Source of the DNA: Eutreptiella sp. 'Long Island Sound 2002'
Lineage: Eukaryota; Protista; Euglenida
Assembly: GCA_964036045.1 (NCBI GenBank)
Contig: OZ038378.1
Coordinates: 59,830,001-59,894,000 of the forward strand
DNA length: 64,000 nucleotides
Direction of reading: 5' to 3'
Shown here: one piece after another, positions 1-64,000 of the stretch
How the letters are laid out: every line of letters starts with the position of its first letter
Position numbering within the stretch: the stretch's first letter is position 1
The notes under the pieces: model-generated
What the model saw: the letters and a program-made list of their open reading frames with translations, nothing else
The model's database searches: none
What the model was told of the DNA's origin: nothing
Position numbers and translations under genes: made by a program

Positions 1-2415
1 AGGCTCGAAATGTGCTCCACTATCCGCCCCCGTCCGGGGGCCCGGTATTTCAATTTCGTGCAAACAAAGCTTTTTTGGAAAGCCTCGACCAGTAGCTCCC
101 CTCATAAGTTCAGCAATTCGATTGTAGGCCATTTCCTCACACCAACACGGCGATTTGAAGGCGCCAAATGTGCTCTACTAGCCTCCCCCGTCCACGGGCG
201 CACTGTTGCAATTTCTTGCAAGTAAGGCATTTTGGTAAAGCCCCGACCATTAGCTCTCACCAGAGTTTGATTTTAGGCTATTTGGTCACACCAAGCGTGG
301 AACCTAGAGGCTCGAAATGTGCTGGACTATCCGCCCTTGTCCAGAGCCCCACTATTTTAGTTTCCTGCAAACTAGGCATTTTTGTAAAGCCGCGGCCACC
401 AGCGCTCACCACAGGTTGATTTTAGGCTTTTTGCTGACACCAAGCCTCAGGTTTGTAGGACTGTTTCAGTTTCCTACAAACCAAGCATTTTGGTAAAGCT
501 CCAACCAAGAGCTCCCATCAAAACTAGATTTTACTGTATTTCCTCATAACAGGCTTGAGATCTGAGGGCTCGAAATGTGCTCCACTATCCGCCCACCCCC
601 CCCCCCCCCCCAAAGGGCGCACTATTTCAAGTGCATGCAAACAAGGCATTTTTGGAAAGCCTGCACCAGTAGCTCCCACCAGAAGTTGATTTTAGGGTAT
701 TTGCTCACACCAACACAAAGATGTGGAGGCTCGAAACGTCCTCGACTATCCGCCCTTGTCTAGTGGCCCACTGTTGCAGCTTCCTTCAAGAAAGGCATTT
801 TTGTAAAGCCCCGACCAGTAGCTCCCACCAGAAGTTGATTTTAGGCTATTTGCTCACACCAACGCAGAGTTGTGGAGGCTCAAAATGTGCTCTACTATTC
901 ACACCCATCCAAGGGCCGACTTCACCAGTTTCCCGCAAACAAGGCATTTTTGTAAAGACTCGTCCATTAGCTCTCACAACAACTTCATTTTAGACTATTT
1001 GCTCACACCAACAGAGAGATCTAGACGCTCGAAATATGCACCACTATGTGCCCTTGTCCACGGGCGCACTGTTAGAGCTTCCTGCTAGTAAGGCATTTGT
1101 GTAAAGCCCCGACCAATAGCACTCCCAAAAACTTGATTTGAGGCTTCTTGCTCACACCGGGCCTGACATCTGGAGGCCCCAAGGATGCTCCACTATCCAC
1201 CCCTGTATAGGGGCCCACCGTTTTACTTTCCTGCAAACCAAGAATTTTTGTAAAGCCCCGACAAGTAGCTCTCACCAAAAGATGATCTTAGGCTATTTGC
1301 TCACACGAGGCTTGAGATCTGGTAGCTCGAAACGTGCTCGACCATCCGCCCCTGTGCACGGGCCCACTATTTCAGCTTCCGGCAAACAAGGCCCCTTTGG
1401 AAAGCCCGGACTAGTAGCCTTCACCAAAAACTTGTTGGGTTTAGGCTATTTGCTCACACCAACACAGTGGTGTGGAGGCTCGAAAGCTGCTCGACTATCT
1501 GCCCCTGTCCAGGGGCCCAGTGTTTCAGTTTCCTACAATTAAAGCATTTTTGTAAAGCCCCCACCAGTCCCTCTCACCAGAAAGTGATTTTGGGCTACTT
1601 ACTCACAACAACATTGAAATCTAGAGGTTCGAAAGGTGCTCGACTATCCGCCCCTATCCAATAGCACACTGTTTGAGTTTCGTGCAAACGAGGCATTTTT
1701 GTAAAGCCCCGACCATTAGCTCTCACTCGACGTTCATTTTAGGCTATTTGCTCACACAAACCCTGAGATCCGGAGGCTCGAAATGTTCTCAACTATCCGC
1801 CCCTATTCGGAGATCCACTTTTTGAGTTTCCTGCAAACAAGGCCTTTTTTGCAAAGCCCCGACTAGTAGCTCTCACCAAAAAAAATTTCTAGGTTGTTTG
1901 CTCACACCAACACAAAGATGTAGAGGCCGGCAATGTGCTCAACTATCCGCCCCTTTCGAGGGGCCCACTGTTTCAATTTCCAACAAACAAGGCGTTTTTG
2001 TAAAGCCCCGACCAATAGCTCTCAGCAATATTTACTTTTAGGTTATTTTCCCACAGCAAGCCTGAGAACTAGAGTCTCCACATGTGCTCGATTATCCGCC
2101 CCTAACCGGGGGCCCACAATTTCAGCTTCCTGCAAACCAAGCATTTTTGGAAAGCCCTGACCAGTAGCTCTCACCAGAAGTTGATTTTACGCTATTTGCT
2201 CACACCAAGCCTGATATTTGCCAGCCCGGAATGTGCTTGACCATCGGCCCCTGTCTAGGGGCCCATTATTTGGGTTTCCTACAAACAAGGCATCTTTGGA
2301 AAGCCCCGACTAGTAGCTCACCAGAAGTTGATTTTTGGGTGTTTGCTCACACCAACACAGAAAACTGGTGGCTCGAAATTTGCTCCACTATCTGCCTCCG
2401 TCCAGACATAGGGTG
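1..2415 (+). repeat. Diverged ~150-bp tandem satellite, ~16 units (left arm)
   Basis: The motif ggctcgaaatgtgctcgactatccgccc...tttgtaaagccccgaccagtagctctcacc...ttttaggctatttgctcacacc recurs near 2, 160, 309, 567, 728, 878, 1027, 1175, 1325, 1477, 1626, 1775, 1925, 2071, 2222 and 2370. The spacing is ~149-150 bp with one irregular unit. Confidence 0.95.
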
Positions 2416-2449
2416 ATAGGCACAAACAAGGCAAATGGAACATTTTGTT

Positions 2450-5050
2450 GGCATTTCACTGTTCTTCTTTGTTAGCGCCACTGGCTTTGGTTTCGGGTTG
2501 GACAACGAGCAGGTGCAGTTCCCCCTTCCCACCCGGTGTCCCATCCAACATGGGGAAGGGCTCCATCCAACTCTTGGGGCGATGCCCTGCCCCCCTGACA
2601 TAGTCCAACACGGTGCGCACAGATGTCACTATCCTAAGGGGGAGGGAATCCTCCAACTTCCCCTCCCTGCCCCCCCGCCCTGCCCCTGTCCCACTACACG
2701 AGGAGTAGAGTCTAGGGGCGGTCTTCTTCTTCCTCCTCCTTCCCCTTTGCAGAGGCTGCCACCCTCCTCCTCTTGCCCTTCAACCTTGTAGAGGACACAG
2801 GGGCATTAGGGTCACACTTAGACGACTTAGTTTGAGATTCAAGCACAAGGGGGGTGGGGGCTCCCTTCCTCTTCCTCGGCTTTTCGTTATGGGCAGTGGC
2901 AGCCCCCCGGAGCCTGCGCTCCTTCGCCTTGAGGCCAGCACCCCCCTGCCTCTTCCCCCGACACGCCTCCCGCAGCCTCTCCTCTGCCCCTGGAAGCTTT
3001 TGAGCCTCCTCCTCAAATTTCCTGCACAGCAGCCTAACCTGGTCAATTGGCATCCTAAACTCCTTTATCACCCACTTCCGAACCTTGTCACTCACGACCA
3101 AAATAGAGCACATCCGGACACTAATTTCCCTTACAGGCAACTGCAGCAGAGCCATGGGCAAGGCGGGGGGAGGACCTCAAAAATTTCAACCCTTCCCAAG
3201 GTCCTCCGGCTGGTTACCCCAGCCTTGGTCTGCCAGGCCACCCCAAGGCGGTTGAAGCGGGCCTGCAGAGCCACCCATTCCTTACTCTTCTTGGTGCAGA
3301 GGTGCAGGTAGTACTGCACTTGCACCGCTACCACGGCCGCCTCCAACGCCGCGGCCACGAGCGCCATGGGGGGGGGAGCGGTTTTCACCTTCTTCTACTT
3401 CTGCTCCTTCTCCTTCGTCGGCTGCTGCTACGTCTGCTGCTGCTTCTTTTGCTGCTCCTTCCTCTGCTGCGGTTTATGCCGGTGCTGATGGAGGCTTTTG
3501 GGTCTTTTGGGGAGGCCCATAGGGGGAGTGTTCACGCTATTCCCGATGGTGATGGGGATGTTGTTGGTGTTGTTACCGCTGCCGATGCCGATGCGGCTAG
3601 AAGGCGGCCGGAGGAAATTAAAGGGCTAGCAGCGGTGGCGGCCCGAGCAGATTCACGGCAGCAATGGAAGAAGAGGAGATTGGTACAAAGAACCGGTGCA
3701 ACAAGAAGTGCATCCTCTGCGGACTCCCCAAACGCAAACACGACCACACATTTTCTTTTCTCAGCATCAACCCAATCACAATCCTTGTAGAGACCTGCGG
3801 CCCCCCGGCCAAGAATCCATCATAGCCATACGGGCGCGCTTCGGGGCCCTTTTTGAACTCTTGGGAGCAGGGGCCCAAAGAAACTCAATACCCCACAAAG
3901 GACTATTGGGGTGGTAAGTGGGCTGGCAGTCTGTTCGAAAAACCTCCCCTTCTAGTGGCAAAATTGTCTTTTGCCAAGTACCAGAGGGGGTCTCATCCCA
4001 GACCCTCCACCCCGCTTCCTCCCCCATAACCTTAGTGATGTGGGCTACTGCAAGAGTAGCCCGCGTGGCACTGTGGATTGTTGCCTGGGGGGGCTCACAG
4101 AAGGCATCATTTATAATGACGCACAGAACCTCAAAGGGGACATGGATGTAAGAAAGGAGGGGGAAGTTGACATTTGCGGTTATAATGTTGTTAACGTTTT
4201 TTTCACGTCCGCCTCCTTAAACCATGTCTTAATGTCTGTCTTTGTCCACTTTGTGTCCATAATCAGAGGGTCAGGGTGCGTGGACAAAATGGATTTCAAA
4301 AACCGAAAATAGGATCGCCGTCGTTCATTTGAGTCATCCCTGAACTTCCGGTCGGTATCATATTACATCCGGGCCAATGATGCACAGATTCCCGTATTGA
4401 ACCCCATACGAAGTTTCATGCTTGCTGAGCGTTGTTTTGCCTAGAGCCCTGCGTGTGGTGAACACACAAGTGTCTTCTTGGGTCGTTGGGCGAACTCTTT
4501 ATGCATTCGTGTTGCCAATAGTGTGTCCTTGGCATGAATAGTATATGTTTTTGGGACCACCTTATCGTAAAATGCCCGCAACATGCGGGGTTCAATTGTA
4601 TCTAATGGGCTATGGTGTAGGCACAGTGCAGCAAGAGCACGTTGGAGCTTAGATTGGGCATCACTGGGTTCCGGCAGTTGAACATTTGCTGAATCGGCAT
4701 CAATAAGGTCCCCCTCAAAAGCAAGATCTTAGGCGGAGGCGGAGGGGGAGGGGGGAGGGGGGGGCACATACAAAAAAGCACTTGCTTGGCTACCAGTGGA
4801 GATTTTCCAATCTGTTGAAAGGGGAAAGGCAGTTGGAAAAGGGGCATCTGTTGCAGCGACACACGTTTGAAGCACGCCCCTTTGGAGTGTCTGAGGGGAG
4901 CGAGAGAGGGATTTGTGCTGTAAATTGTGAAAGAATATGCCTGTTGGTAGCCTTGGTGTATGTACGCCACTATGCACACAGCACACTTCTGCAGCGCAGT
5001 ATACAATGTATACACATTCTATACACAACATGCGCCATGTTCAATGGCTG
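2450..5050 (-). pseudogene. Decayed protein-coding segment of unknown family between the two satellite arms
   Basis: Protein-like minus-strand frames are joined by stops and frameshifts: ...IEPRMLRAFYDKVVPKTYTIHAKD...RSYFRFLKSILSTHPDPLIMDTKW..., GEEAGWRVWDETPSG..., QVQYYLHLCTKKSKEWVALQARFNRLGVAW..., MEDSLPLRIVTSVRTVLDYVRG.... No family motif recognised. Confidence 0.4.
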
Positions 5051-5139
5051 ACACGCTACACGGTGGGCATCCTACACAATGCATAGTGCGCACTCTCCAC
5101 CATGAACGTTGCACACTCCTACGCCCATCTCACACCCAC

Positions 5140-8100
5140 CGCATGGTGGAGCATACTTGGGGCCTCCAGATCTCCGGCTTGGTGTGAGCAAAAAGCCGAA
5201 GATAAAGTTTTGGTGAGTGCTACTGGCCGGGGCTTTACAAAAATACGTTACTTGCAAGAAACTGAAACGGTGGGCCCCTGGATAGGGGCGGATAGCCGAG
5301 CCCATTTCGAGCCTCCATATCTTTGTTTTGCTTTGGGCAAAAAGCCTAAAATCAAGTTTTTGTGAGAGCTACTGGTCGGGGCTTTACAAAAATGCTTGGT
5401 TTGCAAGAAACTGGTACAGTGGGCCCCTGGACAAGGGCAGATAGGCGAGCACATCTTGAGCCTCCACATATCTGTGTTGCCGTGTGTGCAAAGCCTAAAA
5501 TCAACTTCCGGTGAAACCTGCTAGTCCGTGCTTTCCAACATTGCCTTTTTCGCAGGAAACTGACATAGTTGACCCCGGGAGAGGGGCGGATAGTCGAGCA
5601 CGTTTCGAGCCTCTTGATCTTTGTGTTGGTGTGAGCGAATAGCCCAAAATCTATTTTTGGTGAGAGCTAGTGGTCCGCACTTTCCAAAAATGCCTTACTT
5701 GCAAGACACGACAACAGTGGGCCCCTTCTGGTGCATGGATAGGGGTGTACAGTGGAGCATACGTGGGGTCCCCACATCTCATGCCTGGTGTGAACAACTA
5801 GCCTACAATACAATTATGGTGAAAGCTATTGGTGGGGGCTTTGCAAAAATGCTTTATGTGCAGGCAACTAAAACAATTGGCCCCTCGACACGGGCGGATA
5901 GTCGAGCGCATTTCGAGCCTCTAGATCTCAGGCGTGCCTTGAGCAAAAACCCTAAAATCAACTTCTTGTGAGAGCTAGTGCTGCGGTCGTACCAAGATGC
6001 CTTACTTGCAAGATACTGAAATAGTTGTCCCCTGGACAGGGGTGGATAGTCGAGCACATTTGGAGCCTCTCTGTTTGTGTGATCAAATAGCCTAAAATGA
6101 ACTTCTGGTGAGTGCTACTGGTTGGTTTTTCCAAAAATGCTTTGTTTGCAGGCCACTGAGATAGTGGGTCCTTGGACGCGGGCGGATAGTTGAGCACGTT
6201 TCGAGCCTCCGGATCTCAAGCTTGTTGTGAGCAAATACCGTAAAATCAACTTCTGGTGAGATCTACTGGTCGGGGCTTTTACTTGCAGGAAACCGCAACG
6301 GTGGGCCCCTGGACAGGGGAGGATAGTCAGGCACGTTGCGAGCCTCCACATCTTTGTGTTGGTGTGAGCAAATACCCTAAAATCAACTTTTCTTGAGAGC
6401 TACTGCTCGGGTATTTCCAAACATGCTTTTTTGCAAGAAATTGAAACTGTGGGCCCCTGGATGGGGGCGGATAGTCGAGCACATTTGGAGCCTTCAGATC
6501 TCAAGCCTCGTGTGAGCAAATAGCCTAAAATCAACTTATAGTGAGAGCAAGGTACTGGTCGGGGCTTTACAAAAATTCTCGTTTTGCAGGAAACGGAAAC
6601 AGGGGACCCTCGGACAAGGGCTGTTGGTGGAACACATTCTGAGCCTCCTAATCTTAGGCTTGGTGTGAGCAAATAGCCTGAAATCAACTTGTGGTGAGAG
6701 CTACTGGTTGGGGCTTTACAAAAATGCCTTGTTTGCAAGAAACCGAAAAAGTGGGCCCTTGCACGGGGGCGGATAGTCGAGCACATGCCGAGCCTCCAAA
6801 TCTAAGGCCTTGTGTGAGCAAATCGCCTAAAATCAACTTTTGGTGACATCTACTAGTCGGGGCTTTACAAAAATGCCTCGTTTGCAGGAAACTGAAACAC
6901 TGGGCCCCTGTACAAAGGCGGCCAGTCGAGCACCCTTGTGGCCGCCAGATCCCAGCCCTCTTTTGAGCAAAAACCCTAAACCAAACTTCTGGTGAGGGCT
7001 ACTGGTCAGGGCTTTACACATATGCCTACTTGTAGGGCACTGAAAAAGTGGGCCCCCGGCCATAGAGGATAGTCGAGCACATTTGGAGCCCCCAAATCTC
7101 TTTTTTGCTGTGCGCAAAAAGCCTAAAATCAAGTTGTTGTGAGAGTCACTAGTTGGAGCTTTACAAAAATGCTTCGTTTGCAAGAAACAAAAACAGAGGA
7201 CCCTTGCACAGGGGCTGATCGTCGAGCACATTCCGAGCCTCCAAATCTGAGGCTTGCCGTGACCAAATAGCCTAAAATCAAGGTCTGGTGAGAGCTAGTA
7301 ATTGAGGCGTTACCAAAATGCGTGGTTTGTAGGAAAGTAAAATAGTGGGCCTCTGGACAGGTGGGATAGTCGATCATACTTGCGGCCTCCAGATCTCAAG
7401 CCTGGTGTGAGCAAAAAGCATGAAGTCAAGTTCCGGTGAGAGCTACTAGTCGGGGCTTTACAAAAATGCTTTGTTTGCAAAAAACTGGTACAGTTGGCCC
7501 CTAGACAGGGGTAGATAGTGGAGCACATTTCGAGCCTCCAGATCTTTATCATTCTGTGCGCGCAAGGCCTAAAATCCAAATTTGTTGAAAGCTACTAGTC
7601 CGGGCATTTCAAAACTTCCTTGTTTGCATAAAACTGACATACTGGCCTCATGGACAAAGGCGGAAAGTCGAGCACATTTCCAGCCTCTGGATCGTTGTGT
7701 TGGTGTGAACGAATAGCCTAAATTCGAGTTTTGGTGAGAACTAATGGTCGGGGCTTTCCAAAAATGCCTTACTTGCAAAATACTAAAACCCTGGGCCTGT
7801 GGACAGGGGCGGATGGTCGAGCATATTTGGAGCCTCCAGATCTCAAGCCTGGTGTGCGGGAATAGCGTACCATAATCTTCTGGTGCGAGCTACTGGTTCG
7901 GGCTTTTCAGAAACTTCTTGGTTTGCAGGAAACTGAGAAAGTGGGCCCCTGGACAGGGGCGGATAGCCGAGAACATTTGGAGCCTTCAGATCTCAAGCTT
8001 GCTGTGAGCAAATAGCCCAAAATCAACTTCTCGTGAGAGCTACTAGTCCGGGCTTTACAAAAATTCCTTGCTTGGAGGAAACTCCTATAGTTGACCCCTG

Positions 8101-8248
8101 GATAGGGGCGGATAGTTGACCATACTTGGAGCCCCTAGATCCCAGGCCTAGTGTGAGCAATTAGCCTAAAATAAAGGTATGGTGAGAGCTACTGGTCGGG
8201 GGTTTACAAAAATGCCTTACTTGGAGGAAACGGAAACGGTGGGCCTTT
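5140..8248 (-). repeat. Same ~150-bp satellite in reverse orientation, ~21 units (right arm)
   Basis: Repeated ggtgtgagcaaatagcctaaaatcaacttctggtgagagctactggtcggggctttacaaaaatgcc is the reverse complement of the 1-2415 unit. Confidence 0.95.
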
Positions 8249-8249
8249 T

Positions 8250-9990
8250 TTGCTCTCCATTCCTCTACTCTCCTTAAGGGTACTCCTGATTACAATGTTT
8301 CACCGTGAGGTCGTTGTGGACTACTATACTGTACGGATTAGCGGTGATGTCCCCAAGTTGGAGGCCTTTGCAAGTATATGTCTTGTTCCTCCCCACCACT
8401 TTATGGTGTCGGGCTTTGTCATGAACTTCCAAGGAGCTACCCCTTTAGGCTGCAAGGAGCGAGAAAAGGTGCCCCGGCCCGCCTCTGGCACAGTGAGGGT
8501 TGTTCGGCGCCCAACGGACCCTTTGCCTGACACCCGGCCATTCAACCACCCTAGAGCCATCCTCGTGCACTCTACCTCCGGCATGAGCATGTTGTTCCAG
8601 CAGCACTCCTGCAAACCCTGGAACGCCTCTAACCAGAGGCACGTTGGTCTATGGTGGCACTTAGGCAACATAAACACCTGCATCTTCCTGCAGTAGACGA
8701 CTCCCTCACCAACATCAAGCTTTTGCCACAATTGGGCCATCTACTTCTCAAGAAAACCGGGCTAGTGGCTGCACAAGGTCGGCAGGCATCTCCACCACAA
8801 CACGCCACCTTAACCTTGGGCCTGTGCGTTGATGGTCACCAACCCCGCGGCCGCCCCGATATCAGCCCCAAGATAAGTCTGGTTGATTTTGAGGGACTCT
8901 AGTTCCCTCTTGTAGGCTCTGTGCCTCCTTGCACAGATATGATATCATGGTGGGAATGGCCCAAAACCGTGGATGCAGAATGGGTGCCTCATCGGGCAAA
9001 GGCCCTACCTGCATTGCCCTCATGTACATTAAAGCAACACATGAAATACCGAGGTGTTGAATACAACACTGCTATTAGGGTACAGTTTGGTTGCATCACT
9101 GCACACCACCACCATTTGTGGGCTGAATGTAAGCAGAAAGGGTGTGCGGCTTGTACATGGCTAAATAAGCACGGAGTGAAGCACCTCTCTTTGCACTGGG
9201 GGGGGGGGGGTTTGAAACAAGTTTGGGGGCCCCAAAAGTTTCACGGTCCTTCAAACTTAGAAAATGTATGTATCATACAGCCTGTGTTGCACAACACCAA
9301 GGGCAATGCATCCCGGCTGCTGAGTGTCATTGGGCGCACCCTCCCGCCTGAGTCGCAACACGAGTTGCTGCAAGGTATAGCCCATGTTGCAACAAGGTAC
9401 ACTGCTAGATTCCTGCCACCTGATAGCCGGGAGCACCGGCGTTTGGTGAGGGGTCGCTGGGATCAGCCTAACAGCCCGTGAGGCTCGGACAGTAATCGGT
9501 AGACTGGCAAGTGGTATGGTTCTGCCTCTGCCCTTTCACTCACTAGTTTTGGCGTATTGCCGCATGGTGCACCTTTGTTATGGTTGCACATAGTTGTCCA
9601 CTTGTCCATGACGTGCCAAGGGCTTGGCGTGCACATACATTGTGCACGTCATCCCTAAATTCGCCAGAGAGGGTTGCACTGCAACTATGCACCGGTGGAG
9701 CCGCACATGGTTCAACCCTTGCACCCCCGTGATGTTCTCAGATGAGGCAGGTCAGAGGGACTTGAGGGTTGCAAGAAGGTACGTGCATGTTACTAGTACA
9801 CAACGGGATGCCATTATTTCCGAAACTTTGAAAACGAGCTGTACCAAAAGTTCGTGCATAAAGCATCAAGTTCCTTCTGCCAAAATCTGGGCCCCTGTCC
9901 ATCGAAATGTTGTATTGGAGGCATGCATGGTGGCTGCCAAAGTACCGCAGCTCAATCTTTGCACGCTTGTTACACCATCTCTTTGAATTG
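8250..9990 (+). pseudogene. Degenerate Transib/RAG1-core-like DDE transposase remnant
   Basis: Motifs occur in RAG1/Transib order: LCVDG (D at 8831), an ITAH site where D2 is expected, CAAC (9143-9154), VLHNTKGNA (9284-9310; compare RAG1 ALHCDIGNA), WLHIVVH (9581-9601) and FAREG (9660-9674, shifted frame). ORFs 8651-8902 and 8921-9481 share one frame, separated by a single stop. The 5' end is truncated by the satellite. Confidence 0.5.
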
Positions 9991-10459
9991 CAAGCAGCAG
10001 CTGACTGTACTGTATTGATGCACATAGACACTTGCTCTGTAAAGTGCACCTTCGTGGGTGCCAAAGAGGAAGTGGATGTGTTTTGCGTGTGTGGGAGTTA
10101 TGGCGCAAAACGTGGCATGCGCAGGTAAGTGTCAGCCCAGCTGGAAGCTATCCAATGGTGGCCCACATGGGGTTTGAAAAGTGGCGCCCAATTTTAACCA
10201 TGTGTTGCACGTCGAAAGTCTCTGAAAAGAGGCAACGGAAAACAGGCTGCCGAACCAGCCCCTAACGCTAACCCAAATACTTCCTCCATTGGCATTGCAC
10301 CTCCATCAGAGGGGTAGGATAGTGGAGCCTCATTTTTGGGGCCCTGATGTACTTGCTACGGAACAACGTGTTCAGCCTGCACAAAAAGCTATGATGATGT
10401 GTATCCCCATTGTTGATAGTGACATTGAGCACCAACTAGTGGCACATGGTAGCAGCAAT

Positions 10460-10474
10460 AGCAGGAGTAGCAAG

Positions 10475-10505
<31 letters not shown>

Positions 10506-10522
10506 ACAAAAGCAGCAGCAGT
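10460..10522 (+). repeat. (AGC)n/(AAC)n trinucleotide microsatellite
   Basis: agcagcagcagcagcagcagcaacaacaacaaaagcagcagcag is seen directly. Confidence 0.85.
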
Positions 10523-13308
10523 GACAATAGTTGTGAACGTCCCTCTGGCGCCGGCTCAAATAATGGTGGGCAAGATGTATCCGGTGGCTGCACTGTTAGT
10601 GCCACCGATTCTGATTCGTCCACGCCATCAGGCAGCAACACAGAAACCCTATCGCGAAGCAAGATGTGGATGCCATGTCCAGCGATGCATGTCCCATCCG
10701 TATGCTAAGTGAAGGAGAGTAGAGCGATCGCACTTCAAGGTAAGTAAAAACATTATTCTTGCCTTTCTTTTTGGCATGTGTGTTTGCATTGCCTGGGTAT
10801 AACGGCATCTCTTATGGTACGCAAAGATATTGGAAACACACCTGGAAGTTGTCAAAATGGCTCGGAAAAACGCTCGGAAGTTTTGGCCGCGAAAGCGGCT
10901 CAAAAAAACGCAACCAACATTGGTAGCGATAACATGGGGACTTTCCGGCCAAGATGCCTAGGGACGCTCGGAAGAAATTTTCCATGCTAAGTTGCTTGCA
11001 ATTTTCGAAATTGACCGTGCGACATGAGTCACATTTGGTGAGCATACATGGGTGGCATTTTCAAAAATCCTAAGCAATATGAGTAGCTTTCCTCAGCGAC
11101 TTGTGGTGAAAAGGGTGGGTGTCAAAATGCTCAAGTGGCAAGAAAATGGGTAAACTTGGTTTGGTCCACCGTCCAATGTTTCTTTTTCTTGGTAGGAAGA
11201 GTTGGGAGAGCTAGTTCAAAGGCTAGGGCTCGCGGTACAATTTGTTTAGGTTTATGAGGCGGTGGGTGCAACGGGAATAGCATGAACGGAGTAGCTAGTG
11301 CTACAAGGGCTGTGTGCAAGTGTGGTGTGGCAACATACCCGGTAGCAAATTGAGGCATGGCCGACGGCAGCTTTTGGGACAATCCGCTTGAGTACATTGG
11401 TCACAATGAGGGGTGTGTTACCACGTCTCATATGGAAATGAACGCGGCTGCAGGGACAAGTTAGCGTCAAATGAGGAAGTGATGAGGATCATCAGTTGGT
11501 GTTAAGCGCATGTGGGGTAACGTGTGCGTATTGGAGTTGATGGAAGCACGGCCGTCCATCATTGGTGGTACGACCTTAGCATCCACATCGGGGTAGGGTA
11601 TTGGGTACCACACTCCCACCTTTGCTTGCTTCAGTGACTCGGAGCCATGGGTGCTATTTGGGGGGTAAGTTTTTGGAATCGGAGTGCACAAGATGCAAGT
11701 GGTTGGAGGGATGATCAAGTCAACACCGGTGGCGGGTCATGGGGGGGGGGGGGTGATTCGCGCAGTGCGCGAGCAATTCAACTATTTAGCCGTTTGGCCA
11801 TACTAGAAACCCATATTTTGTGATACTAGGGCGTCATTGTTGGTTGAAAACAAGTTTTTGATGCTTCTTCCACTACACATGAGTACAAGAAGGTTAAGCT
11901 GGAGAGAAGATAGAAGGAGTCTTTCTGGGTGCCTTGAGTGCCGAACAACGTGGTCCACACCGGCACCCAAGTCGACAAGTGGAGTCATCTGGGGTCACTC
12001 TCGAAGTAAGAATTTGCATGCTAACGATTTGGTACACATGCCGTTCAACACCAAACGTATGGAAGGACCCTACGAGCAGCTCAAGTTTGGGAACGACTTG
12101 AAGGAGGAGTAGTTGTAGTTGATGGCGAAGAATGGGAATGGGACGAAAGATTGGTGAATGACAAGGACTACAAGCCGACTATGCAATTGAAGCGCACACC
12201 CCTATTATGCCAAGTGTCACGTGTTTTGTCCATGGCAGTTTTGTGCACGTATATGGTGCACACCATGTTCAGCGCATTTTGCATATTTTGCACGTTGGCT
12301 TCACCCGTGTCCCTAGCGCCAAGTGCCATGCCTTTTCCGTGCTCTACAATTGGCTCTTCACATGTCCCTGTGCTACTTCTAGATGTCTAGTGTGGAAGTG
12401 GACCCCGGCTGCTGTCAACCACAATACCCTTCTTACTAGGTGTTGCATGAGTACCACCAGTACCAATAGCCGTATGAGGGAGACCGTTGGCCGTACCCAC
12501 TGTACATGTCACCCCCACCCCCACACATAGACATGCACAACTTCTACACTTGTATATTCGGTCCTATTTTGATTCCACGTGAGTCAGATGGGTTGGGCTC
12601 ACACACAATTATCATTGATCACAAGGTTAGAAAATTTCTTGAATTTTGCCACCCAAAAAGGTGGCAAGCCATCTCAAAACCACTAAAATTCCGAAGTCGG
12701 ACTATGAACTATTGTGCATCAAGTGCCGAAAAGATGGTCAACACCCGCAAACTCCGGGTGAAATCCAAGAGGTATTGAACCAACGAGCCATAACTCCCCA
12801 ACCCGACATGGTTACCAGAGGACAACAATAGCTATTATGTCAATCAACCTCGATCAGTTCAAGGTGCCATAGGGGGAATCCTTGCGCTTTGGGGATATGA
12901 CACATTTGTATTTTCACCCAATTCCACCTAGTTTTGCAATTTTTGACCTTTTTTCACACATGTTTTATGGGAAGCAAAGGGAGCTTGCACCTGTGTCGAG
13001 CTAGGGTAGCGGAGGTGGCCTGATTTTGAGACCGTTTGGAAGGGGTGAGCTTGGTGCTCTTCGGGGGGCGATGTAGTGTAAGAGTACCACCAAGGTCAGC
13101 GCGCACTGCATTGTAGAAGTAGCAAAAATGGAAGTAGGGCCAACGCAGGAGGAGGTATTAGCAACAAGAACAACCACAGAAGCACAACAGCAACAGTGAC
13201 GATAAGCAAAGCAAGGTGACAAAGCTGAAGAGCGCACCGAAGAAGTAGAAGGAGGAGAAGGAGAAGAAAGACTTAATCTCAAGAAAGGACGCTATTCAAG
13301 GTGGACAA

Positions 13309-13332
13309 ACACACACACACACACACACACAC
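13309..13332 (+). repeat. (AC)12 microsatellite
   Basis: A perfect AC run is seen directly. Confidence 0.95.
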
Positions 13333-14321
13333 CTCTTCGAATGCCGGAATCAAAATGTTATGCCCTGCATGTGTCCCCATGTTTGTGAATGTTGGGTGCC
13401 TTGGCCTCTAGTGTTGCCCTGTTCAATTTGCAGCCACCTCGAGCGAGTGAAGCAAGCGACAAGCCCCTCAAGTGGGGAAGGAAGGCCCAACGATGGCATA
13501 GATGCATTCTTGGAGGCATGTACCAGCACACATGGGGGCGTGTACCCACATACATAGGGATACATGTGCGTACATAGGGGCTATGTGTGCAGGAAACGTA
13601 TGTCAACAACATGTGCCACTTGCAACCTATAGTAGTGAAAAACCTAAATAGGCCAACTTGTTGCACCTGCATAGCCTCCGTCTCAACTTCCTAAAAAAGT
13701 GTTTTCATCGCGTTCAGCACGCACAAAGTAGGCGGAGGGTGGTAGGTGATGGGACCAGGGGCCCATGTGTGTCAAAATTCGAATCCAGCCACCAAAATCG
13801 TATATGCCATATATTTACTTACAAAAAATATTTATGTATTTACTCTACTTTTATGGCACACACCCATCCCTTCAGGAGTTCTGGTGGGCAAGCAAGGACA
13901 ACTCCACCCTCCCTATTTTAAGGGTGGGGAAACCGAAAAAAATTTAGGAAGTTTTTTGGGATGGTTGGGGTGAGGTATTGGGGCACACATAAAGGTACGT
14001 CAGGTGAAAACTAGGGTATGACATCGCTAAAAATTAGTTCTTAACCATTCAACCGGAAACTGGGAAGGATGTCATTGGCACAAAAATGCCAAGGAGGGGT
14101 GTAGGCGGGCGTTGTTCATAGCGAGCCCTCATTGTCTGAAATTCGCTTGAAACCTTTTTTTTCCACTGTTGTTAACCTCAAAAGACAATACGGCCGAGGG
14201 GTCCCCTATCCCATCCCAAAGCTGAATAGGGGGGAGAGGTCCCTATCACATCCCAAAGCCCAACCAGTGATGAGGGTGGGAGGGTGTGGTTGGGCGTTGG
14301 GCCACATATGAACATATTATC

Positions 14322-14700
14322 GCACCCCTCCCCCCTCAAACCTAGCTAGCAACTGCTACAACAAGCAACAAGCAACAACAAGTACGTCTCCTTTCTGTTT
14401 TGACCATTACTCCGTCCCAATGCTCCACGGTCCACTCGACTCTAGCCATCCTTTGCATTGGCACGTGCCTTTCCAAGACTAGAGTTTGAGCCCCGAATTC
14501 ACCGGTGGGGGCCTAGAGCGTAGGCACCAAGTTGGGAGGCGCCTTCCCAAATCTGCTGTCTGTGGCTAACCTGTGTGGATTCTGGGGCTTTTTGGCCCCT
14601 TTTGGGGCCTTTTTCGGATATGTTGTTCAGTTAGACCACATCAAGGGGCTCTTTGACACGGGGAAGTCAAGCCGCATGTGGAGTGAGTGTACCATCGATT
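14322..14700 (+). mobile_element. Old, truncated copy of the (TA)n-associated element family found at 46353-51250
   Basis: gcacccctccccctcaaacctagctagcaac...caagcaacaagcaacaac...gaccattactccgtcccaatgctc...ggcaccaagttgggaggcgccttcccaaatctg parallels 46358-46760. Confidence 0.75.
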
Positions 14701-15949
14701 TCATTTTGTGTGAACGTTATGAACGGGTTCTAGGGACATTTTCAGCAAAAAAAAAACAGCCGTTTTTGTCTGTCTTTTGGCGCAGTAGATGTGCTGGGTG
14801 GGGCAGTGTGCATGTGGGTGGGACAGTTTGTGCTGTCGGAGGTACCATGTTTGGCGCTGATTGTGATGCAGCTTGCTGTCAGGTTGAGCGAGCCCAGCGA
14901 GCAAGGAGGCCTCTCGAGCGAGCAAATCGAGCGACCAAGCCTGAGGCAGTAGTGCACGTAGGGATGCATGTATGGGTGTGGGCGCTGTGGGGGGATTCAA
15001 CGGCAAAATGTGCAGAAACCCTATGCACCACCGATGGATACCACTTGGTGATCTGGCACCTTCCGGTCCTGTGTTATATTTTTGATGTCAGTGGTAGTGG
15101 ACACCCTCAAAATTTCACTGCGGTGGGAACGCCGTTGTACGAAGCATGCTGGCACCAGCATGGGAGGGACCCCAAGTGGCAACCTGTGCTTTGCTCTCAT
15201 TCTAAGCCCCTGCAGTACACGGGTTGTCTCAAGTGTCTGCTTCCCACATCGGGGTTGCCATAAAGGCAGAGTAAGTGTGTACATCTGGGGGTATTGGCCT
15301 GAATTTTCAGAGGACTGTGCCCTCCGCTCATCCACTTCCCACTTCTGCACTGTTCAATGCTTTTTCATCGCTATGATAACACCTCTAATGTTTCAGGGCT
15401 GGGACACGCACCTTCTAAATGACTTCATTCAGTGCTGTTGCAAGGGCAAACGGTTCAACCAAACCAAAGAGGTGTGTTGCTGTGTTTATACCCAACCACA
15501 GCCCCACATGTTTGCATCCCTAAAGAACAAAGACCATGCAGTCCTTGTTCATCTTTTTTCAGAAGCAGGAGTTGTGAGCAAGAGGACCAACTGTCCCACC
15601 CTCACCTACTGAGAATTGTTTTCCCCAATGACTTGGGACCATTAATGTGGGCCGTTTCCACGAGACCCCTGTTCCTACATCCTTCTGTAGAACCATCTCA
15701 TCTTCACACTACGCGCACTGCAGCATCCCATGGCCTGGCATTGGCACTCTCGGCCTACCCATTGGTTTCTTGCAAACCTTTCCTCTCTTTTTTTGGTTCA
15801 CCGCATATTCCTCTGTTCTATTCTGTTTCCAATTACGATTCATGCTGTCCCCTTTCAGTGACCTCAATACCTGACTCCTCAAGGCCACCTCGCGCACTTG
15901 TTCATCCTCTCTTCCTCCCACTGTACAATGGTGCACGATATGTCTGTAC

Positions 15950-17640
15950 ACCAATAAATCTCACAGGCAAAGATCCAGTGGTTGTGATCTGTTCTATGCA
16001 CAGGCAGTCTACTCTCCTCCGCTTACCAATCAACCGAAACATGGTCCACACATCGAGGGTGAGCACATCAGCTTTGCTTCAACTTTTGGCACACAGAGAG
16101 TTCAACCACAAGGCGCCTCTGCAACACTCTTTGTGGTCTAAGGTGGGCAAGGATTTTCTGGTGGCAAAGCACCAGGAGTGGCAAGTAAGTGCAGAAGTGG
16201 GAGAAATTCAGAACTCGCCCTGGGGGCTTGGCTTGTTGATGGATGATGCCTTGTAGTGTTCAGTTGAATTCCGAAAAAATTTGCGCAAAAGAAACAGCAT
16301 TTTGTAGCCGGTTGTGGCCCCTGCAAATGGAGGTGGTGGGGCAAAAATGCTTGTGTTTGCTAGTTTCGGCTTTTAGACAGGTGCATATGTTGGTGCCCGA
16401 TGCACCAGAACCAATTCGCATGATGAAAAGACACCTTTGCTCACTTTCAGCACCTTATTGGCCCGCTTGCCAGCCTCAGTGGCCTTTCTTAGGGGCCCAA
16501 AATAGCCTACAAAGGCATTCAAAATGATCTCAAATGCCCAAAATTTGCACATCCGGGTACTTGGGACGGATTGGAACACCATGCATTGCCGCCTCCACAC
16601 TCTAGGGACAAGATGAAAAGCAATATTGGTAGGCCAGTTGCACATTGCATAATTCTTTCAATAGGCATGGTAATTGAGAGTGGTGCATTGTGCACATGCT
16701 TTGGTGTGGAATGAGGCAAAATGATTTTTGCTAAAGTGATCAGGTACCACCTAGGATGATAGTTTGCCTTTTTTTTCAGGCAATGCTGGCCAGGTTATGT
16801 CCATGGATGTTACCAAAGTACTTTGAAGAATGGATCAAGAGTCATATTTTTCTGACGGTGATGCTAGACGTGTGCACAAAGCAAAACTGAATTTTTTTCA
16901 AAACTGATTGCAAACCACCCAGGATGGCAAAACCTTTGAGTTGGTCCACGACCATTTTCTGTGCTGGATGGGACTCACTCAACCAGCATTGGGTGTGGTA
17001 TGAGCACCATTTGCATCATGCCCTCACCGAGTACGTTGAGCAGCGGAATGGTTGGTTTGTGGGTTTGACACCACCAAGCATTCCTAGTGCAACTCAGCCG
17101 GAACCCCGGCCAAAACGGCCAAACTAGTGGCTGATGGCAAGGTTTGTGGTTTCCTAGAGTCGTTGAAGAGAGTTGTACTAGAGACAGGCAGGTTCTGGAA
17201 TGTTGAGGACAATGCATTTGATGGTCGTGCTCCTGACCCTCAACCGTGGATGTGACCAGAGGCACAAGCCATCCATGTTCACCATTTTTTCTAGAACAAT
17301 GGGCATTGTCTTCTTGTCTGGCAAGGAACTCCTTCCTCGAAGCGTGGTCGCTTCGGGGAGGTCAATCGCGCTTATAAGGCCGTGACGGCCGAACGTGTTC
17401 GCCAATGGAAAGACATAGGCAAAAATTGAGTGTAGCGACCATGTACCTTTGCCCACGCTTGCAGATTTCATTCGTGTTCGCCTCACTAGTGCCTCACATT
17501 GCACGTGTGGTACGTTCCAAGTTATAGGTGTTTGTGAGCAGATCCTATTGTGGTTAATCCTTACGTTGCCCCAATTCCAAGTCCCGCTTATATATTCCTG
17601 GCGATATCTGGTTTCAAGACTTTAGAAAATTTTCAACGTT
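15950..17640 (+). pseudogene. Degenerate Mutator (MULE)-like transposase with C-terminal SWIM zinc finger
   Basis: A long protein-like frame (16677-17300) is broken mainly by TGA/TAG stops and contains VVHCAHA (CxxH-like) and WLVCGFDTTKHS*CNS. A clear SWIM pattern CTCGTFQVIGVCEQIL lies at 17500-17547, with the final His replaced by Gln. Confidence 0.55.
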
Positions 17641-17649
17641 AGACGAGGC

Positions 17650-19225
17650 GTGATGGAGCGGGGTGACACTTGGGATGAAAGGGATCCGAGGGGCCGAGCT
17701 ACAGCCAAGGGAAAGGGAAGTGCCTTGCTCTTGGACGGCAATGACAGTGACTCTGATAGTCTGTCTCAAGGGATTGCCACTGCAACTCCTGCGGAGGGCC
17801 ACAGCCATACCAAGTCGCAGGATGTGTACCACGAGTGGCGTAGTGGGCAAAAAAGTGGCATGTGTGTGCCCTCATCCACCCACCCTACACTTGTGCCCAA
17901 TGCAAGTGCAAGCGGTACTTGTGGTGCACACACAGTTTGGAGTGCGCTTTTTGTTTGATTACCATTGATGGTCCTGCGAGGGGCGGGGTTACTCGCGACA
18001 CAGATCGATAGGTTCATCTTCCTTCTGATCAAGAGCCTACTACGCCTTCCATTGTGGCCCATGACAATGGGAGCAACACAGCTGCGGTGGTGCAAACCCC
18101 TCCTCGACCCAAAAAGCAGCGCAAGGTCCGCTCCCGGGCTGACACGTCTATGCCCCCGACCACCCGCACCACGCGTTCTGGGCGTCGCAACAAGCCCCCT
18201 CCTCCAACGGATGGTGGGTATCTTTTTGAAGGAGACTCAACCCTTGAGAAGACTTACACCAAGAATGATCCCACCCCACGACGCGATCTTGAAGGCACGG
18301 GCATCGAAGCTTGGATGGATGATTGCCACGCTTCTGCCTACCAAGAAGTTGTGTGGTGCATGGGAGAGGTGCCCGAGTCAAGGGCTTGTTCACAAGCTTT
18401 GGATTGGTGTGATGTCCTCAGGCAGCAGATGGACAAGTGTGATCACTCGATGTCACGCGAACCCCATAGGTCGCAACGTTCCCTTTTTTTTGTACCACTA
18501 GTGGTTGTTCTTCCGGGGTCCATTGTTTTGTTTTGGGGGCAGTTGTCCATCCCACCATGCATGTGTTTTTGTGGAATGCCAAGGGAAGTTAGCTCTACAC
18601 CCGTCCCCTTATTCCGCATCTTCAGGACCAAGACTAACCACCAAGGCTTTGGGTTTCCAAAACCATGATGGTTGGATTTGTGGTTATCAGTCACTTTTTG
18701 CGGCAGTTATTGCTGACGGACCCCAGTACTGATTGGGGCATGTTCACTCCCGAACGCATGCCATCGACCTTGGTGACGCATGTACAAGACATTGTGAATG
18801 GCGCTCCCCGGGTGCCATGCCCCTTTTTTCACCTCCTCCCTCCCCCTTTTCATAACAACTATAACCTCTTGTACACTGCGTTTTTAGGTGCAGTGTATCC
18901 AAACTTTGTTGGTTCTTCCTCAACCCCTTCCTTGCCTAATCCCTCTGCTCAAACCCGATAGACCCTAACGTAACAACTAATGTGTTTTGCACCTGCTACT
19001 TGCGGTGTATCCAATGTCCACCAATTGGTCTCCCCTCCCATCCCTGTTATCATCCATGTGCGCCACGGCTCCATTGCCTTGCCCATGCTGGGAGTACCCA
19101 AAATGTCCGTGGGGGTGTGCTTGCCTCACTTCCCCTCTCCAAGTAGCAATGGCCGTTGAAGAAGTGGAGGAAGTGGAGGAAGAAGAGGAGGAGGAGAATG
19201 AATTGTGTCGCATCTGCAACTAGGT
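17650..19225 (+). pseudogene. Fragmented coding-like sequence of unknown function, possibly a further part of the MULE-like element
   Basis: Protein-like ORFs at 17650-17958, 18054-18668 (DCHASAYQEVVWC...WCDVLRQQMDKCDH), 18665-18961 and an acidic tail ending at 19223. No continuous gene model could be built. Confidence 0.25.
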
Positions 19226-19899
19226 ATTTATTGTTGGCCGTTTCATTGGTCTAGGTGGGCATTGGTGGAATTCAGTTGTTCTGTCATTCATTTAAAAAGG
19301 GAGGGTCACTGTGTACCCTTCGTCAAGCAGCCGTTTGAATGGGAGATTCGCGGAGGTGCGAATTTGGCAACTTTTTGCTGTGTTTTGCGCGTGACTTGGT
19401 GTCATTGTGTGCGTTTCTTGTGCTATCTTCGCCAAAATGGTGCTACAATAAATGTGACCAAATTTAAGGTTTTAACTAGCCGCCTGTTTCTACATATTGG
19501 GTGTTGTTCCGTCGAACCCGGTGCGAATTCACCTAACTTCACACAAGATACGCTCACGTTGAATGTCACACTGAGGGTGTGGTATGCCCACTCTACTTGT
19601 AGTTGCTTTGTTTTAGACTATTGGGTGATTTTTGTTCGAAATTTTACACGCATAGGCACATTGGCATGTATGGCAAAAAGCACATTTCCGGCAAAAAGAA
19701 AGAGAGAAACATATGCATGTGTTGCACACTCATTCAAAATGCATGCCAACCACCATCTACACAGCTCTCATGCACGTGGTACTTGTTCAAGCGTGCACCG
19801 TCGCCACGATAACAGGCAGTGGAAATTCGCATCGCTGACGTAGTGCTGTTTGTCGCGTGGAGGGATAGTCAGCCACAATTTCCTGTGATCTTCAACCTT

Positions 19900-20637
19900 A
19901 ATTGTGCTTCGACCCTCAATTGTGCTATTGGCCAACTCTCCAATCATGCTCCCTGACTTCTCCTCCTAGTATAGAGCTGCTAGGAGGGCACTACGCTTGG
20001 AGGTCCAAGTTAGGGTCGCCATTGTTGTGGCATACAAATAGTAGTATTTCCGGTGTACCTTGTGTTTGTGTTGCATGTGTGTGCTACACATGCCACCTTG
20101 CATGCGTGTTGGACTACATGTGCGCACATGTTCGTGGTTTTGGTTTATTTGGATGGAATGTGGTCCGGATGCTGCATATGGGATCCAACAACCTTTTTGA
20201 CCAATCATTTTGCATCCATTTTTATTGTGCAGTACATATACTAGGGGATGTATTTTGCCTTTTGTTACATGAATTTCAACTTCCCATTGCAATTTCCAAT
20301 TTTTGTGCCTGTGTGAAGTGCTTTGTACGAATTGCCGGCACGTTTCATTTACGAAGAACACTATTTGTTATTGCATTTTGCATGCATGCACGCACCTGTA
20401 GGTGTACCTCCGCATCTCAATGCGGTTCCCGTGCTCATTCACCGAATGCAACCTTTTTCACTTTTCCTTATCACGTGAGTATGTTTGCACTCCCCTCGAA
20501 GTGCCCTTCTGCCCGTATGGCGTGTCAATAGGAAGTAGAGCAGTATGCTTCCCCGTTTAACGGCGTGCTGCTGGTCCAACATGGCTACACCAACATCCAA
20601 CCGCATTGAAGCGGCACCGTACCACCGCCCAAAACTA
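19900..20637 (-). pseudogene. Probable continuation of the Helitron RepHel remnant downstream of the nested transposon
   Basis: Removing 20638-27204 plus one TSD joins ...KACVHTS (27205 side) in frame to FGRWYGAASMRL... (20637 side). Weak Helitron-like motifs follow (ALRGE...VIRK, KIHPL). Confidence 0.4.
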
Positions 20638-20661
20638 CTTAGGCCACGCAAACTGCCCACC
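20638..20661 (+). repeat. Left terminal inverted repeat (24 bp)
   Basis: Perfect inverse of 27181-27204. Confidence 0.95.
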
Positions 20662-20835
20662 CCCGTGGCACACTTTTGCCCGGTTCTATACCCAAAAAGA
20701 GCAGTGTAAAAAACTCCCCTTTTTTGAACGTGTATTTTCGCGGCCGATGAAGTTAGGGGTTCAAAACACCCTTTCTACACTACTACTTCATGATGATTGA
20801 AAATGCCGATCTCAAAAGTATGTTTCCCATGATTG

Positions 20836-21195
20836 CAGCTGGGGCTAGCACCTTCCTTGACGAAAAGTACTTGTGGGATGTCCCGCAATTACATCTGTTG
20901 GTGATATTCAATCGTGCACATGTTGGTTACTATAGTCACCGCGTATTGGACATGTCTTGTTACTTTGTATCTTTGGTATCAAGTTTATCATTGAAGCAGC
21001 CGGGGCCAGCACCTTTGCAAGCAATTTCACCTTTCCTTGGTTCTCTTTGGCAGAAAGCTGCGGGTGCCAGCACCTGCTGACTCAAATGGTCTTCTCGAAT
21101 CCCCCTTTGGCTCAAAGTAGCTGGTGCCAGCACCTTTCAATGCAATCGAGTCTCTGAGATGATGTCCCGGACTATTAGTGCTGGCACCAGCACCA
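20836..21195 (+). repeat. Left subterminal array of GC(T/C/G)GG(G/T)GCCAGCACC motifs, four copies at ~60-bp spacing
   Basis: Copies lie at ~20838, ~20999, ~21060, ~21120 and ~21180. Inverse copies lie near the right end at ~26848, ~26908 and ~27125. Confidence 0.8.
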
Positions 21196-21274
21196 ACTCC
21201 ATTGAGCAACCTGGTTAGTACCATTCCCATATCCATTCCACCGATGTTTATCTTCATAAGGTACGTGCATCTCA

Positions 21275-23383
21275 TTGAAGGATAGGGAGTGTGCTGTGTT
21301 TTGCCACCATGTGCATCGTGTCTTTTACTTGCATCACCAGACTTTTGTAATGAAATTTTCCTACTCCGTTGTTCGGCATCTACTACGTACCGGACATTAT
21401 TCAAATGGGTCTACTTTATTACGTGATGCCCATGCTGGCGAGCCTGGGGTTCTGATGTTAGTGCACCTATTGGCACAGGTCCGCTGCAACCGTCGTACTC
21501 GTAAGACTGTACCTCAAATTGTTGTTGCAAGTAAGCAAAATAGGAAGCCTCGTTGGTTGTCCGTTTTCACGAAACAGTTATATATGCTATGGTCTGTCCT
21601 GCACAAGGCTGCACGTCCAACTAGTAAGGTATCACGGAAAGACACACTTACAGGTCAACCTTTGACGCAGGGTGTTCGCCGTGTTTTAGCAAACTGTGGT
21701 GTTGTTACCAATCGCCCTGTACCACTAACTGCCAAGGCTACCTCGGCTGCACAACAACTGTGGTCGTCCATGTCAAACCACCAAATGGCTATGTGGTTTG
21801 ATAACTGGTGGTGGAAGAGGTCTACTACTGACCCAGAGCATCCCAATCCCAGCATGAACCTGACAGTGTTTGCAATGTTGCACACTACAGACCTATGTCC
21901 CTTCCCTGGGCATCCGTCTTTGGTAACCGTGTTGGGACAGCTGGACTCAGCTGTGCATTCCACTGCTACTGCACTTTGCTCCTTGAACGATGTTACACGG
22001 GTTTCGCTTGATGCGGAGCCTGAGTTTATTCGTGTTCCCCTCGATATTAAACGGGACAACGTTAGGTCACTACAATTCCGGCCACTGTTGTTGACCGATT
22101 TGACTACCGGTGGGATCCTTGATTTGCTACACATTCTACAAGAGATCCAGGACATACAGCGGCACACCCGGCGCCCCATGCCCCTAATAATTGATATGAA
22201 AATACATTTTTATTTACTGCGTTTTTTGTACGGGGAGTGTATATGTGCAGTACAATTTCCATGAGCATCTGTCCCTGTTGCCTTGTATGTACGGTGCGTG
22301 GCACCCTTACAAACACACTGCCCTTGAGGTATACAAGGCCTTCTTTCCTATCTTTGCTGCCTTGGAAAACTGTAATTTGCAAGTTGGTGCCATGGTGTAC
22401 CACCACCGTAAGCTGCTCCACATTGAGAAAGTGGTAGCAGCACTACTACTTGTAGGTAACTCTGTTCGTGTACGTATTCAGGCACTGGTCAGGCAGCCCA
22501 CACAGTTTTGCAATGGAGCCTGTTGCTACATCTGTTTCTTACTGGCGATTGGGACGCCAAAACAGAATACGTTCGCAGTTTGAGTGTCACACTTGCAGTG
22601 TGGCAGGAGTGGATGAGTAATACCCTAGGTTGTCTCTTTGCTGAAGAGATTGGTGAGGCCCTGTTGTCCCGGCTCTCCGCCCGGGTCAAGCTCCATCCAA
22701 CTGCATTATCGCAACCCGCTCTAACGGACTTGTTCCTCAGCATGCCACACCCGCGCATGGGCACCAAAACCCTTCGCGGCAAGCTACGCACTGGTCTGTG
22801 CGATCTTTTTCGAGCACGCCTCCGTCGCTTTATCGCCTGGTGTACCAGTCCCTAGCTTTTGTTTGCCCCATTTACTACAGCTAAAACCACTGCTTTTGTT
22901 GGCCTTCTACCTGAAGGACACACGTTTCCCAAGCCCATCCCTGATTCTGTTAATGAGGCTGCTCTGGGAAAGGTTTTTCGCAGGAGTGTGCTGTTATTAT
23001 TATCCAACCGGTCCCCTCCGGAAGGTGTTACTGAGTACTTGGATCAATGCAATTTTAGGAGAGACCCTGCAGAGGTTGCACAGCTCACTAGCCTAATGGA
23101 ACGGTTCCGCACACGGAACAGGCGCGGGAAAGGGGGGGGGAAGGGCAAGGGTAAGGGTGCCCGTGATGCTGATGATGCTGATGCACCAGATCGGTTTGTG
23201 GGGGTGGAGGATGACCACATATCCGTGTCCAGTGCTGATTCCCTTGGCTCCCTGGGGCATCTGGTAGTTGATGTGGATACCATGAGTGATGCCCCCCCCC
23301 GCCCCTTTGTTTTGTTTCAAGAGGAAGACGAATTCAGTTTGCCTCCCAGTGACGAGGAGGAGGGGGCAGTGTTCCAAGAATAA
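21275..23383 (+). pseudogene. DDE transposase, Academ/DUF6589-like, with two frameshifts and one in-frame stop
   Basis: ORFs 21275-22264, 22245-22583, 22508-22855 and 22859-23383 link through 1-nt shifts near 22235 (gggg) and 22500 (ccc) and a TAG at 22853. Motifs: MWFDNW (D 21800), PLIIDMK (D 22193), YGAWHPYKH (H 22302), AEEIGEALLS (E 22643-22657), and an acidic tail. The gene lies inside TIRs. Confidence 0.7.
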
Positions 23384-23847
23384 CCCCCCGCCCCCCTGCC
23401 TAACTATAGGGTAGGGTTACGCTTGTCTGCATGAGTAGCTGGTGCCAGCATTCCCTCCTATTGTTCCTGCCTTCCTCGCTGCACATTGCACACACACCGT
23501 TGTCTGTTGTCTGTCGCACTGTTTTCTGTTCGGTCTGTTTGGTCTGGATGCAATGGAATCAAAGTCTGGCACGTGTACTGACCAGTCACGGAAACATGAT
23601 CATTTGAGACGGCCGTCTCCTTCCAGGGCTTTGGAACAAGTGCGCAATTTACCAGTGCCATGTCAGTAGTAGCGAAGCGGATGCCGCTGTCGGGGATTAA
23701 TTGACTGCGATGTGCGCTGCCCTTCGTATGGACAGAGCCACTGACATACCGCTCAATTTGCGCCATTTTCTTCTGAAACTGCTGTTCCATTACCGATTTC
23801 TGTCGATTTGCCACACCATTTCCCTTCAAATGAGACTCTTCATCATA

Positions 23848-26548
23848 ATGTCAGATGCAACCCCTGCTGAGGGTGCTGGTGCAATGTCACCTCTACCAAT
23901 GACACCGTCAACGAACGGGGGATTCCTAAGCCAGTCTCAGGATGTGACGGCATCACAGCCAGTTCCAGCGCCAGGTGGTAAAGAAGGCAAGAAAGACAGT
24001 ACACTGAAGATCAAGCTCGCGGACCACTGTGAAAAAAAGGAGGTGGAAATACCCTTGGAGAAACTGCGATGGGACGAGAAGATGCAGTTTGGGAAGATAC
24101 GAAAGTGGTCTGAGGATGAGGACCTGAAGGAGCGCCCGCCGACTACCCTTATGCGGATTGTAATATGGGGTGATGGAAGTATGCTGCCTTCTGTGCGCAT
24201 AGTTTGCTGTTTCGTTACCAATAACGTTCGTCGGTGCTGGTGCCAGCATCGCTTGTCCAAAATTGCCGTTGACTTTGATCATTTGTGACCGGGTGCAATA
24301 TCAGTTCGGATCTACTGGATGCTGTCTGGCCAGCACATAGTGGAGGCTGCTCGGCGCGTGAAACTGGAGCTGGAGAAGCGAAACTTGCCCCCTCCCCGAT
24401 GGTGTTCCCATTTCATGGCGACTGTTGTGCGGCCTGAGACCCCGTTGACCATTCGTGAGTCCCTGGCAGGAATCAGTCAAGCCAACCAGACAGCACGAGC
24501 ACCAACTTTGTGTGAGAGAGTTCAGCGAATGGTGGTGGAATACGAAAGGGATACCGAGGGGAACTTGACTGCCAGAGAGCACCTGACGAATTTGTGGGTG
24601 AAAGGTGGATTCAGCGCTCAAGATGGCACACTGGTGTGTGCCTGCCCGTCAGCACGTCCGTTTGTTTGTGGTTTCATCGCCCTGTCAACGTACTCCGCCA
24701 TCTGTTGCCCGGTGTGAATCCTGTGGTACCCCTTGTAGGCCAATATGATAAAGCAGTGGTCTCCTGTGGCTCTGTTGGTGAGAACTTGTGGACGTGAAGC
24801 AGCGTTTGCAGTGCAGATGCTGGAGGCCCGCGGTCATAGCATGACTGTGAATCAAATGCGTTGCTTCGAAGGACAGGTGCCCCCCGATATCCGGACAATT
24901 TGCAAGTTTATGGCTGACACAACCAATGGTGGAGCACAGCTCAAGAAGATGGGAAAGGGATTGAAACTGGATCGGTTATGGAGTTGGCATCTGTGTCATC
25001 CTGAGAACACTCTCACCCATGAATCTCGCCGTATGTTTGCCCTCCCATAAGGATGCATCTGCGGTGGCTGTTCGATTGCAATTTGTTGTGAGAGGTGCTG
25101 GGGCCAGCACCCATCGTTCGGAAATGCCGTTTTGGTGCCTGCAAACAATGGGGTCTCAAAGTTTGTACTATGATTGCTAAGGTGGACTGGGTGAACGAGA
25201 AAAGTGTGAATCCCTCCTGGCAAGCCGAAGTGACTTGTATTTCAAGACATACACGTGGCGTTGGACAGAAGAGGACCCTTTTCCACCGTGGAAATACGTT
25301 GTCAGTGCGCCGATTCGGAAGGATGTCAGCTATGTTGGTGTGCGAGAATCTTTGTCGAAACCACTGGTGTTACCAACCGTCCAGGCGAATCAGGACAATT
25401 TCTTCACCGTCGACCTGCACATGGGTGCCACTGAGGAGAATTCACAGGTCTGTGTGCTACCCCGGTTGCAAAGCGATTCACTGACGTCACTGCTTGGCCT
25501 TCACTCGGAACTTCACTTGGAACATGAATGTGTTGCAGTTGGAAAGGGACTCGGACGGAAAACTACTGGTGCTGCCAGCTGCAATTGGCTCGGCCATTCC
25601 AGCAGCAGTGGCTGGTATCTCTTTTACAATGGTGTACATTGAGCCCCCCCGTGGCTTTACCCTGGGCATCCATGCATTGGTCAGTACAGTGCTGCAGCGT
25701 GGCGTTCTTGTTGCTGTTGCCGGTGAGCCTAGTGATTGTCGTGGCATTGTGGACAGCCTTCGTGAACAGCACCAAGATACGGGGTTCTGTGCTATTAAGC
25801 TGTCAGTGTACCACCTCAACAAGAAGTCACCACAATTTACTATGGGGTGTACTGAAGTGAATCTTCTCTCGAAACATCCGCTGCCACAAAAGGTATCTAG
25901 ACCACACTGCGACCCTGGTTGTTCGGACACGCGCTCAAAAATCACAACAAAATGGACGTTTCACCTCGTTGCAGTTGGGGCCAGCTCCTTTCTTTGGAGA
26001 ATTGCTTTTTTCCCCCCTTTAAGGTGCCTCGATACATTACCGTGACGGATTTCCCAAGTGGGGGGTACCTGCCCGTGGAGATTGTTGGTTACTTGCTGAC
26101 ACTGGCTGGTGAAATGGTGGTGTACCAAGAAATATGGCGGCTGCTATTGTCCTCCTCCCACGCATTGCCCGGGGCCCTCACAGTTCGATTTCATATTCCT
26201 GTCAATGTGGTGGTTGGTATCCTTGGGGATACGGCAATTCAGGACTTTGTCACACATGCTGTTGCTCGATGCAAGGAAGCTGATGGCCTGCCGAATATTG
26301 ACTGGACTGGGGTGACAAATCAGATGCTCCATGGGGTACCCATTGATTGCAGGGGAAAATTCCGCAAGCTTGAGGACGTAGAACAGGGGGATGAGGATGA
26401 GGATGGAGAGGAAGTGGCCGAGCATGAAGCAGACCTGTTGGCCCAAAAGCCGAAGCCCAAAAAAACCGGTGCCAAGCGGAAGCAGGATGAGGAGAGCAGT
26501 AGTTCGAAACGTGCAACTCCAAGGAAGGCTACGAGCAATGGGGCATAG
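23848..26548 (+). CDS. Intact 6-exon gene (698 aa): ParB/Srx-like N-terminal domain, degenerate beta-class N6/N4 DNA-methyltransferase-like fold, acidic/basic tail. Exons 23848-24178, 24305-24633, 24739-25030, 25182-25447, 25539-25892, 26024-26548
   Basis: All five introns are GT-AG with consistent phases (1,0,1,0,0), giving a 2097-nt open CDS. ParB-like: EIPLEKL...GKIR...RIVIWGDGIRIYWMLSGQHIVEAARR. MTase-like: FTMVYIEPPRG (DPPY position, 25641), STVLQRGVL, YLPVEIVGYLLTLAGEMVV (KPxxL..YLI...GDxV position). No FxGxG motif. Confidence 0.8.
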
Positions 26549-27180
26549 CAGTCTGCGACTGGCGGGGAGAAGTCCAACAGTGAAGGCGCCGCTGGTGATC
26601 CTGCTGACACTGTGAAACCCAAATGACTTGGATTTACCAATTGGACTGCCCGAATCAACAGGGCTGCAGCAGCAAAGAAGTAATCATGTTTCTTGATCCC
26701 ATAAAGACTGGTCCAGTGCTTTGCACTACAGCGCTGTCAGTGTTCGTCTTGCACAGTCATGCACTTGTCCGTTGGTTTTGTTGTTACACAGCACTCACAA
26801 TAGCTCTGCTTGGTTTGCACCTACTATTTCTTTTTTTTCCTCAGGAAGTGCTGGCACCAGCTACTCTTTGCCCAATTGCTTGTCTTCATTGCCATTTTTC
26901 CAGGTGTTGGTGCTGGCCCCAGCGTGACTTTACAGCTTCCTGTTTACATGGTGCAATAAGCCCTACATGTGCTTTTCCTCCGATATCACACCTTCAATCC
27001 AGGAAATGGGAACTGGGTTCAATAGATGAAAATGAAAGAAACGTGTTTGAGACCCCCCAAAAAGGCCCTGTTTTTGTGCCTACAATAAGACACCATCAAA
27101 ATGAGCCCACAGACCCCCCCATCTGGTGCTGGCACCAGCACCAGACGAAGATGCTGGTCTGCCACCTATGCTGCCGTGAA

Positions 27181-27204
27181 GGTGGGCAGTTTGCGTGGCC
27201 TAAG
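27181..27204 (-). repeat. Right terminal inverted repeat (24 bp)
   Basis: Perfect inverse of 20638-20661, followed by the TSD AACTA. Confidence 0.95.
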
Positions 27205-28410
27205 AACTAGTGTGCACACACGCTTTCGGTGTATGCATCAATGTGAGTGAACCAAGATTGCACAAATAGGCAGCGGAATCTTTGAGTCCGGAGATCCTCT
27301 GAGGTTGTGAGTTGACGCCACGACTAGTCCCATGTGACTGCATTTGCACCGTGATATACATACGCTGGTATGAAGCAATCCCGTGGGTGGGGAACACATG
27401 GACCCTGGCCCCATGATAGCACATCCATAGCACAACGCGACTGGGGAATGACCCACGACGCCGCGAACCAATGAGAGGGCCGTTGACATCGTGCAGACGG
27501 AGGTGCAGAACCGAGAGCACATGGAAGTGATGCAAAGAAGGGGAGAGGGCTTCCATGGAGTGTGAGACCTGTGGTTATGGGTAGACGTGGTCATGGGTTG
27601 TGCCTTGTAGGAGATGGAGTTGGACGGAATTTCATTTGTCTGACGTGTTCTTGGAGGCGATGCATCATGTGTGAGATATATGAATGGTCTTCGATTACGC
27701 AAGAGGTCTAACATGCATTTATGTGCCCGATGTCTGGTATTTTTTTAGACGTTTGCATCTGAAGGAAGCCTTCACGTGCATGTTGCCCGTGCAAATGTAT
27801 ATGCTTAGTGCACATGTGTCTCGATGACTAGAAGTGTACATGTTGGGTATGTTTGATATGTGTGGTATGATGCAAATGCAAATGCAATATGTATTTGAGA
27901 GTCTTGCCAATTCTATTCGCCAATGGAGGTATCAACCTCCTCATTTTCTTTTGCAATGCGCCGACGCCCAAGTAAACCCCTGACCTCATTTCTTTTTGGA
28001 GCATTTGAGCAATCCGTTGCATAGGACATTTTCGTGCTACTCAGAACAACCACCTGGTCAATGTCAATAATGCTATTCACATTGAGTACATGTTGCCTAG
28101 TCAGTAATCAACTTGCACGCTGTCCGGGCACGGGTTGCCTGCGAGAGAGCCGCACAGGGCTGTTCCCATGTATAATTGACTGGAGTCTGACACTCGACGT
28201 TGTGAAGTGGGTCGCAAGAGCTCACGGCGAGTACAAAGTCCTTTGTTGCTGCTTCTTTAGACAAGCCTATTGATCGACTCCGTGGTGCTACTTTAGCTGC
28301 AGCTTGCCTCCCATGGGGAGGGGCCCGTGCTCGGGCCTGCGCTGCGTTGAGGCACATGTGCCTCCAACCGGTGGCCATGGGAATTTACCACGGCATTTCA
28401 AGCGAGAAGA
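27205..28410 (-). pseudogene. Helitron RepHel remnant, Rep C-terminal part
   Basis: Frameshifted motifs RGVVGHSPVALCYGCAIMGPGS, YQRMYITV and VNSQPQRISGLKDSAAYLCNLG resemble the Helitron2-type NGxVVxFxP..LGCN, Y..Y..K and EISA..AAAYL blocks. The segment is collinear with the HUH segment at 31.5-32.4 kb. Confidence 0.5.
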
Positions 28411-28414
28411 TTCA

Positions 28415-29238
28415 TTTGTAGGATGATCATCCTAAAAACCGCCCAAAAACGGCAACTTTTGGACACTAAATCGGCCGTAGAATGGGCTAGACGGCTCAAA
28501 ATGCAACGAAACTTGTTTGTTGTGACGCGTGTTGGCTCCCCCGTAGTTTTGAGTTACTTGGATGCCGGTGTTCAGCCACATGGCTGTCACAAAGACTTTT
28601 GGACCGCCTGCTGCTGCTGCTTGCTGCTGCTTGCTTGCTGCTGCTTGCTGCTGCTAAATTTGTGTTGCTCATCCTTGGACCCTAAGAAGGGGTGTAAAAC
28701 CTCGACGGGGTAAACCCAGCTCGTTAATCAACTCGAACTAGCAGTGAGCCGGGTCCTAGTCTTGCCTAACGCATTGGAAATCGCCCCGGAGGAAGGGCTG
28801 CTTGCTTTGGAGATGTGCGTCCATCGTGAGGACGATCGCCCTCACACAGGGCGCAAAAACGGCTCATGTTCACCTCAAAATGGACCACCGCGTGGAACCA
28901 CGGCATGGTACCTGCCTTATTGAACACCCATTTGCCATCACTTAATAGCCCAATCGCCATGGACGAACACCGGCCCTCATTGAAAACACCAACTTCACAC
29001 ACCTCCGATCGTGCTGAGTTTTCAGGATGATCGTACTAAAAGCAGCCCCAAAACGGCCATTTTTGGACACTAAATCCACCAAAGAACGGGGTAGACGGCT
29101 CAAACCGGCGCGGAACCTGTTTGTGGTGGTGCACGTTTCCTCTTCGGTCGTTTTGAGCTACTTGGATGCCGTTTTTGAGCCACGGTGTCGTTCCAAGGAC
29201 TTTTGGACCACCTGTTGCTGCTTGCTACTTGCTGCTCC

Positions 29239-29269
<31 letters not shown>

Positions 29270-31492
29270 TGCTAAAATGTGTTGCTCATCCTTGGACCAT
29301 AAGAAGTGGTGTAACACCTCGACAGGGTAAACCCAGCTCGGTAATCAAGACTCACGACTGGGACTGAGCCGGGTCGTAATTTCTCATTGGAAATCACCGT
29401 GGAGCAAGCCGGCTTGCTTTGTAGATGTTCCTCCACGGTCTGTACGATTGTCCTGAAACATGGCTCCAAAACGGCTTGTTTTCACCTTGCAAGTGCCCAC
29501 CCCGTGGCACCACGGCACGGAACACGCCTTATTCTGCACCCATTTGCATTCCTTTGATGGCCTGATCACTATGGAAGAGCAACGACCCTCATTGAAAACA
29601 CCTACGCGGCAGACCAACGGTCGTCCTAAGTTTTCAGGACGTTCGTCCTAAAAACAGCCCCAAAACGGCCATTTTTAGACACTACATAGGCCATAGAACG
29701 GTATAGACGGCTCGAAACGGCACGAAACCTTTTTTTGGTGATGCGCGCTTGGTCCCTGGTCGTTTCGAGCTACTTTGGTGCCGGGTTTGAGCCAAAGTGC
29801 CGTCGCAAGGACTTTTGGACGGCCTGTTGCTGCTGCTTGCTGCTGCTGCCGTTGCTGCTTGCTAAAATGTGTTGCTCACCCTTGGACCCTAAGAAGGGGT
29901 GTAAAACCTCGACAACGTGCACTTGGCTCCGTAATCAAGACTCAAACTAGCACCGAGCTAGGTCCTAGTCTTGCTTAACGCATTGGAAATCGCCCCGGAG
30001 GAAGGACCGCTTGCTCTGGAGATGTGCATCCACGGTGAGGACTTTTGTCCTGAAACACGGCTCAAAAACGGCTCATGTTCACCTCAAAATGGACCACCGT
30101 GTGGCACCACGGCATGGTACATGCCTTATTGAACACCCATTTGCCATCACTTGATAGCCCAATCACGATGGAAGAACACCGACCCTCATTGAAAATGCTC
30201 ACTTGACACACCGGCGATCGTCCTGAGTTTTCAAGAGGATCATCCTAAAAACAGCCCCAAAACGACCTTTTTTGGACACTAAATCGGCCATAGAGTGGGC
30301 CAGACGGCTCAAAATGCAAGTTTGTTTGTGGTGATGCGCATTTGCTCCCCGGTCGCTTTGGTCTACTTGGAGGCTCGTTTTGAGCCACGTTGCCGCCGCA
30401 AGGAATTTTGGATCACCTGCTTGCTGCTGCTGCTGGCTAAAATGTGTAGCTCATCCTTGGACCCTAAAGAGTGGTGTAAAACCTTGACAGGGTAAACCCA
30501 GCTCGGCAATCAAGACTCAAACTAGGACCGAGCTCGGTCCCAGTCTTGCGTAACGCATTGGAAATCGCTATGGGAGAAAGACCGCTTGCTTTGTAGCTGT
30601 GCTCTCAGAGTTAGAACAACTTTCCTAAATTGGCCCGAAAACGGCTCATTTTCACCTCAAAACAGACCACTGTGTGGCACCACGGCATGGTACATGCCTT
30701 ATTGAACATTGAGTTGCATTCCTTTGATAGCCCGATAGCTATGGAAGAACAACGGCCCTCGTTGCAAACGCCCACCTCACACACCGGCGATTGTCCCAAA
30801 ATTTGAGGGTGATCATCCTAAAAACAGCCCAAAAACAGCCAATTTAGGACACTAAATGGGCCATAGAACGGGCTAGAAGGCTCAAAAACGACATGGAACC
30901 AGTTTGTGGTGGTGGGCGTTTGCTCTCCGGTCGTTTTGAGCTACGCTGATGCCGGTTTTGAGCCACGGTGACAGAGCAAGGCCTTTTGGATCGCCTGTTG
31001 CTTGCTGCTGCTGCTTGCTGTTGCTGTTGTTGTTGCTTCTAAAATGTGGTGCTTACCCTTGGACTTGAAAGTGGTGTAAAACCTCCACAAGGTAAACCCA
31101 GCTCAGTATTGATGAGTCACGACTAGGACGGAGCTGGCTCCTAGTCTTGGTTAACGCATTGGAAATCACCGTGCAGTAAAGCGCACTTGCTTTGCAGATG
31201 TTCTTCCATGGTCAGTATGATCCTCCTGAAACATGGCTCCAAAACGGCCCGTTTTCACATTGCCACCGCCCACCCCGTGGCACCACGGCATGGCACAGGC
31301 GTTGTTCTGCACCCATTTGCATTCCTTTGATGGCCCAATCGCTATGGAAGACCAACGACCCCCATTGAAAACACCTACGCGGCAGACCAACGGCCGTCCT
31401 CAGTTTTCAGGACGATCGTCCTTACAAACCGTTCAAAAACGGCCGTTTTTGGACATCAAATCGGCCGTAGAACGGGCTAGACGGCTCAAAAT
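28415..31492 (+). repeat. ~600-bp tandem satellite (5 units plus ~80 bp) with variable (CTG)n tracts
   Basis: The marker aaaacagcccaaaaacggcc...ttttggacactaaatcggcc occurs at ~28435, 29039, 29651, 30248, 30820 and 31425. Confidence 0.95.
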
Positions 31493-31494
31493 GG

Positions 31495-32420
31495 CCGGTT
31501 TATTGCAACTGCCGCTTTATGGGGGTCATACAGCAATGGAGGCAAAAGTTGCTTTTCCTGTAGCATACGTGGGGCTTCAACCTTGTGCTTTACTCTCTGC
31601 TCATAATCCCGGTGAATGTGGGCACCCAAGCAGCGCATATTTGTTGATCCAACACCGCAGCAACGGCTTGCACAAGCTCGCTATTCCCCACAACCATGTC
31701 CAACAACCATGGGGGAACGCCACCCCAAAAGAGACGATGGAAATGGAGAGAGCCTCGGCCTTGGCACTCGTTGCATGTGCAATGGGCCACGGATGTGCCA
31801 ATTAGACCCTTCTTTCGGTTGCACACTGCACGGTCTTTCTTGGTTTGCTTGGAACTTGCAAGACCTAGCAAAACCTCCAAGAAATCCCGCACCTGTCGCT
31901 CAAAAATGTGTGCGGCCGCCACAGGGTTCTTGGATAGTGCTTCAAATCGCCGCGAAATCTCCGGCAATGGAATGCGGGCTTGGCGATCACCAATCGACAA
32001 ACATAAAGACAACTCGTTGTCTATATCATTTGGTGCAACCAAGTAGTAAGACTTGGAAGCCCAAAGAACAACATCATACTACTCATCTTGCGCATCACTG
32101 CAGACCGCTCCGAAGTACTGAAGGGCACTGCTGCATGGCAAATCCGCAACAAAGGCATAACTGTGTCCACAAGGTGTCGCGCTTCTTTTGCTTGGGGATT
32201 TGCTACTGCCTTCTTCAAATCTTCCTCAAGATTCGGTGTGTTGATGGCCGTGTCAAATGCCTTCATTTGATTGGGATTGGCATAAATGGAATCCCTAACG
32301 CTTCGCAATGTTCGCATGATGGGATGAAGAAGAGGAAGCTATGTTGCAGTCGGTTGCGGGCCCATCACCCGATGAGTTTACGGGATCAACGGTTGGCACA
32401 TCCCTTGCTTCGACTGTGAG
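31495..32420 (-). pseudogene. Helitron Rep (Helitron_like_N) domain remnant with HUH motif
   Basis: VPFSTSERSAVMRKMSSMMLFFGLPS / VAPNDID / SKNPVAAAHIF / GLIGTSVAH..NECQGRGSLHFHRLFWG. The E-x-QGRG-x-LH-x-H motif is at 31737-31769. Confidence 0.85.
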
Positions 32421-32439
32421 AGGGTTTTGGGAGCAAACC

Positions 32440-32880
32440 AAGATGGATAGATGTCCAGTTCAACCCGCAGCCAATTTAGAGAGTTGTGAGCCTTTGGAGG
32501 CCTTGGTGCGAGCTATCCTGGATGAGAAGGTGGACACCGCAGATATCGTGGCGTTGGCCAACGAGTGGCACCAAAAAAGTGGGAGTATGCGAGGACATTC
32601 ATTCTTGCGGGTGCTGTGGAGTGAGGGACTTCCAACAAGTGAAGGAAGTGGAGGTTTCCATGTAGGAACTTTTAAAGTTGGACGCCGGACAAATTTCATG
32701 CTACCGTGGGATTCCCATTGAGTATCGCAAGTACGCTGCGGTCTTTGAACAGGACAAAGGGCTATATTGGCTGCACCATGATCTTGCATCAAATGGTGTA
32801 GTGCAATTGTGTAATTCGTGCCATCGGAGTTTGTTCCATCTGAAAAAAGGTCAAATGCCACCGAATGCCATGGATGTGGG
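32440..32880 (+). pseudogene. Helitron RepHel N-terminal cysteine-rich region, inverted relative to the Rep remnant
   Basis: The frameshifted reading HSCGCCGVRD...YAAVFEQDKGLYWLHHDL..NGVVQLCNSCHRSL...KKGQMPPNAM resembles the Helitron2 N-terminal CxxC...LHPE...LCxxC..L....P region. Confidence 0.55.
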
Positions 32881-33457
32881 TTTGTACAAGCTGGACTTTG
32901 TGGAAGAAGGGCATATTCAGAGTGGGCAATTGGGCTTTCCCTTGCTATTAAACAAAGCATTGAAGTGGGGTCAAGAATTATGGATCCTGGGTTTCTAGAG
33001 GTTGGCCTTTGTGGAAGAAGCGCATGTTTAGAGTGCGCAAGCAGGCTTTCCCTTGTTGCCGATCAAAGCATGGAAGTGAGGTCAAGAAGCATAGATTTGG
33101 GGTTTCTCCGAGTTGGATTTTGTGGAACAAGGGCGTGTGGAGAGTGCGCAAGTGGCCTTTCCCTTAACGTTGAACAAAGCATTGAAGTACGGTCAAAAAG
33201 CAGGCATTTGGGGTTTCTCCTCGTTGGACATTGTGTGAAAATGGCATGCTCATAGTGGTCAAGTGGGCTTTTTCTTGCTACCGAACAAAGCATTGAAGTG
33301 GGTTCGAGAGGCATTGATCTGGGGTTTGTACAAACTTGACTTTGTGGAAGATGGGCATGTTCTGATTGGGCAAGTGGGCTTTTCCTTGCTGCTGAACAAA
33401 GCATTCAAGTGTGGTCGACAAGCATGGATTCGGGTTTCGCACACGTTGGACTTTGTG

Positions 33458-35510
33458 CAGGGGGGGGGGCGCAAAAAAAATCCGGGGTATCACCGTTTTT
33501 TCGTACCCCTCCCCCCTAGGGGGGGTACGGCCCGAAAAAAAACATCCCACCCCTATGTGTAAAAAAGTTTCGCAACCCCAAACCTAGCCTACATAATGCT
33601 TTGAGGACCCCAAACATTCCCTATTTTGCCGGTACAAATTTGGACCCCTACATATCCCTGTCGGCCCAAATTTCAGCCACCACAAAGCGAGGGTGCTAGC
33701 CGTGGGGCCCCAAGAGTTTTGGCTTGGGGTAAAATTGGTCAAAATGACCTTCCGGTTTTTCTAGGAATAGTAGCAATAGCACAGGTAGCAAACTAGGTGT
33801 GGCATAGGTGAGGGTTCGGCAATAGCACAGGTAGCAAACTAGGTGTGGCACAGGTGAGGGTGAGGTGATCCCTCCTTTGCATGCCATACTGCTTCATACC
33901 GTTCCCTTGTTGCAGGTTTTTTTACGACCCCAGTTGAATTGGCAGCGTTTCAACTAGTGTTGTGCACAAGCAATGTTGAACCCCAATGTGGGCTTGTTGG
34001 ACATTGGTGGGGTGCAATGTAGTGGCGTTGTGAGCCCATTTAGCGTGCTGGACCTTCCCGTTTTGGGCGCCTCATACAGGACTTCTACAACGTTGTTGAC
34101 AACGGCATTGTCCTCAACATCTATGCCGGTCATGGGGTACACCCTCCTAGAGGCCATTTGTGTTGCTATTGGGGCGGAAACTACTTGGATCACAGGAGGT
34201 GGCGGGTGTGCTAGTTGCACTTGTACATCATTCCAAGTCCCGAAGTTGTCGCATTTCACCTCCTTTGAAGACACGGAATTGATTCCTTGGGATAAAGCCA
34301 AGGAAACTTTGCTCCGCCTTGCAACCACCCCTCTTCCACCAACCACACGCATTTGCTTTTTGATGGAGTACGAGGGTTTCTTGATTTGTGTGGGGAGCAA
34401 GAATGACCGATGGTTTTATGTTGATGTACAAGGATCTCCCCAGGCTCCAAGTGGTGGTGCACTCTATACCGACTTTTCCACTCTTGCGGACCTTGTCGAC
34501 GTTGTGCTACTTCCCGATGGTTTGGCACGGACGGCCACCTCACCCAATGAAGCCCAAGCGTGCCGAATTTGGACAGTTACGGTTACAGTTACAGTTACAG
34601 TTACTGCAAAGTATGAAAACAAATATGAATTTTGAATGTTCAAAAATCCTTTTATGAAGTTCGTTGGTGCTGACTCTCCCATCAGTCAGGCAATATTACT
34701 AATAACGGCCGCGTATTTTGTCACGGGCACAGCTCACGGTGTCTTGTCACCCAGAGCAGGTATACGTGTATTGCTAAGTAGATGAGAGCATGAAGGGAGC
34801 ATATGCATTACAGGGCCAGCCTTCGCGAGCCCTATATGTTGTTTGGCACTACCAAGTTTAGCAAGGGTACAGGGGGATAAGTAGGGGGAGGCATCAAGAC
34901 GGAGCACATCGCAGGCAGAGCAGGCCACCACAGAGCCAGCACTTACGCACCTCTGACTGTACATACTAAACTCCATGAAACTCCTGAACACTGCAGTGGC
35001 TATGATCCCATCTTTGAGGGGCTGAGGGGAGCGTTTGAAAACCTCGAATGAGACCAGACCATTAGCTCAGAAACAAACGTTCCAAAAAGAAAATTTTGTT
35101 CAAAAAAACTGTTTGAAATTGAATGTTCAAAAATGAGAGTTCAAAATTGAATGTTTCTTTTTTTAACGTCATTATGTTTCAGACAGGTACCCGGGGATGT
35201 TGTTTGCTGGTTCGTGCCATTGTGCTGCGAAGCATGCCATGGAGAAGGGGCCACCGACGGCTTCATGTTGCAAATGGCATGTTGGACATGGGCTAGTACC
35301 CGAAATAGCCACACAGAGGAATGCCAACGAGTAGCAAAGGCATGTTATGTGGTGGGAACACCGTGATTATGTGTGGTACATGCGACATGGGAAGAAAATT
35401 TTTTTTCTGTAGGACCCACTTTTTTTCGTACCCCACCCCCCTAGGGGGGGTCACCCCCGAAAAAAAATATCCCACCCGGTATCGAAATTTTTTTTCTTCC
35501 CCCTCCCCTG
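33458..35510. mobile_element. 2,053-bp non-autonomous MULE-like element with 9-bp TSD and G/C-rich TIRs
   Basis: GACTTTGTG is duplicated at 33449-33457 and 35511-35519. The ends CAGGGGGGGGGGCGCAAAAAAAAT and ATTTTTTTTCTTCCCCCTCCCCTG are imperfect inverted repeats. A 9-bp TSD is typical of Mutator. Confidence 0.85.
33973..34635 (+). CDS. 220-aa cargo ORF resembling a herpes-tegument-type ubiquitin protease (peptidase C76-like) fold
   Basis: N-terminal GGVQCSG (QC at 34015-34020), then VLDLPVLGASY. C-terminal FLICVGSKNDRWFYVDVQGS...GGALYTDFSTLADLV has DVQ where DxH is expected. The start codon is uncertain. Confidence 0.4.
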   Translation: MLNPNVGLLDIGGVQCSGVVSPFSVLDLPVLGASYRTSTTLLTTALSSTSMPVMGYTLLEAICVAIGAETTWITGGGGCASCTCTSFQVPKLSHFTSFEDTELIPWDKAKETLLRLATTPLPPTTRICFLMEYEGFLICVGSKNDRWFYVDVQGSPQAPSGGALYTDFSTLADLVDVVLLPDGLARTATSPNEAQACRIWTVTVTVTVTVTAKYENKYEF

Positions 35511-36227
35511 GACTTTGTGGAAGATGGGCTTGTTCAAAGTCGGCAAGTGTGCTTTCCCTTGCTACTGAACAAAGCATTGAAGTACGGTCAAGAAGAATGG
35601 ATTTGAGTTTTGTACAAATTGGACTTTGTGGAAGAAGGGCATGTTGTGAGTGGGCAAGTAGTTTTTCCCATGCTGCGGAACAAAGCATTGAAGTGCTGTC
35701 AAGAAGCATAGATTCAGGGTTTGTAGAAGTTGGACTTTGAGCAAGAAGGGCATGTTCAGAATTGGGCAAGTTGGCTTTCCCTTGCCAGTCAACAAAGCAT
35801 TGAATTGGGGTCAAGAAGCATTGATCTAGGGTTCGTACAAATTGGACTTTGTAGAAGACGGGCATGTTTGGAGTGGGCAAATCGGCTTTCTCTTACCGCT
35901 GAGCAAAGATTAGAATGTCACAAATGAAGAAGCGGGAGCAAAAAGTTTGGAAGTTTACACGTCCATGTTTGTACCTACGCCTCACTGATGGATATCTGGA
36001 CTTGTGAGTAAGTTTGCACTGCAAGCTCACTACAAGCAAAGTCATGGACTGTGTCGTCTTTGTGCATGTCTCTTGTGAGTGTTGCATGCTAGATAATGGT
36101 TTTTTAGTGTTTGTAGGTGGCCAACTTTGATGTTTGGTCAAGGTTGTATCACTATTGTACTTTTTCAAGAAAGGCGAATTGGTCACTTCACCTTCGCTTC
36201 GCCTTCACTTCACCTTCACCAATGAAG

Positions 36228-36305
36228 GCTCACTGCAAGCTCACTGCAATCTCGCTGAAAGCTAATTGACATTCACTGCAAGCTCACTGAAAGCTCACTG
36301 AAGGC
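36228..36305 (+). repeat. Short ~12-bp minisatellite (GCTCACTGCAA/GCTCACTGAAA)
   Basis: gctcactgcaagctcactgcaatctcgctgaaagc...gctcactgaaagctcactgaagg is seen directly. Confidence 0.7.
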
Positions 36306-38289
36306 GAATTACATACATAACGCACACGGTTTCAGTCCTATCCCTTTCCCAACCCTTCCCCCTCTCCATATATTGACCCCCTTACCCCACATTCACATCC
36401 TCCTTCTTCTCATTAGGCCCTTTTTGTCTATCATGTTGCCCGCGGGTGTCGTCGACTCCAACATTTCAAAGGCGTTCCACGCGTTCGTGAAGCGTCCCCA
36501 TGGTGAGCCTCGTGGGTACTCAAGTGGTGTGAACAATGGTGGAAAACCCCATTTGGAAGATGAATTGATGCATATTCTTAACTACGAATCGTGTGTTTCA
36601 AACGTTTACTATGGCGTTGTAGTAAATTGCAGCACGAAACAACCATCCAAAATGACGCGAACCAGAAAAGTTCGTGTCGCAAAATGTCACCCAAGATGCA
36701 CGTCCGCAAAAAGGGGCTAATTTTTTGCTCGGTGTTTTTATGTCTACATTTCTGAGTAGTTTTAAAAATGGTTTTTCCTAATGGTGTGATGTGGATCAGC
36801 CCCCTCATCACGGGGGTCTCTAGGTAGTTGGGTGCCGTGTGGGAGTTTATAAGTCTTTGTGGTGTTGTGTTGTGTGCTCGACCCCCCAACCCAAGCACAG
36901 AACGCTATGGGGATATGTGTGGTCATGCATGATGTTGTGAGGTGCTCACATTCCCGCTTTGCATCACGGTTACCCTCAATAGCACCGGAAGGTTTACTGA
37001 ACAAAATTGAAAGTGCCGTCTCGCGGTCTCCAAAGGGGAGAGAAATTAAAGTGGCCACAAAAACCATGCCTTCTCGGGGTGCCCGGACACTGTATGACGT
37101 TGTGTGGTGTTGCCTCCTCATGTTGTGTGGTGATGTGGGGGTGTGTGGTGCCTCATGATTTTGTGTGGTGCTCTGTTGTGTTGTGTGGTGTTGGTGTGTT
37201 GTGTGATAGTGTGTGCTGCTTTGTTTTGTTATTCCTCTTCCCGTTGGAGAGCCCGGGAAGGGGTTATGTCGTCATTTCAGTCCCCAAAATAGTATGGGTT
37301 ACACATCCATCCCCTGACATGGCAAGAGTGAAGCAGCCATTTCAAATTCCGTGAGATGGCATACGTTCCATAGCCATTTCAAATTTGTCCAAGATGGTAG
37401 CGGTTACAAGGGGATTTCATTTTCCCCTAGGACAATACACCGGACACGGCTGTTTCACCCCCCCCCCCCCCGAGACAGCAAGGGTTGTGTAGCCCTTTCA
37501 TTTTCCTCCAAATCGTTTCGAATAGTTTGGTACTAGTAATGCAACATGAACTGATGGATTGAACGGCCAGGTTGGGCGGACTCCACCACGTGGGGTCCAC
37601 CAATGTGCCCTGGTGTGGCGCTATGCAAAATTCTCTCTCTCGCCTTCGGTGTGATGTTCTTGACTTGTTTGGGGCAGCGACAGGTTAGGAGATTACACAG
37701 CCCTGCCAAGCCACAGCCCATACTTACAGCCGCCGTCGTAGCATGGGACTGCGAAACGTACCAATTTTTATTCTTCTTGATGTAGTTTGTCATACAAGAC
37801 ACAAATCCTCGGTACTGCATTGGAACAGTCAGGTGGAAACAAGATGTCGTTGGGGGTCCATGATTTGTTGTCTCATTGGTACTCAATGTGCCAGCACTTT
37901 GCTCACCCGGTTGCTGGCTTCTTTTTGGGGGACTCCTACCGTCGACAAGAGGTCCGGGTGGGTTGCTGCCATGCCATTTTTGGAAAGATAGCGGAGGTAA
38001 CCCGGAAATCTATGTGCCCTCAATGAATTACCATTCATGTTGGCAAAATTCGCCGTTTTCTGGCTGATTTTCCTTCATTAACAAATTTCTTTTTTCTCAC
38101 CCCTATGAACAAAGTGGTACGGAAGGCCGAAACCACCCCTTTTTTCAGCCGGCTCAACAAGGGCCAAGGCGTAGCACAGATGAAATTTGAGACCCCCCCT
38201 CCCCTGTCACTGTCCAACTAGAGAGTTCTGGAGTCTCCATACCTGAGAAAACCGTCGGGCTGCAGTAAGCCACAAGTTTAGAAATTGGC

Positions 38290-38590
38290 GCCTTGACGTG
38301 GGTAGATGGGCTAAAATGGGTCAAAACAAGCGGAACATGGGCTCAAATGGTGCCATTTTGGACCCACTTTGGGTTCGAAATGGCCCATCGTCAAGCATTT
38401 GTAGGATTTTTGATGGGCGAAAACGTGTCCAAACGAGGTTGAGCCCAAACAGGCTGTTGTCAAAATGGGTCAATGGGGTCCACCAGGGGCAAAAAGATGA
38501 TTTTTTTCAAAAATGATTCTCGACCTGGGATGCCAAAACAAGTGGTTTTAGCCCGTCTTGAGCCCGTGGTGGCCATCTTTTGGTGGCGCT
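38290..38590. repeat. Diverged fragment related to the internal ~161-bp subrepeats of the (TA)n-associated elements
   Basis: gggctaaaatgggtcaaaac...ttttggacccactttggg..cgaaatggccc...gggtccaccaggggcaaaaagatgatttttt...caagtggttttagcccgtcttgagcccgtggtggc matches pieces of 46990-47280 and 47550-47900. Confidence 0.65.
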
Positions 38591-41500
38591 TTCGTCACCA
38601 GTGTTGTGCATGCTGGGTACTATGCAATGGAACCAGGGGTAGGTGGGTATTCACTGCATTTGACAGTAATGGCCAATGCGATACAGGTGTTCTGACTCTC
38701 TGCAAGCGTGAGAGCACCTCCTCTATGTAGAGGATATGTTGTGTTTCCGGCACGCAATTTGCTTCCTGTATACCCCATCATACACAAAAATGGGCAAAGT
38801 AAAAGTGCTTCTGTAACGAGCCCCCTGTTCAATCAGCTGCCCCCTGGCCACACTATTTTTGTGATGTGCATTTGTATCTGATGTTTGTTGTGTATTCTTC
38901 GACGTCAATGATGCGTTGCTTACAGGTCCAGCGCTTCATGGTCGAAAATGACCGCCCCCACACCATTCAGACGTTCATGCGCATCCTGAATTTTGGGCCC
39001 AAGACTTTGACATCCATTGCAGCAACGTTGCAAGAAGTGCAGGTGAACCAGCACTGTAGCATCCAAACCCAGTGTGTTGCAAAGGCGAGGGGCACGGCAT
39101 AGGACATGCTGCAGGACAGACCTCACAGCCATGTCACCCTGCTGCCATGGTCACGGAGCTACCAGCCCACCACGCCTGGGCCATACGAAACCTCCACCTC
39201 CGGCTGTGTTGAGATGGAGGGTGATCAGAACCCGAACGTGAAGTCCACGTCAAACAATGCAGCATCATTTTGCGCCAGCTCCTGTCCCAAAGCATCTCAG
39301 ACACCATCAAAGGCCATCCAAGAGATTCTGCCACTGTTCCATTTCTGCAGGCAGTGCGCCCCATACCTTCTGATTGCTGTATCCTGCTGGGCGGATTTTG
39401 TGAGGCGACAATTTCATGGGATCATTTTGTCGTGAAGGAAGGTGGCGAAGTTTTCCCCTGACGAAATTTGGTGGTGTCAGCATTTTTTCTTTTGGCACCT
39501 TCGGCACAATGGTGTGTGAAGCAATTTGAGCTTTGGGATTCTCCAGGGTGGCGAAATTGCCCCCTCCCCCGAAATTTTCCACGGCGAAACCATCCCCGTA
39601 CGTAGTCCCCCCCCCCCCCTCCCCTGTACCCCAAGACACAGAAGGGTATACAAGTGTCCCTGGCTTTCAAGAGTGTGCATCTCATGTGTCACACGCCACC
39701 ATTTGACACTGTCCAGTCTGCAAGGCAAGTACAGGGTACACTCTGAAACATCTCTCATCTCTGCAGCATCTGGTGTGTATTCCGCGCCTCAAAAGTATGC
39801 ATACAGAGTGTATCCAGAAACGCAAAGTGGGACATTAGCCAACTTGAATATAGGCTATTGCTAGGGCTGTCCCGTTCCTATCCATTTCAGGCGATGATCC
39901 CATTTCAGCAACAGTTGGTGACAGTGGACCATTTTATGCTCCACAATGACACAACCATGTGTGGCAGGCTGATATAAGTCTCTTTCATGAAGGCAAGCAA
40001 AATGGTCACATTCGAAATTACTTGAGGAATGAAAAATGTGGTGATCAAAACCAGTGACAACACCATGGCAGGGTATGCAGCTTGGATGCCCCAGTTTCAA
40101 GTGCCCAGCCCTCAGCCCACAGCCCACAGCCCCCGCCAAGAAAACAACAGAAACGAACATTGCCAAACGGCGGCCAAAGCCCTACACAGCTGTGTCCCCA
40201 ATTATAAAAGGTTCAGTCATGTTGTGCGTGCCTGTGCCTCCCGCAATATGCAATGTGCTGACACCTTGATCTCAATCATTCTGTGTGCTTCAGAAGTTCA
40301 TTGAAGAGCATGACACAGAAGGGAACGGCCATATGACCAGCATTGCCCCATTCTATTCCATGGTGCTGACAAAATACGCAGAGCTGAAGGAGTGGGATGC
40401 AATACAGCAGCTGTTGGACAAACTTCCCCCAGATTATGTGTTGTTCGAAAATGCAGTCAGGCATGAAGCAAATGGGCTAAGACTAGAGTAATGCTATGGT
40501 AAGGGCTCGGGCATGATTTAAGGTGCTTTGCCATTTTGTGAATGACGCGTGAAGTTTTAGGGGTGGTCCAAAGACCAACGGGCTGCACGTGGACCACAGA
40601 CCCAACAGTTTGAACCTGCCCAGCAACCCCCCCCACCCCTGGTCCGCTCCGGCCTCCTGTGCCACTGGTATAGGGACATGACCAAGCGGGCCCAGGCTCT
40701 AAGCACAACTGAAAGCTGGCAGCTTTGCAAACTCTCTCGCCCTGAGAAAATTTTGGGAGCGACCAAACTGCAAATTCTCACATGCAGATACTCGCCTGGA
40801 AGGAACGCCCAGCATCACAACCTGCCTGAAGAAAGACATCATCTGAAACCCCCAGAAACACATGACACCTACGGCACCTAGGAGTGGGCACGCATTCCCA
40901 ACACCACGAACACTCTCCCGCTCCTCTGTCTCCTTCCATCCCACGCCCATCACCGCAGTCAACACTGGAGACCACAATGACCCAGAAGAAACCTGCCTAG
41001 TCCTTCACATCAAATCCCCACTGTGGCGTCCCTAGTGGTTTTTGTGGATCCAAGGGGCGCCCAAAGGAGGGCAAAAGGTCTCAAGGGCGGGGCTACCGGG
41101 GGTGTGCAGGGGTGTCAAGGGCAAGTTGAGGGTTTCCGGGCTGTATTTGGCTAATTTGGGGGCGGTTTTAGGGAGTTTTTGGGGTATTGATCTTGCGGTT
41201 TGTCTCCCAGGTTTCTCCTTACTGCCCTTCGCTCCTTGGCAGTTTGTGGGGTGTCTAGTGGTCTTTGTGGAGGCAAGGGGGCGCCGATAGGACGGCAAAA
41301 AGGTCTCAAACTCGGGGCTACTTGGGGCAGGGACGGGTGTCAAGGGCAAGTTTGGGGGTTCTTGGGTGTACTCGGCCAATTAGGGGTCGTTTCTGGGGTT
41401 ATTTCGGGTCATTTATTTGGCGGTTTGTATCCCAAGTTTCTCCTTACTGCTCTCGAATTCTCGCTGGTTTGTGGGGTGTCCGGTGCTCTTTGTGGAGGCA

Positions 41501-42084
41501 AGCGGGCACCGATAGGGCACAAGGTTTCAAGGATGGGGCCACAGGGGGCACAGAGGGATGCCTAAGCCCCGTTCGGGGGATCCGAGCCGTACCCGGCCAA
41601 TTTGCGGGCATTTTTGGGGTGTTTTTTTTTTTTCGATTATTTACTTTGCAGTTTGTATCTCAGATTTCTCCTTACTGCTCTCGGATTCTGGGCGATTTAT
41701 GGGGTGTCTGGTGCTCTGTGTGGAGGCAAGGGGGCACCAATGGGGGGCGGCAAAAGTTCTCAGGGTCGGGGGTACTAGGGGGCACGGAGGGGTGTAAAGT
41801 GCAAGTTGGCCGGGTCTGGGCTGTGCTCGGCCAATGTCGGGTCCTTGTTAGGGTGGTTTTTTTGCTTATTTATCTTGCGGTTGGCATCCCAAGTTTTTCG
41901 TTTGTGCTCTAGGCTGCTAGCCAGGTGTCTAGTGCTCTCCGTGGAGGCAAGGGGGCGCCGATAAGTGGGCAAAAGATGTCAACGTTGGGGTTACCCGGGG
42001 ACACAAAGGGGTGTCAAGGGGAAGTTGAGTGGTTCCGGGGCGTACTCGGCCAATTTGGGGACGTTTTTGGGTGTTTTTTTTTGT

Positions 42085-42470
42085 GTATGTTGTAATTCGT
42101 GTAATTTTTTTTTCGGCTGTAAATGCGCGTAACAAAAAAACCGTAACATCGTGTAAAATTTTTTTCGCTGTAAGTCGTGTAAGCCGGCTTACACGACTTG
42201 CCGCAAAAAAAAATTACATGACATGACGATTTTTTTGTTACACGCATTTACAGCAAAAAAAAAATTACACGACTTACCGCAAAAAAAAATTACATGACGT
42301 GACGTTTTTTTTGTTACACGCATTTACAGCGGAAAAAAAAATTACACGACTTACCGCAAAAAAAAATTACACGATGTGACGATTTTTTCCTACACGCGTT
42401 TACCACGAAAATTGAAAAATTACATGACCTTACCACAAAGGAAGAATTGCCAATTTTACTAAAAATGCAT
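42085..42470. repeat. AT-rich ~65-bp repeats arranged as an imperfect ~200-bp palindrome with a perfect 28-bp core; related repeats at 43560-43720
   Basis: AAGTCGTGTAAGCCGGCTTACACGACTT at 42172-42199 is self-complementary, and the flanking ttacacgcatttacagc/aaaaaaattacatgac blocks are inverted around it. Confidence 0.85.
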
Positions 42471-42486
42471 GCTTGTAGGCAATGTG

Positions 42487-42918
42487 CCCACCTCTGGGCC
42501 ACTTCTGATTCTACCCCCCGCTCTGCAGCGGTGGGGACCCCCGAGGCGGCAGGGGTTATGTAGCCACCTTGCCCACTTGTGGGCCACTTCTGATTTTGCC
42601 CCCTGCTCTGAAGCGGTGGGGACCCCCAAGGCGGCAGGGGTTATGTAGCCACCTTGCCCACTTGTGGTCCACTTCTGATTCTGCCCCCAGCTCTGACGCG
42701 GTGGGGACCCCCCAGGTAGCAGGGGTTATGTAGCCACCTTGCCCACTTGTGGGCCACTTCTGATTCTGCCCCCCCGCCCTGAAGCGGTGGGGACCCCCGA
42801 GGCGGCAGGGGTTATGTAGCCACGTTGCCCACTTGTGGGCCACTTCTGATTCTGCCCCCCGCTCTGAAGCGGAGGGGACCCCCCAGGCGGCAGGGGTTAT
42901 GTAGCCACCTTGCCCACG
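42487..42918 (+). repeat. 85-bp GC-rich tandem repeat, 5 highly similar units
   Basis: cccacttgtgggccacttctgattctgccccccgctctgaagcggtggggacccccgaggcggcaggggttatgtagccaccttg starts at 42487, 42572, 42657, 42742 and 42828. Confidence 0.95.
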
Positions 42919-42922
42919 CAAG

Positions 42923-43200
42923 GTGCCGGATGGCTACCCAGCAGAAGCATCTGGCCAGCTGGAGCGTGACCAGCTTTTCATCGATGACGCATGCAAGCAG
43001 CTAGTGAAAGAGTGCGCCGCTTGCCAGCTTAACCCCAATCGTGGTGCAAAGCCCAAGTCCAGTGACACAAAAACGGACTTGATCTACAAGCGTGCATTCT
43101 GCAACTACTTGTAGCGGGTGCATGTTTTGTGGGCTGTATTTTCCTCCGCCGTTTGGTGTACCAATGGTGGAGCGTATAAGATTGCTATAATATTGGCCCC
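42923..43200 (+). pseudogene. Possible retroelement integrase fragment (C-terminal half of the HHCC zinc finger plus start of the core)
   Basis: CKQLVKECAACQLNPNR...KTDLI...NYL*RVHVLWAV resembles the integrase V..CxxCQ...DL..Y.L.VD.FS.F.WA pattern. Short and degenerate. Confidence 0.35.
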
Positions 43201-45319
43201 ATGCCAGTGCCTTGGTGGCCTATAATGGTGGCACTAGCGTTGGCCATGGCCCTGTCGGGACTCTTTTTCTTGAGCCTGATTTTGTTTCCAGTGCAGGCAC
43301 ACTTGATGTTGGCCATGCCCCTGTCAGGACTCTTCTCTTGGGCCTGATTTCGAGTCTAGTGCCAATGACAACATGTGAAACTATGTTATATTGGCCGAGT
43401 CCCAACCAATTGGTGGCCACGCAGAGTACTATGTGCTTTGTGGACTCGGCGTCCCATCGTTAAGGTCGCTATGGGGTGCCGTACGGAACCGGCAGCTGTA
43501 CATATTGCGCATATATTGCAAATGTTGCTTTTTTTTTTCTTCAACTTTTCAATTTTTTTTATAATTTACACGAAAAAAATTACACTCCTTTACCGCAAAA
43601 ATCAAAAAATTCAATTTTTTTTAAAATTCACCCGACTTACAGCAAAAAAAAAGTACACGCATTTACAACAAAAAAAATTACACGACTAGACGGTTTTTTT
43701 GTACACGACTTACATTTTTCACGTTTTTTTCGGGGGGTGTCTCCTTGGGGTTTGTCTCCTAGGTTTATCCTTATTGCTCTGGGATGTTGCGTGGTTTGTG
43801 GGGTGTCTAGTGGTCTTTGTGGAGGCAAGTGGCCGCCGATAGGACGGCAAAAAGTGTCAAGGTTAGGGCTACCGGGGGGCACGGAGGAGTGTCAAGGCGG
43901 TTTTGGGCAGTATTTGGCCGCATTTTTAGGGCGTTTTTTTTGGGTAATTATAATGGTTTGTATCCCAAGTTTCTCGTTTCTACTCTCGCCAGCTGGGCGT
44001 GTTGTGGGGTGTCTAGTGCTCTTTGTGGAGGTAAGTAGGCGCCGAAAGGAGGGGAAAAGGTCTCAAAGTGGGGGCTAGCGGGGGCACACAGCGTTGTCAA
44101 GCATAAGTTGGGGGTTCCAGGCCATAGTTGGCCCATTGGGAGGCGTTTTTAGGTTATTTTTTGGGGTATTTATCTTGCGGCCTGAGTCTTAGGTTTCTCC
44201 TTACTGCTTTGGGATGCACGGCGGGTTGTCGGATGTCCAGTGCTCTCTCTGGGGGTAGGGGGGCGCCGATAGGAGGGCAAAAGGTCTCAACATCGGGGCG
44301 ATCGGGGCCTCGCAGGGTTGTTAAGGGCAATTTGGGGAGTTGCGGGGCGTACTTGGCTGACTTTGGGGCGTGTTTATGGGTTTTTTGGGGTATTGATCTG
44401 ACGATTTGTATCCTACGTTTCTCCTTGCTGCTCTTGGCCGTTGTGTGGTGTCCCCGGGAAGGGGGTAACAACAACCCTTTCCAAAGAAAAGTTGAGTCTA
44501 CCCCCCCCCCCCCCCCTTGAAATGGCAAAACAAGCACCACATGCCACTTGGACAACAAAAAATAGAGGACGGCGGCGTCTAGGTTTCCTCCAAATCTCCA
44601 TGTAACAAAAGTTGGTGTCGGATTCATGACCACATACTGACTACTTGCTGACCACTTCTTGAGAAGAAACCATGCTCTGATTGCACTTCCTGATGTACTT
44701 GCTGAAAGAAATTTTTGCTTCGTTATGCGCACTGCCGCGGCTCATTAATTCACCCGTCAAATTAGCACCTGCAAACATTGCACCCATGCAAATAGGCACA
44801 CAAATACACACAAACAACACTGTAATTGGTCCAATTGCCCTCTTCAGGCTCTCCATCTTATGTCCGTTCCGCCAACCATCAGTCATTGGCTCGTGTCCGC
44901 CACGGAGCGGGCCGGTACCCGCACCATATCCCCGGGGCAGGGGGACAAGGAGGACACCGCTGAATTTGTGACGCTTCCCACGCATGTCACAGTTCAACCC
45001 GGGACCACCGCGGGACGCTTCTTCGCCAAGTGTTCGATATCAATGGCTTTGCAGCCGGGGATAGTATCCGAGTTCTTGTTGTGTTCCATACCAATCCAAC
45101 GTGAAGACGTTGAAGACGGTGGTCCTCAGGTTGAACAATGCCGACATTGAGAAGGTACGTGCCGCGGTTGCTCGATATGTACCAAAGGGGAAGCACGACA
45201 AATCGGACACTAGGTACTACGTTGGCTTACCACTACCGACACAAAGTCCTATTGCCTTCCAAGATTCCGTTGAAGGGGTCACCACGCCAGCGCATGCTTC
45301 CGGGACAGCTGTGAGCATC

Positions 45320-46105
45320 TCTGACACCCCCCCGTGCCACCAGTAGCCCCAACCTTGAGACCTTTTGCTCTGCTATCGCGGCCTCCTTGCCTCCGGAAAG
45401 AGCACTGGACACCCCAAAAACCACCTAGCAATGCAAAGCAGTAAGGAGAAACTTGGCATACAAACCGCACGACAAATACCCGAAATTAACCCTAGAGACG
45501 TACTAAATTGGCCGAGTATGGCCCGGAACCCGCCAAATTGCGTGCACACCCCTTTGTGCCAGCGGTGGCCCCGACCGTGAGACCTTTTGCCCCCCTATGG
45601 ACGCTCCCTTGCTTCCACAAAGAGCACTACACACCCCACAACACACCCACAAGCCTAGAGCGGTAAGGAGAAACCTTTGATACAAACCGCAAGACGAATA
45701 CCGCATATCACACCCTAAATATGCCCCCAAATTTGACGAATACGGCCCAAACCCGCTCAACTTGCCCCTTACACCCCTCCGTGGCCCTAGTAGCGGTCAC
45801 CTTGACTCCTTTCTGCGCTTCCTCCCTCCCTCGCTCTGTGCCCCCGGTGGCCCCCACCTTGAGACCATTGCCCTTCTATTGGCGCCCCCTTGCCTCAACA
45901 AAGAGCACTAGACACCCCAGCAACCACCCGGCGGCCCAAAATAGTAACGAGAAACGTGGGATACAAACCGCATAATAAATACCCCCAAATCAACCCTAGA
46001 AACGCCGCCAAATTGGCCTAGCACGGCCCGGAACCCCCCCCCCCCCCACCACCACCCACCTTGCCCTTGACACCCCTCCGTGCCACCATGTGACCTTTTG
46101 CCCTG
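45320..46105 (+). repeat. ~210-bp satellite, plus orientation
   Basis: Units read cttgcccttgacacccctccgtgccccc...ccttgagaccttttgcc...cccttgcctccacaaagagcactagacacccc. Confidence 0.9.
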
Positions 46106-50041
<3,936 letters not shown>

Positions 50042-50044
<3 letters not shown>

Positions 50045-51250
50045 TCCAATCTACACCCCTCTCCCAACTCTAGGTGGCTCCACCACACGGCTCTAAGGTA
50101 CGTGCGAAGGGCACAAAGTGGTGCATACATGTGGTGGAAGGGGCTAAACTCGGTCAAAACGGGCTCAAAATGAGCTAAAAACACTTGTTTGAGCATCCCA
50201 AATGGTCCGAGATCACTTTTGGAAAAACGCGTTTTGACCCATTTTTGACCCATTTATGGTCCCAAAACGGCCCATTTTCAAGGCATTTTGGGATTTTCCA
50301 TGAGCCAAAACACGTCACCACGGGCTCAAAATGGGCTAAAACCACTTGTTTGAGCATCATAAATGGTCCAGGATCACTTTTGGAAAAATGCATTTTTGAC
50401 CCATTTTTGACCCATCTTTGGTCCCAAAATGGCCCATTTTCAAGGCATTTTGGGATTTTCCATGGCTCAAAACGCGCCACCACGGGCTCAAAACGGCCTG
50501 AAAGCTTGTTTGAGCATCCCAAGCGGTCTAGGAACAACTTTGGAAAAAATCATTTTTTTCGCCCTGGGGACCCTGGTGGACCCACCGTTGGCCATCACTG
50601 TGCGTGGGCTGGCCGGCCCTCCGGCTGCACCAAGTGACCGCTGGTACGGGGGTCTACGTGTCTCGTTGGGCGAGTCCGAGGCTTGGAAACCATAAAAAGT
50701 GGGGGATTGCGGGTGGAATAGGTGCCCTCGGAATTAGTTTTTGAGCCACGTAGCCCAAGATACGGCCCGTTCTTGGTTTCGGGGTGCTGGGGCACATTGC
50801 GCAGTTTTTGGGGCTTTTTGGCGCCTTTTTGGGCCATTTCTCGGACATATCGTGGAGTTAGAGGGCGCCGAAGGTCCCTTGGTCACGAGAAAGTCAAGTT
50901 GCAAGTGGAGTGTAGCGGCCGTTTGCCTTCGTTTGGCTGTTTTGAACCCTTACTAGGGCTGTTTTGGGCGAAAAATGGCTGTTTTTGGCCCAAAATTGCG
51001 CAGATTTCGGAGGGCACCTCCCGACTTGGCGCCACCGCCCCGGGCCGCCACCGGTGAGTTTTTGGCTCAAAACTTGGATTTGGCAAGGCCACCACCTAGG
51101 CTCTAGGATGGCTAAAGTAGAGTCAAGCCCGGGGCGTTGGGAAGGTGCAGTGGCCAAAACGGAATGGTGACGTGCTTGTTGTTGTTGTTGTTGCTTGTTG
51201 TTGCTCGTTGTTGCTTGTTAGCTAAATTTAAGGGGAGAGGGGTGTAGTAA
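50042..51250 (-). mobile_element. ~1.21-kb element in (TA)n, copy 4
   Basis: Near-identical to copies 2-3, with a longer (GTT)n-like tract near its end. Confidence 0.85.
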
Positions 51251-51260
51251 TATATATGTA

Positions 51261-51721
51261 ACCCCCCCCCCCCAAATAACATACCCCGGAGTACGGTATT
51301 TGCCTGGCGCTCAATAGGGCCAGGGGGGTACAATATTTGGGGGGGTACACTATTTGGGTGTTTCGCTGTCCCCCTCACCTTCACCCCCCTTTGCCTTCTC
51401 CAAGTTTGACCCCGATGAGGGTTTTGCGGATGTGTGTGTCACAGGGGCTGATGGAGCTGGAGCAGCACCTTCTCCTGCTGTGTCCCACGCTTCCAGCAGT
51501 TTCTCCAATGTAAAGATGCAAACCACAATCACCACTTTCTTCAAGTGAGCTACTGTGCAATGGTGTTGAGACGGTATCCTGAAACTGTTTGTGTTTCGTT
51601 TGCTTGTATGTGATGAGAAGGGGGTACAATATTTGGCAAAACGCCTATTGAGCCAAGGGGGGTACACTATTTGGGGGGGTACACTATTTGGGGGGGGGTA
51701 CGCTATTTGGGGGGTGGGGTT
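51261..51721 (+). mobile_element. ~460-bp pogo/Tc1-mariner-like MITE retaining a C-terminal PIP-box coding fragment
   Basis: ~27-bp TIR: aacccccccccccaaataacatacccc versus the inverse of ggggtacgctatttggggggtggggtt. TA lies at or near both ends. The internal frame ends MQTTITTFFK* (51516-51548). Confidence 0.55.
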
Positions 51722-51722
51722 T

Positions 51723-54700
51723 AAGACACCTAAAATATTCCAAAATTGCCCAGTATGGCCCGGAACCTGCCAGCTTGCCCTTGACGCCTCTTCGTCCCCC
51801 CAGTAGCCCCGACCTTCAGCCCTTGTCTTTTCCTATTGGTGCCCCCTTGCCTCGACAAAGAGCACTAGGCACCCCAAAAACCACCTACCAACCCAAAGCA
51901 GGAAGGAGAAACGTCGGGTAGGAACCGCAAGATAAATACCCCAAACTAACCCTAGAAACGTACTAAATTGGCCGAGTACGGGCCGGAACAACCCCACCTT
52001 GCCTTCACACCCCACCGTGCCAGCGGTAACGCTCACCTTGGGACCCTTTGTCCTTCTAATGACAAATGAATATAAAAACAGGAAATACAAGGAGCATAAA
52101 CACACAAAGGAAAGCAAAATGAACAAATGTAGCGGCAGCACAAAAAAATAGGCTCCCTTGCCTCCACAAAGAGCACTAGACACCCCACAAACCACCTACC
52201 AACCCAAAGAAGGAAGGAGAAATGTCGGGTAGGAACCGCAGGATAAATACCCCAAACTAACCCTAGAAACGTACTAAATTGGCCGAGTATGGGCCGGAAC
52301 AAACCCGCCTTGCCTTCACACCCCTCCGTGCCAGCGGTAACACTCACCTTCGGACCCTTTGTATTTCTATGGACAAATGAATATAATAACAAGAAATACA
52401 AGGAGCATAAACACACAAAGGAAAGCAAAATGAACAAATGTAGCGTCACCACAAAAAAATAGGCTCCCTTGCCTCCACAAAGAGCAATGGACACCCCACC
52501 ACACGCCCGAAGCCTAGATCAGTGAGCAGAAACCTTTGATACAAAGCGCAAGACGAGTACCGCATATCACACCCTAAACATGCCGCAAAATGTGACGAAT
52601 ACAGCCCGCAACCGCTCAGCTTGCCCCTGACACCCCTGCGTGGCCCCGGTAGCGCTAACCTTGAGTCTTTTCTACACTCCCTGCCTCCCTCGCTCCGTGC
52701 CCCTGGTGGCCCCCACCTTCAGATCATTGCTCTCCTATTGGCGTCCCCTTGCCTCCACAAAGACCATACGACACCCCACAATCCGCCCAGTATCCCACAT
52801 TAGTAACGAGAAACGTGGGATACAAACTGGAATTAACTACCCAAATGCCAAAAGAAAACACCCTCATCACGGCCCCAAATCGTCTGAGTACGGCCCACAA
52901 CACGCCAACCTGCCCCTGACAACCCTCCGCGCCGCGGGTAGCCCCAACCTTCAAACCTTTTGCCCTCTTATTGGCGACCCCGGCTTGAACAACATACCCC
53001 ACAACCCGACGAGCAGCCCAGAGCAATAAGGAACAACCTTAGATACAAACCACAAGGAAAATACCCCCAAAACACCCTAAAAACCACCCAAAATTGGCCA
53101 AATACGGCTTGAACGCCCCCAACTTGCCCTGGACACCCCTCCGTGCCCCCCGTAGCCTGAACCTGTAGAACTTTTGCCCCCCTACCAGCGCCTTGCCTGC
53201 ACAAAGAGCACTACGCAGCAAAGAAACCACCCATTAGCCCACAATAGTAGGGAGAATCCAAGGATACGAACCGTAAGATACAATCATCAAAGAAGCACCC
53301 TAAAGGCACCCCCAAATAGGCTAGCTAAGGCCCGGAGCCCCTAACACCCCTCCGTGCCCCTAGCAGCCCCAAGCTTGAGACCTTTTGCCCTCCTATCAGC
53401 ACCCCTTGCCTCCACAAAGAGCACTAGACACGCCACAACCAGCCCAAGCAGCCCATAGTAGTAAGGAGAAACGAGGCATACAAACCGCAAGATAACTACC
53501 CAAAGAACACCCTCAAAACGCCCCGACCTTGGCCGGGCGCCCTTAGCCCCCGTCCATGCCCCCAATGGCCCCGAGCTTGGAACCTTTTGCCCTCTTATCG
53601 CCACACCCTTGCTTGCATAAAGAGCAGTAGACACCCCAGGTCCCGCCCACCAGGCCAGACATGTGAGGAGCAACCTCGAATAGTCACCGCAAGATAAATA
53701 CCTCTAAAAAGCACTGTAAAGACACCCCCAAATTCACCGAGTACGGCCCGGAGCCCCCAACTTGCTCTTGAATGCCCTCCGTGCCCCCATTAGCCCCAAC
53801 CTTCAGACCTTTTGCCCACCTATCAGCGCCCGCTTGCCTCCACAACACACCCCACAACCACCGAGTAGCCTAGAGCAATAAAGAGGAACCTGGGATACAA
53901 ACTGCATGATACATACCAAAAAAATCACCTTGAAATACTCCGAAATTAGCCGAGTACGCTCCGCAACCCCCCGATTTTGCCCTTGACAACCCTCCATGCC
54001 CCTAGTAGCCCCCACCTTGAGCCATTGTGGTCCTCCTATCATGCTCCCTTGCATCCACAAGGACCACTAAACACCCCAAAAAATGCCCTGTAGTCCACAA
54101 CAACAAGCAGACACCTAGGATACAAACCGCAAGATAAATACCCAAAAAAGCACCCTAAAGAAGCCGCGAAATTGGCTGAGTATGTCGTGCAGTCCCCAAG
54201 TTGCCCTTGACACCCCTCCGTGCCCCCGGCTGTCCCAACCTTCAGACCTTTTGCCCTCCTATCAGCGCCCCCTTGCATGCACAAAGAGCACTAGACCCCC
54301 CACAACCCCCCCAAAGCCCGGAGTAGTAAGGAGAAAGGTTCGATACAAACCGCAGCACCAATGCCGCATTTCACACCCTAAAAATGCCCCTAAATTGCAC
54401 GAATACGGCCCGGAACCCCTCAATTTGCCCTTGACATCCCCCCGTGCCCCAAGTAGCCCTGACCTTGAGGCCTCTGGGCACGGCCGTGCCTCCACAAAGA
54501 GCACATGGCACCCCACAACCCGCCCAGCAGCCCAGAGCAGCAAAGAGAAACTTTGGATACAACCAGCAAGATAATGACCCAAAAAATCACCCGAAAATGT
54601 CCCCCAATTGGCCAAATACGGCCCACAAACTAGCCACTTGTCCTTGACACCACTCCAGGCCCCCGCGGTGGCTGTGACCTTGAGACCTTTTGCCCTCCTG

Positions 54701-56625
54701 TCGGCGCCTCCATGCCTCCGCATAGAGCACTAGACACCCCACAACCCGCGCACCGTCCAAACCCCAGAAAGAGACACTGGAGATACAGAAAGCAAGATAA
54801 ATACCCCAAGAAATCACCCTAAAACTGGCTGCAAATTGGCCGAGTACGGCCCAAAAACCCTCAACTTGCCCATGACACCCCTCCGTGCTCTGCGCAGCCC
54901 CGACCTTCAGACCTTTTGCCCTACTATTGGCGCGCCCTTGCCTCCCCAAAGAGCACTCTACCATGAATGCTCCACAGTGTGAGTCTCCGACCTATCAGCT
55001 CTGGTTGGTGGTGTAGTGGACCACCATGGCTATCACGGGTAACGGGAAATCAGGGTTGGATTCCGGAGAGGGAGCCTAAGAAACGGCTACCAAAAAGCGC
55101 CCAGCTTCCGAGAGCAGTAAGGAGAAACCTAGGATACGAACGTCCGGATACAATCATCCAAAAAGCACCCTATCGACATCTCAAAAATTTGCTAGGTACG
55201 GGCCGGAGCCCCCAACTTGCCCTTGACACCCCTCAGTGCCCCCGGTAGCCCCAACCTTGAGACCTTTTGCCCCCCTACTCGCGCGCCCTTGTCTCCAGAA
55301 AGAGCACCAGACACCCCACAACCCGCCCAAAAGCCCAGAGTAAGAAGAAACGTAGGATACGACCGGCAAAACAAATGCCGCAGATCACACTCTAAAAATG
55401 CCCCTAAATTTGTCCAATACAGTCCGAAACCCCTCAACTTGCCCTCAAAACCCCTCCGTGCCCCCGGTCCCATGACCTTGAGACGTTTCGGCGCTCCCTT
55501 GCCTCCACAAAGAGCACAAGAAACCCAACAACCCGCAGAGCAACGCAGAGCAGCAGGGAAAAACCTGAGATACAAACCGCAAGACAATTACCCCAAAAAT
55601 TGCCCTACAAATGTCCCCCAATTGGCCGAATACGGCCAACGAACCCCACACTTGCCCTTCACACCCCTCTGTGCCCCCGCTAACCCTTACATTGAGACCT
55701 TTTGCCCTCCCATCAGCACCTCCTTGCCTCCAGATAGAGCACTAGACACCCCCAATCCCGCGCACCAGGTAGATCCAATAAGGAGAAACCTGAGATAAAA
55801 ACCGCGCGACAAAGAGCCCCCGCCCAAAAAAACAACCCTGTAAAAACGCCCCCACATTGACCGAATACGGCTCGAAACCCCCCAACTTGCCGTAGACACC
55901 CCTCTATGGCGCCCGTAACCCCCACCTTGATACCATTTACCCTACTATCGAAGCCCGATTACCTCCACAAACAGCACTAGACAACTCAAAAACCACCCAC
56001 CACGCAGAGCACTAAGGAGAAACCTACAACACGAACCGCAGGACAGGTACCTCAACAAAGCACCCTAAAGACACCCCAAATTCGCCGGGTACGGCTGGAA
56101 GCCCCGCAACTTTGCCTTCACACCCCTCCTTGCCCCTGGTGCCCCTGGCCTTGAGACCTTTTGCCCTTCTATCCACGGCCCCTTGCCTCCACACGGAGCA
56201 CCAGACACCCGACAACCTGCCCAGCATCCCATAGCAGTAAGGAGAGACCAGGTTTACCAACCGCAAGATAACCACCCCAAAAAACACCCTAAAAGCACCC
56301 GGAACTTGGCCGAGCGGCCTTGACAACCCTAGGTGCCCCTAGTGGCCCGCCCTTAGGACCTTTTGCTCTTCTATCGGCACCCCGTGGCCTCCACAAAGGG
56401 CACTAGACACCGCAAGTCCTGCCCACTAGTGCAGGGTAGTAAGGAGAAACCTAGGAAACGAACCGCAAGATAAATACCTCAAAAGAGCACCATGAAGACA
56501 CCCTGAATTTGCCGAGTAGGGCCTGTGGCTCCAACTTGCCCTTGAGACCCCGGTGTGCCCCCGAAAGACGGGACGGCCAAGTTCACAATCACCCAAAAAC
56601 CTTGCACACCCCGGAAAGAATACAA
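51723..56625 (+). repeat. ~210-bp satellite, plus orientation, ~22 diverged units, including a recent ~302-bp duplication (~51860-52480)
   Basis: The unit marker cccttgcctccacaaagagcactagacacccc recurs every ~205-225 bp. Two near-identical units carry an extra AT-rich insert. Confidence 0.92.
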
Positions 56626-57038
56626 AAAAATAAAAACATTTGTCTTTGGTGACAAACAAAGGGATATGTTCATCTCTTCATTTTATCCCTTGGCATGCTA
56701 GGCATTGAAATGCCAAAAACCATGGCACTATGGTGGACCCAACTTACCAGGTCGTCAACATGTTGCTTCATGTGGTGCCAAAGGACCTCATCGCCATTCA
56801 CAGCAAGTGTGGTCAATGTCAAGGGGTAAGGGAATGTTTAAAGCAAATGTACCTGCACAGTACGTCATGGACCACGTTATTTAGCTACTGACAAAGACCT
56901 TTTTTTATAGTAAATAGCCATAGCTAATTCCGCAAATGAGGATACACATGATGCATGGCATAGCTCTTTGTTTTAAATTCATATTCAAATTAAATCTAGT
57001 TACCGACTATAAAAATTAGGTGCCGTCGTTGTAGGCAC

Positions 57039-57395
57039 GTGCAACTACCGGTGGTGTGGTACCTAGCACCAACTGAGCATTGTCTTTCACTGCTAGCATC
57101 CAAACACTCGTTCATGTGTTGGTTTATGATCCCTTCGAGAGATGTTGTAATTGCGCCATGGGTATTATGCTCCACACCAATTCACCTCTGTTTATGCTAC
57201 GCGGTCGTTACTAAGCATGTGCAACTATCGGTGTTGTGGTACCTAACACCACCTGAGTATTGTGTTTTAGTGGTAACGTCCAAACACTCGTTCATGTGTT
57301 GGTTTGTTACCCCTTTGAGAGATGTTGTAGCTGCGCCATGGGTATTATGCTCCACACTGATTCACCTCTCTGTATGCTACACGGTTGGTACGAGA
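57039..57395 (+). repeat. 180-bp direct tandem duplication (2 copies)
   Basis: gtgcaactaccggtggtgtggtaccta occurs at 57039 and gtgcaactatcggtgttgtggtaccta at 57219. Confidence 0.9.
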
Positions 57396-58649
57396 GCTTG
57401 TACGACCATTGTGACCATGCTAAGGCCCATGAGGATGGCAATGCACTGGAAGAGTACGTGTTGGGAGAGTAGGGGGGGATGTTACCTTGCGGTTAGTTGG
57501 GATATATTGGTGCCGTGTATGACCGTACACAAGAAACATTTTTTCGGAGATTCGACGAAGGATTGGGCCGCCCGTGGATCCAAGGGGTGGTGGTGATGAT
57601 TTATAGCAATTTCCTTCAAGATCTTCCGTTGTATGCTTACATCACCAATAAGCTCAATTGCACAATCGTGGTCCACTACGGCTCACGATATCATGAACGG
57701 TGCAACCTGTGGCAGAAACAGAAGAACGCATTCAAGGAGAGATGGCCCGTAACTGTTGTGTGCCATAGGCGGACCGGTTTTGTAAGAGTCCCGAGAGCAT
57801 AAATCTGAATGGACCATGAGACATCTGTTGAATATGTACAACCGTAGATGCACTCACACGACTGTCGATAAGGCCATATTTTTGCAGGTGAGACTTCGGC
57901 GGAGAAACTCACGCCCCGTGTGAAAGAACTAATGTTGTGCATGCGAGAGAGCATCGCACAGTTCTTTGACACAAGGCGGCTCGAGTTTCGGAAGTTATCT
58001 TGCAATAATTGTTCCGCGAGGTCACTAGGCTCGGGAGTGTGAATGGCATTGATATACTACAATGCAAAGGGTTGCCGCAACCAAGTCCTTGGGTGTCCCC
58101 GGCAGATATCCAATGGACATCGAAGAAGCCCAAGCGGCGACCGTTGTGAATCCGGGTCTTTAAAAGAGAACAATGGTGACAAAATTCTGTTTCGTTCGTG
58201 CCCGGCTGCAATTTGGCATCATGGTGCGTGCCTGTTGATGGAGACACCACTACTTTTGCACACCAATACTGGTTACATTGCATTTTGGTTCCGTTGCGTA
58301 CCATCAAGGCGAGATGCGGTGACAGCATGCAAAAACAACTAGGGTTGTTGGCCTCATGTGGAGTTGTTTCATGATAGGCAATCCACATGCCGTGGAGGGA
58401 AAAAAAGTGTCTCATCTTGTATCATCATGTAAATATGATCTTAGTACTGCCATACTCAATAGGGAACCAGGTTCAAACAAAGACCACATGAAACAATAGG
58501 ATGCATCAAAGCACCGCAAAGTAAGTTGTAGAATCGCACTCATTGACATACATATACAAATACATATATAGTAAGTTGTAGAATCTCACTCATTGACATA
58601 CATGTACATATACATATTCATATACATATACATATACATATACAAAGCA

Positions 58650-60372
58650 AATCAAATATCCGAACGAATGTGACTTAGCAAGGATGTGACTGTCGACCGA
58701 GGTCACACTCTTCCGAAGACCTAGGCACGTGTTGCATCGACTCAGTACATGTGTTTCCCCTTGCCTTTGACACCCTGCTTACCCATGGATCCTCCTTTGC
58801 TTCCCTTAGACCCAGAATAGGCATAGTCGTATGACCCATATGTCGTGCTGGGAGCTGATGTCGATCTGTGCCGCCCAGAATCTGGCTGATACCTGTTCGC
58901 ACGTCCTGAGGAGAGACGGTTACCAACTCTGCATTCCAAGAACAGGTTTTAGCACAGGTGGGCGGACACCATGGGAGTGAGAATCATCAGAATTAACCCA
59001 TCCAAGTTACATACACGACTTCTCTGTCCGCACAGTAAAATGCCACAGCTGGAGCCCCGAATCCTCGCGAAGAGCCTCCCATGGCCATTGCACACCCAAG
59101 AGGCACCAATACACAACCCCCCCCCCCCCCCCGGTCGTCTCCTCATTGCCTCTCTAACGACAGAATGAAGGTTCCCCTGGCTTTCGCTGAGCCACACAGA
59201 GGGGACTTTAGCGTGCCAGGCCGTCATCTTAACTGTCCCCCTGCAGCTCACAAGAACATGCCCTACATATCCCGTCCCCCGAACAAATGAGAAGAGAACC
59301 CGGAGCAGGTTGGAGGGAGTGTGGCTGTCCAAATGTGCAGCTTGTGTCTGAAACCCCAGAAGCATACCATAGTTCATCCCTGCTGTCCACTGTGAATGAA
59401 ACAGAGGGCACAGAAGTCGGACATTATCTGTATTGTATCCACCGTGAACCATGGCATACGCGCTCTCTAGAATTTGATATATAAGGATGTGGGGTTGACT
59501 GACACCTAATTTAAGGAGAACCAGCGAAATACCCCTAATTGGGCCCAATCCTAGCCATATGGGCCACACTGGCTTTACTGATTTCGTTGAATCGGATATG
59601 GCAGCTCCCTTCGCAGGATGACACCAGACAATGTACAGACCCGGATGTTCCAAAAGCTCAACACCCCCCCATCGAAGAATGATACGGTTACGGGGAATGC
59701 CTGCAGCACACAAAATTTCGCAGATACGTCCAGACCAAGCAAGAACCCGTATTTTAGTAAACACGCATTCGTGAAATCTATGCTGTGTTACCGAGTGACA
59801 CCACATGGAGCACAGTGAGCATTCCACTTCTCTGTGTTGCCACTCCCATTGGTCTGCGGACGCATACACACTCCATGCTCTTATGCGTCCCTAATGCTCT
59901 ATCCCTAATGGCTGCAGCTGCACCCGGCACTTCAACCCAGAGACCGATTCGTGAAGCACCATGCGCCATGATCGTTCCGGAGGGATGGGTGAGCGGGAGG
60001 AAGAGACGATGAGGAGAGCATCATCAGTTTGACTAAGCAAATGACGCTTGAGGTCGACTATTAATGCGTCACCCTGGAAGGGAAGAATGGAATCTCTGTC
60101 TAGCCACACATCAAGAACTTAGACCTCCTGACGCTCACCGCGCGCACCACCTTTCGCTTCAGAGTCCATTTCTGAGTTGAATACATATACATATACATAT
60201 ACATATACACATACATATACATATACACATATACATATACAGAGCGCAGAGAACACAGCTCAGGGTCCAGGGTCCAGGGAACAGGGTCCAGGGAGAAGAA
60301 CAAAGCATTAGGATTGACGACCCAGTCGAACACGAGCGCAAAGAAAATGGATGGTACATATACATATACATG

Positions 60373-60442
<70 letters not shown>

Positions 60443-60457
60443 CATACATATACATAC

Positions 60458-60490
<33 letters not shown>

Positions 60491-61545
60491 CATACATATA
60501 CATATACATATTGGCATACGGATGGGAGACGTCCAACGCAGCAAGCAGCGCAATTCCCATTGTAAGAACGCCCAAGACAAATGTGTCAGCATCTTCTTGG
60601 GTCCTTCAATGTGAGGAACTACGCTCAAGATATGCCATATCCGTGTTTGAGGGTTGATGTCTTGTTTCGCCGGACGGTTGGCGCAACCTTTTTTTTCTGA
60701 AGATGTTTCATCAAAAGGTGTTCACAAAGGGGCATTCAATTGATTTTCAGAAAATCGGCAAGATGATTACTTTCGGCATTCATGATGCATCCATTCTCCG
60801 GAGTTAACATTTGAATTCTTTTCTACAACACACTTTGGCTAGATCCCGCCGAAAGGGTGTATCGCGATTAAATGGGAGTGTTATGTTCCTAGGTACAATA
60901 CCACTGCAAGAATATGGGGAAGTTGAGTAGTACATGGTGTTAGGTTCGTTTTTCAAAATGCATGTCAACGTGCATGGCGGAAAGGTATGGTTCAAATTAT
61001 CCTCACTTAACTTCCACAAAAATAAACAGGTAAGAAACCCGAGCATCCTCCGACTATCAATGTGAAAAATATGACAGAACCGTTGTTTCGCCGAATCCGG
61101 TCAAAAGAAACAACGAATCGGTATGTTTTTTTTTATGTCGTGCTACACTTGCTACCTTTTTTGTCATTCAACCGATACAGGGAAAAAGTATGGGTGCTTT
61201 GAACAAGAGTTTCCTACAAACAGATCCCGATTACTGGCTTTCGGAGTCCAATCATTTGTTTGGATGCTCCAAGGAAAAAAAGAATGATTTCATGAGAATA
61301 CCATTTTTGCCGTATCCGTTGACGCCACACCGTACAAATTGCTATAAATGGTTCTAATATCAGTTGGGACTTGTAACACATCGGGACCGTTTGGGGATAT
61401 GAAAGTATGAAGCCATCTCTAAAACACAAAAACACCGGGAGGCTACACCACGCAAAAAAGATGTTCAACCTACATAACAAGAGGCCCAAAGTATCATAAA
61501 AATGAACCGCACAGACTTGGAAAAGTCACCATACGGTGTTATAAA
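58650..61545 (-). pseudogene. Degenerate non-LTR (L1/Tx1-like) retrotransposon: RT remnant plus C-terminal CCHC knuckle, interrupted by (CATATA)n
   Basis: In transcription order: GDFSK (61516-61530), QLILEPF (~61350), YSHEIILFF at the YADD position (61275-61300), then CSLCSMWCHSVTQHRFHECVF (C-x2-C-x9-H-x4-C, ~59770-59830). Confidence 0.5.
60178..60510. repeat. (CATATA)n hexanucleotide arrays (60178-60240, 60355-60510) around a ~115-bp spacer; similar tract at 58548-58645
   Basis: Seen directly. Confidence 0.92.
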
Positions 61546-62773
61546 TGTAGGTACCATTTGTTTAATAGAAAAAAAAACCGGGGCAGCTCGCAGATGATGT
61601 GTGCATTCGGTCCATCACCGGCACGGATCATCGAGCAGCATTCGTGCAGCATGGGTTGTGAGAAACTGGGGTGCTGCCAAGGAAGGGTGGGCCACCCCCC
61701 CCCCCCCCGAAATGAGGTGTTGTTGCAAGGCTAAAATCGTGGACCACAATTATGGGGGGTGTTTATGGTGTCAAAATAAGTGTATAGGAACTATCACCAG
61801 CCCAAGAGGGGGGGGGGGGGGCAAGGGGATCAACTTTGTTTGGGCAGGAACCGCCCTAGGAACCCCTTCCTAGACCCCTCCTAGACCTTTCCTGAACCCC
61901 TACCTAGTAGGAACCCACCTTCCTAGACCCCCAGACCCCTCCTGCCCAAGCCCCCCCCCCCCTTCTACCAAGAACCCCCTATCCTATGACCCTTCCCGAG
62001 CATGTGCGGTGTCCCTAGCTGCACCATGACCGATTGTTTTGTTGCCGTTGTTTGGGTGAAAGCTGTCGAAGACCCCGCCAGCACATGTGGATGCTCTCTT
62101 CCCCACGGCGAGGCCTTCTTGGACAACGTCGCCTCCACCGCTACCGCCGTGACTTGGCCACCGGGCACCACCATTGGCCCGGTGCGCATCACCAAGTCCC
62201 TCCTCCACGCCTAGCACCAATGCGAACTATCCGACGTCATCGCGGCAACGGTGCGCCGCAACCCCACAATCACCGGCTTCCAACTGCGGCCCACTGCCAG
62301 GGACTATGGGTTCCTTGTTGAGTCCCTAGCCACGCGCATGCCCAACGACCGTGCCCGCATCCACAACCACTACATGGTCACCCATGCGGTGGATGCCAAG
62401 CCCCCCACCAACCTCCACTTCGCCTCCACCAAGCCCAACGCCGGCACCTTCACCAAGGAGGCTTTGCACAAGGACGCGGCGAAGAGGAAATTCTTCCTCC
62501 TCGACCCGCTAGGAAGGGGGGGTTCTCAGGGGGGCTCTTGGCCAAAACGGCATTTCCAAAAACGCCTTAAAATTGACGAACACCAATGTGGCGCCAACAT
62601 CCTCCAAAGTAGGCCCATGATAGGTGCGGTGTTTGCTTTCAAAGTTTTTGGGTGCCATCACAAGGTGTAAGAGTAGAAACACCCTAGGAAGGGGGGAGGT
62701 TCCTAGACCACCTCTCCTTGGCAGCACCCCACATTCCACAAACAACGTGCCACTAGCACGGTGACATCCTATT

Positions 62774-63196
62774 TCATGGTGCGGTCTCTGCAGCCACCAA
62801 TTCTGCTTCTTGTGGTATGCTCTTAGTACTAGGGCTACACTTGCTTGCACGAGATCGTGCGTTGGCTAGCATGGGGGCATAATCAGTAACCGGCTCAGGT
62901 GCTGCATGCCAATCGCCAAGAACGAATTTCTGTTTCACTAGATCAACTAAAACGGGCATACCTAACAAACATACATCTTTCAAAGACCAGTGGTGCTTGA
63001 AAACTAACTTTTGGTGTGAAATTGTATGCCCTCCATGAGCGACAACAAGATACACAGAACGAACAACAAACACCCCACACTTTGTGCAACGCTTGCATGA
63101 CATTATGCAATTATCACGGCGACGCATCCATGCCGGGTCTTTCCGACTCCTTTGATCAACCAATTCAGTGCTAATGGAACTCACCGTTCGAAACAC
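62774..63196 (-). pseudogene. ORF with a possible BED-finger-like start (transposase N-terminus remnant?)
   Basis: RKDPAWMRRRDNCIMSCKRCTK...VAH resembles the KDPAW...CxxC start of BED fingers. It reads inward from the 63752 TIR. Confidence 0.3.
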
Positions 63197-63752
63197 ACCT
63201 GCAACGCTGCTTTAGGGGGTGGTCTGTGCGTCACCCGTGAATTAGCAAAAGAGGGATCGCACATATCATGGAGATGTATGCCTTGGATGAGGGGTTGAAG
63301 GCGTTACAAAAGACGCGGGCGGTGAAGGATGAAAGTAACAAGCGGCAAAGAAAGGAGTAACAGCAACGTACAAGTGAACCATTGTGTTCTGGATTGTTTG
63401 TTGTGCCCATTGTTTTGTGCCACCCAAAATCAGGACCCCCACCAGGAAGTGCAATCAGCAAGAGGTTCCTGGTCAGTATGTATGATCTACATCCCAATTC
63501 AGTAACCCCTTTCTGGTCTGCATGTACTCTCAAGAAGTATCCCATACCTCCCGGGAACCAAAGTGGCAAACGCTTCGAAATGGGCCATTTGGGGTGAAGC
63601 GCATGTTTGTCCAACAAAGATGATCCCCTCAACAGGATAACCCTTAGTTTTTGGTTCCTGCCCCCGCCCTTGGTCCGTGTGCTCAAACGGAAGTTGGGCC
63701 CGGGAAGGGGAGTGGGGGGTGTTCCCGCTACCCCCTCCCCGGGGACACCACA

Positions 63753-64000
63753 TGGGTGGTTTGTCGGCGCCTAGTGATCTTTGCGGATGCAAGAGGGCGC
63801 CAATAGGAGGGCAAAAGGTTTCAAGGTCGGGGCGTCCTCGGGCAAGGACGGGTGTCAAGGGCAAATTGGGGGTTTCGGCGGCGTACCCTGCCAATTTGCA
63901 AGCGTTTCTAGGGTGAAATTGGGGTGTTTAGCCTGCAACTTGTATCCTAGGTTTCTGCTTATTGCTCGGCCTCTCCCCAGTTTGTGGAGTTTCTCGTGCT
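63753..64000 (-). repeat. ~210-bp satellite, minus orientation (continuation of the 41-44.4 kb array)
   Basis: gcctagtgatctttgcggatgcaagagggcgccaataggagggcaaaaggtttcaagg matches the unit. Confidence 0.88.

Follow-up and report, generated by a model that had tools for sequence, protein, structure and literature searches.

Organisation of the element and its genes

The window, which is the whole 64,000-nucleotide stretch of DNA that was analysed, contains a DNA transposon bounded by terminal inverted repeats (TIRs) and flanked by a target-site duplication (TSD). Two genes lie within the TIRs: a putative transposase gene and, downstream of it and in the same orientation, a second gene at 23848-26548, referred to here as the cargo gene. 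The features of the element are as follows.

20633-20637 and 27205-27209: TSD AACTA, 5 bp, read directly
20638..27204, + strand: full extent of the TIR DNA transposon, 6,567 bp (inverted repeat, termini and TSD read directly)
20638..20661, + strand: left TIR, 24 nt perfect, starting CTTAGG; approximately 44 nt at 80%
21058..21193: left subterminal region, three copies of the 16-bp palindrome GTGCTGGCACCAGCAC with 0-2 mismatches and 60-bp spacing
21296..23299, + strand: putative DDE transposase, intronless, broken in the window copy (tblastn of the L004 ORF, and indels relative to other copies)
23436..23451: palindrome copy in the intergenic spacer
23848..24178, + strand: cargo exon 1, aa 1-110; a disordered N-terminus followed by the first half of the predicted ParB/Srx core
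24234..24249: palindrome copy inside cargo intron 1
24305..24633, + strand: cargo exon 2, aa 111-220; remaining half of the predicted ParB/Srx core, and beginning of a helical DNA-binding-like domain
24739..25030, + strand: cargo exon 3, aa 221-317; remainder of the helical domain
25095..25110: palindrome copy inside cargo intron 3
25182..25447, + strand: cargo exon 4, aa 318-406; conserved linker leading to the methylase-like domain
25539..25892, + strand: cargo exon 5, aa 407-524; methylase-like domain, first half, running from strand 4 through strand 7
26024..26548, + strand: cargo exon 6, aa 525-698; remaining half of the methylase-like domain, and disordered tail
26848..27141: right subterminal region, three palindrome copies (26848, 26910, 27126)
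27181..27204, - strand: right TIR

The TIR sequence CTTAGGCCACGCAAACTGCCCACC is found at 20638 and as an inverted copy at 27204, and DNA contigs part from the window sequence at 27204-27206. Two further copies, L001 and L002, carry different 5-bp TSDs (AAATG and GGTGA, respectively), such that TIRs with 5-bp TSDs are present in three independent insertions. With TIRs, a TSD and several copies in different flanks, the element is a TIR cut-and-paste transposon. Some 70-130 near-identical ORF copies occur in clusters.

The cargo gene has six exons amounting to 2,097 nt, which encode 698 amino acids and a stop codon, and five GT-AG introns of 126, 105, 151, 91 and 131 nt. A preliminary description had reported a 698-residue, six-exon GT-AG gene within the TIRs, downstream of and co-oriented with the transposase; the count was matched exactly and the placement was confirmed. 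The motifs it quoted were also found in the halves to which it had assigned them: exons 1-2 encode IPLEKL and GKIR, together with YWMLSGQHIVEA, exon 5 encodes MVYIEPPR, and exon 6 encodes LPVEIVGYLL...GEMVV.

The gene structure is supported by comparison with relatives. At 25-36% identity, these bridge all five exon joints with one open frame, leaving a gap of 0 or 1 residue. An exon-6 acceptor at 25984 (giving 711 aa) was dropped for that at 26023 (698 aa), which was preferred because of its long pyrimidine tract and because it removes a 12-residue gap relative to L006. In an estuary metatranscriptome (X1) only short unspliced pieces were found, covering no exon joints, and no RNA read showed splicing; the best holders of the sequence (X4, X5 and X8) are DNA contigs that read through the introns. 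Word-based homologue searches recovered nothing beyond copies in the same genome or a single, near-identical ORF from a metagenome.

State of the window copy

The preliminary description regarded the gene as intact, and as kept intact on the transposon. The reading frame is indeed open; however, 18 bp (six codons) are missing from exon 1 at 24118, and these are present in all four other fetched copies and in the organism-A DNA contigs X4 and X5. The missing codons fall in the first helix of the ParB core. The neighbouring transposase gene is broken by a frameshift near 22240 and by a 168-bp deletion at 22480, which removes approximately residues 396-442 of the 740-aa L004 ORF; in tblastn, this ORF aligns to the window in three pieces and two frames. 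A further 224 bp have been deleted at 26920. Nonsynonymous:synonymous substitutions between the window copy and four other copies (33:17, 64:31, 44:21 and 26:7) look near neutral, and cargo exons and introns have similar substitution rates in these comparisons. Given the six-codon deletion, the dead transposase and the neutral-looking substitutions, the description of the gene as kept intact is overstated; the window copy is a decaying, non-autonomous member of the element family.

It may be that the window copy is simply a dead relic in which nothing works, its open frame surviving only because the copy is young. The three deletions, the transposase frameshift and the near-neutral substitutions all fit this reading, as does the internal deletion of every one of the other fetched copies (4/4). 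Against it stand the 698-codon frame, free of stops, and the ten splice sites, all of which are canonical. The chances of this reading are judged to be even. It is compatible, at the level of the family, with the explanation favoured below.

A comparison of dN/dS across copies had been proposed as a check. Between the sublineages L008 and L009, dN/dS is 0.47-0.49, with a value of approximately 0.5 over the methylase-like region, and this is counted in favour of selection.

The putative transposase and the recurrence of the gene pair

Alignment of 14 members of the transposase family reveals invariant residues at D169/N170, D250, D300, W335/H336 and E377. These 14 members gave no Pfam match at E 0.1 or better, PF20231 (DUF6589) included, and a PDB sequence search with the transposase returned no meaningful match. 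Language-model features point to DUF6589 (score 0.94, 197/256 features), and a DUF6589-like identity is taken as a lead only.

In the window and in L008, L009 and L010, a transposase homologue lies upstream and the cargo gene downstream on the same strand, so that a predicted ParB-like and methylase-fold protein is found beside a transposase in one TIR element across lineages. Chance capture of a host gene is rejected, because the transposase-cargo pair recurs in lineages that are only 25-36% identical. The two-gene layout with internal palindromes, singled out in the preliminary description, is thus supported as a conserved feature.

The N-terminal half

A ParB/Srx-type fold, as had been proposed for the N-terminal half, is predicted by a confident model (pLDDT 90.7, pTM 0.84), which is that of a relative, P0012, and not of the window protein. 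Residues 64-272 of the spliced cargo protein align with P0012 at 31% identity (E 7e-19). The top PDB matches of the P0012 model in Foldseek are Noc, ParB-CDP, KorB, Spo0J, Srx and PadC, with a probability of 1.00. The alignments cover 240-258 columns, with TM-scores by target of 0.54-0.61, and span the N-domain and DNA-binding domain of truncated ParB, Noc and KorB. At fold level, the ParB/Srx core is present (strand, loop, helix, strand, strand, helix at a Gly-rich turn). Exon 1 supplies the IPLEKL strand, the GKIR loop, a helix and the RIVIW strand, and a helix starts in exon 2 at YWMLSGQH, in which GQH...A is found family-wide.

Bacterial ParB, Noc and KorB have a ParB/Srx N-domain and a helix-turn-helix domain, and bind palindromic parS, NBS or OB sites. 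The cargo protein resembles them in the predicted fold of its N-domain and helical domain, and in the presence of many 16-bp palindromes on the same DNA. It differs in having GQ(I/V)R ... GQH...A in place of GERR/ENxxR, in having no ParA partner, and in the methylase-like domain that replaces the C-terminal dimerisation domain of ParB. The near-invariant residues of the family are G, Q, H and A (GQH...A) and a later Gly, with no Arg after the His. The GERRxR and ENxxR nucleotide-binding residues of CTP-dependent clamps are not conserved in the cargo family, and since the CTP-binding arginines are among them (GQH where ParB has GERR), a CTP-clamp mechanism is doubtful. Neither the window pieces nor 69 relatives matched Pfam ParBc or NCBIfam ParB/DGQHR. 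Membership of the DndB/DGQHR group, raised by the GQH motif, was rejected on the lack of an HMM match and the missing Arg.

The 16-bp palindromes

The window palindrome has 14 matches where 1.17 would be expected by chance, and none of 100 shuffles reached 14. All nine scored sites in the window lie in the non-coding third of the element. Five lineages carry five distinct 16-bp palindromes with 5-14 copies each, those of L008 and L006 being TGTCTGGAACCAGACA and ACCCGAAATTTCGGGT, respectively. In the four lineages with mapped exons, the sites occur only in the flanks, the intergenic spacer and the cargo-gene introns. Because each related element has its own palindrome, the cargo protein probably recognises its own element.

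The palindromes might instead be the transposase's own subterminal sites, with the cargo protein doing unrelated work, for example in chromatin or anti-silencing via partners. The classical binder of subterminal repeats is the transposase, and the palindromes could be sites of this kind; the three regularly spaced sites at each end resemble the subterminal repeats of hAT, CACTA and Mutator elements. In addition, both genes are present in every lineage, so that the palindromes vary in step with the transposase as much as with the cargo. However, the sites within cargo introns in four lineages are far from the ends, which is unusual for end recognition. Moreover, proteins of the ParB family are palindrome binders, and the match of the cargo N-half to ParB, Noc and KorB extends across their N-domain as well as their DNA-binding domain. 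This alternative is considered unlikely, and recognition by the cargo protein is preferred.

The C-terminal half

The C-terminal half is assigned with moderate confidence to the beta-class amino-methyltransferase fold, in agreement with the preliminary description. The model on which this is based is weak (mean pLDDT 47.6, pTM 0.48, from an 11-row alignment). In a Foldseek search of 350,542 chains its top 50 matches were all N6/N4 or MT-A70 methylases (best E 1.8e-5), with TM-scores of 0.33 by query and 0.52 by target. In a wide VIA search of 48,161 chains, beta-class N6/N4 or MT-A70 methyltransferases took every one of ranks 1-19 (Z from 8.9 to 5.5, model residues 89-300), and the first unrelated chain had a Z of 5.2. 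A Z of 8.9 is barely above the background of 7-8 that the tool quotes for unmatched models. The closest structural matches are the N6_N4 DNA methylases MboIIA, RsrI and CcrM, not MT-A70. In AFDB, the model matches proteins named DNA methylase N-4/N-6; the same Chara 'DNA methylase N-4/N-6' proteins resemble the N-half model in their N-part and the C-half model in their C-part. On this weak model, a class-I methyltransferase fold is seen in the permuted order motif IV ... motif I.

The continuity of the region is illustrated by L006, in which a single 423-aa ORF is colinear with cargo aa 326-683 (E 7e-36). The preceding linker in exon 4 has the pattern W.W.EE..PP...V..AP, and the disordered tail in exon 6 is first acidic and then basic. 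Pfam and NCBIfam gave no match to either half (six exon pieces, 69 relatives and contiguous C-halves), PDB sequence searches with single pieces and profiles found nothing meaningful for either half, and neither exon 6 nor the L006 C-half gave informative Protein Atlas features, all scores being below 0.8.

The low pLDDT, the two TM-scores, the Z near background and the missing HMM matches would fit a generic Rossmann-like alpha/beta domain that is not methylase-derived, its methylase matches being an artefact of the weak model. This is thought quite improbable. Two independent aligners place only permuted N6/N4 and MT-A70 methylases at the top, with the whole domain covered, and the strand-4 motif comes first and the strand-1 motif last, which is the beta-class order. 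The local pattern 'h.h...LP....hhhhE.P', followed later by 'hhVG.L(D/E)', mimics motifs IV and II, and the Chara ParB-methylase proteins match both halves in order.

The catalytic motifs of this methylase-like domain have degenerated, as had been claimed for the window and is now seen in all six lineages examined. In the window, the motif IV position in exon 5 reads IEPPR (25638-25652), and exon 6 contains the motif I loop SSSHALPG (26150-26173) and a motif II-like strand, VVVGILGD. The motif IV position has EPPR in the window, EVPP in L006, EVPK in L009, EVAK in L008, EVAD in L011 and DCRR in L010; the (D/N/S)PP(Y/F/W) tetrad is absent from all six, and none keeps the aromatic residue. The motif I loop is TTQPELPP in L006, SGSVQLAC in L008 and L009, and ANTPYLAA in L011, and no FxGxG or GxG loop, nor any conserved glycine, was found in the six lineages. 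Five of the six retain a Glu at the motif IV position, and the same five have GIH (GVH in L011) approximately five residues after it.

This Glu and GIH, together with a dN/dS of approximately 0.5, might indicate a domain that has remained enzymatic, either as a methyltransferase with unusual motifs or through a new activity around these residues, but with no lineage retaining the motif IV aromatic or a GxG loop, and with the known EPPL-type homologue METTL14 inactive, this is very unlikely. METTL14, which has EPPL at the catalytic tetrad, and the ciliate MTA9 are dead MT-A70 subunits and are both among the structural matches of the C-half. Like the cargo protein they have kept the fold while the tetrad has degenerated (EPPL compared with EPPR in the window); unlike it, they work in obligate partnership with an active paralogue, whereas the cargo protein has no known partner of this kind.

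Relation to known systems

The pairing of the two domains on a transposon is not new, and the designation of the locus as an undescribed system cannot be maintained. ParB-like and N4/N6 DNA-methyltransferase accessory proteins of algal transposons, such as Sola1-1_Ec32 of Ectocarpus, are described in PMC12477816, with reference to Iyer, Abhiman and Aravind (2011) and to Petroll et al. (2025); accessory genes of the ParB-methylase type were already published in 2011 and 2025. In the red alga Bostrychia, the Plavaka accessory gene PAG3, which encodes a ParB-like domain and a 2OG oxygenase, lies beside inverted-repeat arrays; the repeats differ between families and the protein is proposed to bind its own element (10.1101/2025.02.11.637652).

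The algal ParB-methylase proteins (Ectocarpus; Chara braunii A0A388LX61 and A0A388MEC1) resemble the cargo protein in joining a ParB-like N-part and a beta-class methylase C-part in one polypeptide. Eukaryotic proteins such as those of Chara are its nearest structural neighbours, the match being at fold level only, with no sequence-level link. The Ectocarpus Sola1-1_Ec32 type is likewise a non-transposase gene on a DNA transposon. However, the methylase of the algal proteins is recognised by HMMs and predicted to be active, whereas that of the cargo has no HMM match and has lost motifs IV and I in six lineages. The window element is also smaller (6.6 kb compared with 21.5 kb in Ectocarpus), its transposase is of another, unclassified and perhaps DUF6589-like kind, and its cargo is co-oriented with the transposase, while the Ectocarpus counterpart is on the opposite strand. 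PAG3, too, is a ParB-like accessory protein on a transposon with family-specific inverted repeats, but its partner domain is a 2OG oxygenase in place of a methylase-like domain, it belongs to another transposon superfamily, and its repeats form arrays, whereas those of the cargo element are single 16-bp palindromes, subterminal and in its own introns.

A phage origin, as suggested in the preliminary description, is unsupported, neither half having found a tblastn match among 50,697 phage records.

A proposed role for the cargo protein

The explanation favoured here, with somewhat more confidence than doubt, is that the cargo is the accessory second gene of a TIR cut-and-paste transposon family of a microbial eukaryote. 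It would encode a ParB/Srx and degenerate methylase-like protein made up, in order, of a disordered N-terminus, a ParB/Srx N-domain, a helical DNA-binding-like domain, a linker, the degenerate methylase-like domain and a charged tail. The ParB-like half may bind the element's own 16-bp palindromes in the subterminal regions, the spacer and the cargo introns, and the bound protein would then mark or bridge copies of its own lineage.

In the two-protein CACTA element En/Spm of maize, TnpA binds short subterminal repeats and helps to join the ends; TnpA and TnpD are alternative splice products of a single transcript. By analogy, the cargo protein could help to assemble the ends for the transposase. 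The analogy is one of working only, there being no relation in sequence or fold. Alternatively, the protein could shield the element. The methylase-like half would be non-catalytic, serving perhaps as a DNA- or partner-binding scaffold as METTL14 (EPPL) does for METTL3.

A more specific version of this proposal is possible, though doubtful. It supposes a eukaryotic parS/ParB 'private address', with a CTP-independent ParB-like protein and its own palindrome in each lineage, a dead methylase scaffold and feedback through intron sites. The protein would recognise only its own lineage, in a manner reminiscent of plasmid incompatibility groups, and the dead methylase module would have been re-used as a DNA-gripping or base-flipping scaffold. 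Sites carried in the introns might allow the protein to exert feedback on how its own gene is transcribed or spliced.

To our knowledge, the means by which transposons recognise themselves and cope with host silencing are little understood except in a small number of plant and animal models. The present family is compact and open to testing: a 6.6-kb element with two genes, a confidently predicted ParB-type DNA-binding half and, in each lineage, a perfect 16-bp palindrome of its own. With it one could learn whether mobile DNA in eukaryotes uses a ParB/parS recognition code like that of bacteria. It also provides a natural series of methylase domains that have been retained after the loss of their chemistry, in parallel with METTL14 and MTA9, and this series may show what dead methylase modules are kept for.

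The transposon and its putative transposase

The accessory (cargo) gene, with its ParB-like N-terminal half and methylase-like C-terminal half, is held within a TIR transposon whose ends, CTTAGGCCACGCAAACTGCCCACC and its inverse, are flanked by AACTA, a 5-bp duplication. In two other copies the ends are the same and the 5-bp duplications differ (AAATG and GGTGA), and DNA contigs from several runs part from the window sequence at 27204-27206.

The element and its cargo exons (element from its ends and 5-bp duplication; exons from GT..AG enumeration and relatives)
20638-27204, TIR transposon holding the cargo gene, 6,567 bp
23848-24178, cargo exon 1
24305-24633, cargo exon 2
24739-25030, cargo exon 3
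25182-25447, cargo exon 4
25539-25892, cargo exon 5
26024-26548, cargo exon 6

The putative transposase gene, upstream of the cargo gene and co-oriented with it, is intronless, with a 740-aa ORF in the element copy L004. An alignment of 14 relatives, with identity down to 25%, has D/N, D, D, W/H and E at positions that never vary. No match was found among Pfam and PDB sequences; a resemblance to DUF6589 in a language-model feature search (score 0.94) is a lead only. At 10506-12360 of L004, an LTR-retrotransposon pol (RVT_1, RNase H, rve, chromo) adjoins a rearranged or nested element copy.

Structure and predicted splicing of the cargo gene

Open pieces in three frames extend across 23848-26548. 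Enumeration of frame-keeping GT..AG pairs, followed by comparison with relatives, gives six exons summing to 2,097 nt (698 aa plus stop) and five introns of 126, 105, 151, 91 and 131 nt, all canonical, the same exon number and protein length as a preliminary description had proposed. An exon-6 acceptor at 25984 (711-aa protein) was dropped in favour of 26023, because a long pyrimidine tract precedes the latter and a 12-residue gap against a relative disappears.

The support for splicing is comparative. L006, a metagenome contig with a cargo relative 25-30% identical, has one ORF spanning cargo aa 67-274 and another, of 423 aa, spanning aa 326-683; in L008 and L009, two other subfamilies from the same genome (~36% identical), a single ORF spans aa 213-532. 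Together these ORFs cross all five exon joints with a gap of 0 or 1 residue.

Contigs from the runs X4, X5 and X8 continue uninterrupted through the introns, and are thus DNA. Estuary metatranscriptomes (X1-X3) contain contigs that match both element genes at 95-99% identity; therefore, the host or a close relative inhabits that estuary. The sole RNA library compared, the estuary metatranscriptome X1, offers short pieces, among which no exon-exon joints were reported and one of which extends 90 nt into intron 1. Seven of the eight matches listed from these metatranscriptomes are exonic, which hints at transcription of the element genes.

The two halves of the cargo protein

An exhaustive HMMER search with cargo exon 2 recovered 72 clusters, mainly short ORFs of the Eutreptiella genome and metagenomes, in which no Pfam domains were found. 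The N-half family motif is GQ(I/V/T)R ... PP ... GQH...A. P0012, a 296-aa relative aligning to cargo aa 64-272, yielded a confident model from a 72-row alignment (pLDDT 90.7, pTM 0.84), with Noc, ParB with CDP, KorB, Spo0J, sulfiredoxin and PadC as structural neighbours in the PDB. The alignment, of around 250 columns, therefore takes in the ParB/Srx N-domain as well as the DNA-binding domain after it. N-terminal motifs singled out previously as ParB/Srx-like find their places in this fold: IPLEKL on the first strand, GKIR on the loop and YWMLSGQH on the strand-helix turn. It is doubtful that the cargo protein would form a CTP clamp, because the CTP-binding arginines of ParB are unconserved in the family.

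For the C-half, the model of the contiguous L006 ORF (11-row alignment) is weak (pLDDT 47.6, pTM 0.48), its best part being residues 100-175. The fold searches nevertheless concur. All of the top 50 Foldseek matches in the PDB are either beta-class N6/N4 DNA methylases (HpyAVI, MboIIA, PvuII, CcrM, type III Mod) or MT-A70 proteins. A search independent of Foldseek covered 48,161 chains, and N6/N4 or MT-A70 methylases fill its ranks 1-19, with Z falling from 8.9 to 5.5 over model residues 89-300; the highest-ranking unrelated chain has Z 5.2. The AFDB clusters matched are named N-4/N-6 methylases. In two Chara braunii proteins, the N-part matches the model of the N-half and the C-part that of the C-half, so the whole architecture is shared.

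The motif IV position, which follows a strand like that of genuine enzymes, reads EPPR in the window and EVPP, EVPK, EVAK, EVAD or DCRR in the other five of six lineages. No glycine of the motif I loop is conserved across lineages; a motif II-like 'VG.L(D/E)' is still present. The methylase fold with dead motifs that had been proposed is thus supported by the fold searches and the degenerate motifs IV and I: the fold can be assigned with moderate confidence and, given that fold, the loss of the motifs with good confidence.

Decay of the window copy and selection between lineages

Four other copies are 95-97% identical to the window copy, and all four are internally deleted. Against these, the following indels were called.

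Indels of the window copy
near 22240, 1-bp frameshift, transposase
22480, 168-bp deletion, transposase
24118, 18-bp in-frame deletion, cargo exon 1
26920, 224-bp deletion

The 18-bp deletion removes six residues from the first helix of the ParB core; the L006 alignment has a matching 6-residue gap. Substitutions among copies look neutral, with a nonsynonymous:synonymous ratio of ~2:1 and an exon rate close to the intron rate. Because of these indels and substitutions, the gene cannot be described as kept intact in the window copy, as had been claimed: its transposase is broken and six cargo codons are gone. Selection is visible between lineages, rather than among copies: dN/dS for L008 versus L009 is 0.47-0.49 in the N-domain and exon 3-5 region, and protein similarity between lineages outlasts DNA alignability.

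Other features of the window

Just right of the element, at 28400-31500, similar ORFs (28423, 29027, 29735) and CTG-rich microsatellites (runs at 28608, 29212, 30999) recur every ~600-700 bp, accompanied by inverted repeats I6 and I11, as a candidate longer-period repeat. A partial eukaryotic SSU rRNA match at 54711-55104 (model positions 54-428 of 1831, 74 bits) resembles a fragment or pseudogene of rDNA, apart from any full rDNA unit. The surrounding 4 kb (52001-56000) have extreme strand skew (GC skew -0.33, AT skew +0.3).

Palindromic sites

The window contains 14 matches to the 16-bp palindrome GTGCTGGCACCAGCAC, both strands counted, against 1.17 expected by chance. Nine lie inside the element: each end has three, the intergenic spacer has one, and introns 1 and 3 have one apiece. 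Exons have none. An additional copy, ATGCTGGCACCAGCAT, lies at 15146-15161, at a distance of 5.5 kb from the element, and could be a solo site or what is left of another element copy. Other lineages have palindromes of their own.

16-bp palindromes of related lineages
L008 and L009, TGTCTGGAACCAGACA, 9 and 6 copies
L006, ACCCGAAATTTCGGGT, 9 copies
L010, ACGCAGCGCGCTGCGT, 5 copies
L011, ACGCGTAATTACGCGT, 14 copies

In the window copy, L006, L008 and L009, the lineages for which sites were mapped against exons, palindromes sit in the flanks and in between-exon gaps of the cargo gene, whose introns seem to act as palindrome carriers. In some of these introns the palindromes come in regularly spaced groups of four or five (L008 8118-8418, L006 1464-1811), with spacings of 121, 58 and 121 bp in L008. 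The simplest reading of these sequences is that cargo protein and palindrome constitute a cognate protein-site pair. The transposase would be an equally co-varying candidate for the palindrome's binding partner, since it varies with the palindromes across lineages as much as the cargo does.

Relation to known systems

A ParB-like plus N4/N6-methylase accessory protein has been reported in the Ectocarpus Sola1-1 element (PMC12477816); that paper cites Iyer, Abhiman and Aravind 2011 and Petroll et al. 2025 for such proteins. In Bostrychia, a ParB-like plus 2OG-oxygenase gene adjoins inverted-repeat arrays (10.1101/2025.02.11.637652), and phage ParB-like activators of DNA dioxygenases are reported that work without their NTP-binding residues (PMC13229309). 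A literature search found no paper on this ParB/methylase-like transposon family or on euglenids. What the preliminary description observed is confirmed and its interpretation stands in part only, the proposed phage origin having drawn no support from tblastn, in which neither cargo half matched phage records.

Four features set this family apart from the published cases: the methylase module is degenerate, the ParB-like module is without CTP-binding motifs, the transposase is unclassified, and lineage-specific palindromes reach into the cargo gene's own introns. In a distant relative, L010 (metagenome contig ERZ27313051 k141_166113, 253-5736), three long ORFs follow one another: 689 aa for a transposase homologue, 351 aa for a ParB-like N-half and 544 aa for a C-half homologue (hhalign probability 95%). 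This relative has its own palindrome and few introns, if any; as an intron-poor member of the family, it would be convenient for expression.
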